A stretch of DNA of 64,000 bases from an uncultured Spirochaetota bacterium. GTDB lineage: Bacteria; Spirochaetota; Spirochaetia; SZUA-6; Fen-1364. Positions within the stretch are counted from its first letter, which is position 1, and each line of letters opens with the position of its first letter. Below are positions 1-64,000 of the stretch, piece after piece. Location of the stretch: contig CAVWBF010000015.1 of NCBI GenBank assembly GCA_963753085.1, positions 25,821 through 89,820 on the forward strand. The letters run 5' to 3'. Made by a program: the position numbers and the translations under genes. The notes under the pieces are model-generated. The model worked only from the letters and a program-made list of their open reading frames with translations. It searched no databases and had not been told where the DNA came from.

Positions 1-284
1 TTGACATCCCTGCCCACGGCAAGGGTAACCAGAAGAAGGATCAGCGAGATTGCGTAGAGGTACACGGAAAGCAGCCGCAGGGTCCCGTAGTTCAGGAAAG
101 CAAAGAGAAGCAGGATGCTGATCCCCGTTCCAGCCCAGATAAGCTGCTTGAGATACTCCCGGGAGACGGAAAGTCCGCTGGAGTTGACGCCGCTGGAGTA
201 GATGAAAAGCACCCCGACCAGGATCAGGAGGAACGTCGCGCCGAAGAGAACGAAGTCGAAGGAAAGACTGACGGAGCGCCTCAT
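1..284 (-). CDS. SEDS-family cell-wall polymerase (RodA/FtsW-like), 5' part only; gene continues past the window start
   Basis: Not in the ORF track because it runs off the edge. Reverse-strand ATG at 284 reads [94 protein letters not shown]. This gives consecutive TM helices with the IYSS and QLIW patterns typical of RodA/FtsW N-termini. Confidence 0.55.
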
Positions 285-390
285 GGAGTGCTTTCTATCA
301 CTTTCGCTGGCGCTCTGCCAGCGGGGGAGGGCCGCATTGTTGCGCGAAAGCCGGTTTTCAGACGATACTGAGCACGGAGGAGGACCCGAG

Positions 391-1320
391 ATGAGGAACG
401 CAAGCAAGATCTCCGCGGATTTCTGGGACTATACGACGCTGGACACACAGCTGCTTGCCGATGCGGCAAAGCTGACAGAGAAGGATCTGGAGCAGATGGG
501 GCGCCCTGGCTTCTCGGTCAAGTTCTATGACACGGTGGAGGCTTTCTTCAACGCCGAGGCCCTGGAATACGTGTGGGCGTGGCGACAAGCCACTTCCAGC
601 AAGCCTGCCGGCCTCTGCGGGCCCATCGGACCCACGGAGCAGCTTCCGCTGGTTGCGCAGATTGTCAACGACCTGCAGATCGATGTGAGGGAAGGCCATT
701 TCTGGGCCATGGACGAATGGTATGCGGACGGCCGCGAGGTCCCCGTCACCCATCCCCTGAGCTTCGCGAAAGCCGACCTCGACCTGTGCTTCAAGCGCAT
801 CGACAAGAAGCTTCGCATGCCGGACGCGAACCTCCATTTCATCACCGCGAAAGGGATCGGGGAATACTCGAAGTCCTACGACACCGCCCGGTGCCTGATC
901 ATGCAGGGCGGCCAGGGTGAGGTGAAGCACTGGGCCTTCAACGACCCCCCGCGGCGCGACGCGGCCAACCGTGATGCGCCGCCGAGCCCCGCCGAGTACC
1001 GCAAGCTGGCAACGAGGATCGTGAACCTCCATCCCATGACGATCATCCAGAACGCGCGTACATCGGGGGGAGGAGCTGTTTCGGCCGTTCCCTCCCAGGC
1101 GCTCTCCGTGGGACCGGTGGAGACCTGGAAGTCGGAAAAGATCTCCATCTGGCATCCTGGCTGGCATGACAATCCCTTCGGGATGCGCCTGACAACCCTG
1201 ATGATCTCGAAAAAGCTTCCCGACTCCTCCGTGCCTATGAGCCTGCTTGCGGATCACCCGAATGTGCAGTTCAATTTCTACCGCGGCGGAATTGGCACCT
1301 GCGAGGCGGAGATGCATTGA
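391..1320 (+). CDS. NagB/6-phosphogluconolactonase-superfamily sugar-phosphate deaminase/isomerase-like protein
   Basis: ORF 202..1320. Start moved to ATG 391, preceded by GGAGGAGGA (376-384). Blocks [21 protein letters not shown] and [16 protein letters not shown] parallel the conserved NagB-family blocks (GxPTGxTP, FxlDEr, GiGxDGHiAFNEP). Confidence 0.65.
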
Positions 1321-1805
1321 TGGCAAGGGGCGCCTTTCTCCCGATTGTCCTGGCCCTTGGGTCGGCATGGAGCCTCAGCGCAGCAACGATCGGAGACACA
1401 CAAGCGCCGGCAGCGTTGAAAACAGAACGGGACGTGCAGAACCTCTGTGAAATCGCGCTGGGCTACGTCGTGAGCGGAGATCTTGAGCAGTGCATTGCCG
1501 TCCTGCGCCCGTATGCCACGAGCATCTCGACAGAAGACGTGGACTCCCTGGAAAACCAGCTGAAGGGCCAGGCGACGACCATCAAGGACAGCTACGGAGA
1601 CCCCATCGGATACCTCTTGATCTCCATGGAGAACATCAAGGATACGATCCTCAAGGGAGTCTACGTGGTGAAGTACGAGCGGCACCTCATCCGCTGGTCA
1701 TTCATCTTCTACAAGCCGTACAGCTCCTGGATCCTGGACTACTTCAATTACGACGATGCAATCGAGGCGCTCTTCGGGCCAAAGGTCGCGACGCCCGCCC
1801 GGTAG
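1320..1805 (+). CDS. hypothetical secreted protein
   Basis: ORF 1317..1805. ATG 1320 overlaps the upstream stop (TGATG), implying translational coupling. The N-terminus [22 protein letters not shown] is signal-peptide-like. No family recognised. Confidence 0.5.
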   Translation: MARGAFLPIVLALGSAWSLSAATIGDTQAPAALKTERDVQNLCEIALGYVVSGDLEQCIAVLRPYATSISTEDVDSLENQLKGQATTIKDSYGDPIGYLLISMENIKDTILKGVYVVKYERHLIRWSFIFYKPYSSWILDYFNYDDAIEALFGPKVATPAR

Positions 1806-1868
1806 CAGGCCGCCGGGGCCGCAGCTGGCGCCTGGCCGCCGCGCCGGCGCCGCCGGCCCCTGGCGCTC

Positions 1869-4532
1869 TCAGCGCGCGGGGCTGAGAGTCAGCCTGTCTG
1901 GGCCGGACCCATCCAGGGACTTTGCGTCCCACAGGGTGGGGTGGTATTTGACGTTCCTCCAGGAATCGATCATGTCGTCGTAATGCCTGTTGCCTGCATG
2001 ACCGCTCTGCCCCGTTGTGTGGATGGTGACCGACCGGGACAAATCTGCCAGGTCGAGGACCTGCCGCATGGAGGAAACAGCGTACACGCCGTACGGCTGG
2101 TCCGCCTTCCAATCCGCGCAGAACACCTGCTGGAATCCGCCTGCAACGGGAAACGGCCCCCGGTTGAAGATCCGCTCGATGATGCGGATGCCCGACTTTC
2201 CAAATGTGAGGTTGCGAAACACCGCGGTATGGACCTTCCCCCATTTCCATCGCCTGATGTCCGTTCCCTGAGCCTTTGTGCCGGTTTTCACCGCCTTCTG
2301 GAGAGCAAGTGCAAGGATGTCGTCACGGGACTCCTGAACATCGAGGGTTGTCGGTTTGTCCCAGAACGGATGGTGAGGGTCTTTCAGCATGATCGAGATG
2401 ACGTTCATCTGGCGGGAATTGTTCTCCAGGGCTGTATCCGGATTCCACAGTGAATTGGAAAACTTGTCCTTGAAGACCTCCTCCATGAGGGACTGCCAGA
2501 AGCAGGCAAAGACGGCCGCTCCCGCGCTTTGCGGGACCATCCAGTCGTCCCAGTTGGCCAGAATGTCCCGCGCCGTTTGGGCTTCACTCTTGAGAGGCAG
2601 TGCTTTCAGATACGGAATGAGCTCGCGGGCAAAAGTATTGAGAACATCCCCCTGCATAGCCTGGACGTCGGCAACCGCGATCTTTGCGGAGGAGTTTTCG
2701 ATCATGTCGACGATGCGCCGGGCCCGGTATCCGAAATCGAAATCGCTTCCAATGAAATACTTGTACCGTTCCGTGGTGACCGGATTGTTCGCCGTGACCA
2801 CATACCCCTTGGGCGGGTTGTAGGAGTAGGGAAGGTCATCGAAGGGGATGAACCCCGTCCACTCGTAGTCGTCTGTCCACCCGGGAGACGGCACAGAACC
2901 GTCCCCTTTCTTCCTGATGGGAACGAGCCCCGGCATCTGGTACCCGATGTTTCCGTCCACGTCCGCGTACACGAAGTTCTGGGAAGGAATATCCCAGTAC
3001 CGGAGGGCAGTCCGAAACTCCTGGAAATTGCGCGCCGCGTCCAGAAGGACCACGGAACGGAGCGTCCTGTTGGGCATGAAGGCCGTCCACTTGAGTGAGA
3101 GCGCCTTCAGCTCCAGGTTCATCGGGAACTCGCCGTGTGGATTGATTGCAAAGCCCTTGTAGCCCGCAAAGGCCTCCTGGTCGGTGATGATGGGACCATG
3201 CCGTGTTTCCCGAGCAAGGATGACCACAGGATCGTCCTGGCCGAATACCTTGATTTCTTCCCGATGGACCTTCATCTCCATCCAATGGCCGTTCACCTCG
3301 TACTGGTTAGGGTTCTCCGGGTTGATGCGCTCGATGTAGAGATCCTCCACGTCGGGATTGACGTTGGTGACTCCCCAGGCAATGCGCTCGTTATGTCCGA
3401 CGATGACTCCCGGGTCTCCCGGGAACGAGAAGCCGCGAACGTGGTAGGGCCCGCCGGCGGGCTTTCCCATCTGGGCCCCGGTGGCAGTGCAGGAAAGGTC
3501 CACCTCGTACCAGATGGATGGCATCTGGATGCCAAGGTGGGGATCGTTTGCAAGGATTGGCTTTCCTGTGGCCGTGCGCGACCCGGCAATCACCCAGTCG
3601 TTCGAACCAATGCCGGCTCCCGTCCCGAATGCCAGGCTGGTTGCCGGGTCAAAGCCGCCTGTGAGCCGGGTAGAGACGCCGCGGATCGCGGCCAGCTGCT
3701 CATCTGTGGGCTGGGGGTAGACGGAGGGGGAGAGTCGCGCCGCGGTTCTCCTGAGGAGGGAGGACGGCAGCTCAGAGTCGGAAACGATGACGGGCATTTC
3801 AGCGTAGCGATACGTGCTGAGGAAGTCCTGCGTCCTGGCCAGGCCGAGGGACTGAATCAGGTCGATGGTGTAGAGCTCTTTCCTCATGTTTGCCCCGAGA
3901 TCCATGGCCATCAGCTTGAGCCAGGTCAGCGAGTTGACAGGCTCCCAGGGCTCGATTTTCACGGGTACGCCCTGCAGCTTGAGAAGGGCAAACTCCAACC
4001 CGAGCTGCCGGGGTTTCCTGTCAGCCACGTACGCGTTCACGCCGTCCGCGTATGCCTGGAGGATGTTCTTCTCTTCCAGGTCTGCTGCTTCGTAGTCCTG
4101 CTCCGCGGCCCTTCGGAAACCGGCCGTTCGAAGGAAGATGTCCGTGCCCACGGTCTTTTTGCCGAAGAGCTCGGACAGCCTGCCCGAGCCGATCCTCCGC
4201 CAGAACTCCATCTGCCAGAAGCGATCCTGCGCGGCAACGTACCCCTGGGCGAAATACATGTCGTGCATGGATGTTGCCCTGATGTGCGGCACGCCGAAGC
4301 GGTCCCTGAGGACCTCAACCGGAGCTTCCACGCCTTTTGCCGTGATTGTCCCGCGAGTCTGGGGAAAGGAGCTTCGGAAGAACCAGACAACCACACACGC
4401 CGCAATGAGACCGACAAGGATTACGACGGCGCCGGCAATAATGAAACCCCTGGCAGTTTTATTCATGACTTCTGTGGTATTCCGGCCCTGCGCGCGGGTC
4501 AAGGGCGTTTCCGCTGGCGTTTCCTCAGGCAT
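1869..4532 (-). CDS. penicillin acylase family protein (peptidase S45, Ntn-hydrolase; possible acyl-homoserine-lactone acylase) with N-terminal membrane anchor
   Basis: 887-aa ORF with a [10 protein letters not shown] 8 nt upstream. TM helix FIIAGAVVILVGLIAACVVVWFF. Nucleophile context GIGSNDWVIAGSRTATGKPILANDPHL is typical of the beta-subunit N-terminus of penicillin/AHL acylases. Confidence 0.85.
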   Translation of the reverse strand: MPEETPAETPLTRAQGRNTTEVMNKTARGFIIAGAVVILVGLIAACVVVWFFRSSFPQTRGTITAKGVEAPVEVLRDRFGVPHIRATSMHDMYFAQGYVAAQDRFWQMEFWRRIGSGRLSELFGKKTVGTDIFLRTAGFRRAAEQDYEAADLEEKNILQAYADGVNAYVADRKPRQLGLEFALLKLQGVPVKIEPWEPVNSLTWLKLMAMDLGANMRKELYTIDLIQSLGLARTQDFLSTYRYAEMPVIVSDSELPSSLLRRTAARLSPSVYPQPTDEQLAAIRGVSTRLTGGFDPATSLAFGTGAGIGSNDWVIAGSRTATGKPILANDPHLGIQMPSIWYEVDLSCTATGAQMGKPAGGPYHVRGFSFPGDPGVIVGHNERIAWGVTNVNPDVEDLYIERINPENPNQYEVNGHWMEMKVHREEIKVFGQDDPVVILARETRHGPIITDQEAFAGYKGFAINPHGEFPMNLELKALSLKWTAFMPNRTLRSVVLLDAARNFQEFRTALRYWDIPSQNFVYADVDGNIGYQMPGLVPIRKKGDGSVPSPGWTDDYEWTGFIPFDDLPYSYNPPKGYVVTANNPVTTERYKYFIGSDFDFGYRARRIVDMIENSSAKIAVADVQAMQGDVLNTFARELIPYLKALPLKSEAQTARDILANWDDWMVPQSAGAAVFACFWQSLMEEVFKDKFSNSLWNPDTALENNSRQMNVISIMLKDPHHPFWDKPTTLDVQESRDDILALALQKAVKTGTKAQGTDIRRWKWGKVHTAVFRNLTFGKSGIRIIERIFNRGPFPVAGGFQQVFCADWKADQPYGVYAVSSMRQVLDLADLSRSVTIHTTGQSGHAGNRHYDDMIDSWRNVKYHPTLWDAKSLDGSGPDRLTLSPAR

Positions 4533-4579
4533 TTGACACCCTTCCGGCGGCTCGGGTACTGTGCTGGCAGGAGGAACAG

Positions 4580-5215
4580 GTGCCTGCGCTCCCCACCCTG
4601 GCTCTCTTTCTGCTGGCGGCCCTCGGGCTGCTCCTGGTTCCCGGCCCGGCCGTGATCTACATCGTTACCAGGAGCGCCGCGCACGGACGGCGCGCGGGCT
4701 TTGCTTCGGTCCTGGGGGTCGAGATTGCGGGCCTCATCCACGCCATGGCAGCAGCCCTCGGGCTGTCCGCCCTTCTTCTCACCTCTGCCCTCGCATTCCA
4801 GTTCGTGAAGTACGCCGGTGCGGCGTACCTGGTCTACCTCGGGGTGAGGACCCTTTTCTCCCGGGATGAAGGGAACGCTCAGCCGGTTCCCGCCCAGGCC
4901 AACCTGACGCAGCTTTTTGCCAGGGGCCTGGTCGTCAACCTGCTGAATCCCAAGACCGCGCTTTTTTTCTACGCCTTCCTGCCCCAGTTCGTGGACCCGC
5001 TGAAAGGCGCGGTCCAGGGGCAGATCTTCCTCCTTGGGCTTCTGTTCGTAAGCCTGGCGACATGCACCGACGGCATGTATTCCCTGCTTGCCTCTTCGGT
5101 GGGCAGGCTGCTGTTCAGGACGTCAAGGATCCGAAGCGTCCGCCGGTACGTCAGCGCGGGGATCTACATGGCCCTTGGTGTGGCAGCGGCCGTAACGGGA
5201 GCTGAAAAGCGCTGA
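4580..5215 (+). CDS. LysE/RhtB family amino-acid exporter
   Basis: GTG start after GGAGGAA. N-terminus LALFLLAALGLLLVPGPAVIYIVTRS and the later NLLNPKTALFFYAFLPQF are hallmark LysE-family motifs. Six predicted TM segments. Confidence 0.85.
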   Translation: MPALPTLALFLLAALGLLLVPGPAVIYIVTRSAAHGRRAGFASVLGVEIAGLIHAMAAALGLSALLLTSALAFQFVKYAGAAYLVYLGVRTLFSRDEGNAQPVPAQANLTQLFARGLVVNLLNPKTALFFYAFLPQFVDPLKGAVQGQIFLLGLLFVSLATCTDGMYSLLASSVGRLLFRTSRIRSVRRYVSAGIYMALGVAAAVTGAEKR

Positions 5216-5252
5216 AACCACGGACCCTGCGGGAGGGACCCCTGGCGCGTTC

Positions 5253-5966
5253 TCAGCGCCCCCTCTCTATTGCTCCACGCTCGCGTAGCAGTTCAAGGAT
5301 CATTCGGATGGCGATCCGTGGACGCCCTTTCGCACACCAATCCGAGCAACAGACGAAGATCCCCCCATGCGCCACCTGGCGCGAATCGACTCGCGTTATC
5401 ACGTAGTGCGCTGCCTTGGCCGGCGTTGCGCACCGATACCCGAGGGTTGGAAGATCGAGGTCGGTTAACAGCGCCTCGCCTCTGCCAAGCAGAATCGGCG
5501 CTACGGCCAAGTGCATCTCATGCACCAGGCCTTGAGATACTGCCGAATCGTGCGCGCCGCCGCCGAGTCGCACGTCCTTCTCGCCAGCCGCGCTACGGGA
5601 AGCTCCAAGGCGGCCTCGATGCCATCGGTAACAAAGTGAAATACCGTTCCGCCTTCCATTGCAGCGAGGGCGCGGATGATGCTGAGGACAAAGACGGGCG
5701 CGTGGTCTGGGGGATCGCGCCCCACCAGCCGCGCCAACTCTGATCGGGCCATGGACCGCGCCCGGGCCAAATGTTGCGGCCCAAGATCCAGGCGCCGATC
5801 CGGCGAAACCCGCGCGCGGTGAAGTCGTCATCAGCGCGGCCTTCGCCATCGTGCTGCGAGGCGTGTGGACCGTCCACTCGATGCAGGGCCTCCCACCGAC
5901 GCCGAGCGGACGACCTGCACCGTAGCCATCGATGGAGACGGAAAACATGACGCGAAAGACAGCCAT
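5253..5966 (-). pseudogene. degraded dihydrofolate-reductase-like (RibD_C / YyaP-type) gene, multiple frameshifts
   Basis: Family-like peptides are spread over all three reverse frames. MAVFRVMFSVSIDGYGAGRPLGVGGRPCIEW is in the frame of ORF 5253..5966. DDDFTARGFRRIGAWILGRNIWPGRGPWPDQSWRGWWG is in the frame of ORF 5593..6072. PVFVLSIIRALAAMEGGTVFHFVTDGIEAALE and RTIRQYLKA are in the frame of ORF 5501..5770. AAGEKDVRLGGGA and GLVHEMHLAVAPILLGRGEALL are back in the first frame. Confidence 0.65.
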
Positions 5967-6111
5967 GAGCGGACCTCCTGTTTGGCGGACGCCAAGGACT
6001 ACCCCGAGTCGCTGCGGTGAGCCACTTGAAGTCTATTCTGATCCGGTCTCGCAGACTCACTAAGGTACACAACGTAGTCGTTCTTGGGCCAATCTGGTCA
6101 CAGGATCTCCC

Positions 6112-6912
6112 TCAGTCGAAATGGACGCGCTGGGACAGCCACCCGGCTGCATAGTCGGCAACCTCTTCCCACCCCGGTTGAGCGATGGTCCAATGGCAGC
6201 GTCCGGGGAACTCCTTGTAGTCGGTCGGAACGCCGGCATCGACGAACCGCTTGTGATTGACCCTGTTCACGGAGGCGGGAACGATGGTGTCTGTGCCACC
6301 CGCAATAATGAGGAGCGGCGGGCGCGATCTATTGCCGAAGTCGATTTCAATCGGGCTGTGGCGGCTGAACGGAGCGAACAGCGTCTGGAAAAAGATGCGC
6401 CCGGATTCGGGCACGATATGCCTCTCGAACTCCTGCTTCTGGTAAGCCGGCGGAAGGCCGTTAGTGAAGGAATACTTGAACATCGGGTAGCTCATGTGCA
6501 CCTCTTTCCACCAGGCTCCCCACGTGAAAAGAAACGGTGCCGTTGACTTGACGGATGACGGCCGCAGCGGGGAGACCCCGCGGGGCGCGGCGGGAGCGAT
6601 GACCACCCCGGCTGCTCCCAGACCCATATTGAGCAGGATCTGGACGAACAGGCCGCCGAAGGAATGGCCTATGAGGACGGGCGGAGTCTTCTCTATGCGG
6701 ATACGGGCGGCATACCGCTCGATGATGTCGGAAACCCCGAGCCGCGCCAGCCCCGCGGGCGGATCCGCCCGAAGCATCTGAACCGACAGCTCGTGAAAGG
6801 GCCAGGGAGGCGCGATGCAGCTGTACCCTTTCGCGCTGAAGAAAAGGACCCATTTATCCCAGCAGAGCGGGGTCAGCCAGGCCCCGTGAACGAACATGAC
6901 CCTCGCCGCCAT
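6112..6912 (-). CDS. alpha/beta-fold hydrolase
   Basis: 266-aa ORF. MFVHGAW at the N-terminus, nucleophile elbow GHSFGG, and a C-terminal His context typical of alpha/beta hydrolases. Confidence 0.8.
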   Translation of the reverse strand: MAARVMFVHGAWLTPLCWDKWVLFFSAKGYSCIAPPWPFHELSVQMLRADPPAGLARLGVSDIIERYAARIRIEKTPPVLIGHSFGGLFVQILLNMGLGAAGVVIAPAAPRGVSPLRPSSVKSTAPFLFTWGAWWKEVHMSYPMFKYSFTNGLPPAYQKQEFERHIVPESGRIFFQTLFAPFSRHSPIEIDFGNRSRPPLLIIAGGTDTIVPASVNRVNHKRFVDAGVPTDYKEFPGRCHWTIAQPGWEEVADYAAGWLSQRVHFD

Positions 6913-6975
6913 TTTTCATCCCTTTCCGACAGCCAATATACTACGGAACCGAAAACAGGGACATGCTGGCTGGCC

Positions 6976-7921
6976 TCAAATGATCTCGATCTCTATCCGC
7001 CACCGGTTCCTGTCTTTGCCCTTCACTGTTCCAATTGCCCCGCGGCGGTCCGTCACATCGAAGAAATCGCTCATGCAGTTGCACGGCTGAATGGCGACCA
7101 GTTGCGTGCTGTTCCCGGTAACGGGCCATCCCCCCTTGTTGATCCAGAGACCGCAATTGGGGATGACCGATGGATCGAAGCGGAAAGACACTTCCTGCCC
7201 TTCATCCTCATAGATCAGAGACATTTTGCCCTGCTCGAAACCAGTGAGATACAGCTTTTCCGCGTCTCCCGTCATCGTGTCTATTCTTGAGAAATCGATT
7301 TCTTTGTCCGAGTTATCTGCTTTTGCGAGAGGCCAGGAGTACAGCCGTCCCTGTGTATCAAAGGCATTGTTTTTTGACCAGTCAACGGAGAATGAAGGAT
7401 TGCCGGGAACTGCAATTTTCATTTTCCCGCGAGACCCGCAAATGGGGCTGAAGGGACCAGATGTATTTGAAGTCGAACGGACAGAGATTTTCGAGAATGT
7501 AATCCAGGCAGATCACGTTCTCCCGCAGCTCAACCTTCCGCGTGAATTGGTAGGGAAATCGTACGCCGTAGGTCTTCTGGACCAGTCCCGTGGACAGCAC
7601 GGTGGTCTCCAATGGCTGCGTCCAGATCTCTCCCTTGTCGGGAAGAGGGACGCCCTTCCAGGGACCGTCGGTATGAAAGCCGACTCCAATCGAAGGGAAA
7701 AGATCCCCAATGCCGCAGTCCGTTGTCACGTATTCAGCGTCGTACGGATACTTGACCAGGCCCGTGAAGGGATTGATGAAGACGCAGTCGAATCCGTTTT
7801 TCTTGTTGACAACCGATATGATTTTGCCGCCAAGCTCCGGCAGGACGATGACCTTGATGAGATTCGTTTCAAGCTCTACAGCGGCAAACCCGTCGTAACG
7901 AGTTTCATTGATTGCTCGCAT
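6976..7921 (-). pseudogene. galactose-mutarotase-like (aldose-epimerase superfamily) gene interrupted by one frameshift
   Basis: ORFs 7382..7921 and 6976..7422 are consecutive halves in different frames. The junction is at the reverse-strand run GGGAAAATGAAAAT (about 7420-7432). The gene starts 4 nt after the xylH stop, so it is the fourth gene of the xyl operon. The fold assignment comes from weak motifs only (LPELGGKI, PDKGEIW, WSLQPHL). Confidence 0.5.
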
Positions 7922-7925
7922 CGCT

Positions 7926-9143
7926 CTATTTTCTCAACCTTCGCGCGCTGCGGGTTGTGATATCGACAAGCACCGCCAGGAGCAGGATGAACCCTTTTAC
8001 CATCAGCTGCGTCGCGGGAGTGAGGTCCATGAGGCTCATGCCGTTATCGATGCTGGCCATGACCAGGCCTCCCACAAGGGCGCCGGGGATTGTCCCGATC
8101 CCTCCCGAGACGCTGGTGCCGCCGATGAATCCCGCGGCAATTGCGTCCAGCTCCATGCCGCCTCCGGTGAGCGGGCTTGCCCCGCCGAGCCGCGCGGTAA
8201 GGACGAACGCGGCTATGGCCACAAGCGCGGCCATGAGGACAAAGAGCATGAAAATGCGCTTTCGAGTGTCGATGCCTGAAAGTCGCGCAGCCTCGGCATT
8301 CCCGCCGATTGCGTAGATCTGCCTGCCGAACACCGTGTTGTTCGAGATGTAGGTGAACAGCAGGCCGAGGGCCAGGACGATGAGAATCGCGTAGGGGATG
8401 CCCATGTACGAAATAAGAATTCCGAAAAAGATGGCGATCCCCCCGCAGACGGCGGCTATCATGACCAGGTGACGGCCCAGCGGCGTTACCTCATAGCCGC
8501 TTCTTTTCTTGATGCTGCGGCTTCGAAACTGGGAGAAGATAAAGATGAGCATGAGCGCGGCCATCACAAAGACCGTGGAGTCGTTCTTGAAGAGACCCAC
8601 GGTCGGCAGGTATCCCTGACCGATGGCCAGGAACCCTGTCTTGAGGGGCGTCTGCGTCTGGCCCAGGGTTACGGCCAGCATGGCTCCGCGAAGAATGAGC
8701 TGACTTGCAAGGGTGACGATAAAGGCGGGTATCCGCCTGTAGGCAATCCAGTATCCGTGCCAGCAGCCAATGGCAATCGCGACCGCCATTCCGATGAGAA
8801 GCGAAGGCACGGTGGCCATATGGCCTCGAAGCTGCAGGGCTCCGACGAGGCCACCGATAAAGCTCAGGAAGTAACCGAGAGACAGATCGATCTGGCCGGC
8901 GACCAGGATCAACACTATCCCCGTGGCGAGAATGGCCACCGTCGCTGTCTGCAGGAAAAGGTTCGAGAGATTCCTCGTTGAAATGAAGACACCTTGTGTG
9001 AGCACGGTGAACACCAGCCAGATCCCGATCAAGGCCATGAACATCGTGTACTGGCGGATATTCTTCCGGAATGATTCCAGGATCCCGCTTCCCTGGCTTT
9101 CCCGCGCGGGCGGGCCAAGGACCTGCTGCTCGATATTACTCAC
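7926..9143 (-). CDS. xylH: sugar ABC transporter permease, XylH-type
   Basis: ORF 7926..9188. Likely GTG start at 9143 overlapping the xylG stop (GTGAGTAA); ATG 9188 is the alternative. About 10 TM segments. Motifs LVAGQIDLSLGY and YAIGGNAEAARLSGI are typical of the XylH/RbsC permease family. Confidence 0.85.
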   Translation of the reverse strand: MSNIEQQVLGPPARESQGSGILESFRKNIRQYTMFMALIGIWLVFTVLTQGVFISTRNLSNLFLQTATVAILATGIVLILVAGQIDLSLGYFLSFIGGLVGALQLRGHMATVPSLLIGMAVAIAIGCWHGYWIAYRRIPAFIVTLASQLILRGAMLAVTLGQTQTPLKTGFLAIGQGYLPTVGLFKNDSTVFVMAALMLIFIFSQFRSRSIKKRSGYEVTPLGRHLVMIAAVCGGIAIFFGILISYMGIPYAILIVLALGLLFTYISNNTVFGRQIYAIGGNAEAARLSGIDTRKRIFMLFVLMAALVAIAAFVLTARLGGASPLTGGGMELDAIAAGFIGGTSVSGGIGTIPGALVGGLVMASIDNGMSLMDLTPATQLMVKGFILLLAVLVDITTRSARRLRK

Positions 9144-10641
9144 CTGATTCTCCAATTGAGTATGAAAGTATTTTCTCCTGCGTCGCATCCTTCCAGTCCA
9201 GCTCCGCCCGGATTTCCCCCCCGCCCATCACGAGTATCCGGTCGCATATCCCGAGCACTTCCTGGTGCTCGGAAGAGATCAGAATGATGCAGACGCCCTG
9301 ACGGACCAGATCGTTGATGAGCTCGTAGATCTCGACCTTCGCGCCGACGTCGACGCCGCGTGTCGGTTCATCCAGGATCAGCACCTTCGGCCGGGTCATC
9401 ATCCACTTGGCAAAGCAGACCTTTTGCTGGTTGCCGCCGGAAAGGTTTCCGACTTCCTGATCGATCGAGTAGCACTTGATGCGGAGGGCATCGACATAGC
9501 CATGGGCTTCTTTTGCCGCCAGCGCATGATCGATAATGCCCATCCGGGAAACCAGCCTGATGGCCGCCGCGGTGATGTTTTCCCTGACTCCCAGGAGAAG
9601 GACGAGGCCCTGCTCCTTGCGATTCTCGGAGAGACAGCTGATTCCCGCTTTGATGGCCTCGCGCGGGCTTCGAACGCCCAGCTCCTTCCCTTCCAGAATG
9701 AGCTTTCCACCGCCCTTGATGCCCCAGGCACCGATCAGGTTCATCGCCAGCTCAGTACGTCCTGAGCCGATCAGGCCGGCGAAACCAAGGATTTCCCCCT
9801 TGCGGACGCTGAAGCTGACATTTTTCACGACGGGTCGCTCAGGCACGTCGGGCGCAAACACTGTCCAGTTCTGAACCTCCATGACGGTGTCACCCGCCTG
9901 ATGCGCCTGCCGCGGGTACATCTGCGTGAGCTCGCGGCCCACCATCATGCGGATCATTTCGCTTCTGCCGATCTCCCCGACGGGCTTTGTTCCAATAACT
10001 TTTCCGTCGCGGAGCACCGTCACCGTGTCGGCAATCTGGAATACCTCGTCCAGACGATGCGAAATGTAGATGCAGCTCAACCCTTGCAGGCGGAGACCGC
10101 GTAACATCTCGAAGAGCCGGCTGACTTCCGCCTCGGAAAGGGACGAGGTCGGTTCGTCGAGAATCAGGATCCGGGCCCGCTTGTGCAGGGCTTTTGCGAT
10201 CTCGACGAGCTGCTGGTGCCCGACGCCCAGCTCTTTCATTTTTCTGTCGGGATTGATGGATTCCATGGAAACGTTTTTCAGGGAGGCTTTGACGATTGCG
10301 TTCTGCGCGTTCCAGTCGATAATTCCGTGGTGGGCGACCTCCTGGCCAACGAAGAAGTTCTCGCAGATGCTGAGCTCCTTCACCGTTGCCAGCTCCTGGT
10401 AGATGATGGCGACTCCCGCCTTCTCGCTGTCTCTAATCGACTGGAAAGCCTGTGCCCCCCCGTCGATGAGAATGCGCCCTTCGAAACTGCCGTGGGGGTA
10501 CACGCCGGCGAGAATCTTCACCATCGTGGATTTCCCCGCTCCGTTTTCGCCAACCAGTGCATGGATTGCACCGGGACGCAGAGAGAATTTCACCTTCTCG
10601 AGCGCCCGCACGCCGGGGAACTCTTTTGTGATTTCCTGCAT
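9136..10641 (-). CDS. xylG: sugar ABC transporter ATP-binding protein, XylG-type (two ABC domains)
   Basis: ORF 9136..10842 extends upstream into xylF. The first in-frame ATG after the xylF stop is 10641 (MQEITKEFPGVRALEKV). Walker A GENGAGKST, LSGGNQQK signature, second domain GLIGSGRTE. Family-like residues SSEYILE lie upstream of this ATG and a GGGGGGAG lies 31 nt upstream, so the true start may be non-canonical. Confidence 0.85.
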   Translation of the reverse strand: MQEITKEFPGVRALEKVKFSLRPGAIHALVGENGAGKSTMVKILAGVYPHGSFEGRILIDGGAQAFQSIRDSEKAGVAIIYQELATVKELSICENFFVGQEVAHHGIIDWNAQNAIVKASLKNVSMESINPDRKMKELGVGHQQLVEIAKALHKRARILILDEPTSSLSEAEVSRLFEMLRGLRLQGLSCIYISHRLDEVFQIADTVTVLRDGKVIGTKPVGEIGRSEMIRMMVGRELTQMYPRQAHQAGDTVMEVQNWTVFAPDVPERPVVKNVSFSVRKGEILGFAGLIGSGRTELAMNLIGAWGIKGGGKLILEGKELGVRSPREAIKAGISCLSENRKEQGLVLLLGVRENITAAAIRLVSRMGIIDHALAAKEAHGYVDALRIKCYSIDQEVGNLSGGNQQKVCFAKWMMTRPKVLILDEPTRGVDVGAKVEIYELINDLVRQGVCIILISSEHQEVLGICDRILVMGGGEIRAELDWKDATQEKILSYSIGESGE

Positions 10642-10751
10642 TTCGAGGATGTATTCGCTCGACGTATGCTCCCCCCGTCTTGAACAAAAGGGGAGGTATC
10701 GGAGCGCCCCGATGGGCGTCAGACACCTCCCGATTCCAGAAGAAGCCAAGT

Positions 10752-11762
10752 CTATTTCTGGTACACGTCTTCCCTGGTCATGTAACCCTTGTCGATGAGC
10801 AGGTTGAGGTTGTCCTTGGTGACGGTGATTGCCTCTCCCCAATACACAGGCACTTCCTTGAACTTGTTATTGATCGTGCCGTGGGTGTACTGGAGGAAGT
10901 TTGTCTTTTTCACAAGGGCAACGGCGATCTTTACCGCGTGGTCAGCAAGGGATTCCTGGTCGCGGAATACGGTCATGGATTGTGTTCCCTGGTAGATTCT
11001 GCGGGCGGCGTCTTTTCCTGCATCTCCGCCGGTGATGGGAACCTTCCCGGCCAACCCCTGGGCAGCGAGAGCCTGGATTGCGCCTCCGGCCAGGTTGTCA
11101 TTCGGGCTGAGAACCGCCTGGATGTTGTTGTTGGTCTTGGTGAGGGCGTTTTCCGTTATCTTCATCGCGTTCTCAGGCTTCCAGTCCGCGGCGTGCTGGT
11201 CCACGATGATCTTGATGTCTCCACGGTCAATGGAGGGCTGGAGGACCTTCATGGCGCCGGAGTGGAAGAGGAACCAGTTGTAATCTTCTTTCATCCCGCG
11301 AAGCACGATGTAGTTGCCCCTGGGAGCCACTTTCAGCAGATATTCGCCCTGCAGCTCTCCTGTTCTCACGAAATCGTCAGAGACGTGGGCATCCAGGTCA
11401 GCACCGAGAATCAGGCGGACAAAACCGACAACCGGAATCCCCGCTTTCTTGGCTGCGGCCACGGAGGTCGCGGCGGCATCGGCATCATGCGGGGCAATGA
11501 TGAGAACGTCGATTTTCTGCGAAATGAGATTCTCCACCTGGTTGTTCTGCCTCACGGGGTCGTTGTTGGCGATCTGCATGAGCACTTCGCAACCAGCCGC
11601 CTCACCGAACTTGATGAGATTGTTCTTGTCGCGCACCCATCGTTCGACTTCCTGGGTAGGCAGCGAAACACCGATTTTTATCTTTTTGCCCTGTCCCCAG
11701 ACGCCCATCGTGAGCATCGCGAACGCAAGAATGAGAAGGAAACCCTTTGTGAAAGTACGCAT
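10752..11762 (-). CDS. xylF: D-xylose ABC transporter substrate-binding protein
   Basis: 336-aa ORF with AAGGAGG RBS and a signal peptide. Long colinear resemblance to E. coli XylF as I recall it (ERWxxDxxxF, GNYxxxxG, FxxGxMKVLxPxxDxGxIKxxxDQ, WxPENAxKIxENALT, NDxxAGGAIQALxAQGLxGKVxIxGxDA, GTQxMTV). Confidence 0.9.
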   Translation of the reverse strand: MRTFTKGFLLILAFAMLTMGVWGQGKKIKIGVSLPTQEVERWVRDKNNLIKFGEAAGCEVLMQIANNDPVRQNNQVENLISQKIDVLIIAPHDADAAATSVAAAKKAGIPVVGFVRLILGADLDAHVSDDFVRTGELQGEYLLKVAPRGNYIVLRGMKEDYNWFLFHSGAMKVLQPSIDRGDIKIIVDQHAADWKPENAMKITENALTKTNNNIQAVLSPNDNLAGGAIQALAAQGLAGKVPITGGDAGKDAARRIYQGTQSMTVFRDQESLADHAVKIAVALVKKTNFLQYTHGTINNKFKEVPVYWGEAITVTKDNLNLLIDKGYMTREDVYQK

Positions 11763-11795
11763 TCCATAGTCCTCCTTAAAAGAGACATTCGATGA

Positions 11796-11845
11796 TGTCA
11801 GACAGACTTATTGACGTATTGCAGTATAGTAGCATTGTCAGACAG
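11796..11845. promoter_or_regulatory. two copies of the palindrome-containing 10-mer TGTCAGACAG (candidate GntR/FadR-type operators) in the xylF / regulator divergent region
   Basis: Exact TGTCAGACAG at 11796-11805 and 11836-11845, 40 bp centre to centre. The core TGTC-A-GACA is a perfect 9-bp palindrome with the GT-N-AC signature of GntR-family sites. On the xylF strand a TATACT box lies between them. Confidence 0.35.
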
Positions 11846-11972
11846 CATCAGGAGAACGGTAGCATGATTTGGTTCACCTGTCAAGAAAGAACTTTTCTTG
11901 GGGCGCTCTTGATATCTTTTTGAAATAAATGTATTAGTTATCCTACTATTCGACAATTGAAGGCAGGTAGAT

Positions 11973-12710
11973 ATGATGCACATAGAGAAGATACAGCGAA
12001 CTACGGTCGTTGAGCGTGTAATGGAAAAGATGAAGGAGCTGATTGCCACCGGTCAATTCAAGGTGCATGAGCAGATACCGCCCGAGCAGGAACTGGCCGA
12101 CATGTTCGGCGTAGCCCGGTCTTCAATGCGGGAGGCAATCAAGATTTTCCACTATCTCGGGGTACTCGAGTCTCAGACCGGGCGCGGAACCTACGTCTGC
12201 GACCGCGGCAAGATCTCTACGGAGGCGCTGACCTGGTCCATTCTGCTCGGCGAACACGATATCTACGAAATGATCCATCTTCGCGAGGTGCTGGAGCAGG
12301 CAGGTCTCAAGATCATTGCCGAGAGCTACCGCGATGATCCCGCCAGCGTGGCGTCCGTGATGGAAGAACTGGAAAATGAAGTGGCGGCCATGAGGGCAGC
12401 GACGGAGCAAAAGGACATGAACTCCCTTATTGAAGCTGACTACAACTTTCATGGAGCGATCATTCGGGGGGGCAAAAACTCCCTTTTCTCGGCCATTTAC
12501 AGCACCCTGAGGTCTTTCATGCAGGAGGAAATCAAGAAGACCTACGAGGGGGCGGATATCGGCAAGGCGGCAAGGGAACACCAGGAGTTTATTGATGCCA
12601 TCAAATCTGAAAACGTGGGAAAGGTTCTTGAACTCCATCAGTCGCATATAAGGAGCATAACGGTCAAGCTCGAGTCCATGCTGGGAACTGGGCAGCCTGC
12701 GATCGTCTAA
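11973..12710 (+). CDS. GntR-family transcriptional regulator, FadR subfamily (wHTH + FCD domain)
   Basis: 245-aa ORF. The N-terminal wHTH EQELADMFGVARSSMREAIKIFHYLGVLESQTGRGTYV is a classic GntR signature. The C-terminal helical domain carries DYNFHGAI. Confidence 0.85.
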   Translation: MMHIEKIQRTTVVERVMEKMKELIATGQFKVHEQIPPEQELADMFGVARSSMREAIKIFHYLGVLESQTGRGTYVCDRGKISTEALTWSILLGEHDIYEMIHLREVLEQAGLKIIAESYRDDPASVASVMEELENEVAAMRAATEQKDMNSLIEADYNFHGAIIRGGKNSLFSAIYSTLRSFMQEEIKKTYEGADIGKAAREHQEFIDAIKSENVGKVLELHQSHIRSITVKLESMLGTGQPAIV

Positions 12711-12832
12711 AGTTCTCAATCGTTCCCTGAATCGCTAAAAAAATAGGTTTTCGAGCAATAACTGCCTTGACAGGCCAGTTGTTGTATGATACGATTGTCC
12801 TACAATTTGGCAATTAGGCAATAGGGACGATA

Positions 12833-13558
12833 GTGAAAATCGAACGAATACAGCGCGAAACGGTCGTGGAGCAGGTCATGGAGAGGATAAAAGAGCTCTT
12901 CGCATCCGGACGATTCAAGGTCCACGACAAGTTTCCCAGCGAGCAGGAGCTGGCCGTTCTCTTCGGGATTGGCCGCAATTCCGTGCGTGAAGCCATCAAA
13001 GTTTTCCATTACCTGGGGATCCTCGAATCGCAGGCCGGAAAAGGGACCTACGTATGCGACAGGGATAACATCTCCACTGAGGCTCTGACCTGGTCAATTC
13101 TGCTGGGGGAAAACGACATCTTCGAGCTGATCCAGCTTCGCGAGGTCCTTGAGCAGGACGGCTTGAGCACACTCGCCACGAACCTTGCCAGAAGGTCAAA
13201 AGCGGCCCTGGAGACCGTAGGCGCACTCGAGCTTGAAATCGAGTCCATCAAGGCGGCCGTTGAGGCCCGGGACCTGGATGCGCTCATTCTGGCCGATTAC
13301 AGGTTCCATGGAAAAATCACTGGAGCAAGCGGAAACTCACTCTTCAGCGCAATCTACGCCACCCTGCGGGCCTTCATGCGCGAGGAGATCATGCGCACGT
13401 ATCGCGACGTCGACATCCGCAAGGGAATCGGGGAGCACCGCGAGCTTCTCGACACTATTTGCAGCGCGGACAAGCAGAAAGCGGTGGCGCTGCTTGGGAA
13501 GCACATCGGCGGCGTGCGGGAAAAGCTCAAGGAAGCAGCAGCGGAAAGGGAGTCCTGA
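12833..13558 (+). CDS. GntR-family transcriptional regulator, FadR subfamily; paralogue of 11973..12710
   Basis: GTG start. EQELAVLFGIGRNSVREAIKVFHYLGILESQAGKGTYV. By-eye identity to the upstream paralogue is about 60-65 percent over the first 110 aa. A TTGACA (12767-12772) with TACGAT 17 nt later is a possible promoter. Confidence 0.85.
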   Translation: MKIERIQRETVVEQVMERIKELFASGRFKVHDKFPSEQELAVLFGIGRNSVREAIKVFHYLGILESQAGKGTYVCDRDNISTEALTWSILLGENDIFELIQLREVLEQDGLSTLATNLARRSKAALETVGALELEIESIKAAVEARDLDALILADYRFHGKITGASGNSLFSAIYATLRAFMREEIMRTYRDVDIRKGIGEHRELLDTICSADKQKAVALLGKHIGGVREKLKEAAAERES

Positions 13559-13576
13559 ACGGACCGTTGGTCCGTT
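13558..13576. promoter_or_regulatory. 19-bp perfect palindrome AACGGACC-GTT-GGTCCGTT (candidate operator, or weak terminator hairpin)
   Basis: Directly read: AACGGACC is the reverse complement of GGTCCGTT. It starts at the last base of the regulator stop codon and lies 31 nt upstream of the binding-protein ATG. The half-site TGGTCCG resembles the E. coli FadR operator core as I recall it. Confidence 0.35.
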
Positions 13577-13606
13577 TAAGAAAATATCTGTCTCAGGGGG
13601 AAGGAA

Positions 13607-14602
13607 ATGAGCAAAGGAATGAAAGGGATTCTCGTCGTCGTTGCGCTTCTCATGTGCGGAACGCTCCTGTTCGCCGAGGGCGCGAAGAAGCAGTTTCTGA
13701 TCGCCTACTCGCAGGCGGAGCTCGTCAACGCGTGGCGCGTGACGAACCAGAAGGACATGGAGGCCTGGGCGCAGAAGCTCGGGGTGAAGCTGATCAGCCT
13801 CGACGCGAACCAGGATCCCGCCAAGCAGCTGTCGGACATCCAGAACATGCTCGCACAGAAGCCTGACGCCCTCATCCTGTCTCCGCTGGAGTCCAAGGCG
13901 CTCGTGCCGGCCGTGAAGATGTGCGCGGATGCAAAAGTTCCCCTCGTCGTCATCGACCGCACCATCGAGGCGGAACCAGGGAGCGGGATCTATAAGACCG
14001 AGATAACGCAAAGCCACGTCCTCTCGGGGCAGAAGCTTGCCGAGAAAGCAGTCGAGCTGCTCACGAAGAAATACGGCAAGCCCCGGGGCAACGTCGTTCA
14101 CGTGCAGGGCATGGCGGGAGCATCGCCAGTCATCGACGCGAACAGCGGGTGGGACCAGGTAATGGCGAAGTACCCCAAGATCAAGACCGTGGCCGTCGCG
14201 GACGCGGGCTTCACGACGGAAGGCGGGATGAAAGTCATGGAGGATTTCCTCCAGCGCTTCCCCAAGGGCCAGATCGATGTTGTTCGCACTGACTACAGCG
14301 CCATGACCATGGGAGCCCTCCAGGCCATCAAGAACGCCGGCCGCAAGGAGCTGCTCGGGTACGTGGTTGGAGAAGGCGGCCACTACCTGGCCATTCAGGC
14401 TGTCATCAACGGGGAGATCGCCCGCGAGACCCAGACCCCGCCGTATTTCGGCGAGCTCGCCCTCAAGAGCGCCCTTGACGTCCTTGGCGGGAAGAGCGTC
14501 CCTGCCAGGCAGCAGGTTCCCATCAAGGTTTTCGATTCCACCAACAAGAGCGCCGCCCAGGAGTATTTCATCGACATCAGAGCCAAGGGGCTGGAGTTCT
14601 AG
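13607..14602 (+). CDS. sugar ABC transporter substrate-binding protein (RbsB/periplasmic-binding-protein type I family)
   Basis: 331-aa ORF with RBS GGGGGAAGGA. Signal peptide MSKGMKGILVVVALLMCGTLLFA. PBP type I pattern (DANQDPAKQLSDIQNMLAQKPDALILSP, VPLVVIDR). Confidence 0.85.
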   Translation: MSKGMKGILVVVALLMCGTLLFAEGAKKQFLIAYSQAELVNAWRVTNQKDMEAWAQKLGVKLISLDANQDPAKQLSDIQNMLAQKPDALILSPLESKALVPAVKMCADAKVPLVVIDRTIEAEPGSGIYKTEITQSHVLSGQKLAEKAVELLTKKYGKPRGNVVHVQGMAGASPVIDANSGWDQVMAKYPKIKTVAVADAGFTTEGGMKVMEDFLQRFPKGQIDVVRTDYSAMTMGALQAIKNAGRKELLGYVVGEGGHYLAIQAVINGEIARETQTPPYFGELALKSALDVLGGKSVPARQQVPIKVFDSTNKSAAQEYFIDIRAKGLEF

Positions 14603-14658
14603 CACTCAGAGGGGCCGGGCCCTCCCGGCCCCCATTTTTCCCGTGGAGGAACGCTCGC

Positions 14659-16170
14659 ATGCCGGATTCTGTCCCGCTGCTCGCTCTTGCAGGAGTCAAT
14701 AAGTCTTTCTCAGGAGTGCAGGTGCTCCGTGACGTGTCCTTTGACCTGTTTCCTCGAGAAGTGCATTGCCTTGTCGGAGAGAACGGCGCCGGCAAGTCCA
14801 CGCTGATCAAAATCATCTCGGGGGCGTACCGCTTCGACAGCGGAGAGATCTCATACCTCGGGCGGCATCTTTCGCACGTGAATCCTCGCTGGGCCATCGG
14901 ACACGGCATCACCACCATCTACCAGGAGATCGACGTTGTCCCCGATCTCAGCGTGGTGGAAAACATTTTTCTGGGGCGGGAGCCACGGACTCCCCTTGGC
15001 TTCATCGACCGGGCGGCCATGCGTCAGCAGGCTCGGAAGCTCATGGAGGATATCGGAATCCAGCTCGACATGTCCGTCCCCGTGGGATCGCTGAAAGTCG
15101 CCCAGCAGCAGATGGTGGCGATCGCCAAAGCCCTGTCGCTTGAGAGCCGCGTCCTCATCCTGGATGAACCGACAGCGGTTTTCACGGCCTCGGAAGTCGA
15201 TGCGCTGTTCCGTGTCATCCGCAGGCTCAAGGACCAGGGTCTCGGGATCGTGTTTATTTCCCATCATCTCGAGGAGATCTTTCGAATCGGAGACCGGGTC
15301 ACGGTCCTGCGGGACGGCCGCGTCACCCGGATCGGGCTTGTTTCGGAGTTCGACAAGGACAGCCTTGTGCAGGCCATGGTCGGACGGGCAATCAACTTCG
15401 GTGATCGCGCTCCGGAAACCACCCCGGGAGAAGAGATCCTGAGAGTGAGCGGATTATCGCGGACCGGCTTCTATGCAGGAGTCTCTTTCGGGTTGCGCAG
15501 GAGGGAAATCGTCGGGGTGGCCGGCCTGGTGGGGTCCGGTCGCACTGAAATGGCTCGAGGCATTTTCGGAGCAGACCCCATCACCGCTGGCACGCTTACC
15601 GTGAAAGGGAAGAAAACCCGCATTCGCTCTCCGCACCACGCACTTGCACAGGGAATCGGAATGCTGCCGGAAAACCGCAAGGAGGAAGGGCTGGTCCAGG
15701 TCCGCCCTCTTCTCGAGAACGCCGCGTACAGCGCGGTGCAGGCCACCGCCCGGGCTGGTCTTGTGCGGTGGTCGCAAATCCGACGCGTGGTGCGGGCAGT
15801 GGTGAAAAAGGTGGAAGCCCGGTATCCCAGCCTCAATACCGAGGTCCGCTATTTGAGCGGGGGAAACCAGCAGAAAGTCGTCATCGCCAAGTGGCTGGCG
15901 GCCCGCAGCGACGTGCTGATCCTGGATGAGCCTACCCGCGGGGTCGACGTGGGAGCCCGGGAGGAAATCTACAAGCTCATGCAGCAGTTCAAGCAGGAAG
16001 GGAAGGCCATCCTCATGATCTCCTCCGACCTCCCGGAGATCCTCACCCAATCGGACAGGATCCTCATCATGGCAAAGGGACGAATCGTCGGCGAGCTCTC
16101 CAGAGAGGAGGCCACCGAGGAGAAGGTGATGAGCGTGGCCCTCGGAGTGGCCGGAGGCGGGGCATCGTGA
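14659..16170 (+). CDS. sugar ABC transporter ATP-binding protein (two ABC domains)
   Basis: 503-aa ORF with RBS GGAGGA. Walker A GENGAGKST, LILDEPT, second signature LSGGNQQK, ILDEPTRGVDVGA. Confidence 0.9.
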   Translation: MPDSVPLLALAGVNKSFSGVQVLRDVSFDLFPREVHCLVGENGAGKSTLIKIISGAYRFDSGEISYLGRHLSHVNPRWAIGHGITTIYQEIDVVPDLSVVENIFLGREPRTPLGFIDRAAMRQQARKLMEDIGIQLDMSVPVGSLKVAQQQMVAIAKALSLESRVLILDEPTAVFTASEVDALFRVIRRLKDQGLGIVFISHHLEEIFRIGDRVTVLRDGRVTRIGLVSEFDKDSLVQAMVGRAINFGDRAPETTPGEEILRVSGLSRTGFYAGVSFGLRRREIVGVAGLVGSGRTEMARGIFGADPITAGTLTVKGKKTRIRSPHHALAQGIGMLPENRKEEGLVQVRPLLENAAYSAVQATARAGLVRWSQIRRVVRAVVKKVEARYPSLNTEVRYLSGGNQQKVVIAKWLAARSDVLILDEPTRGVDVGAREEIYKLMQQFKQEGKAILMISSDLPEILTQSDRILIMAKGRIVGELSREEATEEKVMSVALGVAGGGAS

Positions 16171-17147
16171 CAGGGACACCATCCGCCCGTGAGCTTTTCC
16201 GCCGGCTTGGTCCCTACAGCGCCTGGGTCGTGCTTCTCCTCCTGCTCGCCTACGGGTCCATCGGCGTTCGCAACTTCCTCTCCACGGAGAACCTTTCCGC
16301 TGTTCTCTACCAGTATTCCATCATCGGGCTGCTCGCCCTTGGCCAGTTTCTGGTCATTCTGACCGCGGGGATCGATCTTTCCCAGGGCTCTCTCGTGGCT
16401 CTGACGTCCATCACCACGGCTCTCATCCTCTCACGGTACGGAATTCCCGTCGGGATCGCCGGCGGGGTTATCCTGGCAACGGGAGTTGGGGCCGCGAGCG
16501 GGTTCCTGGTATCCCGGACCACCATGCCCCCGTTCCTCGTAACACTCGGAATGATGGGAATCGCGCGCGGGCTGGCCCTGCAGATCGCCAACGCGCGGCC
16601 GGTCCCCATTTACAACGATGCCTTCATCGCTTTCGGCTCGAGCTCTTTCCTCTGGATCCCGGTGTCCACGTACATATGGCTCGGAGCTTCTCTCCTTGTC
16701 TTCTTCTTCCTGAACCGGCGTCCGTGGGGGAGGTATGTGTACGCGGTAGGATCAAGCGAGGAAAACTCGCGTTTGAGCGGAATCAAGGTGTCCTCCGTGA
16801 AGCTCGCGGTCTACGTGGCCTCCGCGCTGCTCACGGCCATCGGCGGTGTGATCTGGACGTCCCGTCTGGGCTCCGGGTCCCCCGTCGGCGGGGTCAACTA
16901 CGAGCTTGAAAGCATCGCCGCGGTGGTTGTCGGAGGCGGAAGCCTCTTCGGCGGAAGAGGGCGAGTGGATGGTGTCGTGGCGGGCGTGCTCATCTTCGGG
17001 CTGATCAACAGCGTCCTGAACCTTTCCGGCATCTCTCCGTTCTGGCAGGGGATGATCAAGGGCTTGATCGTGCTGCTCGCCGTTGCGCTCAGCCAGTTGC
17101 GAAGCCGTCCCCCCAGCGGGAGCACAGTGGAGCGCGCCCATGCGTGA
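16167..17147 (+). CDS. sugar ABC transporter permease (RbsC-like)
   Basis: GTG start overlapping the upstream stop (GTGA). LTAGIDLSQGS and YAVGSSEENSRLSGI motifs. Multiple TM segments. Confidence 0.85.
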   Translation: MTGTPSARELFRRLGPYSAWVVLLLLLAYGSIGVRNFLSTENLSAVLYQYSIIGLLALGQFLVILTAGIDLSQGSLVALTSITTALILSRYGIPVGIAGGVILATGVGAASGFLVSRTTMPPFLVTLGMMGIARGLALQIANARPVPIYNDAFIAFGSSSFLWIPVSTYIWLGASLLVFFFLNRRPWGRYVYAVGSSEENSRLSGIKVSSVKLAVYVASALLTAIGGVIWTSRLGSGSPVGGVNYELESIAAVVVGGGSLFGGRGRVDGVVAGVLIFGLINSVLNLSGISPFWQGMIKGLIVLLAVALSQLRSRPPSGSTVERAHA

Positions 17148-18117
17148 GATGAGCGGCATCCAGCAGTGGAGAGTTCGAACCAAGAGCGACACGCAGCGAA
17201 TGATCACGACCTTCGCTATCCTCGTCGTGCTCGGTGGAGCCGCGGCTGTCCTCTCCCGCGGGGTCTTCCTCAAGCCGACGAACCTCCTGAACCTCGTTTT
17301 TCAGAACGTCATCCTCGGAGTTGTTTCCCTCGGCCAGTACCTCGTCATCCTGACCGCGGGCATCGACCTGAGCGTCGGCTCCATGGTCGGCTTGAGCACC
17401 GTGCTGTTGATGGTGCTGCAATCACTGGGGCTTCCCGCGGCCCTCGTCGTGGCGGTAGCCGTGCCGCTCGCAATAGGGGCAGTCAACGGTTTCTTTGTGT
17501 CCGTCCGCAGGCTCCCCGCTTTCGTGGTGACCCTGGCCATGATGCTCTTCACGTACTCACTGGCGCAGGTCATCAGCGGCGGGGCAGGCGTCTACTCGGG
17601 CTTGAACGGCGCGCCCCTCTCCCCGGTTCTCGTGGCTTTCAACCAGAACGCCCTGATCGGCATTCCCTACCCGGCCATTGTCTGGATCGTCGTGATGTGC
17701 GCAGTCGGCCTGTACGGTCGCCTGAGCGTCGGGCATTTCGCCCACGCGGTTGGCGGGAACGAGAGGGCGGCCCTGCTCTCCGGCGTCCCCGTTGTCCTGG
17801 TGCGGTTCCTGGTGTACGCCGCATCGGGTTTGCTGGCCGCCGTGGGTGGAATTCTTGCCGTGGCACGCGTCGGTGAAGGGCACCCGGCCGCGGGCCAGAC
17901 GTATCTCCTGGATTCGATTGCCGCCGTCACGATCGGGGGAACAAGCCTGGCAGGGGGGGAAGGCAGCGTCATCGGAACGCTCATGGGGGTCATCATCCTG
18001 GGCACCATCAACAACATCATGAACCTCTTGAACGTCTCTCCGATGCTGCAGCCGGCCGTGAAAGGGGTCGTTATTCTCGTGGCCGTGTACATCAACAGCC
18101 GCCGTCAGCGCGGGTGA
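17140..18117 (+). CDS. sugar ABC transporter permease (second, RbsC-like)
   Basis: ORF 17083..18117. ATG 17140 overlaps the upstream stop (ATGCGTGA). LTAGIDLSVGS and HAVGGNERAALLSGV motifs. Confidence 0.85.
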   Translation: MREMSGIQQWRVRTKSDTQRMITTFAILVVLGGAAAVLSRGVFLKPTNLLNLVFQNVILGVVSLGQYLVILTAGIDLSVGSMVGLSTVLLMVLQSLGLPAALVVAVAVPLAIGAVNGFFVSVRRLPAFVVTLAMMLFTYSLAQVISGGAGVYSGLNGAPLSPVLVAFNQNALIGIPYPAIVWIVVMCAVGLYGRLSVGHFAHAVGGNERAALLSGVPVVLVRFLVYAASGLLAAVGGILAVARVGEGHPAAGQTYLLDSIAAVTIGGTSLAGGEGSVIGTLMGVIILGTINNIMNLLNVSPMLQPAVKGVVILVAVYINSRRQRG

Positions 18118-18128
18118 AGGGGGAAAAA

Positions 18129-19529
18129 GTGAACCGTCCTGTTGTGGCCGTCGCGACGCTGGGGGAGACTCGGGAGGATGTGCGCAAGCAGAGGGAGAGC
18201 CTTGTCCAGGAGGAGCGGCAGGCCATCGGCTGGCTCCGGGATTATTGTGATCCCATCGAGTCCCCGGTTCTTTCGGATCCATCGCAGGTGCGGGAGTTCG
18301 CGGAGTCCGCGCGCAAGGCCGACCCTCACGTGCTGGTCATCCACCTTCCCGTGTGGACGAATCCCGTGCTCAGCGTGCAGCTTTGCTCACTGCTCCCCAT
18401 TCCGACAATCCTCCTTGGCAACGGCAGGCAGGAAACCTCGAGCCTTGTGGGGATTCTCGGGGCGGGCGGGGCGCTCGATCAGGCGGGCATTGCTCATGAG
18501 AGGGTGTTCGATCACAACGACAAAGGAGAGCGACTACGGGTTGGCGCCTTTTTCCATGCCGCCCGTGCAAAGAAGGCGCTGCAGGGGCGGACGCTGGGTC
18601 TCTTCGGGGGGAGAAGCCTGGGCATCGTGACTGCCGCGGCCGACGCTTCCCAGATCATGAGGATTTTCGGTGTCGATATCGAGCCGGTGGATCAGGCCGT
18701 CATCATCGAGCGGGCTCGGGGTCTGCCGGCTGGAGAGGTGCGTCGGCATGCGAAATGGCTTACCGGGCGGCTTGGCGAGGTGCGTTTCGGAGGATCGTTT
18801 ACAACGGAGGGCCTGGAGCGGCAGGTCAGGGGCTACATCGCAACGGCGCAGCTTGCCGCGGAGAGGGGATTCGACTTTGTCGGAGTGAAGTGTCAGCCCG
18901 AGCTGAGCGATGGATATGCGAGCCACTGCGTCTGTCACATGCTGATGAATGGTTGCGAAGACGCGGATGGGCAGAAAGAAGCCGTGGTCCACGCGTGCGA
19001 AGCGGACGTGGACGGTGCTCTCACCATGCAGATCCTCCACCTTCTGTCAGGTGGGAGCCCGGCTGGCCTTCTGGACGTGCGATGGATGGATCCCCGAAGC
19101 GGCGTCCTCACGCTGGCAAACTGCGGGGCCATACCCGCCGCCTTCGCCGCGGATGGAGCCGACCCGAGCGGCCTTTCGCGCGTCCGAATGGTTCCCCACT
19201 CCTTCGGGGGAGGCGGGGGGGCGGCCTTGCCCTTCGTTGCAGCCCCCGGGAAAGTGACCCTGGCCCGGCTGTGCAGGCGCAAAGGGACGTACTGGATGGC
19301 GGTCGCGGGCGGAGAGGTGGAGCGCCGGGACCCCGAGATGCTTTCGCGGACTACCGCCGAGTTCCCCCAGGCATTCGTTCGTGTTGACGGAGCGCGCGAG
19401 CTCCTGGCGGAGTTTGGATCGAACCACATTCATATTGTCAGAGGTGATTTCCGGGAGGAGCTGCATCAGTTCTGCAGGTTGGCCGGCATAGAGCACCGGC
19501 AGTGGCCGCGATCCAGCGAAAAGGAGTGA
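18129..19529 (+). CDS. L-fucose/L-arabinose isomerase superfamily protein (FucI-like, substrate unknown)
   Basis: ORF 18114..19529. GTG 18129 follows AAGGGGGA by 5 nt; GTG 18114 overlapping the permease stop is the alternative. About 466-471 aa. The layout resembles FucI-family proteins as I recall them (N-terminal VAVATLGETRED, central FVGVKCQPELSD, C-terminal NHIHIVRGD). Confidence 0.7.
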   Translation: MNRPVVAVATLGETREDVRKQRESLVQEERQAIGWLRDYCDPIESPVLSDPSQVREFAESARKADPHVLVIHLPVWTNPVLSVQLCSLLPIPTILLGNGRQETSSLVGILGAGGALDQAGIAHERVFDHNDKGERLRVGAFFHAARAKKALQGRTLGLFGGRSLGIVTAAADASQIMRIFGVDIEPVDQAVIIERARGLPAGEVRRHAKWLTGRLGEVRFGGSFTTEGLERQVRGYIATAQLAAERGFDFVGVKCQPELSDGYASHCVCHMLMNGCEDADGQKEAVVHACEADVDGALTMQILHLLSGGSPAGLLDVRWMDPRSGVLTLANCGAIPAAFAADGADPSGLSRVRMVPHSFGGGGGAALPFVAAPGKVTLARLCRRKGTYWMAVAGGEVERRDPEMLSRTTAEFPQAFVRVDGARELLAEFGSNHIHIVRGDFREELHQFCRLAGIEHRQWPRSSEKE

Positions 19530-19533
19530 GGTC

Positions 19534-21483
19534 ATGGAGCAGGAGCATTTCGGCTACTGGGGCAGGATTCTCCGCGTGGACCTCTCCGCGGGAACCTGGA
19601 AATCCGAAACGCCGGAAGACGGCGTCTACAGGCGCTATGTCGGCGGGCGCTCCCTCGCGCTGTACTTCTACCTCCGGGAGGCTCCGGCCGGTCTTGACCC
19701 GCTGGGGCCGGAAAACCTGCTCATCTTCATGACGTCTCCCACGACGGGGGCGCCGATCTCGGGCCAGGCGCGGCACACCGTTCTGTGCAAGTCTCCCCTG
19801 ACCGGCGGCCTGGCCGACTCGCAGTCCGGCGGCTGGTGGGGCGTGGAGCTCAAGTTCGCGGGATGGGACGGGATCATCATAACGGGTGCCGCGCGCGAGC
19901 CGGTGTACCTGTTGATCGAGGACGAGCGGGTGCGCATCCTTCCCGCCGCGCACCTCTGGGGCAAGAGCACGGGAGAGGTGCAGGAGATTCTTGCGGGGGA
20001 GATCCCGCAGGGCGCACGAATACTGCAGTGCGGACCCGCGGGAGAGAGAAAGGTCCGGTTCTCCGCCATCACCAGCGACCTTCGGGATTTCAACGCCCGG
20101 GGCGGGACAGGCGCCGTCATGGGAAGCAAGATGCTCCGCGCGATAGCGGTCAAGGGGACCCACCGGAAGCTGCGACTGGCGGATGCGGACGCCGTGAAGA
20201 ACATCGCGCGCTGGTTTGCCGGAAGCGTCAAGGAACATCCGGCGGTGAGCCTTCACCACGACCTCGGGACGCCGAAAGGCGTGGTTCCCGTCAGCGTCCA
20301 GGGAATCCTTCCGACATATAACTTCCAGGACGGCTCATTCGCCTCGGTCGAAGCCGTAGGCGGGGAAGCGATGAAGAAGGAAATTGGGGCAGGCACGGAA
20401 ACCTGTTATGCGTGCGCCGTTTCCTGCAAGCGTGTCGTCGAGGGAGAGAAGGGCGGTTTCCGGGTGAGCAGCCGGTACGGCGGTCCGGAGTACGAATCAC
20501 TGGTTGCTTTGGGTCCGGGGCTCGGTGTGGACAATATCGCTGCCATCGCGCAGTGCAACGAAAGATGCAATGCGCTGGGGCTCGACACCATCTCTTCCGG
20601 GGTGACTATCTCCTGGGCAGTCGAGTGTTTCGAGCGGGGCCTGATAAATACAAAAGACACGGGAGGCATTACGCTGCGCTGGAACGACCCGGCCACCTAT
20701 CTCCAGCTGCTCGATGCCATAGCATCACGCCAGGGCTTCGGAGACATCCTGGCGGAGGGGAGCCTGAAGGCAGCCAGGAAGATCGGCCGTGGGACCGAGC
20801 GCTTTGCCATGCAGGTGAAAGGCCAGGAGCTGCCGTCACACGAGCCGAGGGGAAAATGGGGAGTCGCTCTGGGGTATGCCGTGTCACCCACAGGGGCCGA
20901 CCATCTCCAGGCTGCGCATGATCCGTGGTTTGCCAAGCCAGGGGATTTCTCGAAGGAGTTCAATTGGGTGGACCTGGAGGACCTGAGCCCTCTTGGGCTC
21001 ACGGACCCCGTTCCCGCGGAGGACATAGGCTCGGCAAAGGTCCGGCTGTTCGTCTACCTGCAGTACATCTGGGCGCTCCACGATGTCCTGGATTGGTGCA
21101 TCTTCACGACTGTCCCCGAGTTCCGAGCCATCTCTCTCAACCAGCTGGTGGACGTGGTTCGAGGCGTCACGGGCTGGAGAACAAGCCTGTTTGAGATGCT
21201 GAAGGCCGGGGAAAGGGCAGTGACAATGGCGCGAGCCATGAACTGCAGAGAAGGCCTGGGCGCCCAGGACGATCGTATCCCTGAAAGGTTTTTCGAGCCC
21301 ATGCGCGCGGGCACGCTCAAGGGTCATTTCATCAATCGCGAAGAGTTTGCGGAAGCCGTGAAAATGTACTATGCCATGATGGGGTGGGACGCTGAGGGCG
21401 TCCCGACACGCGCGAAACTGGAGGAGCTCGGTGTCGGCTGGATCTGGCCGCACATCGCGCCAAAGGCAAAAGTCGGAGCCTGA
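19534..21483 (+). CDS. aldehyde:ferredoxin oxidoreductase family protein (tungsto/molybdopterin, 4Fe-4S)
   Basis: 649-aa ORF with RBS AAGGAG. N-terminus YWGRILRVDLSAGTW...YVGGRSLA is typical of AOR. 4Fe-4S ligand motif CxxCxxxC (ETCYACAVSCKR). Pterin-region block EPRGKWGVALGYAVSPTGADH. Confidence 0.9.
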   Translation: MEQEHFGYWGRILRVDLSAGTWKSETPEDGVYRRYVGGRSLALYFYLREAPAGLDPLGPENLLIFMTSPTTGAPISGQARHTVLCKSPLTGGLADSQSGGWWGVELKFAGWDGIIITGAAREPVYLLIEDERVRILPAAHLWGKSTGEVQEILAGEIPQGARILQCGPAGERKVRFSAITSDLRDFNARGGTGAVMGSKMLRAIAVKGTHRKLRLADADAVKNIARWFAGSVKEHPAVSLHHDLGTPKGVVPVSVQGILPTYNFQDGSFASVEAVGGEAMKKEIGAGTETCYACAVSCKRVVEGEKGGFRVSSRYGGPEYESLVALGPGLGVDNIAAIAQCNERCNALGLDTISSGVTISWAVECFERGLINTKDTGGITLRWNDPATYLQLLDAIASRQGFGDILAEGSLKAARKIGRGTERFAMQVKGQELPSHEPRGKWGVALGYAVSPTGADHLQAAHDPWFAKPGDFSKEFNWVDLEDLSPLGLTDPVPAEDIGSAKVRLFVYLQYIWALHDVLDWCIFTTVPEFRAISLNQLVDVVRGVTGWRTSLFEMLKAGERAVTMARAMNCREGLGAQDDRIPERFFEPMRAGTLKGHFINREEFAEAVKMYYAMMGWDAEGVPTRAKLEELGVGWIWPHIAPKAKVGA

Positions 21484-21486
21484 TGG

Positions 21487-21723
21487 ATGATTGTGACCGC
21501 GCGCCTTTTCGGCACGTTGCGAAGATTCGCTTCCCCCGGTTGCCCAGGCCTCTGGCGGGGGGACCTTCCGAATGGCTCTACCGTGGGCGACGTGGTGCGG
21601 GCATTCGGGGCCGAAGAGAGGGAGGTGTCCGCGGCAACCTTGAACGGAGTGCTGGTGCCGCTCACCACGGCCGTCCCGCCGGCGGCAGACCTTGTCCTCG
21701 TGACGCTCATGGGCGGCGGCTGA
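21487..21723 (+). CDS. MoaD/ThiS-family ubiquitin-like sulfur-carrier-type protein
   Basis: 78 aa. The ATG lies 4 nt after the AOR stop. Begins MIVTARLFGTLRRF (MoaD-like) and ends LMGGG-stop, giving a C-terminal Gly-Gly. The overlapping 83-aa ORF 21483..21734 in another frame has no such features. Confidence 0.65.
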   Translation: MIVTARLFGTLRRFASPGCPGLWRGDLPNGSTVGDVVRAFGAEEREVSAATLNGVLVPLTTAVPPAADLVLVTLMGGG

Positions 21724-21749
21724 GCAACAAATAAAGGAGAACCAAACGA

Positions 21750-22838
21750 ATGGGCACACAGAACGGAAAGAGTCCGCTTCAGCTGATGACTTCCACCACC
21801 CCGACATCGCTGTGGAACGACTCCTGTTCCATACCGGAGCTGGAGTACGCTCTGGAGCATGGCGCGGTGGGCGCCACCAGCAACCCGGTGATCGTCGGTG
21901 ACGTGCTGAAAAAGGAGATGCCTGCCTGGAAGGACCGCATCTGCGCTATCGCGGCTGAGATGCCAACGGCAACAGAGGACGAGGTTGCCTGGCGCCTTAT
22001 CGAGGAGATGTCCGTAAAGGCCGCCCGGCTGCTTCTGCCCGTATTCAAGGCGCACAAGGGAAAGAACGGCCGGCTTTCGATCCAAACGGATCCCCGGTTG
22101 TACCGGGACACCGAGGCCATCGTTCGCCAGGCAGTGCATTTCAGCGAGCTTGCACCAAACATGATCGTGAAAATACCGGTGACAAAAGCGGGGATTGATG
22201 CTATTGAAGAGGCGACCTTCCAGGGCGTCAGCATCAACGCCACTGTGAGCTTCACCTTCCCGCAGGCAGTCGCGGTGGCCGAGGCGGTGGAGAGGGGGCT
22301 CTCACGGCGTGAAAAGCAGGGGAAGGATATCTCCACCATGGGGCCGGTCTGTACCATCATGGTCGGGCGCCTGGACGACTGGCTGAAGGTTGTTGCGGAG
22401 AAGGAAGGCATCGTCACGACGCCAGGAAATCTCGAATGGGCGGGAGTGGCAGTGATGAAAAAGGCATACCGCGTCTATCGTGAGCGCGGCTACCGGTTGC
22501 GCCTGCTTTCGGCGGCGTTCCGCAACCACATGCACTGGAGCGAGTTCATTGGCGGGGACGTGGTGATCTCGCCACCGCACGCGTGGCAAAAACGCTTCAA
22601 CCAGAGCGACATTCCGGTCTGCAACCGAATGGACACTCCGGTGGACCAGCACATCGTGGCCGACCTCACTCGGAGGTTCACTGACTTCCGCAGGGCGTAC
22701 GAAGAAAAAGGCATGAGCGCCGCTGAGTTTGACACATTTGGGCCCACTGTTCGGACCCTCAGGCAGTTCATCAACGCCTATGCGAGCCTCGTGGGGGTCA
22801 TCCGGGATCTGATGCTGCCCAATCCTGACGCCAGGTGA
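21750..22838 (+). CDS. transaldolase (long form, about 360 aa)
   Basis: RBS AAAGGAG. TSLWNDS and GAVGATSNPVIV near the N-terminus, and the lysine-bearing MIVKIPVT strand, are typical of the transaldolase/FSA family. Confidence 0.85.
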   Translation: MGTQNGKSPLQLMTSTTPTSLWNDSCSIPELEYALEHGAVGATSNPVIVGDVLKKEMPAWKDRICAIAAEMPTATEDEVAWRLIEEMSVKAARLLLPVFKAHKGKNGRLSIQTDPRLYRDTEAIVRQAVHFSELAPNMIVKIPVTKAGIDAIEEATFQGVSINATVSFTFPQAVAVAEAVERGLSRREKQGKDISTMGPVCTIMVGRLDDWLKVVAEKEGIVTTPGNLEWAGVAVMKKAYRVYRERGYRLRLLSAAFRNHMHWSEFIGGDVVISPPHAWQKRFNQSDIPVCNRMDTPVDQHIVADLTRRFTDFRRAYEEKGMSAAEFDTFGPTVRTLRQFINAYASLVGVIRDLMLPNPDAR

Positions 22839-22855
22839 GAGGAACGGAGGAAATC

Positions 22856-24022
22856 ATGACAAGGGAACCGAGGACAGAAACCATCGCATCGCAGCCCTCC
22901 TGGGTTATCGAAAACGAGGAAGTCCGGGTTGCTCTCACTCTGAATGGCGGCCACATGGCCCCCGTCACTTTTTTCCGAAACAGCGGGACTCCTGTTGAGC
23001 CCTACCACATCAGCCCATGGCAGGGAGAAGGGCTTTCGATCCAGGATCCGGTGCTCAGAACCCTGAGAGGGGATTTTTTCTGCATGCCTTTTGGCGGTGC
23101 GAGCGTCGATAAAGGCGTCACACATTCGACCCATGGCGAGCCGGCAACCTCAACCTGGGGAGGGGGCAGTGTTGAGCAGTCGGGGGGTATTGCGCAAATA
23201 ACAGCCCTGATGTCTTCCTCAACTCTCAAAGGGCGGATCAGCAAGAGCATCTCCCTTGTCTCAGGCCAGAACGTTGTCTACGTGCGTCACGTGCTCGAGG
23301 GATACGATCTTCGCGCGCCCCTCGGACACCATGCCACCCTGGCAGGAGGCGAGCAGCCTGATTCCCTTCTCATTGCCACCAGCCCGGTGCAATTCGGACG
23401 CGTGGGCCCGCGGCCCCCGGGCACGTTTGAAAGTGACGGCGAATACAACGCCCTGGCTGCGGGAGCGACCTTCCGCAGCATCAGCAAGGTCCCGACAGTC
23501 TGGAAAGAGATGCCGTTCGATTCATGCGCGGCGTTCCCGCGCCGCCGGGGCTTCTGCGACATCATCCAGGTATACAACAAGCTCACGCGCGGCCCCGCGT
23601 GGGTCACCGCCGTCAACCGGTCGCAGGGATGGCTCTGGTTCTCGCTCAAGGACCCGGCGGTCCTTCCATCGACTGTGTTCTGGATGGAGAATCACGGACG
23701 ACACGGCGATCCCTGGAAGGGCCGCAACTGCTGTCTCGGACTAGAAGACGTTTGCAGCTATTTCGCAATGGGGCTGCCGGCCTCAGCGAAGAGGAACGAA
23801 GCCACTCAGGCAGGGATTCCGACGGCAATAAAGCTGTCGCCCCGACAACCCACCGCTGTCAACTACATTCAGGGTGTGACGCGAGTTCCCAAAGGATTCG
23901 GGCGCGTGCGAACGGCCCGTTTCGAGGAAGGGAAGGTCTCCTTCATCAGTGAATCAGGCAAAACAGCCAGCGCCGCCGTTGACCACGGCTTCCTTTTCTC
24001 AGGGGCTATCGGCCGGAAGTGA
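22856..24022 (+). CDS. hypothetical protein, possibly galactose-mutarotase-like fold
   Basis: ORF 22835..24022. ATG 22856 lies 5 nt after GGAGG (22846-22850). Weak motifs (LNGGHMAPV, ISPWQGEG, LRGDFFCMPFGG, HGEPA) resemble aldose-epimerase-like proteins. It is the last gene of the same-strand unit. Confidence 0.45.
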   Translation: MTREPRTETIASQPSWVIENEEVRVALTLNGGHMAPVTFFRNSGTPVEPYHISPWQGEGLSIQDPVLRTLRGDFFCMPFGGASVDKGVTHSTHGEPATSTWGGGSVEQSGGIAQITALMSSSTLKGRISKSISLVSGQNVVYVRHVLEGYDLRAPLGHHATLAGGEQPDSLLIATSPVQFGRVGPRPPGTFESDGEYNALAAGATFRSISKVPTVWKEMPFDSCAAFPRRRGFCDIIQVYNKLTRGPAWVTAVNRSQGWLWFSLKDPAVLPSTVFWMENHGRHGDPWKGRNCCLGLEDVCSYFAMGLPASAKRNEATQAGIPTAIKLSPRQPTAVNYIQGVTRVPKGFGRVRTARFEEGKVSFISESGKTASAAVDHGFLFSGAIGRK

Positions 24023-24082
24023 CTTTGAATGGAGGTGGCCTGACTGATTGGGCGATCCGACGACTCCACCAGAGTGTCGGTC

Positions 24083-24409
24083 TTACGGGCACGCCCGGGC
24101 CGCGTGTCCCTTGGCACGTTGTTTGTCCATAGGTGGAAAATCGATCTTCCGGCCGACAAAACTGAGAATGTGCTCCAGCTTTTTCATACCGATGTTTTGC
24201 GCTTCCCCGTCCCGAATGCTCTGGATCGTGGTCGCTGAGACCTTCGCACATTTGGCCAGCTTTCTCACCGAGAGTCGATGCTTTTTCATCTCTTCGATCA
24301 TGAGATCCGAAAGCAGGATTTCGCGAACCTGCTCATTGATCCGCCGGCGCACCTCCGGGTCCTTGGCGCGCTCAAGTGGACTTATGTACCCTTTTGGTTT
24401 CTTCAGCAT
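24083..24409 (-). CDS. XRE-family helix-turn-helix antitoxin (HigA-like)
   Basis: 108-aa ORF. HTH segment LSVRKLAKCAKVSATTIQSIRDGEAQNIGMKKLEHIL. Its start overlaps the upstream toxin ORF by 38 nt. Confidence 0.7.
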   Translation of the reverse strand: MLKKPKGYISPLERAKDPEVRRRINEQVREILLSDLMIEEMKKHRLSVRKLAKCAKVSATTIQSIRDGEAQNIGMKKLEHILSFVGRKIDFPPMDKQRAKGHAARACP

Positions 24410-24803
24410 AATAATTCCCCTTAGTAGTTCTTAGTTCATAGTCGCCCCGGCAAGTTTCAGCCTTTTTCTTTTCGTTTGCCGGCAGCTTTTTGCGCTTCTT
24501 CTCAAAACCGTGCGTTATTATCACGGTCTTGCCTTTTGTGAAGAAGAACAGAAATCGATGTGGCTTCGGTTTGAAAGCAAAAAATCCATCGCCTTCGGGA
24601 CTAATCTTTTCCTTGTTGGGCGTCTTGCCATTAGTAAAGCAAATCCCCAGGTAGTCAAAGATGGCCGACAACGCAGTCTTTTGCTCTTCGTCGAGCTTTT
24701 CGTGGTAGTATTCAAGGGCCGGGCTGTTACCTCCTTCGTTCACATACCACTCGAAACGCCATTCCGCGTACTCGTAAGCCAAACACTCTTTACGCTTTAC
24801 CAT
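24372..24803 (-). CDS. type II toxin, phage Gp49-like / HigB-RelE superfamily
   Basis: 143-aa ORF. The pattern WYVNEGGNSPALEYYHKL..., GFFAFKPKPHRFLFFFTKGKTVIITHGFEKKRKKLPANEKKKAE matches the Gp49-like (DUF891) toxin layout: toxin first, HTH antitoxin second. Confidence 0.65.
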   Translation of the reverse strand: MVKRKECLAYEYAEWRFEWYVNEGGNSPALEYYHEKLDEEQKTALSAIFDYLGICFTNGKTPNKEKISPEGDGFFAFKPKPHRFLFFFTKGKTVIITHGFEKKRKKLPANEKKKAETCRGDYELRTTKGNYYAEETKRVHKST

Positions 24804-24819
24804 TTCAATCTATCACTTT

Positions 24820-24870
24820 GTCGGCAAATGTACCAGAATATTGATACACCTGTCAAGAACTTCTGCCGAC
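24820..24870 (-). promoter_or_regulatory. candidate toxin-antitoxin promoter flanked by a 7-bp inverted repeat
   Basis: On the reverse strand TTGACA (24856-24851), an 18-nt spacer, then TACATT (24832-24827). GTCGGCA (24820-24826) and TGCCGAC (24864-24870) are exact reverse complements bracketing the promoter, a possible antitoxin operator. Confidence 0.35.
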
Positions 24871-24896
24871 GCGGACTATAGTAAGGGTTGCCACCA

Positions 24897-24936
24897 ACAA
24901 AAAACCCTGTAAATATATTTTCAAGTATTTACAGGG
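24897..24936 (-). terminator. rho-independent terminator downstream of ssrA
   Basis: On the reverse strand, 16 nt after the tmRNA 3' end: stem CCCTGTAAATA (24936-24926), a 10-nt loop, stem TATTTACAGGG (24915-24905). This is a perfect 11-bp stem, followed by TTTTTTG. Confidence 0.65.
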
Positions 24937-24952
24937 TAATGAATTGGAATAG

Positions 24953-25299
24953 TGGAGGTGGCGGGAGTCGAACCCGCGTCCTGGAGTGTTGACCAAGAAC
25001 CTCTACAGGTTTATCCGCCCGTTAGATCTCGGCAGAAAGTTTGGGAGGCGGCGTCCCGCTTCCCGCCAAAGCCCGCTTTAATGTCCCCGGACGCCCGCTG
25101 GCATGCGCTCGGGTAAGCCCCGGTTTGTTACAGGCACCTCTGGATGTTCGGGACCACGCTCCAAAGACCCGTGGCCGCAATTAAGCAGCCATTGCGAAAT
25201 CTGCGTTATTGGCAGTTGTGTTTTTGCCATTTTTAGGAGACTGGCGCTCCACCTGCAGCCCATGGCCGAACCGACCCCAGTCGAGACCGTTGCACCCCC
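24953..25299 (-). ncRNA. ssrA: tmRNA (transfer-messenger RNA)
   Basis: 5' end GGGGGTGCAACGGTCTCGACTGGGG; 3' end GGACGCGGGTTCGACTCCCGCCACCTCCA. T-arm GGTTCGACTCC. The 7-bp acceptor stem includes the G3:U70 alanine identity pair. Internal tag frame GGC AAA AAC ACA ACT GCC AAT AAC GCA GAT TTC GCA ATG GCT GCT TAA (25228..25181). Length 347 nt. Lies directly downstream of smpB. Confidence 0.9.
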
Positions 25300-25309
25300 T
25301 AGGGCGGCA

Positions 25310-25402
25310 GGCACTTGCGCAGCAAGTGCCGGGAGCCCCCGCAGCAATTGCGCGAAGCGCAATTGCCAGCCCGATGGCGCTTTGCGCAGCAAAGAGCCGT
25401 CG
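25310..25402. repeat. three tandem related hairpins in the smpB-ssrA spacer
   Basis: Hairpin 1, 25310-25330: GGCACTTGC-GCA-GCAAGTGCC, 9 bp perfect. Hairpin 2, 25344-25366: GCAATTGCGC-GAA-GCGCAATTGC, 10 bp perfect. Hairpin 3, 25376-25398: GGCGCTTTGC-GCA-GCAAAGAGCC, 10 bp with 1 mismatch, extendable to 25372-25402. All have 3-nt loops closed by TTGC/GCAA-type sequence. Confidence 0.6.
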
Positions 25403-25437
25403 GGCCTTAGGGCTCTTTCGGGCCCTCGAGCCGAGCG

Positions 25438-25902
25438 CTACTTTATCCTGTACTCGCGCTCGATCTCTCTCTTCTGGTCTCTCTTCCGGATATCGTCTCG
25501 CTTGTCAAAGAACCTCTTGCCTTTTGCGATGCCAAGCTCGCACTTCACGATGCCACGTTTAAGATAGAACTTGAGAGGAACGAGGGTCAAGCCTTTCTCA
25601 TCGGTAACGCGCGCCAGGCGCTTGATCTCCTTGCGATGGACAAGGAGCTTCCTCCTGCGCAGCGGCTCATGATTGACCCGGTTGCCGAATGCGTACGGGG
25701 TGACATGGAAGTCTATGAGCCATAGCTCGCCTTTTTCCACGAGGGCGTACGAGTCTGCGAAGGAGAACCTTCCTTCCTTGATGGATTTGACCTCGGTCCC
25801 CACGAGAGAGATCCCGCACTCGAAGGATTCCTGGATGGCATAGTTGAACCTCGCTTTCCTGTTGACCGCGAGGACCTTGATCCCGCCTTCTGTCTTTGCC
25901 AT
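25438..25902 (-). CDS. smpB: SsrA-binding protein SmpB
   Basis: ORF 25438..25968. Start moved to ATG 25902 (MAKTEGGIKVLAVNRKARFNY), downstream of the preceding gene's stop at 25920. GISLVGTEVKSIK, HEPLRRRKLLVHRKEI and the basic C-terminal tail are canonical SmpB. Confidence 0.9.
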   Translation of the reverse strand: MAKTEGGIKVLAVNRKARFNYAIQESFECGISLVGTEVKSIKEGRFSFADSYALVEKGELWLIDFHVTPYAFGNRVNHEPLRRRKLLVHRKEIKRLARVTDEKGLTLVPLKFYLKRGIVKCELGIAKGKRFFDKRDDIRKRDQKREIEREYRIK

Positions 25903-25919
25903 AGAAAACGCCTGGCCGG

Positions 25920-27557
25920 CTAACGTCTTGCCAGCGCCACCCGGAATCCAAGATACGCAGTGGACCATTCGGCGGGCTGCGCACCCCGTGTGTAGACCCT
26001 CATCTGCTCTGACTGGTTCCCCCAGCCTCCGCCCCTGACCACCCGGTCGGGTCCAGCAGGGTAGGCCTTCTCATACGATGCATTCAAGTGCGGATCAAGG
26101 GACGAAAGAAGGTAGCTGGAGGGCGCGTACGGGTCCAGGCACCACACCCAGACGTTACCCATCATATCGCGAAGCCCGTAGCCGTTCGGCTCCGATGCGC
26201 CTGCCCGCGCCGGACCTGTAATCCCCTTGTGGAAGAACACCGTGGCACCGGGCTTCTCCCCGAGGGGGTAGGGAACGCCGCGAAGCCCGCCTCGTGCAGC
26301 CCATTCCCACTCACTCTCGTAGGGCAGCCTGGCGATGGAGCCGGGCAGGGTGGCCTGGACGGCGGGTGTCAGCCATTGGCAGAAAGCGGCGGCGGCCGGG
26401 TAGGAGACAAAGGTTACGGGAAGATCCTCGCTGCCCGCCGGAGGTCTGCCATTCACCCAGTTGGACAGGTACGAATCATCCGCAAGGCCGCTGGCGGCAA
26501 GTTGGGAGACATTCGCGGGGCTCCACTGCTGGACCTCAGCCACGAAAGCGGCAAACTGTCTGTTCGTGACTTCCGTTTCTCCAAGGTAGAACGAGTCAAC
26601 GGCCACGGGGTGGGGGAGGAGCTGGTCCACCGTCTTTCCAAGCGAGTCCAGGTTGTCGTCACGACCCATGGTGAGCTCCCCCGTGGGAACGGTGCGGTAG
26701 CTCGCGCCCCTGAGGACGAGCAGCCTTCCGCCAGCGCCCTCGGATGGAGGAAACCTGGCCGCATAGTATTTGGACATTCTCTCCCGGTAACTCGTGAGAT
26801 GGCTCTGGACCCAGTCTGCCGCGGCAAGCTTGTTTGCCTTATCCCTCGCTAGAATCAGGAGAAGCCAGAAGGGAAAATTATCATACTTCTGTTTAACTTG
26901 TATGGAATCTTCTACAAAACTCACGAACGAGGATGGTGTCAGGAACGTGCCCTCTGAAGACGCGCGTGCTGCAGCAAGAAGCAACTCCCTCAGCTGAGAC
27001 TCGGAGGTTACGTAGCGAGCTGCGTTGTCCAGAAAGTCATACATCTTCAACCGGGAACTATCGTCGGTAGTGGCTCTGGAAGTGTCGGAGAGTATCTGAG
27101 GGATTTCCGGGTTCTTCTGAAAATCACCAAGCGACCAGGAAAGCAGGCCGTCAAGGTCCGTCACGCTCAGCGCTTGTTTGGTGGATTTGGTGTCAGGGAA
27201 AAGCAGGGTGGCAAAAACCCGGCCCCGTACGCTCTCTTTCAAGGTTACGGGAGCGTAGAAGGGCTTGCTGATCTCCACCGTTCGCTCGCCGCGCCTCATG
27301 AAGACGGTGCAGGGAGTGCTTCCCGCATACTGGCCGTCCACCTTCACCGTCGCCTTGTCCGGATACGTCGTGACCGCAAGAAACGATCCGCGAGCGTGCA
27401 TACCGGGATACAGAAGGATGAAAAAAAGGATGACGATCAAGACGACCGCGTAGAAACCAATGAGATATGAGCCGGGCCGAACGCCAAGAATTGGTTTCAG
27501 ACGGACGACAGTATCGTCTTGAGGGCTCTGGGACCCGTTGCGGTCCTTTTTCGACAT
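25920..27557 (-). CDS. membrane-anchored PEGA-domain / formylglycine-generating-enzyme (SUMF1/FGE-sulfatase) domain protein
   Basis: ORF 25920..27815. Start moved to ATG 27557 (MSKKDRN), because the longer version overlaps divergent lepB. TM helix YLIGFYAVVLIVILFFILLY. PEGA-like segment TTYPDKATVKVDGQYAGSTPC. C-terminal FGE motifs: YLGETEVTNRQF, GLRDMMGNVWVWC, VVRGGGW, GFRVA. Confidence 0.75.
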   Translation of the reverse strand: MSKKDRNGSQSPQDDTVVRLKPILGVRPGSYLIGFYAVVLIVILFFILLYPGMHARGSFLAVTTYPDKATVKVDGQYAGSTPCTVFMRRGERTVEISKPFYAPVTLKESVRGRVFATLLFPDTKSTKQALSVTDLDGLLSWSLGDFQKNPEIPQILSDTSRATTDDSSRLKMYDFLDNAARYVTSESQLRELLLAAARASSEGTFLTPSSFVSFVEDSIQVKQKYDNFPFWLLLILARDKANKLAAADWVQSHLTSYRERMSKYYAARFPPSEGAGGRLLVLRGASYRTVPTGELTMGRDDNLDSLGKTVDQLLPHPVAVDSFYLGETEVTNRQFAAFVAEVQQWSPANVSQLAASGLADDSYLSNWVNGRPPAGSEDLPVTFVSYPAAAAFCQWLTPAVQATLPGSIARLPYESEWEWAARGGLRGVPYPLGEKPGATVFFHKGITGPARAGASEPNGYGLRDMMGNVWVWCLDPYAPSSYLLSSLDPHLNASYEKAYPAGPDRVVRGGGWGNQSEQMRVYTRGAQPAEWSTAYLGFRVALARR

Positions 27558-27630
27558 GGGCGGATTATAGGAACGCCTCCATCGCTTGTCAACGATTCGG
27601 TTCCCGTGATACCCTGAAAACGGAGCCCGA

Positions 27631-28671
27631 ATGGCAGAAAATACGAACAGCGCGTGGATGCAGCGGGAGAAGAACGTCCAGGCGGTCACCGAGCGTTTCC
27701 TCACGTGGAGGAAACGGCGGCAGCTTCGCCGCAAGGCAAGGCAGAAGAGGCGTAACCCCGTCGTGGACTGGATCGATGCCATCGCCTCGGCCGTTGTCAT
27801 TGTGCTGGTCATCAACCAGTACCTCCTGCAGGCCTACCAGATTCCTTCCCCGTCCATGGAACCGAGCCTCCTGGTCAGCGACCGTATTTTCGTCAACAAG
27901 ATTGTCTACGGACCCGAGCTCGTCCCTGGAATGCTGAAAATGCCGGGCTTCAAGGTCCCCGCCCGGGGAGACGTGATCATTTTCGAAAGTCCCGAATACA
28001 TTTCCAGCGGTCCCATCAAGGACATTCTTCAGCGGATCATCTACATGGTCACGCTCTCCCTCGTGGACATCGACAAGGACGAGTTCGGCCAGCCCAAGCA
28101 CCACTTCCTGATCAAGCGGGCCATCGGAACGGGCAATGACCGCATCCGCATGCGGGAAGGCAACGTGGAGATCCTCACCCCGGGAGAAACCACCTGGATG
28201 CCGGAATCCAAAATGAAGGAAACCCTGGGGATGAGCTACCCGGTGGTGCGGATGTTCAAACCCGACGAATACAAGTTCTTTCGGGATGCTGGCATCGGCA
28301 TCGCGCTCCAGGAGGCGGGGCTGCCTGCGACGGAGGACCAGAAGGCGGCCATTTCCCGCTACTATGAGACGTCGCAGGATACCAGTGGAAACGTGGACTT
28401 CCGCATGCGGGCTCTCAACGATGAGATCTACGTGAACCAGTGGCAGTATCGCACCGAGTGGGCCATGGAGCCCTACAACTTCTCCAAGGCCGCCTATTGG
28501 CGGCTCTTGCAGGAGGGCTACTATGTGCCACAGGGGAGAATCTTCCCCATGGGCGACAATCGCGACAACTCGCGGGACGCGCGGTATTTCGGCACGGTGA
28601 GCCTGGACAAGGTCCTCGGGAAGGGATTGTTCAGGTACTGGCCGCTGTACAGGTTCGGTGTCGTCAGGTAG
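27631..28671 (+). CDS. lepB: signal peptidase I
   Basis: 346 aa. Catalytic boxes IPSPSMEPSL (Ser), RGDVIIF, KRAIGTGNDRI (Lys) and GDNRDNSRDARYFG. Confidence 0.9.
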   Translation: MAENTNSAWMQREKNVQAVTERFLTWRKRRQLRRKARQKRRNPVVDWIDAIASAVVIVLVINQYLLQAYQIPSPSMEPSLLVSDRIFVNKIVYGPELVPGMLKMPGFKVPARGDVIIFESPEYISSGPIKDILQRIIYMVTLSLVDIDKDEFGQPKHHFLIKRAIGTGNDRIRMREGNVEILTPGETTWMPESKMKETLGMSYPVVRMFKPDEYKFFRDAGIGIALQEAGLPATEDQKAAISRYYETSQDTSGNVDFRMRALNDEIYVNQWQYRTEWAMEPYNFSKAAYWRLLQEGYYVPQGRIFPMGDNRDNSRDARYFGTVSLDKVLGKGLFRYWPLYRFGVVR

Positions 28672-28677
28672 GAAGGG

Positions 28678-29427
28678 ATGATCAGTTCCGTCGAGCGATA
28701 TTCCTCCTCCATTCGAAAGAGGAGAGCGTCGCTCATGGGATCACGGACTTTCCGGGTCCTCCTCATCGCATTCATCCTGTACCTCGTTGTCTCTCATTTC
28801 CTGGTGGCCACTTTCCGCGTGGAATCCGTATCCATGGAGCCGGAGATCAGCCCAGCTGACCGGGTGATGGTCAGCCTGCTCGCCTTCGGCCCCCTCGTTC
28901 CCTTCTCCCATTCCCGGTTCCCAGGCCTGGGACTGCCGGAGCGCGGGGACATGGTCATTGTCCAGCCGCCTTTCTACGACGATGAGCCGGCCATCCAGCG
29001 GTTCTTCCAGCCCATCGTGAGCTTCTTCACGCTGCAGAAGGCAACTCTTCGCCGGGACCTCTACGGAGGCAGGGTGGCCAGCTACATGGTGAAGCGCGTT
29101 ATCGGCTTGCCGGGAGACACCATCCGGCTTACCGGCTACAAGGCCTGGGTCAAGCCGCGCGGCGCATCGGACTTCGTGCCGGAAGACCTGCTGATCAGCT
29201 CGCGCTACTCCATGCGGTCCACGCTGAGAACCCCGGGCTGGACGTCGTCCCTTCCTTTTTCCGGTAACATGGACCCGCTGGTCCTCGGCGAGGGCCAGTA
29301 CTTCGTGCTCGGCGACAACCGGCCGGAATCCAGCGACAGCAGGTCCTGGGGTCCTGTCTCCGCGGACAGGATCATGGGCAAGGTGATCTATCGATACTGG
29401 CCGCCCCGATTCATTGGAAAGCTCTGA
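28678..29427 (+). CDS. lepB: signal peptidase I (second, tandem paralogue)
   Basis: 249 aa. VESVSMEPEI, RGDMVIV, KRVIGLPGDTI and GDNRPESSDSRSWGPV. Confidence 0.85.
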   Translation: MISSVERYSSSIRKRRASLMGSRTFRVLLIAFILYLVVSHFLVATFRVESVSMEPEISPADRVMVSLLAFGPLVPFSHSRFPGLGLPERGDMVIVQPPFYDDEPAIQRFFQPIVSFFTLQKATLRRDLYGGRVASYMVKRVIGLPGDTIRLTGYKAWVKPRGASDFVPEDLLISSRYSMRSTLRTPGWTSSLPFSGNMDPLVLGEGQYFVLGDNRPESSDSRSWGPVSADRIMGKVIYRYWPPRFIGKL

Positions 29428-30643
29428 GATTTCCGTATCCCTCTATGTCCATGTTCCTTTCTGCGAGGACAAATGCCTCTACTGCAACTTCTACTCTCTT
29501 CCGCGGCGCTCGGTTCATGTGGACATCCAGGAAGCTGTTGTAGAGCAGACCATCCAGCAGGCGCAATTCCTCACTGAGGCCCTGGGATACCACGCCCCGC
29601 CAGCTACCATCTTCATGGGCGGCGGAACTCCCAGTGCCCTTCAGCGTCCGCTGCTTCAACGCCTCCTCTCGTCCCTCGGGGATCCGGGCTGCAGCGAATG
29701 GACCGTTGAAGCCAATCCTGAGTCGCTGGATGCCGAGTTCCTGGACCTCTGCTCCGCGGCCGGCGTGTCGCGGCTCAGCGTCGGGGTGCAGAGCACAGAC
29801 GACAGGCACCTGCGTACGCTCAAGAGGTCCGCGAGCCGCGCAGATGTCCTCGGCGGCGCTGCATTTCTTCGAGATCGATGGCAAGGCGACGTGAATCTCG
29901 ACTTCATCGCCGGCATACCCGGCCAGGAGCCACCCGATGTTCTTGCCGACCTGAAGCTCCTGGACGAGCTGTCGGTGCCGCATGTCTCGCTGTACTCCCT
30001 GACGTATGAGCCTGACACGCCCCTTGCGCGCCTTGCGGAGAACGGCGGAATTCGACCCAACTCGCCGCAAAAAGATGAAGAGCTGTGGTTCGCGGGTGTT
30101 GATGAGCTTCAACGTCGAAGCTACTGTCATTACGAGGTATCGAACTTCTGCAGACCCGGGAAGGAATGCCGGCACAACCTCCGCTACTGGCGGCTTCTGC
30201 CGTACATCGGCGCGGGCCCGGGTGCTGTCTCAACCCTTCCCGCGGAGCCTGTCGCGCGGGCGTTCGGAAGGCCCGAGCTAGCGGAGCGAGGGGGAGTGCT
30301 CCGCGTGAGCAATCCGCGCAACATCCAGGCGTTCCTTTCGGGCCGCGATGGCCTTTGGGGTGCCGAGCTCGAGCTGATATCATCGACTGACTTCCTCCTG
30401 GAGACGCTGATGATGGGGCTGAGGCTGGAGGAAGGAATCTCCGCCCTGCAGTTCCGGGAGAGGTTTGGAAGCCCCTTCGACGAAATCTTTCCCGGGCTCT
30501 GGAGGCGCTGGGTGGAAAGGGGAGCCGCCCGACCTTCCGGTGCGCGCCTTGCTTTGAGTCACTCCGGCAGGATGATCCTCGACGGCCTGCTGTCGGAGAT
30601 CCAGATGCCGGATGACGCGCGCCTTCACGTGTCCTGGCCCTGA
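29414..30643 (+). CDS. hemW: radical SAM family heme chaperone HemW (HemN-like, oxygen-independent coproporphyrinogen oxidase family)
   Basis: TTG start overlapping the lepB stop. SLYVHVPFCEDKCLYCNF carries the CxxxCxxC radical SAM cluster. GGGTPS and a HemN_C-like C-terminus. Confidence 0.85.
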   Translation: MESSEISVSLYVHVPFCEDKCLYCNFYSLPRRSVHVDIQEAVVEQTIQQAQFLTEALGYHAPPATIFMGGGTPSALQRPLLQRLLSSLGDPGCSEWTVEANPESLDAEFLDLCSAAGVSRLSVGVQSTDDRHLRTLKRSASRADVLGGAAFLRDRWQGDVNLDFIAGIPGQEPPDVLADLKLLDELSVPHVSLYSLTYEPDTPLARLAENGGIRPNSPQKDEELWFAGVDELQRRSYCHYEVSNFCRPGKECRHNLRYWRLLPYIGAGPGAVSTLPAEPVARAFGRPELAERGGVLRVSNPRNIQAFLSGRDGLWGAELELISSTDFLLETLMMGLRLEEGISALQFRERFGSPFDEIFPGLWRRWVERGAARPSGARLALSHSGRMILDGLLSEIQMPDDARLHVSWP

Positions 30644-30703
30644 TTGACTTCCGTTTTTTTTTCGTGATACGCTTGCGGAAACTTCACCAGGAGAAGGGGA
30701 AAC

Positions 30704-31447
30704 ATGTCGGGCCATAGCAAATGGCATACAATCAAGCACAAGAAAGGCGTTGCTGACGCCAAGCGCGGGCAGATGTTCACCAAGCTGATCAAAGAGATCA
30801 GCATCTCCGCGCGCCACGGCGGCGGTGACCCTGAGACGAACCCTCGACTTCGCACCGTCATCCTCAAGGCCAAGGCGAGCAACATGCCCAAGGACAACAT
30901 CGACCGGGCCATCAAGAAAGGCACGGGCGAGCTGGAGGGCGTGAGCTACGAGGAGATCCTCTACGAAGCCTACGGACCGGGCGGCGTCGCCATGCTCATC
31001 GACGTCCTCACGGACAACAAGAACCGTGCGGCCGCGGAGATCCGCAACCTCCTGAACAAGGGGGGCGGGAGCCTCGGGGCAGCGGGGAGCGTCTCCTACC
31101 TGTTCAAGCGGAAAGGCCTCATTACCTACGATGCCTCGAAGTACAAGGAGGACGACATCCTCGCCGCGGCTCTTGAAGCCGGCGCGGAGGACGTGTCCAG
31201 CGACGGAGACTCCATCGAAGTCTCCACCTCGCCTGAGGACTTCGAGAACGTGGTCAAGGCCCTGGAAGCAGCCGGGTTCGAGCACACCATGGCAGAGATT
31301 GCGCGCGTCGCTGACACCAACGTCACCTTGGACAACGACAAGACGCAGAAGGCGCTGCGGCTGGTGGAGAACCTGGAAGACCACGAGGATGTTCAGAATG
31401 TCGCGACAAATCTGGAGATCCCTGCCGGATTTGTCATGAGCGAGTGA
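30704..31447 (+). CDS. yebC: YebC/PmpR family DNA-binding transcriptional regulator
   Basis: MSGHSKWHTIKHKKGVADAKRGQMFTKLIKEI is the invariant YebC N-terminus. 247 aa. Confidence 0.9.
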   Translation: MSGHSKWHTIKHKKGVADAKRGQMFTKLIKEISISARHGGGDPETNPRLRTVILKAKASNMPKDNIDRAIKKGTGELEGVSYEEILYEAYGPGGVAMLIDVLTDNKNRAAAEIRNLLNKGGGSLGAAGSVSYLFKRKGLITYDASKYKEDDILAAALEAGAEDVSSDGDSIEVSTSPEDFENVVKALEAAGFEHTMAEIARVADTNVTLDNDKTQKALRLVENLEDHEDVQNVATNLEIPAGFVMSE

Positions 31448-31473
31448 TGTCACGGCCGGTTCCGTGACCGCGC

Positions 31474-31971
31474 ATGAGGACGCTCATCGGGATTGACCCC
31501 GGGCTTGCGGCCACCGGCTGGGGCGTCGTTCGATTTGACGGCTCACGCTTCTTTCACGTGGCGCATGGAGTCGTTCACACGGATTCCCAGGCATCCCTTT
31601 CTGCGCGCCTCTTGACCATTCACGGCGCCATTCGAAAGCTCCTGCTCAAGTACGGTCCGACGGAGGCCGGGGTGGAGGAGCTGTATTTCTCCCGCAACGC
31701 ATCCAGCGCAATGCAGGTGGCTCACGCCCGCGGTGTGGTGCTCCTTGCTCTCGGCCAGAAGGGGATCCCCGTGGAGTGTTATTCACCGCAGCATGTCAAA
31801 GCTGCGGTCATCGGCAGGGGGAGGGCAGACAAGGACCAGGTGCAGCGCCTCGTGGGCGTGGTGCTTGGCCTCGAAAAGCTGCCCGCGCCGGACCACGCGG
31901 CGGACGCCCTCGCCGTTGCCATCTGCCACGCCAACAGGTCACAGGTCAATGTTCAACAGCGTCACTGGTGA
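31474..31971 (+). CDS. ruvC: crossover junction endodeoxyribonuclease RuvC
   Basis: LIGIDPGLAATGWGVV (catalytic Asp), EELYF, and DHAADALAVAICH at the C-terminus. Confidence 0.9.
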   Translation: MRTLIGIDPGLAATGWGVVRFDGSRFFHVAHGVVHTDSQASLSARLLTIHGAIRKLLLKYGPTEAGVEELYFSRNASSAMQVAHARGVVLLALGQKGIPVECYSPQHVKAAVIGRGRADKDQVQRLVGVVLGLEKLPAPDHAADALAVAICHANRSQVNVQQRHW

Positions 31972-32548
31972 GATCACCTTCAAGGGGGAGGAAAGGCTCT
32001 GCCTCCAGACGGGCGGAGTCGAGTGGGAAATGGTCGTCCCGCGCCGCGCGCTGGACAGGCTGCCTCCTGTCGGTGAGGTTGTCCGAATCTACACCCACCT
32101 CCTCCATCGCGAGGACGCCATGCGCCTGTACGGGTTCTCGGACCCGGCGGAGAGAGCGTTGTTCCTGGACCTCCAGAAGGTGGAGGGAGTTGGACCGCGC
32201 GGCGCCCTCAAAGTGCTTTCCGGTGTGGATCGAAACCAGTTTGCCGAGGCCCTGGAGCGGGACGATGTGGAAGCCCTCTCCGCCCTTCCAGGCATCGGGA
32301 AAAAGACCGCTCAAAAAATCATCCTCACCCTCAAGGGAAAGCTGACTCCAGCGGCGGAAGGCGCGCGGCGCTCCGCGGAAGACGATATCGCCACGGCCCT
32401 TGTCGGCATGGGCTTCGACAGGAGGACCGCAAAGGACGCCGTCATGACAGCCATGAAGGCCCTCGGCGGCTCCCAGATGAAGGACGAAGAGCTCGAGCGG
32501 GAGCTCTTCAAGCGCGCCGTGGCAATTGCCGGCGGGGAGACGCCGTGA
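31949..32548 (+). CDS. ruvA: Holliday junction DNA helicase subunit RuvA
   Basis: Within ORF 31733..32548. Start at ATG 31949 (MFNSVTGEITFKGEE) overlaps the ruvC end. LYGF, LQKVEGVGPRGALKVLSG and LPGIGKKTAQKIIL are HhH motifs. Confidence 0.9.
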   Translation: MFNSVTGEITFKGEERLCLQTGGVEWEMVVPRRALDRLPPVGEVVRIYTHLLHREDAMRLYGFSDPAERALFLDLQKVEGVGPRGALKVLSGVDRNQFAEALERDDVEALSALPGIGKKTAQKIILTLKGKLTPAAEGARRSAEDDIATALVGMGFDRRTAKDAVMTAMKALGGSQMKDEELERELFKRAVAIAGGETP

Positions 32549-33588
32549 AAGACCGCCCTCGGGATCCCACCCCGCGACTCCCGAACCCCGACTTCAACCA
32601 GGCAGACGACGGTGAAGAGCTCTCGCTGAGGCCCCGCTTCCTCTCGGAGTTCGTTGGACAGGAGAAGCTCAAGGAGAACCTGGCTGTCTATATCGAAGCG
32701 GCGAAAAAACGCGGCGAGCACCTGGATCATGTCTTTCTCTCCGGTCCTCCCGGCCTGGGAAAGACGACCCTTGCGGCTATTGTTGCCAACGAGCTTGGCG
32801 TGCAATTCCGGGCAACTTCGGCTCCAGCCCTTGAAAAGCCGGGAGACCTTGCCGCGATCCTCACGAGCGTCGGAGAACGCAATATCTTCTTCATCGATGA
32901 GATTCACCGGCTGAAGCCCGTTGTCGAAGAGATGCTGTATTCCGCCATGGAGGATTTCGAGATCGATGTCGTGATCGGCCAGGGCCCCGGGGCGCGGACA
33001 ATCAAGATACCCCTTCCGCCTTTCACCCTCGTGGGTGCCACCACGAAAACCGGCCTCGTGTCGAGCCCTTTGTATTCCCGGTTCGGCATTCCCATGCGTC
33101 TGGATTTCTACGACCCTGCCGAGATCAGGAAGATCCTGTTCCGATCAGCCGGAATTCTCTCAATTACGGTGGAAGAGAGCGCCGCGGAGATGGTGTCCCG
33201 GTGCTCGCGCGGGACACCACGGATTGCCAACAGGATTCTTCGGCGGATGAGGGACTTTGCCCAGGTCTGGGGCCGGGGCGTGATCGACCTGCCCATCGTA
33301 ACGCGCGGGCTGGAGTCGCTGGAGATAGACGCGCGCGGCCTGGACAAGCTGGACCGGGAGATCCTGCGCACCCTCGTGGAAAAGTACGCCGGAGGGCCCG
33401 TCGGGTCTGAAACCATTGCGATCTCCATCGGTGAGGCCGTGGACACCCTGGAAGACGTTTATGAGCCTTACCTCATCCAGATCGGTTTCCTCAAGCGCAC
33501 GCCGCGTGGCAGAGTGGCTACGGACGGAGCGTGGGAGCACCTCGGTATCAAGCGGACAGCGCGTGGAGACCAGTCTCTTCTCTTTTGA
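32545..33588 (+). CDS. ruvB: Holliday junction DNA helicase RuvB
   Basis: GTG start overlapping the ruvA stop. LRPRFLSEFVGQEKLKENL, Walker A GPPGLGKTTLA, FIDEIHRL, TRGTPRIANRILRR. Confidence 0.95.
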   Translation: MKDRPRDPTPRLPNPDFNQADDGEELSLRPRFLSEFVGQEKLKENLAVYIEAAKKRGEHLDHVFLSGPPGLGKTTLAAIVANELGVQFRATSAPALEKPGDLAAILTSVGERNIFFIDEIHRLKPVVEEMLYSAMEDFEIDVVIGQGPGARTIKIPLPPFTLVGATTKTGLVSSPLYSRFGIPMRLDFYDPAEIRKILFRSAGILSITVEESAAEMVSRCSRGTPRIANRILRRMRDFAQVWGRGVIDLPIVTRGLESLEIDARGLDKLDREILRTLVEKYAGGPVGSETIAISIGEAVDTLEDVYEPYLIQIGFLKRTPRGRVATDGAWEHLGIKRTARGDQSLLF

Positions 33589-34579
33589 CCTGCCCCCGGA
33601 GCTGATCGCGCAGGAGCCGGCGCAGGATCGGGAGAACGCCCGGCTGCTGGTTCTTGACCGCATCGCGGGAACAACCCGGGACCAGCATGTCCGCGATATT
33701 CCCAACCTCATTTCCCCCGAAACGCTTGTAGTGCTGAACGACACGCGCGTGAGAAAAGCACGCCTTTTTGGCCAGACCGAGGCGGGCAGGACTGTCGAAA
33801 TCCTTCTCCTTGCCACGCGGGGTCCGTCAACCTGGGAAGCCCTGGTGGGGAAGGCAGGCAGGCTTCGACACGGAAGTGCCTTGCGCTTTTCGGAGGGCGT
33901 CACCGGGTGGATCGAGTCGGCGGACGACGATGTTCGATTGATACGGTTCGATCCCCCGGTGGATGACCCTTGGCTGGAGCGCAACGGACATGTCCCGCTT
34001 CCTCCGTATGTCAGGCGCGCGGATACACCAGCGGACGAGGAGCGCTACCAGACCGTCTACAACAGGGTCACCGGGTCAGCGGCAGCCCCGACCGCAGGGC
34101 TGCACTTCACCGCGCGGCTGCTGCAAGAGATCGCTGCGCGAGGGGCCGGTACCGCCTGGGTGACCCTCCACGTCGGGCTGGGCACCTTCCTTCCCATCCG
34201 AAGCGAGCGGATCGAAGACCACAGGATGCACGAAGAGGAGTACTCCATCCCCGAGCGCACGGCAGACCTTGTGAGCCGCGCGGTGCGCGACAGGCGGCCG
34301 GTTCTGGCCGTGGGGACCACCGTGGTGAGGACACTGGAGACAGCCTGGACAGGAAGCGGCTTGGCGTCGGGAGCGGGCAGAACGAGCATGTTCATCACCC
34401 CGGGGTTCACTTTCAGAGTGGTAACGCAGCTACTGACGAACTTTCACACCCCCGAGTCGAGCCTGCTGGTGCTGGTAAGCGCCTTTGCGGGCCGCGAGCT
34501 CATACTCGGAACGTATAAGGAAGCGGTCCAGAAACGATACAGATTTTTTAGTTATGGTGATGCGATGCTCATCAAGTAG
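33563..34579 (+). CDS. queA: tRNA preQ1(34) S-adenosylmethionine ribosyltransferase-isomerase QueA
   Basis: Within ORF 33416..34579. GTG 33563 (VETSLFSFDLPPELIAQEP) matches the family N-terminus. LPPYV, AAPTAGLHFT, VGTTVVRTLE and LTNFHTPESSLL are QueA motifs. Confidence 0.85.
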   Translation: METSLFSFDLPPELIAQEPAQDRENARLLVLDRIAGTTRDQHVRDIPNLISPETLVVLNDTRVRKARLFGQTEAGRTVEILLLATRGPSTWEALVGKAGRLRHGSALRFSEGVTGWIESADDDVRLIRFDPPVDDPWLERNGHVPLPPYVRRADTPADEERYQTVYNRVTGSAAAPTAGLHFTARLLQEIAARGAGTAWVTLHVGLGTFLPIRSERIEDHRMHEEEYSIPERTADLVSRAVRDRRPVLAVGTTVVRTLETAWTGSGLASGAGRTSMFITPGFTFRVVTQLLTNFHTPESSLLVLVSAFAGRELILGTYKEAVQKRYRFFSYGDAMLIK

Positions 34580-34618
34580 GCAGCAGCGCAAAAACCCGAC
34601 GAGAGGCCGCCCATATAC

Positions 34619-34737
34619 AAATAACAGGCAAAGTGGAAAATGCCCTTCAACTTCGCCTGTTTTTTACGTGCCGGTGATTCTCCCGCATTAAGATTCGCTT
34701 TGGGGATTCAAGCAATTTTCCACTTTGGCTGTTATTT
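34619..34737. repeat. 119-bp AT-rich element bounded by 23-bp near-perfect inverted repeats
   Basis: AAATAACAGGCAAAGTGGAAAAT (34619-34641) against the reverse complement of ATTTTCCACTTTGGCTGTTATTT (34715-34737) matches 22 of 23. The interior is 73 nt. The left arm is also the 5' half of the queA terminator. Confidence 0.6.
34624..34666 (+). terminator. probable rho-independent terminator of queA
   Basis: ACAGGCAAAGTGGAA (34624-34638) pairs with TTCAACTTCGCCTGT (34646-34660): 15 bp with 2 mismatches and a 7-nt loop. Followed by TTTTTA. Confidence 0.5.
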
Positions 34738-34815
34738 CAATGCATGCGATGCTGGTGCCCGCAAACTTCATCCCGCTGCCTTGGACCCTGGCTCAGCCGG
34801 TGGAACGGCAGGGCC

Positions 34816-35421
34816 ATGAACATCTCAGAAATCGCCAGGTTTCTGGGAGTCAGCAGACCAACTGCGTCAGCTCGGGTCCGGGAATTGCAGCGTAATGGGA
34901 TTGTCCGTCTGCTCCCTTTCATGGGGGCGGGTGGAAAGTCTCTCCTGTACCTGCGCCACGTGTATGGGTCGGGGCCGGAATCCTATCGAAGCTATTGCAC
35001 GGAAGCGGTCATCGAAAAAATACAGGAACTGTTCCCTGAAAGCTCCTTCTTCTGGTGGAAGACCGGGTATGTGCGGCGGATCGACCTTTTGGCCGTGATC
35101 GGAGACAGGCGGATCGGCTTCTGCTTTTCCGACACCATATCTCCTCTAAACAGGGATTGGTGGCCGTTTCGCGCCTGCTTTGCACAAGGGCTTATTCACC
35201 GGGCATTCCTTTTGTATCGGGGCAATCGAGCTTTCTATCTCGGTCCCATGGCGAGCGCGGTGCCTGCCAGGGCATTTCTGTCTGAGGCGGAAGACTGGAT
35301 TCTAAGCCGATGCACCCGGCGCGAAGTCCTGGCGGTCAACGCGCGAATCAATAGGTATGCTGATCCATGGTCTGGAAGTCTGCGCGGACCTTTTCCAGCC
35401 GCGCCAGCTGCGCGTCAATGA
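34816..35421 (+). CDS. wHTH + DUF4143-type protein, probably a 5'-truncated remnant of an AAA+ ATPase (AAA_14/DUF4143) gene
   Basis: ORF 34744..35421, using ATG 34816. MNISEIARFLGVSRPTASARVRELQRNGIVRLLPF and FFWWKTGYVRRIDLLAVIGDRRIGFCFSD resemble the middle and C-terminal parts of DUF4143 ATPases. No Walker A region precedes it. The 3' end overlaps the convergent gene by 74 nt. Confidence 0.4.
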   Translation: MNISEIARFLGVSRPTASARVRELQRNGIVRLLPFMGAGGKSLLYLRHVYGSGPESYRSYCTEAVIEKIQELFPESSFFWWKTGYVRRIDLLAVIGDRRIGFCFSDTISPLNRDWWPFRACFAQGLIHRAFLLYRGNRAFYLGPMASAVPARAFLSEAEDWILSRCTRREVLAVNARINRYADPWSGSLRGPFPAAPAARQ

Positions 35422-35956
35422 TGTCTTTGTAGTTCAGGTCGCCCGTCTGGACTCGAAAGTTCTCATCCTCCCACTCCTGGACGGCCGGAAGGTGGATGCC
35501 CTGCATGTCCCATGCCATGGCTGACCACTTCTGCGCGTCAGCCCAGTACCCGTAGGCCACCCGGTAGATCTTCTCAGCCGTGTCGAGGCTCTCGAGGTTC
35601 TGTCGTTTCCACGGGTAATTGTAGAAATAGGCCACCATCTTGTCGTACTTGCTGCCCAGCGTCAGGTAGAGGTAGATCAGCTTCAGGTTCACGTGCATGT
35701 AGAAAAGGTAGCGGTAGCGCTCCCACTCCGTCGTGTCGTTGATCCTGGCGAGCGCGTACAGGGGGTTGGCAAATGGCGCGAAGTCGGCTTTCAAGGCGAG
35801 CTCGAGGTACTGAATGTCCTCCATCGTGTCTTCGGGATAATGGTGGAGCTTCTCGTGGTACAGGCGGTAGTACTGTTCGGCGTAGAGGATGCGCCAGCCT
35901 GCCGCGGGAAGGAGCGGTACCAGGACAAGGAGGGCGGCGAGGAGAGCCTTCTTCAC
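35348..35956 (-). CDS. hypothetical secreted protein
   Basis: 202-aa ORF whose start overlaps the tmk stop by 4 nt. Signal peptide MKKALLAALLVLVPLLPAAG. Tyr/Trp-rich. No family recognised. Confidence 0.5.
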   Translation of the reverse strand: MKKALLAALLVLVPLLPAAGWRILYAEQYYRLYHEKLHHYPEDTMEDIQYLELALKADFAPFANPLYALARINDTTEWERYRYLFYMHVNLKLIYLYLTLGSKYDKMVAYFYNYPWKRQNLESLDTAEKIYRVAYGYWADAQKWSAMAWDMQGIHLPAVQEWEDENFRVQTGDLNYKDIIDAQLARLEKVRADFQTMDQHTY

Positions 35957-36582
35957 ACTCCTGTTATCGGCAAAGCGCAGAGTATTTTCCAGATGGCCTC
36001 ATGGATCGCCGCTTCGGGATTGTCTCCGGGGATGATCGATATCGCCATGCCGCTTGGACGGAACCTCTCGATGGCCGCGAGGTAGTTGTCCCGAACCCGT
36101 GACTGGAAAGCCACCCCGTCAAAGAGCTCCGCTCTTCCGCGGCCCGCCAGCCGCCTCTGACAGACTTCCACGGGCGTGTCAATGAAAACAAGCGACTGGG
36201 GGAGGGGGAAATCCCTGTTGAGGCTCAGCACGTAGTCGATCCCGGAATCGATCGACTGATACGCGAGGCTTGAGAAAACGTAGCGGTCGCAGACCACCAG
36301 CTCGCCCCGGGAAGCCCGTGCAACGATTCCTTCCTCTGAGCTCACGTGCTCGTTGCGGTCAGCGGCGTAGAGCCTTGCAACCGTTGACGGCAGCAGCTTC
36401 ACTTCCCTGGCCAGAATGGCGCGCAAAAGCGAACCGACAGGACCATCGGTGGGCTCCCAGGTGGCCCAGTGCCGCCTTCCTTCCTTCGCAAGCCTTTCCG
36501 AGATCAGCCTGAGCTGTGTCGTGGTCCCGGCGCCGTCGAGCCCTTCCAGAACAATGAAGCTTCGCAGTATAGTCGTTTCCAC
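35953..36582 (-). CDS. tmk: dTMP (thymidylate) kinase
   Basis: FIVLEGLDGAGTTTQ P-loop, DRYVFSSLAYQ, about 209 aa. Confidence 0.85.
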   Translation of the reverse strand: METTILRSFIVLEGLDGAGTTTQLRLISERLAKEGRRHWATWEPTDGPVGSLLRAILAREVKLLPSTVARLYAADRNEHVSSEEGIVARASRGELVVCDRYVFSSLAYQSIDSGIDYVLSLNRDFPLPQSLVFIDTPVEVCQRRLAGRGRAELFDGVAFQSRVRDNYLAAIERFRPSGMAISIIPGDNPEAAIHEAIWKILCALPITGV

Positions 36583-36597
36583 CGGGCGCCGATTGTA

Positions 36598-36858
36598 ATG
36601 CGAACCGCCTGCCTTGTCATCGTCACGCTGCTCTTCTCAACCGCCATGCGGGGCTACCCTCAGGACAGCATTGACCAGGAGATCACTGTGAAGGGAGGTG
36701 ATGAGACAGCCCTCCCCGTCCCTCCGCCTGCGCCCGTGGCGAAGCCGACCATTCCCGATCTCGACCTCAGGATGCCTGATTTCCCGCCGCAAGGCCCGAT
36801 CCAACCGCCCTCCGGCGGCGAATGGCGAGTGAAGGATCCGCTGCCGAATGAAGGCTAG
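36598..36858 (+). CDS. small proline-rich secreted protein (hypothetical)
   Basis: Within ORF 36469..36858. ATG 36598 gives MRTACLVIVTLLFSTAMRG, which is signal-like. Pro-rich tail. The stop overlaps the next start by 11 nt. Only 15 bp separate it from the divergent tmk start. Confidence 0.35.
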   Translation: MRTACLVIVTLLFSTAMRGYPQDSIDQEITVKGGDETALPVPPPAPVAKPTIPDLDLRMPDFPPQGPIQPPSGGEWRVKDPLPNEG

Positions 36859-37564
36859 GATCGTCATAGAAGAGGAGGTGCCGGCCGATTTCCGTCGGCG
36901 CGCCCTTCCCTGGCTGGCTGCACTGACGTTTCATGCTGTGCTTCTTGCAGTTTCCGTAGGGCTTGTGGTGTCTCGCTACGAGATGCCTCTGCCGATAAAA
37001 CCGATCGAGGTTGTCCTTGACGCCGGGTACTCCGGACCGACCTCCGACGGCTCTTCCGTTCAGGTTGACAAGCCATCTTCGGGGTCCCAGAGCCTGCCCC
37101 TTCCCGCGCCGGCGGCGGCGCCGAGCGCCCGCGCAAACGGCTTGAAGGCTGCCCCGGGCCCCCGGCCCCGCATGCAGCCCATCGGGGCGCAAAGCTTCGG
37201 TCCACGGAGCGCTCCCGTCGACGTTCCCCGACCATCGGCACAGGAGGTGCTGGCGGACCTCCCTTCCGGCTCCTCGTCAGAGCCTCAGGTCGAAGGGCTC
37301 GCACGCCAGATGCTCTTCCGCCGCGACCCGCAATTTCCTCGCATGCTGAGCCTTGCTGGTGTTGAAGTAGAATGTGAGGCGCGGATAACGGTGTCACCCG
37401 CCGGGACAGTCACCCGTGTGGAAATCATCCGCAGTTCAGGGTATACTGATGTTGATGCCAGCGTTGAGGCAGCCCTCCGTGAATACCTCTTTTCTCGGGT
37501 GGACGGGAGGAAAGACGCGGTTGGAACTATAAAGTTCCGCTTCCGCCTGGAGAAACGGGATTGA
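36848..37564 (+). CDS. TonB-family C-terminal-domain protein (N-terminal TM anchor, Pro/Ala-rich linker)
   Basis: TM segment LPWLAALTFHAVLLAVSVGLVV. Pro-rich spacer. The C-terminus VECEARITVSPAGTVTRVEIIRSSGYTDVDASVEAALREYLFS fits the TonB_C pattern. Confidence 0.6.
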   Translation: MKARIVIEEEVPADFRRRALPWLAALTFHAVLLAVSVGLVVSRYEMPLPIKPIEVVLDAGYSGPTSDGSSVQVDKPSSGSQSLPLPAPAAAPSARANGLKAAPGPRPRMQPIGAQSFGPRSAPVDVPRPSAQEVLADLPSGSSSEPQVEGLARQMLFRRDPQFPRMLSLAGVEVECEARITVSPAGTVTRVEIIRSSGYTDVDASVEAALREYLFSRVDGRKDAVGTIKFRFRLEKRD

Positions 37565-40500
37565 GGAAAGCGTTCGTCACACTTCTTACACTCGTATGTC
37601 TCGCCGTTGCGCTCGGGCTGACCGTGTTGCTGGGATCCATCGTCAGCAGGGAGGTGGCCCTGCGGATGGGGGAGCTGAAGGCCCGGAGCATCGAAGAGCT
37701 CGAGTCGGCTCTGGGGCGAACGGTCACCTACGCAGGCATTTCGCCTTCCTTCCTCAATTACCTGGAAGTCCGCGACCTCGTCATTCACGACGCAGTTGAA
37801 ACAGACAAGCCCCTCCTCACCATCCATCGCGTGCGGATCTACTACAGCCTCGTGCAGCTGCTTCTCCGCCATGACCCGGTGGGGTCTCTGCGGGAGATAC
37901 GCATCCTCAACACCCGCTTCGCCATGGACCTTCAGAAGGACAGGGGGCTCATGGACCTCTTCCAGAGGCTCAGCGCGGTGGGAAGCGGGGAAAGCAGGCT
38001 GCATGCCCGGATAACCGGAGCCAACGTCTCTGTTTCGCTTCAGAGCAACGGAACGTCGCTGGAGCTGTCAGACCTGTTCTTCCAGCTGGATGCAGGCCGC
38101 GAAGCGCTTGGTGTCTCGTTTCGGGGGGACTGCCGCGGCGCCCTTCCATCAGGATTCAATTTCTCCTCCACCGTGGATGTTGCCGGAAAGCTGGACCGGG
38201 CCTTCGCATGGTCCGACCTTACTGTCCGTATCCTTTCATTCTCCAGCTCTGTGCTCGACCTGGAGAAGCAGACCCTGCAGGTTGTGTGGAAGGGAAACCA
38301 GGTTGAAGTCCACAAGATCGAGGACAGGTCCCCGATCGACCTTGGGGTGACAGCCGACCTCGATCAGAAGCAGATCACGGTAAGCTTCCAGACCGACGGG
38401 CTTCGTCCGGACAACCTGGTGAGGTTCTCGGGCGGCATGGCGAGGTTCAATCCCTGGCTCAAGGCTCCGCTCACGTCGGCTGGCCATCTCACCTATTCAT
38501 TTCCCAGCGGCAAACTCTCTTACCAGGTGGGCGTTTCCGTCTCGTTCCAGGATCAGCTGCCGGTCCATGACCTGACCGTGGACACGACTTTTTCCGGCAC
38601 CGAAGGGGGAGCCTCATTCTCTCCGCTTCGCGTTTCCTCCCCCGCAGGCAGCCTCCAGTTCGACGGAAGCATCCAGTACGACACATTCTACCCGGAGGGA
38701 ACGCTCACGCTGACCAACGTGGATGCGGGCACCGGACACCGCGTGAGCGCCGAGCTGACCATCCAGAGAAGGGATGACAAGCTCGCCCTGAGCGGGCGAC
38801 ACCTCATGGTGGGCGAAGTGGGCTTCGATGATTTTTCCATTCTCCTTTCACCCGACTCCCAGGGAGCCTCTTTCGCCATCGAGTCATCTTTCGCGGATAC
38901 GGCAAGCGGGCATATTTCCGCCCAGGGCGAGCTGCGGTTGCACCGGCCCATTCGCAGCGCGCTCTCGGCAGACGCGCGATCAGCGGACAAGCTCCCCCGC
39001 ATTGCTCTCTCCGCAACGCTTCGCGACGTTCCTCCTGACAAGCTGTACCATCTCCTGATGGGGGCCGGACCTCTCTCCCGGCAGCAGGAAGACGTAAAGA
39101 GCATTCTGGCCCGCTACGGGGTAAGCGCGAACCTCGAGCTGGCCACCGACTTGTCCACCGTCACGGTGAAAAGCGACCAGGTCACTGTCACGCAGGCGGA
39201 TGATCCCACGACGCACCTGCGATTCACCGCCCTGGTCGATTCCTCTCACGTCGAAGTGAACAACCTGTCCGGCTCCTACAAGGGCTACACCCTTGCAGGC
39301 TCCCTTGCCGCATCGTTTGCAGAGGAAGGGCAGGTGGACTTCTCCTCCGACGTGTCACTCCTGGGAGTTCCATTCTCGCTCAAGGGGAGATACTCGGAGG
39401 CCGGAGGTCTGTACGCCGCTGGCTCGTACGGGTTGGAAGTTCTCGCGGCCCCCAACCGGGACGGTACGTATTCACTCCAGGCCAGGGGCAGCAGAGTTCC
39501 CATTCCCTTCGGCAGCGGATCAGCCCCTTCGGGCACCACACCAGCCGTGTCCTTCGATGCGAGCGGACTCTACTCGGGCCCCGGGGAGTGGGTCCTCCGG
39601 GCGCCGTCACTCACGATCTTCAACGCGCCTCTCCTGGAGTCGCGGCACAACACGATCGAGCTCTCGGGGCGGATCACGCCTCGCCGGCTGGACATTCAGC
39701 AGATCACTTTCACGGATCCATACTCCATCCTCACCGGCTCAGCGCAGGCATCCCTCGTCATGGGACCGGACCCCTTCGACCCGCGGTTCCTGACAAATCT
39801 GGCCGCCCAGTTCGCCGGCGTCCTGAAAGGACAGAACGGGACGGAGTCGTACACCGCGCGGGGAAGCCTGAAAGAGGGAACCCTCGCGGTTGCCCTGAGC
39901 TTCGATGACATCCCGCTGGCGCGAATGCGCGCCCTCTCCATCAAGGGATCGCTCTCAGGGACCGGGACGATTTCGGGTCCCCTGACAAAGCCGTCCATGA
40001 CGCTCAACGTCACCCTGAAGGAGGGACGCCTCGGGACCGACCCGCTTGCCGTGGAGACCCAGGTGGCCGTGGCGCCGGACTCGATCCAGCTCAGTTCTCT
40101 GAAAATCAAGTACCTCGCGCACAGCCTGACTGACGGCGCCGGCAGCCTCGATCTGCGCAAAGGCAGCTTCGCTCTCACGGCGAATTATGCGGGGGACTAC
40201 TTTTCCGACCACGTGAAATTGCTCGCCCGGCTGGAAGGACGGTTTTCACCGTCGTCATCCAAGACCGCGACGTCCAATCTTCTCGACCAGGGGCTGCAGG
40301 GGAAGCTGGACCTGAGCCAGATCGCCGTGGGGAACAAGCCTTTCCCGCCGTGGGCGGTCACCTTTCACGCGGACAAGGGAAGGCTTACTCTTGACGGCGG
40401 CCCGGGCAACTCCATTCATGGGTCCCTTGACTCCAACCTCGCGTTCGCCATCCACCTCGCCCGACCCCTGCCGCTTGTCGGCTACGCGGGAGGAAGGATC

Positions 40501-40983
40501 ATCGGGGACCATATCGTCTCCTCGGTGGCCGTGGAGACCCTTGACGTAACCATCCTGAATTCCATTCTGAAAAGCCCCACGTTGACCACGCAGGCCGGCC
40601 CCGCGCAGATACTCAATTTTACGTCAGGCACGGCAACAGGCCGCCTCTCCATCAGCGGTCCTGTGAACGATCCTGATTTCAACGGCGAGCTTTCGGTCCT
40701 CGGCGCCGGCATCAGGTCCGCGTATTCCCCCGACGATGTCGGGCCCCTCACGACGCGGCTCGTCTTCGACGGCAAGGGCTTCCATTTTGCCCGCACGTTC
40801 GTGAATGCCGGCGCCTCTCGCCTGAGCGCCCAGGCGGCTTTCACCATTGACCATTCGGTCTCCCTCGACCTACGACCTGACCCTGACCACGGAGGACCAG
40901 TCCTCCGCTCACCTCAAGGTGAAGTTCGGCCGGATGATCGCAGACGGCCATGTGTTGGGCTCAATGCGGATAGTAGGGGATGA
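37561..40983 (+). CDS. tamB: TamB/AsmA-like translocation-and-assembly-module protein, N-terminal about 1100 codons (reading frame lost near 40860)
   Basis: TTG start overlapping the upstream stop. N-terminal anchor AFVTLLTLVCLAVALGLTVLLGSIV. Long beta-rich repetitive body. Position immediately upstream of bamA. The last about 40 codons of the ORF are out-of-frame junk. Confidence 0.7.
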   Translation: MRKAFVTLLTLVCLAVALGLTVLLGSIVSREVALRMGELKARSIEELESALGRTVTYAGISPSFLNYLEVRDLVIHDAVETDKPLLTIHRVRIYYSLVQLLLRHDPVGSLREIRILNTRFAMDLQKDRGLMDLFQRLSAVGSGESRLHARITGANVSVSLQSNGTSLELSDLFFQLDAGREALGVSFRGDCRGALPSGFNFSSTVDVAGKLDRAFAWSDLTVRILSFSSSVLDLEKQTLQVVWKGNQVEVHKIEDRSPIDLGVTADLDQKQITVSFQTDGLRPDNLVRFSGGMARFNPWLKAPLTSAGHLTYSFPSGKLSYQVGVSVSFQDQLPVHDLTVDTTFSGTEGGASFSPLRVSSPAGSLQFDGSIQYDTFYPEGTLTLTNVDAGTGHRVSAELTIQRRDDKLALSGRHLMVGEVGFDDFSILLSPDSQGASFAIESSFADTASGHISAQGELRLHRPIRSALSADARSADKLPRIALSATLRDVPPDKLYHLLMGAGPLSRQQEDVKSILARYGVSANLELATDLSTVTVKSDQVTVTQADDPTTHLRFTALVDSSHVEVNNLSGSYKGYTLAGSLAASFAEEGQVDFSSDVSLLGVPFSLKGRYSEAGGLYAAGSYGLEVLAAPNRDGTYSLQARGSRVPIPFGSGSAPSGTTPAVSFDASGLYSGPGEWVLRAPSLTIFNAPLLESRHNTIELSGRITPRRLDIQQITFTDPYSILTGSAQASLVMGPDPFDPRFLTNLAAQFAGVLKGQNGTESYTARGSLKEGTLAVALSFDDIPLARMRALSIKGSLSGTGTISGPLTKPSMTLNVTLKEGRLGTDPLAVETQVAVAPDSIQLSSLKIKYLAHSLTDGAGSLDLRKGSFALTANYAGDYFSDHVKLLARLEGRFSPSSSKTATSNLLDQGLQGKLDLSQIAVGNKPFPPWAVTFHADKGRLTLDGGPGNSIHGSLDSNLAFAIHLARPLPLVGYAGGRIIGDHIVSSVAVETLDVTILNSILKSPTLTTQAGPAQILNFTSGTATGRLSISGPVNDPDFNGELSVLGAGIRSAYSPDDVGPLTTRLVFDGKGFHFARTFVNAGASRLSAQAAFTIDHSVSLDLRPDPDHGGPVLRSPQGEVRPDDRRRPCVGLNADSRG

Positions 40984-42010
40984 TTCCCGGACCACCGTCA
41001 ACGGCGACATCCGGGTGGCGGACTGCCGCATCACCCTGGGGAAGGCTCCAACCGGCGCGTTCGTCCCCGAAGAGCCGCCGACGTTCCTGACTCTGAACGC
41101 GGAAACGGGAAAGCGCGTGGAGTTCGCCTGGCCATCGGAAAGCTACCCCGTGGTTCGCACCACGGCGAGCCCCGGCGGCAAGCTTGCCATCACGTATCGG
41201 GGCGACACGGGAGCATACACGGTGAAGGGCAACACCGGCATACAGGGTGGGGAGATCTACTACTTCGAACGGAGCTTCATCCTCAGGAAAGGCACCATTG
41301 CATTCAACGAGGACCAGACCAGCTTCGATCCGCGCATCAACGCCCGGGCGGAGGTGCGTGAGTGGGACCCCTCCACGGGAGAAGAGATCAGGATCTACCT
41401 CGATGCCGACAACCCGCTCAGCAAGTTCACGCCGCGGTTCAGCTCCGAGCCCGCGAGGTCGGAAAACTACCTGATGGCGATGATCGGCGCGCCCTTCATT
41501 GCCCGGGCGGAGACGCAGGGCCTGGGTCTTTCCGCCGCGTTGATCTCCTCCGATATCGTCAGCCAGACATGGGTGCTTCGTCCGCTGGAGCAGCGCCTGC
41601 GGGACGTGCTGGGAGTGGACATGGTGTCCGTGCGCACCCAGATCATCCAGAACCTCCTCGTGCAGAAGATCTTCGGGACGACCATCAATCCCCTTGACAA
41701 TACCAGCGTCTCTCTTGGAAAGTACCTCGGGAACGATCTCTTTCTGGAAATGCTCGTGAGGCTGCAGACACAACCGCTTCCGGGTGCGTCGGGACTTTCG
41801 GTGAATCCGTCGGGCAGCGGCGTCGGTCTGCCCCCGATTCCTTCCAACACCCTGCCCACCGCGGGCATCGGGCTCCAGCCGCAGCTGGAGTTGAGCATGG
41901 AGTGGGCAACCCCCTTCTTCCTGCTCGACTGGAACTTCGAGCCGCAGCATCCCGAGACGCTGTACCTGACCGACAACGCGTTGACCTTCAGCTGGAGGTT
42001 CTCGTACTGA
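40847..42010 (+). CDS. tamB: TamB C-terminal portion (DUF490-like), continuation of 37561.. in the +1 frame
   Basis: ORF in the adjacent frame overlapping the previous ORF by 137 nt. Sense sequence resumes around STYDLTLTTEDQSSAHLKVKFG. C-terminal LELSMEWATPFFLLDWNFEPQ...LTFSWRFSY is a typical TamB end. The combined length of about 1480 aa matches spirochaetal TamB as I recall it. Confidence 0.7.
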   Translation: MTIRSPSTYDLTLTTEDQSSAHLKVKFGRMIADGHVLGSMRIVGDDSRTTVNGDIRVADCRITLGKAPTGAFVPEEPPTFLTLNAETGKRVEFAWPSESYPVVRTTASPGGKLAITYRGDTGAYTVKGNTGIQGGEIYYFERSFILRKGTIAFNEDQTSFDPRINARAEVREWDPSTGEEIRIYLDADNPLSKFTPRFSSEPARSENYLMAMIGAPFIARAETQGLGLSAALISSDIVSQTWVLRPLEQRLRDVLGVDMVSVRTQIIQNLLVQKIFGTTINPLDNTSVSLGKYLGNDLFLEMLVRLQTQPLPGASGLSVNPSGSGVGLPPIPSNTLPTAGIGLQPQLELSMEWATPFFLLDWNFEPQHPETLYLTDNALTFSWRFSY

Positions 42011-42073
42011 CGCAGAGGCACGATGCCTGCGCTGCGACGTACTGAGGGACCAAGCGCCAAAGGAGCCCGATTG

Positions 42074-44728
42074 ATGAACTGTGCCACGAAGACGCTCTTC
42101 GCGACCGCCCTCCTCGCTCTCGTCCTGACGGGAACCACCTTCGCGCAGGACCAGGGAGGAGGCGCCCAGGGAAGCGCCGCAGGCGCCCAGGGAAGCGGCG
42201 AAGCGGCCCAGGGAGCGGCGCCGGCCCCCCAGGCAGGCGGCGAAGCGGCCCAGGGAAGCGCCACAGGCGCCCAGGAATGGTACGTCGGCAAGCCCATCAA
42301 GGACTTCACGTTTACCGGGCTCGTGACGGTCAAGGCCGGCGAGCTGAAGCCCATTGTCGCACCTTACATAGGCCAGCCTTTCAGTGTTGACCCCCTGCTG
42401 TGGGAGATCGAATCCAAGCTGTACGCGCTTGACTACTTCGAGACGGTCGTTCCGAACGCTCTCCCCGCGGACGAGGCAAAGTCAGCGGTCATCATTCAGT
42501 TCGACCTCAAAGAAAGACCGCTGATCACTGATATCTCGATCGTCGGGAACAGCGGGATCCGCACAGCAGACATCACGGACAAGATACTCCTCAAGAAAGG
42601 TGACCTGGCCAACCAGACAAAGCTCCAGGCGGACATCGAGGCGGTCCACTCCCTCTACCTGGAGAAGGGCTACTCGGACGCGGACGTCAAGGCAAGCTTC
42701 GTTCCCGGGGAAAAAGACAACACGGTCCGCGCCGTGTTCACCATCAACGAGGGGCTGGCCACCACGATCAAGGAAATACGGTTCTCGGGCAACCATTTTG
42801 CCTCTGAGAGCACGCTTCGCGGGCTGATGAAGACAAAGCCGCCCTCTCTTTTCGATTCTGGGGTCTTCCAGGAATCCAAGATTGAGGATGACAAGGCGGC
42901 AATCGTCGCTTACTACACGGATCACGGGTTCGTGGACGCCAAAGTGGACCAGGTTACCCGCGAGGTTTCGAAGCAGGAAGGAAAGAACGCGCTCATCCTC
43001 ACCGTCTACATCACCGAGGGTGACCAGTGGAACTACGGCGGGCTGAACATATCGGGGAACCAGATCTTCTCCACGAAGCGGCTCCTGGAGCTCGTCACGC
43101 AGAAACCGGGCAAGACGCTGAGCGTCCAGAAGCTCCAGGCGGACATCGGTCGGATCCAGGACCTGTACTACGAGAACGGATACATCTTCAACACGTTCGA
43201 GCGCAAGGAAAACAGGGACGACGCCGCAAAGACCATCACGTACACTCTGAACGTCGGAGAGATGGACAAGGCCCACATCGAGAACATCATCTTCAAGGGC
43301 AACACGAAGACAAAAGAATACGTGCTGCGCCGGGAGCTGCCCTTCGAGGAGGGGGAGGTGTTCAACAAGGAGAAGATCATCGAGGGGTACCGCAACCTCG
43401 TCAACCTGCAGTATTTCAAGACAGTGCAACCTGAAACTCCCCAGGGCTCAGCGGTCGGTCTCATGAACGTGGTCTTCAATGTGGAAGAGGCGAGCACTGC
43501 GGACATCAACTTCGGCATTACTTTCTCCGGCGCCCAGAACCTGGGAGACTTCCCTATTTCGGGAGTCATCAAGTGGAACGAGCGGGACTTCATGGGAAGA
43601 GGCCAGACGGTCGGCATTGACCTGGAAGCTTCCCCCATCAAGCAGATTGTCTCTTTGACGTTCCAGGAGCCGTGGCTCCTGGCGCAGCGCTGGTCCGTGG
43701 GCGCTTCCCTCTCGTTCGACCATTCGAACGAGCAGAACGTGCTGATGGACCTCCTTCCGCCGATCTTCAGCGACGTCCAGGCGCCCAATGCCGCACCTGA
43801 CCCCTTCGCGACCCGCCAGGACTACCTGAACGCTCTCGAGGCCGGGCAGAGCATCCCGCCGCAGTACCTGATGCGCTACGATGCGTACGACATCATCCTG
43901 GGGCTCAATACCGGCTACAAGTTCATGACGCCCCTGGGCTTCCTCGGGTTCAGCGGCGGATACACGCCGACCCTGCGTTTCATCAGCTATGATGAAAGCC
44001 TCTACCGGCCCTTCGAGGTGACGGTCCGTGACAACAACCACCGTTGGAGCTTCATCGACTCCGTTTCAGGAAGCGTGTACCTGGACGGGCGCGATATCTA
44101 CTGGAACCCCACGCGCGGGTACTACATCGGCCAGGCGGTGACCTACACGGGGGGAATCATCTTCGGGGACCGCGACTACCTTCGAACGGATTCTACGCTC
44201 GAGGGGTACCTGACCCTTCTGAACCTTCCGGTGACTGAGGGCTGGAGCCTCATGTTCGTGCTGGCCGCGCATTCCGCGCTGTCGATGATCCTCCCCACCT
44301 ACTCGTTCAATTCCCTGACGGGGCAGTGGGGATTCCAGACAGTGACCGACGACACGGACCTGCTGTACATCGACGGCATGACGGTGGGACGGGGTTGGCG
44401 GGTCCTCTACGGCAATGCTCTCTGGGACAACAAGTTCGAGCTTCGCATGCCCATAGCCAAGGATTACGTGTGGGCCGTCGGCTTCTTCGACGCGGCTGCG
44501 CTCTGGCCGGATTCCACCTTCATTACGAACGGGAACCTCGACAATTATTACTTCTCGCTCGGCCTCGGGGTACGCTTCGTCATCCCGCAGTTTCCCATCC
44601 GCATCTATCTTGCGCGGACCTTCAAGATCGACAACGCGGGGAACGTCAACTGGCAGCCCGGGGATTTCAGCCTGGGCGGCCTGGGCCTGAAGTTCGTCAT
44701 CTCGCTGGGCGGAGGCACCCTGTTCTAG
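42074..44728 (+). CDS. bamA: outer membrane protein assembly factor BamA
   Basis: ORF 42023..44728, using ATG 42074 after AAAGGAG. Signal peptide, POTRA-like repeats (IKEIRFSGN, IENIIFKGNTKTKEYVLRREL). C-terminal beta-barrel ending in an aromatic residue (LGGGTLF). Confidence 0.9.
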   Translation: MNCATKTLFATALLALVLTGTTFAQDQGGGAQGSAAGAQGSGEAAQGAAPAPQAGGEAAQGSATGAQEWYVGKPIKDFTFTGLVTVKAGELKPIVAPYIGQPFSVDPLLWEIESKLYALDYFETVVPNALPADEAKSAVIIQFDLKERPLITDISIVGNSGIRTADITDKILLKKGDLANQTKLQADIEAVHSLYLEKGYSDADVKASFVPGEKDNTVRAVFTINEGLATTIKEIRFSGNHFASESTLRGLMKTKPPSLFDSGVFQESKIEDDKAAIVAYYTDHGFVDAKVDQVTREVSKQEGKNALILTVYITEGDQWNYGGLNISGNQIFSTKRLLELVTQKPGKTLSVQKLQADIGRIQDLYYENGYIFNTFERKENRDDAAKTITYTLNVGEMDKAHIENIIFKGNTKTKEYVLRRELPFEEGEVFNKEKIIEGYRNLVNLQYFKTVQPETPQGSAVGLMNVVFNVEEASTADINFGITFSGAQNLGDFPISGVIKWNERDFMGRGQTVGIDLEASPIKQIVSLTFQEPWLLAQRWSVGASLSFDHSNEQNVLMDLLPPIFSDVQAPNAAPDPFATRQDYLNALEAGQSIPPQYLMRYDAYDIILGLNTGYKFMTPLGFLGFSGGYTPTLRFISYDESLYRPFEVTVRDNNHRWSFIDSVSGSVYLDGRDIYWNPTRGYYIGQAVTYTGGIIFGDRDYLRTDSTLEGYLTLLNLPVTEGWSLMFVLAAHSALSMILPTYSFNSLTGQWGFQTVTDDTDLLYIDGMTVGRGWRVLYGNALWDNKFELRMPIAKDYVWAVGFFDAAALWPDSTFITNGNLDNYYFSLGLGVRFVIPQFPIRIYLARTFKIDNAGNVNWQPGDFSLGGLGLKFVISLGGGTLF
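42150..42275 (+). repeat. imperfect tandem coding repeat (A-Q-G-S/A units) at the BamA mature N-terminus
   Basis: Encodes GGGAQGSAAGAQGSGEAAQGAAPAPQAGGEAAQGSATGAQ. The nucleotide unit GCGCCCAGGGAAGCG or GCGGCCCAGGGA recurs five times. Confidence 0.5.
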
Positions 44729-44744
44729 GATGAGGAGGTCTCAG

Positions 44745-45293
44745 ATGAGAAAGCTCTTTGCGGCCCTCGCGGCAGGCATGGTCCTTTCACTTCCCGTGGC
44801 CGCCCAGCAGGTCACCAAGGTGGGCATCTGCGACTTCACGCGCGTCCTCAGCACCGCCTACAAGGAATCCAAGGCCTACCGGGATTACGACGCGGCCAGG
44901 GCCGACTATACCAAGGAGATCACGGCCACCACGAGGGACATCACGGACCTCGAAAACCAGAAGCTGGATGCAGACAAGGCAGGCAACCAGGATCTCTCCC
45001 TCACCCTGGAAAAGAAAATCGGGGACAAGAAAGCGTACCTGGAGAATTACCGCCGCGTGAAGCTTGCCATCCTCCAGCAGCAGGCTGACAAGCTTCTGAG
45101 CGGCCCGGTCCTCAAGGAGATCATGGACGTGGTCAACTACATAGCGGAGGGAGACGGCTACGCCCTGGTGCTGCGGAGTGACGGCGACTTCGGGGCCGGA
45201 ATCCTCTACCGCATCATGGAGATCGACATCACCGACAAGGTGATCAAGGAGCTTTTCAACCGGGCCGGAAAAACCTATACCGGGGGACAATGA
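44745..45293 (+). CDS. skp: OmpH/Skp-family periplasmic chaperone
   Basis: ORF 44730..45293, using ATG 44745 which lies 6 nt after GAGGAGG. Signal peptide. Coiled-coil-like central region rich in K, E, D and Q. Position after bamA. Confidence 0.75.
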   Translation: MRKLFAALAAGMVLSLPVAAQQVTKVGICDFTRVLSTAYKESKAYRDYDAARADYTKEITATTRDITDLENQKLDADKAGNQDLSLTLEKKIGDKKAYLENYRRVKLAILQQQADKLLSGPVLKEIMDVVNYIAEGDGYALVLRSDGDFGAGILYRIMEIDITDKVIKELFNRAGKTYTGGQ

Positions 45294-45710
45294 GTGGGGA
45301 GAATCCTGGGGGTGGACCTGGGCACGAAGCGCGTCGGCCTGGCCATCACGGATCCCCTGCGGACCTTCGGTTCTCCGCTTTCGACAATTCCCCTCGTTTC
45401 TGAAAAAGCCATTGTCGAAGAGATTGTGAAGGTATGCGCCGAGCGCGGCGTGGACCTCATTGTCATTGGCATGCCCTACGAGGCAGACGGCACTGAAGGA
45501 AAGGGCTGCGCCCGTGCTCGCCGGATACAGGAAAAACTGGCCGCCCGCGGACTGACGGCGGTCCTGCACGACGAAGCCTGGACAAGCCGGGACGCCGAGG
45601 ATGCGCTCCGGGAGGCTGGGAAAAACCGCCGCAATGCAAAGGAAGCCGTGGACAGGATTGCCGCCTCCCTCATCCTGCGCGACTACCTGGATCACCCGGC
45701 CGGCACCTGA
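45294..45710 (+). CDS. ruvX: Holliday-junction-resolvase-like pre-16S rRNA nuclease RuvX (YqgF)
   Basis: GTG immediately after the skp stop. ILGVDLGTKRVGLAITD and LIVIGMPYEADGTEG motifs. Confidence 0.85.
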   Translation: MGRILGVDLGTKRVGLAITDPLRTFGSPLSTIPLVSEKAIVEEIVKVCAERGVDLIVIGMPYEADGTEGKGCARARRIQEKLAARGLTAVLHDEAWTSRDAEDALREAGKNRRNAKEAVDRIAASLILRDYLDHPAGT

Positions 45711-45751
45711 CCTTTCTTCGCCGGGCTTCCCCGTACTATACTTTCCATCCC

Positions 45752-48355
45752 ATGGCCGAGCTCACCCCGATGATGGCTCAGTACAGAAGCGTCAAGGAGC
45801 GTTTCTCCGATTCCATCCTCTTCTTCCGCCTGGGCGATTTCTACGAGATGTTCGAGAAGGACGCAATCGAGGCCTCCTCCCTCCTGGACCTGACCCTCAC
45901 GCAGAGGGCGGGAGTCCCCATGTGCGGCGTTCCCTACCACGCCGCGGCCTCCTACATTTCGCGCCTCCTGTCCGCCGGCAGGAAGGTCGCGATCTGCGAG
46001 CAGGCCCCCGGGCCCGGCAAGGGGTTGATGAGCAGGGACGTGCAGGAGGTGATCACCCCGGGAACCGTGCTGGATGACGGGCTGCTCACGAGGGCGGCCA
46101 ACAATTATCTGCTTGCCGTGGCGAGGGTGGGAGAATCACTGGCACTGGCCTACGCGGATGTTTCAACGGGAGAGTTCGCGGCCACTGCGTTTCCCGTGGC
46201 GGTTCGAGAGCAGGTCCTGAAACGGGAGCTCCATCGCCTCGAGCCAAGGGAAGTGATCACCCAGGAATCTCTTCTCGTGGAGGACGCATTCCTCCGCGAC
46301 CTCCTGGGGGAAAAGGAAGGCCTCCTGGTCAACCGCCTTCCTGACTGGAGCTTCGACGCAGGGACCTGCAGGAAGCGCCTCGAGCGGCAGCTCGGGGTGG
46401 CAAACCTGAAGGGGTATGGCCTCGACGAGGGCTCCCCCGAGGTTGTGGCCGCCGGGGTCCTCCTGGAGTATCTCGGGGAGACTGCCAAGCGCGCGCTGGA
46501 CCACATGACAACGCTCACCATCTACGCGGACAGGAGCTTCGTCGCCCTGGACGAGGCGTCACAGCGGAACCTGGAGCTTGTCGCCAACCTGCAGGATGGA
46601 AGCCGAAAGTTCAGCCTCCTTTCCGTGCTCGACCAGACTCGGACTTCCCCCGGCGCCCGCAGGCTGAAGCGATGGATCCTGACTCCGCTCAAGGACCTTG
46701 CGGCCATCCAACGCCGCCTGGAAGCGGTTGAGTCCCTCTATCATGAACAAGTCCTCCTCTCGCGGCTGCGGGGGATGCTGGGATCTGTCCTTGACCTGGA
46801 GCGCCTGACGGCACGCGTGGCAATGGACAAGGCCAACGCGAAGGATCTCCTGGCCATCTCTTCCAGCCTGGAAGCCGTGCTGGCTATCGGTGAGATCCTC
46901 TCCAGGGCAGGGCTGGACACCCTGTCAGGTCCCCTCCTGGTCCACGAGGGGAAAATGAGGGACCTGGCCGGGCTCCTTGGCCGGGCAATATGCGAGGAGC
47001 CGGCAATTGCGCTGAACGAAGGGAACCTCATCCGCCGTGGCTACGACGATGAGCTGGATCGGCTGCACGAGCTGAAGGACAACGCGCGGGGGATCCTGGA
47101 AAAGTACCTGGAAGAAGAAAGGGCGGCGACCGGCATAGGCTCACTGAAGCTGCGATACAACAGGATCATCGGGTACTATTTCGAAGTCACGAAGTCCAAC
47201 CTTTCCTCCGTGCCTTCGCGGTTCATCCGGCGCCAGTCTCTTGTCGGCGGGGAGCGCTTCACGACGGACCGGCTCGCGGAGCTGGAGTCGGAGATCAACG
47301 ACGCTTCGGAGAGAGTGGTGGAGATCGAAAGGACCCTGTTCCTCCAGGTGCGCGCCGTTGTGAAGGAGGGTGTCCCCTGGCTGCTGGAGCTCTGCCAGTC
47401 GGTCTCCGAGCTGGACGTGTTCCAGTCCCTGGCCTTCGCGGCCACCGTGCACGGCTACACAAAGCCCGTCCTGGGCGACGACGCAGGGATGGTCATCCGG
47501 GACGGCAGGCATCCCGTCGTGGAAGCACACCTTCCGGGGGGTGGCTTCGTTCCGAACAGCCTCGATCTGCCCTCGGGCGGAAAATCCTTCGTCATCCTGA
47601 CCGGCCCCAATATGGCGGGCAAGTCAACATTCCTGCGCCAGGTTGCGCTGATCACGCTCATGGCGCAGATGGGGTCTTTTGTGCCGGCAGCAGAGGCGAG
47701 GATCGGGCTGGTGGACAGCATCTTCTGCAGGGTGGGAGCATCCGACAACCTGGCGCGCGGAGAGTCCACATTCCTCGTAGAAATGAACGAGACCGCACAC
47801 ATCCTGAGGGCTGCCACCGGCAAAAGCCTTCTCATCATGGACGAGATCGGCAGGGGCACGAGCACGAGCGACGGGCTTGCGATCGCGCGGGCAGTCTGCC
47901 TGTACATCCTGGAGCGCATCGGCGCGCGGACCTTGTTTGCCACGCACTTCCACGAGCTGACGGACCTGGAGCATCCGGGGATCGTCAATCTGTCCATGGA
48001 CGTTCGGGACCAGGACGGGGAAATCGTCTTTCTGAAGCGGGTCCGGGAGGGACCTTCGAGCAACTCCTATGGCATCCATGTTGCGAAGCTCGCGGGGCTG
48101 CCGGCCGAGGTTCTGGCGCAGGCAGAGACCCTCCTGGGCCAGCCGGGCGGGGAGCCACCGCTGGCGCGGCGCGCTTCGACACCGGCGGCCGCCCCAGCGG
48201 CTGCGGCCTCGGCATTCCAGGGTGAGCTTTTCTCCGCTGAGGAGCTTGTCATCAGGGAGATCCGCGGCCTTCCCCTGGATTCGACCACTCCCCTGGAGGC
48301 TATCAACCGGATCTCGCGTTGGAAGAAAGAGCTCGACGGGGACGGCCGGGAGTGA
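45752..48355 (+). CDS. mutS: DNA mismatch repair protein MutS
   Basis: TPMMAQYRSVKERFSDSILFFRLGDFYEMF N-terminus. Walker A GPNMAGKST. STFLVEM, DEIGRGTSTSDG, ATHFHEL. Confidence 0.95.
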   Translation: MAELTPMMAQYRSVKERFSDSILFFRLGDFYEMFEKDAIEASSLLDLTLTQRAGVPMCGVPYHAAASYISRLLSAGRKVAICEQAPGPGKGLMSRDVQEVITPGTVLDDGLLTRAANNYLLAVARVGESLALAYADVSTGEFAATAFPVAVREQVLKRELHRLEPREVITQESLLVEDAFLRDLLGEKEGLLVNRLPDWSFDAGTCRKRLERQLGVANLKGYGLDEGSPEVVAAGVLLEYLGETAKRALDHMTTLTIYADRSFVALDEASQRNLELVANLQDGSRKFSLLSVLDQTRTSPGARRLKRWILTPLKDLAAIQRRLEAVESLYHEQVLLSRLRGMLGSVLDLERLTARVAMDKANAKDLLAISSSLEAVLAIGEILSRAGLDTLSGPLLVHEGKMRDLAGLLGRAICEEPAIALNEGNLIRRGYDDELDRLHELKDNARGILEKYLEEERAATGIGSLKLRYNRIIGYYFEVTKSNLSSVPSRFIRRQSLVGGERFTTDRLAELESEINDASERVVEIERTLFLQVRAVVKEGVPWLLELCQSVSELDVFQSLAFAATVHGYTKPVLGDDAGMVIRDGRHPVVEAHLPGGGFVPNSLDLPSGGKSFVILTGPNMAGKSTFLRQVALITLMAQMGSFVPAAEARIGLVDSIFCRVGASDNLARGESTFLVEMNETAHILRAATGKSLLIMDEIGRGTSTSDGLAIARAVCLYILERIGARTLFATHFHELTDLEHPGIVNLSMDVRDQDGEIVFLKRVREGPSSNSYGIHVAKLAGLPAEVLAQAETLLGQPGGEPPLARRASTPAAAPAAAASAFQGELFSAEELVIREIRGLPLDSTTPLEAINRISRWKKELDGDGRE

Positions 48356-49029
48356 AGTGGGGCGGAGAGATCCTCGAGATACTTTTTCCCGGCCGCTGCC
48401 TTCTGTGCGGCAGGTGGCTGTTGGGAGCCGGCTCGGGTGGAGCGCCTGTATGCGGGGAATGCCTTTGCGCCCTGGCGCCCATCCAGGGGCGGCGCTGTGA
48501 AATTTGCGGTACCCCGCTTGTCTCGGAGCTGAAAACCTGCACGCGATGCAGGAGCGCTGATTTTGCCTTTGCGACCCACAGGTCGCTTTTTGTTTACGCC
48601 GGCGCAGCTCGCGACCTCATCGCGAGCCTGAAGTTCGAAAAGAGATCCCGTCTCTCGGCGACCTTCGCGGATATCCTGGCGCCGCGTATCCTTGCCGACC
48701 ATGCAGGCATCCCGGTTGTCCCGGTGCCCGGCCGATCCCCGACTGATGCAGTTGAGCTCATCTCGCGACAGCTCCGTGCGCGGCACGGGATTCCCGTGCT
48801 CAGGCTGCTGAGGAGGTCGGGGGGTCTGCAGCAGAAGACCCTGGACCTGCAGGAGCGGAGGAAAAACCTCCGTGGGAAGGTACAGCTGGCCGATGGTACG
48901 GTCCCCGCTGAGGCAGTTCTCTTTGACGATATCTTCACGACCGGCGCCACCGCCGACACGTGCGCAAGGGTGCTGATGGCGGGCGGCTGCGGGAAAGTGT
49001 CGGTTGTGAGCATCGCTATGGAGGAGTAG
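48352..49029 (+). CDS. comF: ComF family protein (phosphoribosyltransferase domain with N-terminal Cys-rich zinc-binding region)
   Basis: ORF 48319..49029. GTG 48352 overlaps the mutS stop (GTGA). CLLCG...CGECL...CEICG...CTRC cysteine pairs. PRT motif VLFDDIFTTGATA. Confidence 0.75.
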   Translation: MKWGGEILEILFPGRCLLCGRWLLGAGSGGAPVCGECLCALAPIQGRRCEICGTPLVSELKTCTRCRSADFAFATHRSLFVYAGAARDLIASLKFEKRSRLSATFADILAPRILADHAGIPVVPVPGRSPTDAVELISRQLRARHGIPVLRLLRRSGGLQQKTLDLQERRKNLRGKVQLADGTVPAEAVLFDDIFTTGATADTCARVLMAGGCGKVSVVSIAMEE

Positions 49030-49051
49030 GAACAGCCGGGTGCAGTCCCAG

Positions 49052-50266
49052 CTATGACACGCGCAAAAGTACCGCCCGGTAGCCGAGGCGTTTGCGATTC
49101 TCGACCATCGCAAGCCGTCCGCAGTGGGAGAGGATGCGAAAGACCTCCGTGCTCTGCGCAGCGGCTAGAAACGTCCCGCCTTGTCGCAGCAGCCCGAGCG
49201 CTGAATTGACGAGGTCGCGGTGCCAGGGAGCCTTCGGGACGGGGTGAGGCAGCGCGCAGAAAAAGTCCACGCTCCCCGGCTCCATCGCCTCCTGAAGGCC
49301 GGCCTCGTCGGAAATGAGGTGGGTCTTCAGTGCTCCTGCACCAGCTGATTCCAGGTTCCGTTCGGTGATTGCCAGCTCGAGAGCATCGCGGCCGGCGAGC
49401 GTTATTCCGCTGATTGTTGCTCCCGCCCTTTTCTGCGCGAACACAGGGAGATGCCCCTGTCCGGGATTCCAGTACAAGGCACGGCCCCGGATCTTCGAGG
49501 CCGCAAGGACGTCCTGCGCCAACTCCACCGCGTAGCCGGCCGTATCGAAATCCGGCAGGTTGTACGCGGTCTCCAGCTCGTATTCAACGCCGGAAGCTGC
49601 AAACTTCTGCCGGGTTCGAAGGTAGGGCGAAAGGTCTTCAATCGGCTGCACGAGGCTTTCATGGCCTTGCGGCAGCCGGAAATGGAAGACCACGTGCTGG
49701 CTCGTGCTTTCCACGTGGAAAAGAAGGCATCCTGACGACTGGATGGCGTCCTTTGCCAGGTCGGCCAGTGGAGAAACGATCACGACGGCCGCGGTTCCTG
49801 TTCGTGACAGGAGCCCCGGCACGGCCCGGAAGAAGCTCTCCAGGACGGGCTTGCCCGCTTTTGCCGGCAGGTTTGAGGCAATCAGGTCGAAGGTGCGCCC
49901 CGACAGGCCCCGGAAGGCGAGACCGCAATCCAGATCCGCGTTTTCAACCCCGTTGACCTTGCAGTTCTCCCTGGCAAATGCCACCGCCAGGGCGTCTCGG
50001 TCCTGAAGAAAGACTCGCGCCTGGGGAGCGGCTCGAGCAACCGCAATGCCGATGACCCCGACTCCGCACCCCTCATCCAGGACCGTCTGGATCCTGGCCA
50101 GGTCCACCCGCGCTGCAATGCTTTTCAGGAGAAGACGAGTCCCGGCATCTATGGAGAAGCTGCTGAAGAGCCCATGGGAAAGGTGGAAGGAGGACTCCAC
50201 GCCGCCGAACCTGAGCGACACGGTCTTGTTCACGTAGTCGATGGGGAACCTCGTCACCGCCAGCAT
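49052..50266 (-). CDS. class I SAM-dependent RNA methyltransferase, RsmC/RlmG-like two-lobed architecture
   Basis: GLFSSFSIDAGTRLLL (MTS-domain entry motif), SAM-binding VLDEGCGVGVIGI, and ASNLPAKAG in place of the NPPFH motif. Confidence 0.65.
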   Translation of the reverse strand: MLAVTRFPIDYVNKTVSLRFGGVESSFHLSHGLFSSFSIDAGTRLLLKSIAARVDLARIQTVLDEGCGVGVIGIAVARAAPQARVFLQDRDALAVAFARENCKVNGVENADLDCGLAFRGLSGRTFDLIASNLPAKAGKPVLESFFRAVPGLLSRTGTAAVVIVSPLADLAKDAIQSSGCLLFHVESTSQHVVFHFRLPQGHESLVQPIEDLSPYLRTRQKFAASGVEYELETAYNLPDFDTAGYAVELAQDVLAASKIRGRALYWNPGQGHLPVFAQKRAGATISGITLAGRDALELAITERNLESAGAGALKTHLISDEAGLQEAMEPGSVDFFCALPHPVPKAPWHRDLVNSALGLLRQGGTFLAAAQSTEVFRILSHCGRLAMVENRKRLGYRAVLLRVS

Positions 50267-50298
50267 CGCGTATGAGTGTATACGAACGGGTGGCGCTG

Positions 50299-50364
50299 TT
50301 GACAGGTGCCCCCTTTTTGAGGTATCTTCAGTCCAAGAAAGAGTCGGCCCAGACTCTTTTTTTT
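50299..50364 (+). promoter_or_regulatory. promoter-like boxes followed by a hairpin and T-run upstream of rimP
   Basis: TTGACA 50299-50304, an 18-nt spacer, TATCTT 50323-50328. Then AAAGAGTC (50338-50345) pairs perfectly with GACTCTTT (50352-50359) across a 6-nt loop, followed by five more T (to 50364). Confidence 0.3.
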
Positions 50365-50385
50365 GTGCGGTGGCGCCAACGCGTC

Positions 50386-50907
50386 ATGCACGGGAGAAGC
50401 GCAGTCGAAAGCTGCGGGAGAGCGGACAGATTGTATTCCCAAAGTCTTGAAAAGGCCGTGCGCGAGGTTGTGAGGCCCGTGCTCGAGGGGTCGGGGTATT
50501 CACTCGTGGACCTCACCATCGCGAGGCTCTCCGGCTCGACTCGGGTCAACGTCGTCATATACCGAAAAGAAGGCGTGGGCGTTGACGATTGCGCGGCGGT
50601 TTCCGGCATGCTCTTCCCCCGGCTGGAGACGCTGGAGGCCCTCCCTGATCCCAGCCTGGAGGTAAGCTCCCCCGGGGTGGACCGGATGCTGCGGCATCCG
50701 GAGGAATACACGATTTTCCAGGGGAAGGGAATCCGCGTCCTGGCTGGAAGGGAAACGGAGTGGGTGGCCGGCGTCATCGACCGCGTTGACGAGGGGACGC
50801 TCTGGTTGAAAAAGGGAAAGGAATCGCGGGGGTTCGCGCTTTCGGAGATACGGAAGGCGCGATTGGATTACTCTGCGGAGGTTGAGGAAGCAAGAAATGC
50901 AGTCTGA
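50386..50907 (+). CDS. rimP: ribosome maturation factor RimP
   Basis: ORF 50272..50907. ATG 50386, or TTG 50431 preceded by GGGAGAG. VRPVLEGSGYSLVDL, LEVSSPGVDRMLRHPEEY motifs. Position before nusA. Confidence 0.8.
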   Translation: MHGRSAVESCGRADRLYSQSLEKAVREVVRPVLEGSGYSLVDLTIARLSGSTRVNVVIYRKEGVGVDDCAAVSGMLFPRLETLEALPDPSLEVSSPGVDRMLRHPEEYTIFQGKGIRVLAGRETEWVAGVIDRVDEGTLWLKKGKESRGFALSEIRKARLDYSAEVEEARNAV

Positions 50908-52579
50908 ACTGTCTCAGGCAATCAAGCAGCTCGTTCAGGAGCGGGGGATTCCCGAGGATCTCGTCATGAGCACCATCGAGAACTTCCTGCTCGCTGCCTA
51001 CAAGAAAAAATACGGAGTGGTGGACAACGCCGTCGTCCGGTTCAGCGATGATGGGGCCGAGGTCACCCTTTTTGCCAAGAAGAAGATCGTCCTGGACGAT
51101 GACCTCGATGACCCCGTGTACGAGATGCCCCTGTCGGAAGCGCTGGAGCTGAACGAGGAGTGTGAGGTCGGGGATGAGCTTCTCATCGAGATCAACCCCA
51201 AGGAGTTCGACCGGGTCTCCGTGCAAAGCGCAAAGCAGAAGGCGCGCCAGAGCCTCCGTGAAATCCAGAAGGATACGCTGTACTCCGAGTTCAAGGACAA
51301 GGTCGGGGAGATGATCATCGGCTACTACCAGCGCGAGCGGAATGGGAACATCTACGTCGACCTGGGAAAAACCGAGGGCATCCTCCCGAAGAAATACCAG
51401 TCGCCGCGGGAGATCTATCACCCGAACGACCGCATCAAGGCCCTGATCTACGAGGTCGTGAAGACCCCGACTGGGCTGCAGATCGTTCTCTCCAGGAACC
51501 ACGCGGAGTTCGTCAAGAAGATCTTCGAGCTGGAAGTGCCCGAGATCTATGACAAGACCATCGAGATATCCAAGATCGTCCGGGAGCCGGGCTACCGGAC
51601 AAAGATCGCGGTGCGCTCGACGCGCGAGGATGTGGACCCCGTGGGAGCGTGCGTGGGGCTCAAGGGCGTGCGCATCCAGGCCGTGGTCCGCGAGCTTGAA
51701 GGGGAGAAGATCGACATCCTCAGGTATTCCATCGATTCGCGAAGCTTCATCAAGAACGCGCTTTCCCCCGCCGAGGTGAACCAGGTGGTGATCCTGGACG
51801 AAGCAAAGAAGCTCGCCCTTGCCATCGTCCCGGACGCCCAGTTCTCCCTGGCAATCGGGAAGCAGGGACTGAACGTGCGCCTTGCCAACAGGCTGACGGA
51901 CTGGAACATCGACGTGAAGACGGAGACCCAGTTCTCGGAGATGGACATTTCCGCGGAAGCCAAGCGCGCCGTGTCCGCGCTGTTCGGGGAGACGGAAGAG
52001 GAGATCCAGAAGATCTCCGAGCTGCCGGGTATTCCCGAGCGCCTCGTGGAGATCCTCGGAAAGAACTCCATCACGGACATCGAGAGCCTCGTGGCTCTCA
52101 CCCCCGAGCAGCTTGCCGCCCTTGACGGGATCACCGCTGAAGACATCCAGACCATCCACAAGATCATCGAGGAAAACGTGGAGATCGTGGAGGAGGAGCC
52201 GGTGCCGGCGGCAGCGGAAGAGGAGCTCGCGGAAGAAGAGGCCGCGGCGGAAGAGGGTGTTGCTGAAGAGGCTGTCACGGAAGAGGCCGTCGCTGAACAG
52301 ACCGAGGGGCAGGAGGCGGAAGGGCCCGCGGCAGAAGCGGATGCCGCGGCAGAGCCTGCTGCCGCCGAAGCGCAGCCTGAGCCACCGGCCGCGGAAGCCC
52401 CCCCCGCGGAGGAGACCGTGGAGGAAGAGACGTACGAGTGTCCGGAGTGCGGCACGCCCATCACTCCCGACATGGCCACTTGTCCAAACTGCGGTGTCGG
52501 TTTAACCTTCGAGGACGACGCCGATGAGCCCGCGGAGGGGAAGACACCCGGCGCAGGCGGAACCGCCAAGGGAGAGTAG
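50897..52579 (+). CDS. nusA: transcription termination/antitermination factor NusA with acidic C-terminal extension and terminal zinc ribbon
   Basis: ATG 50897 lies 6 nt after GAGGAAG. S1 and KH regions (GACVGLKGVRIQAVVRELEGEKIDI, AIGKQGLNVRLA). C-terminal Glu/Ala-rich tail, then YECPECGTPITPDMATCPNCG. Confidence 0.9.
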   Translation: MQSELSQAIKQLVQERGIPEDLVMSTIENFLLAAYKKKYGVVDNAVVRFSDDGAEVTLFAKKKIVLDDDLDDPVYEMPLSEALELNEECEVGDELLIEINPKEFDRVSVQSAKQKARQSLREIQKDTLYSEFKDKVGEMIIGYYQRERNGNIYVDLGKTEGILPKKYQSPREIYHPNDRIKALIYEVVKTPTGLQIVLSRNHAEFVKKIFELEVPEIYDKTIEISKIVREPGYRTKIAVRSTREDVDPVGACVGLKGVRIQAVVRELEGEKIDILRYSIDSRSFIKNALSPAEVNQVVILDEAKKLALAIVPDAQFSLAIGKQGLNVRLANRLTDWNIDVKTETQFSEMDISAEAKRAVSALFGETEEEIQKISELPGIPERLVEILGKNSITDIESLVALTPEQLAALDGITAEDIQTIHKIIEENVEIVEEEPVPAAAEEELAEEEAAAEEGVAEEAVTEEAVAEQTEGQEAEGPAAEADAAAEPAAAEAQPEPPAAEAPPAEETVEEETYECPECGTPITPDMATCPNCGVGLTFEDDADEPAEGKTPGAGGTAKGE

Positions 52580-52588
52580 AGAGCAGGT

Positions 52589-55207
52589 ATGCCCGAGGAA
52601 CTGGACAGCAGGAAGAAACTCAAGACCACGCTGATCAAGCACAAGAAGACCGAGGAGGAGGTGCCGCCGGCGGCGGAAGAGGCCTCTGAGAAAAAGAAGG
52701 TCGTCGTGGTCAAGAAGAAAGTCGTGGTGGTGGCCAAGAAGACGGTCCACAAGGCGCCATCCCCGGCTCCTGAGCCACCCCGGGAAGCCCCGCGGGCAGC
52801 CCGGGAAGCCCCTGCGTCCGAGAAGGTCGCAGAAAAGCCTCGAAGCGCACCTCCGGCGGCCGCGCGCGCGGAAGAGCCCGCGGGCGCTCCGCGGCGAGAG
52901 GAGCCGCGCATCACGGTGCGGTCCCCTGCGCAGGCTCCCGCCCAGGCGCCGGCGCGTCCGGCTCCTGCCCGCCCCGCGCCAGCGGCTCCCGCGGCTTCCA
53001 AGCCGGCCGCGGCAGGCCCCACCCGCCAGGCGCCGGCCGCCCACGACGCCCCCCGGCCGCGGTTCATTCCCACGGACAGGGGAGGGGAGCCGCGTCCTTC
53101 CGTGCGGGAATCTGTCCGGGAGAAGATGAGGCTGACGCCTCTTCCGCCCCGGCCTGCCGGCGGGCCCCCGCGCACAAGCGGCGGTCCCGGTGGCCCCCCG
53201 GGGCGCGGCCCCTTCCGCCCGGGCGGCCGGCCTCCTTCCCGGCAGCAGTCCGCCGGAGGCGCCTCAGGGCCCGCCCGGACCGAGGAAAAGAAGCCGCCCG
53301 CAAAGAAGTTCTTCTCCAAGGCCAAGAAAAAGATCGAGTACCCCAAGAGGAAGCACGATCAGCCCGAGGAGAAGTACCTCCAGGTAAAGAAGAAGACCGT
53401 CATCATGGCGAACCCTGTCCCCAAGGAGATCTCGATTACCGAGGGGATCACCGTTTCAGAGCTCGCCCGCAAGATGAACCTCAAGGGCTCCGACCTCATC
53501 CACAAGCTGATGGGCATGGGGATGATGGTCACGATCAACCAGCAGATCGACTCCGATACTGCCTCCCTCCTTGCCGCGGAATACGACTGCAAGGTCAACG
53601 TCGTGTCTCTCTATGACGAGACGGTGATCGAGGAGGAGAAGGAGAAGGAGGAAGACCTGCGGCCCCGGCCTCCCATCGTCACCATCATGGGGCACGTCGA
53701 CCACGGCAAGACGAAGCTCCTGGATGCCATCCGCAGCACGAACGTCGCGGAAGGGGAGTACGGCGGAATCACGCAGCACATCGGCGCCTACGCTGTCGAC
53801 CTGCCCCAGGGAAGGATCGTCTTCCTCGACACGCCGGGCCATGAAGCCTTCACGATGATGCGGGCGCGCGGCGCCCAGGTCACGGACATCGTGGTCCTTG
53901 TCGTGTCGGCCGTGGACGGCGTGATGCCGCAGACCATCGAGGCCATCAACCACGCCAAGCAGGCGGAGGTTCCCATCATCGTGGCCGTGAACAAGGTGGA
54001 CCTTCCCGAGGCCAACGTTGACCTGGTCAAGAAGCAGCTCACGGAGCACAGCCTGGCCCCTGAAGACTGGGGCGGTTCGACCATCTACAACCTGGTCTCT
54101 GCCCTCAAGAAGACCGGTATCAAGGAGCTCCTGGAAAGCATCCTCCTCCAGGCTGAGATTCTCGAGCTCAAGGCAAGCTATTCCGCCAGGGCATCGGGAA
54201 TCGTCCTCGAGTCCCGCGTGGACATGGGACGAGGCATCGTGGCCACGGTCATCCTCCAGAGAGGGACTCTCAAGGCCGGCGACTCGTTCGTCGCCGGGAT
54301 CTATTCAGGCAAGGTCCGTGCGATCTTCAACGACAAGGGAGAGAAGGTCACCGAGGCTACGCCCTCTCTTCCCGTGGAAGTCATTGGCTTCACCAGCATC
54401 CCCAACGCGGGGGACCCCTTCCAGGTCACGGATTCCGAACAGACCGCCAAGACCATCGGAAGCAAGCGCCAGGAGCTGAGGAAGCAGGAGGAGATGAAGA
54501 ACGTCAAGAAAGTGACGCTCGACAACCTCTACGAACAGATCAAGGAAGGCCAGATCCAGGGGCTGAATGTCATCATCAAGGCGGACGTTGCCGGCTCGGT
54601 GGAAGCCCTGAAGTCCTCACTGGAAAGGCTGTCCACCTCCGAAGTGAAGCTGGAGGTCATCCACGCCGCTGCAGGCGCCATCAACGAAGGAGACGTCCTG
54701 CTCGCCTCCACGTCCAATGCCCTGATCGTCGGGTTCCACGTGCGGCCCAGCGCCGCGGCGCAGAGCCTCGCTGATCGCGAGAAAGTGGAGATCCGCAAGT
54801 ACAACATCATCTACGACGCCCTGGAAGACATCCGCTCCGCAATGGAGGGCATGCTGAAGCCCGAGCTCCGCGAAGAGCAGATCGGGACAATCGAGGTGCG
54901 CAACACGTTCAAAATCCCCAAGATCGGCACGATTGCGGGGTGCTTCGTCACCTCGGGCAAAGTGCGACGCGGCTCCGACGTGCATCTCATCCGCGACGGG
55001 GTCGAGATCTGGAAGGGGAAGATCTCCTCGCTGAAGCGGTTCAAGGACGACGCGCGCGAGGTGGAAACCGGATTCGAGTGCGGGATCGGGTTGGAAGGCT
55101 TCCACGAAATCAAGGAAGGCGACATTCTGGAAGCGTACGAAACGCACGAGCTCGCCAGAAAGCTCGAAGGGAGCCGGGATGGCGGAAGTAAGGCTCCGGC
55201 GAATTGA
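52589..55207 (+). CDS. infB: translation initiation factor IF-2
   Basis: Pro/Ala-rich N-terminal region. GTPase motifs [18 protein letters not shown]-terminal domains conserved. Confidence 0.95.
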
Positions 55208-55526
55208 AAGCCTCCTCCGTGAAGAGATCTGCTCCATGATCTTTCAGGGGGAAATCAAGGATCCGCGGGTGGAGCGGCTGACCACGGTCACGGAGGTCAA
55301 CGTCTCTCGTGACCTGGGTCATGCCAAGGTCTGGGTGTCCCGGTTCGGGGAGAGGGCCGCCGTCGCGGAGAGCGTGGATGCCCTGAATCATGCCGCCGGC
55401 TTCATCCAGACGGTGCTCTCCAAGCGCATGTCCCTTCGGATCTTTCCGCATCTCACCTTTCTCATGGATGATTCAATGGAGAACGGTTTTCGCATTGCAA
55501 AAAAGCTTCGGGACGTCATGAGTTGA
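55179..55526 (+). CDS. rbfA: 30S ribosome-binding factor RbfA
   Basis: [44 protein letters not shown] is a typical RbfA pattern. Overlaps the infB end by 29 nt. Confidence 0.85.
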   Translation: MAEVRLRRIESLLREEICSMIFQGEIKDPRVERLTTVTEVNVSRDLGHAKVWVSRFGERAAVAESVDALNHAAGFIQTVLSKRMSLRIFPHLTFLMDDSMENGFRIAKKLRDVMS

Positions 55527-56407
55527 CGGAAGGCATCCTCCTTCTCGACAAGCCATCGGGACATACTTCTTTCCAGGCTCTCTCCCACATCAAACGAGTG
55601 CTGGGAACGGGACGCGTGGGCCATGCCGGGACGCTGGACAAGTTCGCCAACGGCCTTCTCGTGGTCCTGGCCGGACGAATGACGAGGCTTGCCGGTCTGG
55701 CAACGGCAATGGACAAGGAATACGTGGCCACGTTCACCTTCGGAAAGGAGACCGACACCCTGGATCCCGAGGGGGCGGTCGTGGCCGAAGGCCCGGTTCC
55801 CGCTCAGAAGGACCTGGAGGCCATGCTCCCCGAGTTCCGTGGAGAGATACGGCAAGTGCCCCCCGCATATTCCGCCGTCCACGTGGCCGGGACGCGCGCC
55901 TATCGCGCGGCGCGAAGGGGGGAGGCAGTCGAGCTTTCTCCACGACAGGTGACAATCCACAGCCTCACCCTCGTCTCCTTCGAGGCGCCCCACGCCACTG
56001 TACGAGTGGTCTGCTCAAAGGGAACCTACATCCGTTCGCTTGCGCGGGACATTGCGGCGCGGCTGGAAAGCCGCGCCTTTGTGTCGGCTCTTCGAAGGAC
56101 GCGCGTCGGCGGCTTTCGGGTGGAGGAAGCGAAGCGGCCTGAGTGCTTCGACCCGGCGACGGACCTTCTTCCGCCAACGCGCTTCTTCGAGGCATCCCCT
56201 GAGCTTCGCCTCCTGCAACTTCGCGAGGAATGGCGGGAGAAAGCCGCTCAGGGTGTCCCCGTCCAGGACGCCTTCTTCATGGTTCCCCCGGCAGCTGATG
56301 GAGTATTCGGGGCATTCAGCGCGGATGGCGAACTGGTGGCCGTGCTGGAAAGACGCCAGTCTCGCTACCGCTACGCGGCCACGTTCCCGTCGGAGGGCGC
56401 GAGGTGA
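55523..56407 (+). CDS. truB: tRNA pseudouridine(55) synthase TruB
   Basis: TTG start overlapping the rbfA stop. GILLLDKPSGHTSF, GHAGTLDKFANGLLVV (catalytic Asp), YSAV. Confidence 0.9.
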   Translation: MTEGILLLDKPSGHTSFQALSHIKRVLGTGRVGHAGTLDKFANGLLVVLAGRMTRLAGLATAMDKEYVATFTFGKETDTLDPEGAVVAEGPVPAQKDLEAMLPEFRGEIRQVPPAYSAVHVAGTRAYRAARRGEAVELSPRQVTIHSLTLVSFEAPHATVRVVCSKGTYIRSLARDIAARLESRAFVSALRRTRVGGFRVEEAKRPECFDPATDLLPPTRFFEASPELRLLQLREEWREKAAQGVPVQDAFFMVPPAADGVFGAFSADGELVAVLERRQSRYRYAATFPSEGAR

Positions 56408-57186
56408 GAATCGTTCCCTGGGCCGATCTCCTGGAAGGTCGGCAGGCCGTCCAGGACCCGGTCCGTATCACGATCGGGGTGTTCGACGGCCTTCACATCG
56501 GCCACCGGGAGCTCATGAACGCCATTGTCAGGGGGCCCGGACGGGGGGCCGCCCTCGTGGTGACGTTCCCGAAGAACCCTGTGCAGATCCTGGCCCCCTC
56601 CCGCTTCCCCGGCCTGATCCTCAGCTACCGCCAGAAGCTCGCCCGCATGTCGGAGCTGGGCGTCGGCGTGGCCGTGGCCGTTGACTTTTCCGATGAAATG
56701 AGTAATCTTTCCGGAAAGGCATTCATCGGCCTGCTGAGGGATAACCTAGACATCGAAAAAATAGTCGTCGGGGAAAACTTCCGTTTCGGCAGGAGCAGAG
56801 AGGCCGGTTGCCGAGACCTGAAAGAGATGCTTGTCGGCAGCGGGATTGAAGTGCAGGTCAGCCAACCCGTCCTCAGGGGCGGCACAATAGTATCCAGCTC
56901 CCGCATCAGGAAAATCATCCAGGAAGCTGATTTCGCGGAAGCCCGGGCGATGTTGCTGGCGGACTATACCCTCGATCTGCGCGATCTCAACGGCAGGAGC
57001 GAAGGAACGGGGATGCGGCGATTCCGCCGCGCGGACCTCGAGCAGGTGCTTCCCCGGCCCGGGCGCTACACCGTGAGCTGCGACTGCGACGGCAGGATGT
57101 GCGCGGCAGAGCTGGAGGTCCTCGAGGAATCGATCAGGCTCGCCGCGGACGCCGCGGAGAGCGCAACGAGCATCATCTTTCACTAG
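56404..57186 (+). CDS. ribF: FAD synthetase (FMN adenylyltransferase) domain protein, RibF-like with short atypical C-terminal region
   Basis: GTG start overlapping the truB stop. N-terminal nucleotidyltransferase motifs TIGVFDGLHIGHRELM, GENFRFG, VSSSRIR. Only about 75 aa follow, and I see no GFPTAN-type riboflavin-kinase motif in them. Confidence 0.7.
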   Translation: MRIVPWADLLEGRQAVQDPVRITIGVFDGLHIGHRELMNAIVRGPGRGAALVVTFPKNPVQILAPSRFPGLILSYRQKLARMSELGVGVAVAVDFSDEMSNLSGKAFIGLLRDNLDIEKIVVGENFRFGRSREAGCRDLKEMLVGSGIEVQVSQPVLRGGTIVSSSRIRKIIQEADFAEARAMLLADYTLDLRDLNGRSEGTGMRRFRRADLEQVLPRPGRYTVSCDCDGRMCAAELEVLEESIRLAADAAESATSIIFH

Positions 57187-57204
57187 AAAGGAGCATTGTG
57201 AGAC

Positions 57205-57474
57205 ATGCCACTGACAAAAGAGAAAAAGGCGGAAGTAATCACGACGTTCGGAGCGAACGACAAGGATACGGGTGCAACGGAGGTCCAGATAGCGCTTCTC
57301 ACCAAACGGGTGGACGAGCTGACTGAGCACTTCAAGAGGCATCCCAAGGACACCAATTCCCGACGCGGACTTCTGAAGCTCGTCGGTCAGCGGCGCAGAC
57401 TGCTTGCGTACTTGCAAAGGCGAAACCTCACGAAGTACCGCGAGCTCCTCGAGCGCCTGAACCTGCGCAAGTAG
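57205..57474 (+). CDS. rpsO: 30S ribosomal protein S15
   Basis: 89 aa. [49 protein letters not shown] is canonical S15. Confidence 0.95.
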
Positions 57475-57490
57475 CGCGAAGGGACAACAG

Positions 57491-59740
57491 ATGGAACATC
57501 GTGTCGCATTCAAAATCGGGGAGGAAGAGCTCATCCTCGAGACCGGTAAGATGGCCAAGCAGGCCAACGGCGCCGTGTTTGCCCGACTGGGCGGCTCGGC
57601 GGTGCTCGCAACAGCATGCTGCGCGAGCAATGAAAAGGAAGATCTCGACTTCATCCCCCTGTCCGTCGACTACCTCGAGAAGTACTACGCCGCCGGAAAG
57701 ATTCCCGGCGGATTCATCAAGCGCGAGGGCAGGCCGAAGGACAAGGAGGTGCTCGTCTCCCGGCTCATCGACAGGCCCATCCGGCCCCTTTTCTCCCGGT
57801 TGTTCAAGCGCGAGATCCAGGTCATTCCCATGGCCATCTCGACGGACCAGGTCAACCCGCCTGACATCCTGGCCATGAACGCGGCCTCCGCCGCCATCAC
57901 GGTCTCCGACATCCCGTTCGAGGGTCCCATTGGCGCCGTGCGCATGGGCTACGTGGGCGGCGTGCTCATCGTCAACCCGACCTTCGACCAGATCGAGCAG
58001 AGCGAGATCGACCTCGTCGTTGCGGGAACGGCCAAGGGGATCACGATGGTGGAGGGCGGCTCCCGGCAGGTGTCGGAGGACCTCATCATCCAGGCCATCG
58101 AGATGGCGCATGTGACCATCCGCGAGCTGTGCCGGATCCAGACCGAGCTGGCCCAGAAGGCCGGCAAGAAGAAGCTCCCCCTGATCGAGAAGCCGTCGGC
58201 ATTCACTCTCGGAGATGAGATCAGGAAATGGGCCAGGGCCAGGCTGGATGTCGCCTGCTTCGTCAAGGGCAAGGAAGAACGCAGCAAGGCCATTCGGGCA
58301 GTTCGCGACGAGGCGCAGACGGCGTTTGCCGACCGCCTGGCGGAGACCGACATCCGGCCTTTCAAAGCCCTCTTCGAGGACATGGAGCAGGAGATCATGC
58401 GTTTCTCCATCGTTGAGAAGGGCAAGCGCACGGACGGGAGGCGTCCCGACGAGATCCGCCCCATTACCTGCGAGATCGATGTCCTCCCACGGACGCATGG
58501 CTCGGCGCTGTTCACCCGCGGAGAGACACAGGCACTTGTTGTCACGACGCTGGGCACGGCGCTCGATGAGCAGATCATGGACAACATCGACGGGGATACC
58601 AAGAAAAACTTCATGCTGCACTATAACTTCCCTCCCTTCTCCGTCGGGGAAGTCGGCCGGCTCGGCTCGCCGGGGCGCCGCGAGATCGGTCACGGGCACC
58701 TGGCGGAGAGGGCCATTGGCATGGTCCTTCCGAGGAAAGAGGACTTCCCGTACACCGTCCGAATCGTCTCGGAGATACTGGAGAGCAACGGCTCCTCCTC
58801 CATGGCCACGGTGTGCGGAAGCACGCTGAGCCTCCTCAACGCGGGAGTGCGGATCCAGAAACCCGTGGCGGGAATTGCCATGGGTCTTGTGAAGGAGGGC
58901 GAGAAGTTCGTCGTCCTCAGCGACATCCTGGGCGAGGAGGACCACCTCGGGGACATGGACTTCAAGGTGGCCGGCACGGAGGACGGGATCACCGCTCTCC
59001 AGATGGACATCAAGATCGAAGGGGTGAGCGCGGAGATCCTCCGCAAGGCTCTCGGCCAGGCGCACGACGGACGGATGCACATCCTCGGGATCATGAACAA
59101 GACCATTTCCCAGCCGCGCACCGACATTTCGGATTTCGCTCCCAAGGTCATCTCCCTGCGCGTGCCCACGGAAAAGATCGGGCTGATCATCGGGCCGGGC
59201 GGAAAGAACATCAAGGGCATGAGCGAGAAGACCGGGTCCCAGATCAACATCGATGATGACGGGACGGTCACGATCTACAACCGCCAGAAGGACGGCGCCG
59301 AAAAGGCGCAGCGGATGGTGGAGTCCCTCGTGGAAGAGGCCGTTGTCGGCAAGGTGTACACCGGTCCCGTGAAGAGGATCATGGACTTCGGGGCCTTCGT
59401 GGAGATCCTTCCTGGCAAGGAAGGGCTCGTCCACATCTCCAAGCTGGCGGCAACCCGGGTGGAGAATGTCAGCGACGTCGTGAAGGAAGGCCAGGTTCTG
59501 ACCGTCAAGGTCACCGAGATCGACCACATGGGACGCATCAACCTGGCAACCCTGGAGGCCCTTGAGGCAAATCCCGGGCTCATGAATGAAAGGCCCGAAC
59601 GGCGGCCTCCGCGCCGTGACGGTGACCGCCCCCCCGGCAGGTCGGACAGGAGACCGGGAGGCGACAGGCCCTACGGCGGACCCCGGGGAAGCTCCCACGA
59701 CGGGCCGCGCGGCGGGCCCCGCACCCACCGGAGAGATTAG
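57491..59740 (+). CDS. pnp: polyribonucleotide nucleotidyltransferase (PNPase) with Arg/Gly/Pro-rich C-terminal tail
   Basis: Two RNase PH domains (TGKMAKQANGAV, RTDGRRPDEIRPI, HGSALFTRGETQ), KH (IGLIIGPGGKNIK), S1 (GKVYTGPVKRIMDFGAFVEI). About 50-aa RG-rich tail. Confidence 0.95.
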   Translation: MEHRVAFKIGEEELILETGKMAKQANGAVFARLGGSAVLATACCASNEKEDLDFIPLSVDYLEKYYAAGKIPGGFIKREGRPKDKEVLVSRLIDRPIRPLFSRLFKREIQVIPMAISTDQVNPPDILAMNAASAAITVSDIPFEGPIGAVRMGYVGGVLIVNPTFDQIEQSEIDLVVAGTAKGITMVEGGSRQVSEDLIIQAIEMAHVTIRELCRIQTELAQKAGKKKLPLIEKPSAFTLGDEIRKWARARLDVACFVKGKEERSKAIRAVRDEAQTAFADRLAETDIRPFKALFEDMEQEIMRFSIVEKGKRTDGRRPDEIRPITCEIDVLPRTHGSALFTRGETQALVVTTLGTALDEQIMDNIDGDTKKNFMLHYNFPPFSVGEVGRLGSPGRREIGHGHLAERAIGMVLPRKEDFPYTVRIVSEILESNGSSSMATVCGSTLSLLNAGVRIQKPVAGIAMGLVKEGEKFVVLSDILGEEDHLGDMDFKVAGTEDGITALQMDIKIEGVSAEILRKALGQAHDGRMHILGIMNKTISQPRTDISDFAPKVISLRVPTEKIGLIIGPGGKNIKGMSEKTGSQINIDDDGTVTIYNRQKDGAEKAQRMVESLVEEAVVGKVYTGPVKRIMDFGAFVEILPGKEGLVHISKLAATRVENVSDVVKEGQVLTVKVTEIDHMGRINLATLEALEANPGLMNERPERRPPRRDGDRPPGRSDRRPGGDRPYGGPRGSSHDGPRGGPRTHRRD

Positions 59741-61005
59741 TGATCCTCACGGAAAAGCTGGCCAACGGAGCGACGCTGCTCCTGGAGCCGGTTGACCGCA
59801 CGGACACCCTTTGCATCGGATTCTGGTTCCTCCATGGTTCCCGCGACGAAAGCTCGGGGGAGAGGGGTTACTCTCACTTCCTCGAGCACATGCTTTTCAA
59901 GGGCACCGCAAAGAGAAGCGCCCTCGCCATAGCGCAGGAAATCGACCGGGTGGGAGGGATCATCAACGCCTTCACGGAGAAGGAATCCACCTGCGTCTAC
60001 ACCATCATACCGAAAGAACACCTTCGCCTCGCATTTGATGTCCTCTCGGACATGACCACCGGTTCCATCCTGGATACCTCAGAAATGGAAAAGGAGAAGG
60101 CGGTCATCGTGAACGAGATCAGGTCAGTGGATGATTCCCCAGAAGAGAAAGGCCACGACCGCTACCTGCGCGAGATGTGGGGAGATCATCCCCTTTCCCG
60201 CAAAATCACCGGTGAGGTGGAGGAAGTCCAGCGGATCAGCCGCGACGACCTGGCCCGCTTCTACCGCGAGCGGCTGGTGCCGGAAAACACCATTTTCGCC
60301 GTTGCCGGCAATTTCCCGGTCCAGGAGGTCCGCGACCTCGCGGCGGCAGTCTTCCCGTCTTCCAGGCGGGCCCCGGAGAGAGAGAAGCGGGCCTCACCGT
60401 CCTGGAAGAGGAAAGTCTCCGTCGTGCCGGACAAGTTCAACCAGGTCCAGGTCTACGCGGGCACCTGCTACGCCCTTGACCACGACCTCGCCCCCTACTA
60501 TACGTCTCTCGTGTTCAGCACGGCCTTCGGGGAATCGATGAGCTGCCGCCTTTTCCAGAAGCTCCGCGAGCAGCTCGGCCTCTGCTACACCGTCTACGCC
60601 TTCCGCTCCTTCTTTTCCGACGTCGGGATGTGGACCATCTATGCCAGCGCAACACCTCCGCAGGTGCGGGCCCTCCTGGGCGCTCTTGACGCTGAGCTTG
60701 CCCGTCTCCTCGCTGAACCCCTCAGCCGGCAGGAGATAGACGACGCCAAGAGCCATCTTGCCGGGGCCATGATTCTCTCCCGGGAGGACATGGAATCCCG
60801 CATGAAGCGACTGGTACGGCAGTTCGTCACCATGGGCCGGGTGCTCGAGTTCGACGAATCGCTGGCCGCTCTGCGCAATGTCGCGGATCGAGACATAGGG
60901 GAATTTGCCCGCAGCTGCCTGCGGCGGGATACCTTCAGCCTGCTCACCTATGGCACCCGCGGGCTCAGCGGGATGCGGAACTTCGATTTCACGTTTTCGG
61001 GGTGA
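59740..61005 (+). CDS. M16-family (pitrilysin/insulinase-like) zinc peptidase
   Basis: GTG start sharing one base with the pnp stop. Inverted zinc motif [11 protein letters not shown]. 421 aa. Confidence 0.85.
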
Positions 61006-61448
61006 CGGCCGTGGATGCCTGGATAGTCAACTGCACCGTCGCGGGCGGGTCCCTGCCCGAATACCGTTCGGAGGGCGCATCGGGCGCCGATCTTCGGGCA
61101 GTGCTTGGGGAAGATGTCATTCTTTCGCCGGGGAAGCGCGCATTGATCCCCACGGGGCTCCAGATGGAGATACCTCGCGGCATGGAAGGACAGGTGCGGC
61201 CGCGATCCGGGCTGGCGTTGGAGCACGGCGTGACGGTTCTCAACTCCCCCGGCACGGTGGACTCGGATTACCGGGGGGAGATCAAGATAATCCTCATCAA
61301 CCTGGGGGAGAGCGATTTCCGCATCCAAAACGGCGACAGGATAGCCCAGATCGTGTTCAGCCCCGTTCTCCGGGTCTCCTTTCGACGCCAGGACGCCATC
61401 GCTTCAACCCCAAGAGGGAGCGGCGGCTTTGGCTCGACGGGGACGTGA
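61002..61448 (+). CDS. dut: dUTP diphosphatase
   Basis: GTG start overlapping the upstream stop. [36 protein letters not shown] and the C-terminal [10 protein letters not shown] motif. Confidence 0.85.
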
Positions 61449-62964
61449 GAGGCTCCTCGGAACTTTCGTCCTCCTGATCCTCTGCCAGGCGGTCTTTGCC
61501 GAGACCGCCCCGTCACCATCCGTGGAGGCCGGGCGCGACGCGTTCCTGCGCGGGGACAACAAGGCCGCCTTGTCCATCCTCCGCGATTTCCGCTCCGCGC
61601 ATCCGGATTCCCCCCGCATCGACGAATCTCTTGCGTTGAGCGTCCAGGCGTGCCTGGCCTCGGGGGACGACTACCTGGCGCGCTTCTTTGCCTTGAAGCT
61701 CGTGACAGGCTACCCCGCATCCGCTTCGACCTTCCTGTCCTGCTTTCGCGTCGCGGAGAAGGCGTATGCCGCGCGCTCCTATGGAGCTGCGCTTGTGTTC
61801 TACGCGGACGCGGTGGCAAGCTTTGATGGCGGTGCGCCGGCAGCGGGAAAAAGCGTGAACCTGGCTCTCCTGCGCGCCGCGGAGCTGACCTTCTACAAGG
61901 AGCGGGATCCCCGGGCTGCAGCGGCGTATTTTCACCGTATTGACCCTCGGAACCTCGCGGCGGAGGATCTTCCCCTGGTCCGCGCCCTGCGCGTGCGGCT
62001 CGCATGGAGCATCCTTTCTCCGCAGAAGCTGGGTCTCACGGATGGAAACGTTTCATCCCTTCGCGTGGACAACGACGACCTGTGGGTCGGCACGTGGAAC
62101 GGCGGAGTGGCGCGCTACTCCGTGTCAGCTGGAAGAAGCGACGCGTTTCCCCTTCCTTCATACCCTCGCTCGATAGAAGTGGCCGGCCGACGCGTCTGGG
62201 TGGGATCTACGGACGGGCTGGACTGGTACGGGAAAGCCACGGGAGCCTGGAGAGCGGAAAGCGCGTTCCAGTCCCCCGCGCCGCTTTCGGTCCAGTCGCT
62301 GAAGCTCGTTGGGGACACTCTGTACGCGGGAACCTTTGGCAATGGGCTGCTTCGGCTGCAGAGTGCCGCGGCAGACGCCCAGGGAAGTGCCGCAGCAGAC
62401 GCGCCTCCGCAGTGGGCCCCGGTATCTGACGGCAATCTTCCCGGGCGGTTCGTAACGTGCATCGCCCAGTCCCGGGGCGGCGAGTCGCTGTACCTCGGCA
62501 CCCTGAGCTTCGGGCTCATCATCATGGACAGGCAGACGGGCTCTATGAAGAGCCTCTCCGAGATATTTCCGGATTTTTCAGCCTCCAACGTAACGAGTGT
62601 CGTCGAAGATGCAGAGGGCAGGGTATGGATCGGGACCTACGGAGACGGCCTTTACCTCTGGTCTCGGGGGGACGCCGAACAGGCAGCGGGCGGAGGGACA
62701 ATCCGGCATTTCAGCAAGGCCGGCGGCCAAATAGGGGACGATTGGATCCTGGCCATCTGCGAGACTGCCAGGGCCATGTACTTCGGGAGCTTCGGCGGCG
62801 GTGCAAGCGCACTTTCGAAAAACGGGACCTGGCGGCGGATCGGCATAGCAGACGGGCTGGGATCCCTCGATATCACCGCCATCGCCTGGAGGGCACCCTA
62901 CGTCTTTTTCGGCACGCTTGGTGCCGGAGTGTGCGTCTACGACGAGGAAGCCGATGGTCCGTAG
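61429..62964 (+). CDS. secreted TPR-like / beta-propeller repeat protein (two-component-regulator-propeller-like repeats, no output domain)
   Basis: TTG start. Signal peptide [16 protein letters not shown]. Helical N-terminal third. Then about 7 repeats of the type [77 protein letters not shown] and [13 protein letters not shown]. Confidence 0.6.
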
Positions 62965-64000
62965 CTACCGACGCACGTACGTCTACATAGGTCGCGAATA
63001 CCTCCTCTCCTTCGCCGTCGCGTTCATGTTCTTCTTCTTCATCTTCTTCCTGAATCAGATCCTGGTCATGGCGGAGGAAATATTCTCCAAGAAAGTGCCC
63101 TTCTGGGACGTCGTTCTCCTGGTCATCTACTCGCTCCCCATCGTGATCGCTTTTTCTTTCCCCTTCGGGTCCCTGGTGGGCGCGCTGATGGCCGTGGGCA
63201 GGCTGGCCTCTGACAACGAAACCCTTGCCTTCGGAGCGCTTGGCGTCCCGTCACGCCACCTCGTGATCCCTCTCCTCATCATGGGGCTCCTCTTCTCCCT
63301 CGTGTCGTTCGTCATGAACGACTATTTTCTCCCCCTGGGGAACATCCGGTTTGCGGAAATCTACCGTCGAATCCTCTATTCCAACCCGGCGGTCGAGCTG
63401 GAGTCCCACTCGATCAAGAAGTACGAGAACACGACCATCATCACGGGCAAGGTCGAAGGGAAGCGGATCGAGGACCTGCTCATCATCGACAAGTCTCCCG
63501 AAGGATACCGGCGGATCATCACGGCCAAGGACGCATACCTGGAGGAGAGCCGCACGCAGCGCGGCGTGGTGTCCCTGACGCTGGATTCCGTGTTCACGGA
63601 GGTAAGCTATCCTTCCGAGGGGGACCGCTACGACTACACGACCTCGGAGTCGATGGTGTACAACATCCTTCTACAGAATATCTCTGTCTCCCTGGGGGGG
63701 CTCAATCCCTCCTACCAGAGCTCTGTGGATGTGTGGAAAGAAATACGGGCCAAGCGGGTGGACCAGGATGCGGCCCAGCGTGACAAGGACGAAAAGGTGA
63801 AGGAGCTCGAGTTCGCGCTTGCCTCGGGGACCAGGTCCGCCATCCAGACGGCGGCAGCCGACCCGTCGCAGCTCACGGCGGCGCGGGAGCAGGTTGCCGG
63901 GCTGTGGCGAGACCTGGCTGCGGAAAAGATGAGGAACGTCACTGACCAGACCCTCCAGGCGTATCTCCTGGAGTTTTACCGCAAGTTCTCCATGCCGGCG
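62954..64000 (+). CDS. LptF/LptG-family (YjgP/YjgQ) permease, 5' part; continues past the window end
   Basis: Not in the ORF track because it is open to the window edge. ATG 62954 gives [89 protein letters not shown], the typical LptF/G N-terminus. A periplasmic domain follows. Confidence 0.7.
   Translation, partial: MVRSYRRTYVYIGREYLLSFAVAFMFFFFIFFLNQILVMAEEIFSKKVPFWDVVLLVIYSLPIVIAFSFPFGSLVGALMAVGRLASDNETLAFGALGVPSRHLVIPLLIMGLLFSLVSFVMNDYFLPLGNIRFAEIYRRILYSNPAVELESHSIKKYENTTIITGKVEGKRIEDLLIIDKSPEGYRRIITAKDAYLEESRTQRGVVSLTLDSVFTEVSYPSEGDRYDYTTSESMVYNILLQNISVSLGGLNPSYQSSVDVWKEIRAKRVDQDAAQRDKDEKVKELEFALASGTRSAIQTAAADPSQLTAAREQVAGLWRDLAAEKMRNVTDQTLQAYLLEFYRKFSMPA

Follow-up and report, generated by a model that had tools for sequence, protein, structure and literature searches.

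Several described systems resemble the sugar operon analyzed here. In the sulfo-TAL route (SftI, SftT, and a sulfolactaldehyde dehydrogenase or reductase), an aldose is isomerized to a ketose, the C1-C3 unit of which is transferred to glyceraldehyde-3-phosphate without a kinase, and the C3 aldehyde thus freed is oxidized or reduced. Lower myo-inositol catabolism (IolB, IolC, IolJ, IolA) proceeds via 5-dehydro-2-deoxy-D-gluconate (DKG) and malonate semialdehyde. Among the enzymes of the aldehyde:ferredoxin oxidoreductase (AOR) family, GAPOR/GOR and the glyceraldehyde:ferredoxin oxidoreductase of the non-phosphorylative Entner-Doudoroff pathway serve sugar metabolism. The present locus, located in a 64,000-nucleotide stretch of DNA from an uncultured Spirochaetota bacterium (the window), points to an undescribed kinase-free mode of sugar breakdown, and its transaldolase-like (TAL) enzyme is otherwise found in inositol-degradation operons.

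Organization of the operon

Nine tightly packed genes on the forward strand (13607-24022) encode, in order, a sugar-binding protein (SBP), an ATPase, two permeases, an isomerase, an AOR, a ThiS/MoaD-like protein, a TAL/FSA-superfamily enzyme, and a mutarotase-fold protein (Table 1). The initial annotation had counted ten genes behind a single FadR-type regulator; ten is reached only by including one regulator, and the regulators are in fact two, in tandem. The kinase-less ABC-isomerase-AOR-MoaD-transaldolase arrangement that it described was confirmed by the open reading frames, Pfam domains, and reading of the junctions. Three junctions overlap (in order, GTGA, ATGCGTGA, and GTGA), and the later gaps measure 4, 3, 26, and 17 nt; the overlaps and short gaps reported earlier therefore stand, except that the second gap given as 4 nt is 3 nt long. 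In L001, the gene for permease 2 is called as 325 aa.

Table 1. Genes and sequence elements of the operon and its upstream region
Feature	Position	Strand	Evidence
GntR-family regulator with FCD domain, first of tandem pair	11973..12710	+	Pfam GntR and FCD
GntR-family regulator with FCD domain, directly 5' of operon	12833..13558	+	Pfam GntR 56 bits, FCD 67 bits
Perfect palindrome ACGGACC-GTT-GGTCCGT, between regulator stop codon and SBP start	13559..13575	.	Sequence reading
CUT2-type periplasmic sugar-binding protein (RbsB/YtfQ-like)	13607..14602	+	Peripla_BP_4, 146 bits
G+C-rich hairpin and T-run, 3' of SBP gene	14611..14632	+	9-bp all-GC stem
ABC ATPase, two nucleotide-binding domains	14659..16170	+	ABC_tran x2
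ABC permease 1	16167..17147	+	BPD_transp_2; GTGA overlap with ATPase gene
ABC permease 2	17140..18117	+	BPD_transp_2; start placed at the ATG inside ATGCGTGA
FucI/AraA-fold aldose-ketose isomerase	18114..19529	+	Fucose_iso_C, 64 bits
Aldehyde:ferredoxin oxidoreductase family enzyme	19534..21483	+	AFOR_N 233 bits, AFOR_C 408 bits
ThiS/MoaD-like protein, 78 aa, ending MGGG	21487..21723	+	ThiS 23.8 bits (cut-off 22.5)
TAL/FSA-superfamily enzyme, 'Gln-type' clade, 362 aa	21750..22838	+	TAL_FSA 142 bits
Mutarotase-fold (aldose 1-epimerase-like) protein, 388 aa	22856..24022	+	AF2 pLDDT 94; Foldseek

A promoter-like site was found at 12767-12795, and the palindrome could be an operator or may instead terminate transcription of the regulator gene. 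The hairpin lies in the 56-nt gap between the SBP and ATPase genes and is likely a partial terminator or mRNA stabilizer. The first regulator may control a divergent ABC system at 7926-11762; its homologues, 64-66% identical, adjoin the module in three other loci (L014, L015, L017).

A Pfam scan covered the 50 larger open reading frames of the window, leaving out a few smaller ones (e.g. 35348-37564, 44787-45695, and 55179-57186). Neither within the unit, as previously stated, nor elsewhere among these frames did it detect a kinase, a class I/II aldolase, or an NAD(P) dehydrogenase. The scan also revealed no sulfonate exporter and none of the glycosidases named earlier as possible companions (sulfoquinovosidase, fucosidase, rhamnosidase). 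IolG, IolE, IolD, and IolB are absent here, and neither the window nor the surroundings of any module copy, out to 10 kb, contain an iolG, iolE, or iolD gene.

Functional assignment of the encoded proteins

The nearest structures of the SBP are ribose- and galactofuranose-binding proteins, and its identity across phyla is 70-81%. Its pocket positions differ from those of RbsB and do not vary in the 20 aligned SBPs; relative to what we take to be the RbsB sequence, the pocket gains one Arg and loses one Asp. Carboxylates are the usual ligands of FCD regulators, and the presence of two such regulators together with this pocket weakly suggests an anionic ligand. The ATPase is AraG/RbsA-like (520 bits, under the equivalog cut-offs).

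The isomerase is assigned to an uncharacterized FucI/AraA-fold subfamily. Its AF2 model (pLDDT 90.5) matches D-arabinose, L-fucose, and L-arabinose isomerases in Foldseek with TMq of 0.78-0.84 at 14-18% identity. The closest named family is SftI, far under its cut-off (62 bits against 700), and the FucI model gives 14.5 bits against 775. A sulfo-sugar or 6-deoxy-sugar substrate, as suggested in the initial annotation, is therefore not supported.

The AOR, predicted to carry a tungsto- or molybdo-pterin and a 4Fe-4S cluster, is closest to the broad-range AOR of P. furiosus (1aor; 391 bits), and scores 44 bits with the GAPOR model (cut-off 1300). The CxxCxxxC motif noted earlier was located at C291-x2-C294-x3-C298, with C522 in addition. 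The 78-aa protein had likewise been correctly recognized as MoaD-like with a GGG end; it is presumed to assist the AOR in cofactor handling. In 15 loci such a protein is kept 3' of the AOR, mostly with GGG or NGG at the C-terminus or no more than 1-2 residues from it.

The label of long-form transaldolase needs a caveat. The protein scores under every NCBIfam transaldolase cut-off and far under those for FSA; with 31 bits to BmSF-TAL, it is not of the SF-transaldolase type. The Schiff-base Lys141 is invariant in the clade, while the catalytic Glu of solved transaldolases is replaced by Gln (Gln112) in 142 of 143 members and Met occupies the Phe/Tyr position; because of these substitutions, transaldolase chemistry is not assured.

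The 388-aa protein has no match in Pfam or NCBIfam. The mutarotase-like character proposed for it was backed by its AF2 model, by Foldseek (top matches are the aldose 1-epimerases 3nre, 3ty1, and GalM, E about 1e-11 to 1e-10), and by hhalign, which aligns it to DUF4432 proteins of Chloroflexi loci with 96% probability and common HGE and GHH motifs. The protein is distantly related to DUF4432.

Conservation and variation of the module

The operon is conserved among anaerobes that span five phyla or more. The ABC-isomerase-AOR(-MoaD-TAL) module was found in about 20 further species-level loci, with hosts among Spirochaetia, Chloroflexota, Actinomycetota, Bacillota, and Calditrichales, and this recurrence of gene order places the arrangement far beyond chance and argues that the AOR belongs to the unit. 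In the neighborhood survey that the initial annotation had called for, about 21 other species loci have the AOR gene immediately 3' of the isomerase gene, and 15 of these also have the TAL gene. In about 15 other species loci with both isomerase and TAL genes, the AOR and MoaD-like genes lie between the two. In non-spirochaete loci, LacI and DUF4432 genes replace the GntR and 388-aa protein genes.

Three copies (L027, L034, L041) have an MMSDH/IolA-type gene 3' of TAL, immediately so in the first two; that of L027 scores 554 bits with TIGR01722 (cut-off 448), and the other two are presumably MMSDH-type, judging by motifs. Other enzymes can adjoin the isomerase or TAL: Anaeromyxobacter has an NAD-type aldehyde dehydrogenase there, a Chloroflexia genome an adjacent and divergently oriented aldo-keto reductase, and a Symbiobacteriaceae genome a kinase with an aldolase-like protein. 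Such an interchangeable partner is the pattern expected of an aldehyde-releasing route. L018/L093 encode an isomerase of 59% identity and, 3' of it, a Cgl0159-like protein and a kinase that exceeds the IolC cut-off (359 bits against 300). An adjacent TAL is lacking in one ABC-isomerase-Aldedh locus (L175) and three ABC-isomerase-AOR loci (L023, L030, L035), as well as in more distant isomerase-AOR pairs (L057, L061, L073, L080). Conversely, five isomerase-TAL pairs lack the AOR (L094, L076, L077, L083, L090).

In metagenomes, the Gln-type TAL clade resides in myo-inositol (iol) operons without iolC, often with an adjoining malonate-semialdehyde dehydrogenase gene. Of the 49 metagenome loci with a TAL of this clade that are 6 kb or longer, 25 encode IolG-like proteins, 18 IolE, 17 IolD, 12 MMSDH-type dehydrogenases, and 11 IolB; IolC occurs in none (this count included IolC and left out iolJ). 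Full operons are also present, e.g. TAL-SSF-IolB-IolD-IolA-IolE-IolG (L143, L163). In a neighbor-joining tree, TALs of AOR clusters are interleaved with those of iol operons.

Proposed catabolic route

The initial interpretation of the locus is thus partly supported. We tentatively regard the locus as a catabolic operon that is complete in itself, lacks a kinase, and acts on an imported aldose at the hexose level. The imported sugar is probably of an acidic, deoxy-uronate type akin to 5-deoxy-D-glucuronate. Three independent context signals point to the lower myo-inositol pathway, and since iolG, iolE, and iolD are not nearby, the substrate would enter at or near 5-deoxyglucuronate. This is a point against the reading: the compound is not known to serve as a nutrient in the environment.

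A possible sequence of steps, which we put forward with some reserve, is import, isomerization, TAL-like cleavage, and ferredoxin-linked aldehyde oxidation. The CUT2 ABC system would take up the sugar, and the mutarotase-fold protein would supply the correct anomer. The FucI-fold isomerase would form a D-threo 2-ketose of the DKG type. The Gln-type enzyme, forming a Schiff base on Lys141, would cleave the C3-C4 bond and pass the dihydroxyacetone unit to glyceraldehyde-3-phosphate, giving fructose-6-phosphate (less likely, dihydroxyacetone would be set free), with malonate semialdehyde as the other product. Both DKG-type ketose and malonate semialdehyde are inferred from genomic context, and the clade would take the place of IolC/IolJ in many iol operons. 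Finally, the AOR, matured with MoaD-like help, would oxidize an aldehyde of the route to an acid and reduce ferredoxin, its substrate being the freed malonate semialdehyde or, earlier, an aldehyde group on the sugar. Against malonate semialdehyde as substrate, the product would be malonate, which has no obvious use; AOR and IolA are both present in three loci; and the four loci without an adjacent TAL fit an AOR acting on the sugar itself better.

Alternative interpretations

In an unlikely alternative, the AOR acts before TAL on a second aldehyde, present on the imported sugar or exposed by isomerization, and forms the DKG carboxylate; TAL then frees malonate semialdehyde for IolA. The order isomerase, AOR, TAL, IolA would be collinear with the genes, the three loci combining AOR and MMSDH/IolA suggest two separate aldehyde oxidations, and the four loci without an adjacent TAL look as if their isomerase and oxidase feed a standard intermediate; more distant isomerase-AOR pairs with no TAL also recur. 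However, the stoichiometry demands a dialdose or keto-aldehyde of formula C6H10O5 (e.g. 5-deoxy-hexodialdose), for which we know of no natural source, the accompanying mutarotase points to an ordinary cyclic aldose, and isomerase-TAL pairs exist without the AOR.

It is quite unlikely that the substrate is a neutral hexose or 6-deoxy-hexose, e.g. D-quinovose or D-rhamnose, with TAL splitting a 6-deoxy-D-fructose-type ketose to lactaldehyde (or glyceraldehyde) and the AOR yielding lactate (or glycerate). In fucose and rhamnose catabolism lactaldehyde is either oxidized or reduced, which the alternation of AOR, Aldedh, and AKR resembles, and the nearest structures of the SBP are also consistent with a neutral ligand. 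Against this stand the ties of the TAL clade to iol operons and MMSDH, the variant kinase above the IolC cut-off, the carboxylate-sensing habit of FCD regulators, and the lack of rhamnosidase and fucosidase among the frames scanned. Moreover, L-fucose and L-rhamnose yield ketoses with a C3/C4 configuration that is wrong for TAL-type enzymes.

Sulfoquinovose, degraded via sulfofructose to sulfolactaldehyde by TAL and to sulfolactate by the AOR, is very improbable. Among named families, SftI is nearest to the isomerase, the overall logic is that of sulfo-TAL, the kinase and aldolase-like variant (L093) parallels sulfo-EMP, and the SBP pocket has its additional Arg; but the SftI score is far too low, the TAL subfamily is unrelated to the solved, short-form SF-transaldolase, the variant kinase is IolC-type, MMSDH neighbors make no sense for sulfolactaldehyde, and the 50 larger frames scanned and the recurrent neighbor families of homologous loci include neither a sulfoquinovosidase nor a TauE-type exporter. 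It is hardly credible that the AOR-MoaD pair merely detoxifies aldehydes in general and was inserted without relation to the sugar genes: such pairs occur in many unrelated contexts, and L002 holds a related AOR-ThiS pair beside a KDPG-type aldolase, but this pair keeps its place between isomerase and TAL in about 16 loci of several phyla, the gaps in the present operon measure 3-4 nt, and the AOR is better conserved within the module (62-91% identity) than the isomerase (42-76%).

Comparison with known systems

The route with malonate semialdehyde release that we prefer follows the logic of sulfo-TAL, and the isomerases of both belong to the FucI-like superfamily. In contrast to sulfo-TAL, the isomerase is not of SftI grade, the long Gln-type TAL replaces a short SF-TAL, a pterin/Fe-S AOR takes the place of an NAD-dependent aldehyde enzyme, and the context, with no sulfoquinovosidase or exporter found, points to a carboxylated deoxy-ketose. 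Lower myo-inositol catabolism has in common with the locus the proposed intermediates, the co-occurrence of the TAL clade with IolG, IolE, IolD, IolB, and IolA, the IolA-type genes 3' of TAL in three module copies, and the variant with an IolC-type kinase 3' of the isomerase. It differs in having IolG, IolE, IolD, and IolB, with cupin IolB in place of the FucI-fold isomerase and a kinase plus aldolase in place of the TAL-like enzyme, and in lacking the AOR; the dedicated ABC importer and mutarotase of the locus imply that a ready-made aldose enters. E. coli fructose-6-phosphate aldolase (FSA) belongs to the same superfamily as the TAL protein and presumably also has Gln at the catalytic Glu position, whereas Met here stands at what we take to be the FSA Tyr, and the 362-aa long form scores far under the NCBIfam FSA cut-offs. 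With the archaeal and bacterial AORs of sugar metabolism, the operon would share ferredoxin-linked oxidation of an aldehyde from aldol-type sugar cleavage; its AOR, however, is closest to 1aor and not to GAPOR, and it sits in a bacterial ABC-isomerase-TAL operon.

Operon organization and surroundings

The operon consists of nine plus-strand ORFs within 13607-24022, whose junctions overlap or are very short: overlaps of GTGA, ATGCGTGA and GTGA are followed by gaps of 4, 3, 26 and 17 nt. The initial annotation had described a compact, kinase-less locus joining an ABC importer to an isomerase, an aldehyde:ferredoxin oxidoreductase (AOR)-family protein, a MoaD-like protein and a transaldolase. The ORFs, their junctions and their families bear out that layout, and its family assignments agree with both Pfam and NCBIfam. 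We conclude that the operon serves sugar catabolism and that its gene composition is new.

Features of the operon and its flanks (window positions)
Feature	Position	Strand	Remark
Second CUT2 ABC system	7926-11762	minus	binding protein, ATPase, one long permease
Two tandem GntR/FCD regulators	11973-12710, 12833-13558		5' of operon
Perfect 7-3-7 palindrome	13559-13575		ACGGACC-GTT-GGTCCGT, read in sequence
CUT2 sugar-binding protein (SBP)	13607-14602	+	
9-bp all-GC hairpin and T-run	14611-14632		inside 56-nt gap 3' of SBP gene
ATPase	14659-16170	+	
Permease 1	16167-17147	+	
Permease 2	17140-18117	+	
Isomerase	18114-19529	+	
AOR	19534-21483	+	
78-aa protein	21487-21723	+	C-terminal MGGG
TAL/FSA-superfamily protein (TAL)	21750-22838	+	
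388-aa protein	22856-24022	+	
tmRNA	24950-25299	minus	Rfam, 152 bits
smpB	25438-25968	minus	

The palindrome lies directly past the stop codon of the second GntR/FCD regulator and 31 nt before the SBP start, and may be an operator or a terminator. The hairpin behind the SBP gene is typical of unequal expression of a binding protein and its membrane components. The second CUT2 system is divergent from the tandem regulators, which may serve one transporter each. The tmRNA and smpB genes directly downstream place the operon in the core chromosome. Apart from the tmRNA, the window had no Rfam match, and leaders such as a Moco/Wco riboswitch were absent. Among the 50 larger window ORFs, Pfam identified signal peptidases, RuvAB, QueA, TamB/BamA, MutS, NusA, IF2 and PNPase in addition to SmpB, and no glycosidase, sugar kinase, aldolase, sulfonate exporter or upper inositol gene. 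One ORF of 1140 aa (37561-40983) had no Pfam match; it overlaps a TamB-domain ORF (40847-42010) that is followed by a BamA/Omp85 gene, and could form the main, N-terminal part of a large TamB-like protein.

Conservation and variants of the module

We scanned genomes with the isomerase alignment, using one genome per species, and then applied tblastn with the window proteins; the matches listed comprised 80 loci (L-numbers below denote such genome or metagenome loci). In about 21 loci an AOR gene lies immediately 3' of the isomerase gene, and 15 of those also carry the TAL. The full conserved order is SBP-ATPase-permease-permease-isomerase-AOR-MoaD-TAL. The loci belong to Spirochaetia, Chloroflexota (Anaerolineae, Caldilineaceae and others), Actinomycetota, Bacillota/Clostridia and Calditrichales. 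This recurrence across phyla demonstrates that the AOR/MoaD pair is part of the unit and not a chance neighbor, and it answers positively the question, raised with the first description of the locus, of whether the isomerase-AOR-MoaD-TAL arrangement is conserved elsewhere. In non-spirochaete loci, the GntR regulator and the 388-aa protein are replaced by LacI and DUF4432 proteins encoded upstream. No sulfoquinovosidase or sulfonate exporter was found among the recurrent neighbor families.

Identities across loci are 62-91% for the AOR, 42-76% for the isomerase, 55-74% for the ATPase and 70-81% for the SBP, the last suggesting one specific, widespread substrate. Over the window and about 20 homologous loci (e.g. 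L016:5370-6281), the SBP is clearly better conserved than its isomerase and ATPase operon partners, an uncommon pattern for a solute-binding protein.

Several variants are informative. In Anaeromyxobacter (L017/L175), the ABC-isomerase genes are followed by a non-acylating aldehyde dehydrogenase and GntR, and both AOR and TAL are absent. In Symbiobacteriaceae (L018/L093), an isomerase of 59% identity is followed in turn by a Cgl0159-like TIM-barrel protein, a PfkB kinase and IclR; the kinase reaches 359 bits with the IolC model, whose cut-off is 300. Six kb upstream of the isomerase, L093 also encodes a three-subunit molybdenum oxidoreductase of the xanthine dehydrogenase family with its own ThiS-like gene (418-4246, minus strand), which could be a counterpart of the AOR-MoaD pair. 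Chloroflexia (L019/L094) have isomerase and TAL only, with a divergent aldo-keto reductase. A CoA-acylating dehydrogenase of the methylmalonate/malonate-semialdehyde (MMSDH or IolA) type lies downstream of the TAL in three loci, immediately next to it in L027 and L034; the L027 protein scores 554 bits on TIGR01722 (cut-off 448), and those of L034 and L041 carry what we take to be MMSDH-type motifs. In the window, no IolA-type gene follows the TAL. Three further loci (L023, L030 and L035, the last two with MoaD) keep ABC-isomerase-AOR, followed by unrelated genes.

Isomerase relatives of 35-44% identity are paired with TALs of the same clade (the Gln-type, see below) or with AORs in sugar-acid-like clusters that hold TRAP transporters, lactonase, Ldh_2 and SDR proteins and, in some cases, corrinoid methyltransferase components. 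Thus the isomerase-TAL-AOR trio seems to be a recurring toolkit. These distant clusters show that the isomerase-TAL and isomerase-AOR pairs recur in sugar-acid contexts; as guides to the substrate they were set aside because they pinpoint none. One of them (L077) encodes lactonase, Ldh_2, SDR, an HpcH aldolase and a TRAP transporter. Two others (L072:4254-18539 and L073:3134-13473), from Anaerolineales and Thermoflexales, join isomerase-AOR to Ldh_2, creatininase-family, SDR and URO-D-family proteins, with a B12-binding protein in L073; their substrate may be a methylated sugar or cyclitol, with demethylation by a corrinoid system.

Isomerase and mutarotase-fold protein

The isomerase belongs to the FucI/AraA superfamily (Pfam Fucose_iso_C, 64 bits against a threshold of 29.3). 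Sequence searches against solved structures gave zero matches, and fold comparison alone placed it: its structural model (pLDDT 90.5) matched 3a9r, 4c20, 1fui and 2ajt, which are D-arabinose, L-fucose and L-arabinose isomerases, with Foldseek TMq of 0.78-0.84 at only 14-18% identity. The NCBIfam equivalog scores are far below the cut-offs for both FucI (14.5 against 775) and SftI (61.7 against 700), and the protein is a superfamily member of an uncharacterised subfamily. Canonical fucose or arabinose use was rejected because of these low scores and the absence of FucK/FucA and AraB/AraD.

The 388-aa protein had no direct Pfam match and no other family match. Its AlphaFold model, built on 36 homologues (pLDDT 94), matched 3nre, 3ty1, 3mwx and 4bze with Foldseek E-values of 2e-11 to 1e-9, the best matches being aldose 1-epimerases (3nre, 3ty1, GalM). 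A profile comparison with the DUF4432 proteins of homologous loci gave an hhalign probability of 96%, with the HGE, GHH and LE(D/P) motifs aligned. We therefore agree with the earlier remark on mutarotase-like motifs in this protein, which is predicted to have the aldose 1-epimerase (mutarotase) fold and to be a relative of DUF4432.

TAL clade and its inositol context

The TAL is a member of the TAL/FSA superfamily (PF00923, 141.7 bits against 27). Its Schiff-base Lys141 (MIVKIPVT) is invariant across 143 sequences of its clade. The GRLSIQTDP motif aligns to GRVSIEVDP in 3r5e and to SLEVSP in 3clm, with Gln in place of the catalytic Glu, and this Gln is present in 142 of the 143 members. The solved transaldolases of C. 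glutamicum and N. gonorrhoeae have Glu and Phe where the window protein has Gln and Met. Three known enzyme classes do not accommodate it. Classical transaldolases (EC 2.2.1.2; TalB or mycobacterial) have the Glu that it lacks (Glu96 in TalB), and its best NCBIfam scores, 128.8 and 95.2, compare with cut-offs of 367 and 233.75. FSA proteins, which we take to have Gln at the Glu position, a catalytic Tyr131 and a short chain of about 220 aa, share the Gln; the window protein has Met204 at the Phe/Tyr position, is 362 aa long and scores 43 on TIGR00875 against a cut-off of 246. Its similarity to SF-TAL (SftT/BmSF-TAL) is limited to 31 bits with 8bc3 over residues 103-178. The protein belongs to a distinct clade, FSA-like at one position and devoid of the FSA Tyr.

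The Gln-type clade is very large and highly conserved, with about 70% identity between the window spirochaete and Acidobacteria. In single-locus look-ups, its members stand beside IolG-like, IolE-like, IolD, IolB and LacI genes or are paired with an MMSDH-type dehydrogenase. Among the matches listed, 49 metagenome loci of at least 6 kb included IolG-like genes in 25, IolE in 18, IolD in 17, MMSDH-type genes in 12, IolB in 11 and IolC in none. Complete-looking iol operons (IolG, IolE, IolD, IolB, IolA and a transporter) with a Gln-type TAL and no iolC within reach occur in L157, L169, L172, L173, L008-L010, L143 and L163, the last two having the full order TAL-SSF transporter-IolB-IolD-IolA-IolE-IolG. 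Such operons suggest that a form of the lower inositol pathway without a kinase, as yet undescribed, is common in Acidobacteria-like soil contigs; of the genes for the kinase and aldolase steps, the search covered iolC.

A neighbor-joining tree places the TALs of the window, L013, L014, L019 and L020 in among those of iol operons and MMSDH-paired TALs, an argument that all have a single function in common. What the Iol enzymes convert and produce is well established, and IolB yields 5-dehydro-2-deoxy-D-gluconate (DKG). The simplest function of the clade would be cleavage of DKG to release malonate semialdehyde, standing in for IolC and IolJ. If the enzyme were a plain aldolase, a dihydroxyacetone kinase would be expected nearby; none was present among the recurrent neighbors of the clade (transporters, LacI, DegT, TPR proteins and similar). 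Literature searches on transaldolases with inositol genes, AOR with an inositol or sugar operon, DUF4432 and cg0198/Cgl0159 returned nothing relevant, and no published description of the Gln-type clade was found; one C. glutamicum paper lists cg0198 merely as a ‘conserved hypothetical protein’. The clade exposed by the operon has probably gone unrecognised so far.

AOR, MoaD-like and binding proteins

The AOR carries both family domains (AFOR_N 233 bits, AFOR_C 408 bits), is closest to the P. furiosus enzyme 1aor (391 bits) and has all 4Fe-4S cysteines (C291-x2-C294-x3-C298 and C522). The scanned window ORFs included no tungstate transporter. The 78-aa protein is ThiS/MoaD-like with a marginal score (ThiS 23.8 bits against 22.5); most of its 15 homologues have GGG or NGG at the C-terminus or one to two residues short of it. 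In another assembly of the same locus (L001:7783-9736), the AOR call is broken into fragments of 369 and 173 aa and a call for the MoaD-like gene is missing; given the intact copy in the window, a frameshift or assembly error is the probable cause. The SBP pocket changes F16R, R141A, N190Y and D215G, relative to what we take to be the RbsB reference sequence, are invariant in 20 aligned SBPs. Together with the FCD-type regulators, this pocket hints weakly at an anionic sugar.

Proposed pathway

The module is linked to a DKG-type ketose and malonate semialdehyde by three independent lines of evidence: the clade to which the TAL belongs, the IolC-type kinase that follows an isomerase homologue, and the genes of IolA type found downstream of the TAL. 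We propose that the isomerase would perform an IolB-type step on the imported aldose with the mutarotase-fold protein as helper, in parallel to FucU with FucI; that the TAL would cleave the resulting DKG-type ketose with release of malonate semialdehyde; and that the AOR would oxidise an aldehyde of the route, before or after the TAL. This full model is tentative, and we give it slightly less than an even chance. Much more secure is the general claim of one conserved catabolic unit in which isomerase, TAL-like cleavage enzyme and AOR cooperate.

The position of the AOR can be read in two ways. Acting before the TAL, it may make the carboxylate of the TAL substrate; this order is collinear with the genes and accounts for the coexistence of AOR and IolA as well as for the TAL-less ABC-isomerase-oxidase operons. 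It presupposes an aldehyde-sugar substrate. Acting after the TAL, as first suggested for this locus, it may oxidise malonate semialdehyde or whichever aldehyde is released, which fits the interchangeable AOR, aldehyde dehydrogenase and aldo-keto reductase partners. A reductive AOR that supplies the isomerase from a carboxylate was rejected as the main reading because Anaeromyxobacter has an NAD-type aldehyde dehydrogenase instead.

IolG, IolE, IolD and IolB had no tblastn match in the window or the core loci. As no module copy is accompanied by upper inositol genes, the substrate would therefore enter as 5-deoxyglucuronate or a very close compound; we know of no natural source of such a substrate. 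Of the sugars considered by stoichiometry (5-deoxyglucuronate, a C6H10O5 dialdose, glucuronate, 5-keto-fructose and others), none fits all observations.

A joint reading would link both settings of the clade. The Gln-type TAL would be a DKG transaldolase/aldolase that replaces IolC and IolJ in a kinase-free lower inositol pathway common in soil Acidobacteria, and strict anaerobes of several phyla would have joined it to a FucI-fold isomerase of a new kind, a mutarotase and a tungsten-type AOR in a stand-alone ferredoxin-linked operon for an unrecognised deoxy-sugar acid or aldehyde-sugar. We regard this combination as possible but on balance doubtful.

Most bacterial AOR-family enzymes are orphans in physiological role, and the conserved operon gives one of them a concrete, testable role between an isomerase and a sugar-cleaving enzyme. 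This would be a ferredoxin-reducing step in carbohydrate fermentation and would bear on how peat, sediment and digester communities produce hydrogen and conserve energy. The TAL clade appears to explain how many iol operons work without an iolC kinase gene, which would alter how inositol catabolism is annotated in abundant soil bacteria.

Relation to known systems

The overall logic of the operon resembles that of the sulfo-TAL pathway, on which its initial interpretation was modelled. The part of that interpretation that unites the AOR/MoaD pair with isomerase and TAL in one conserved unit holds. Membership in the sulfo-TAL clusters does not: the isomerase and TAL scores are too low, and a sulfoquinovosidase and exporter were found neither among the 50 larger ORFs nor among recurrent neighbors. 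With the lower inositol pathway the operon shares its proposed intermediates, but the defining upper enzymes of inositol catabolism are missing and a different protein family serves each step. Archaea and a few thermophiles are known to have AOR-family enzymes that oxidise aldehydes derived from sugars. Among bacteria, the cluster at L002:6115-11152 is related to the window operon: it unites AOR-ThiS, a KDPG-type aldolase and a URO-D protein with a 66%-identical homologue of the 388-aa protein, lies downstream of GFO/IDH, ADH, FGGY kinase, cupin GPI and 2-hydroxyacid dehydrogenase genes, and is a second AOR-plus-aldolase sugar cluster.
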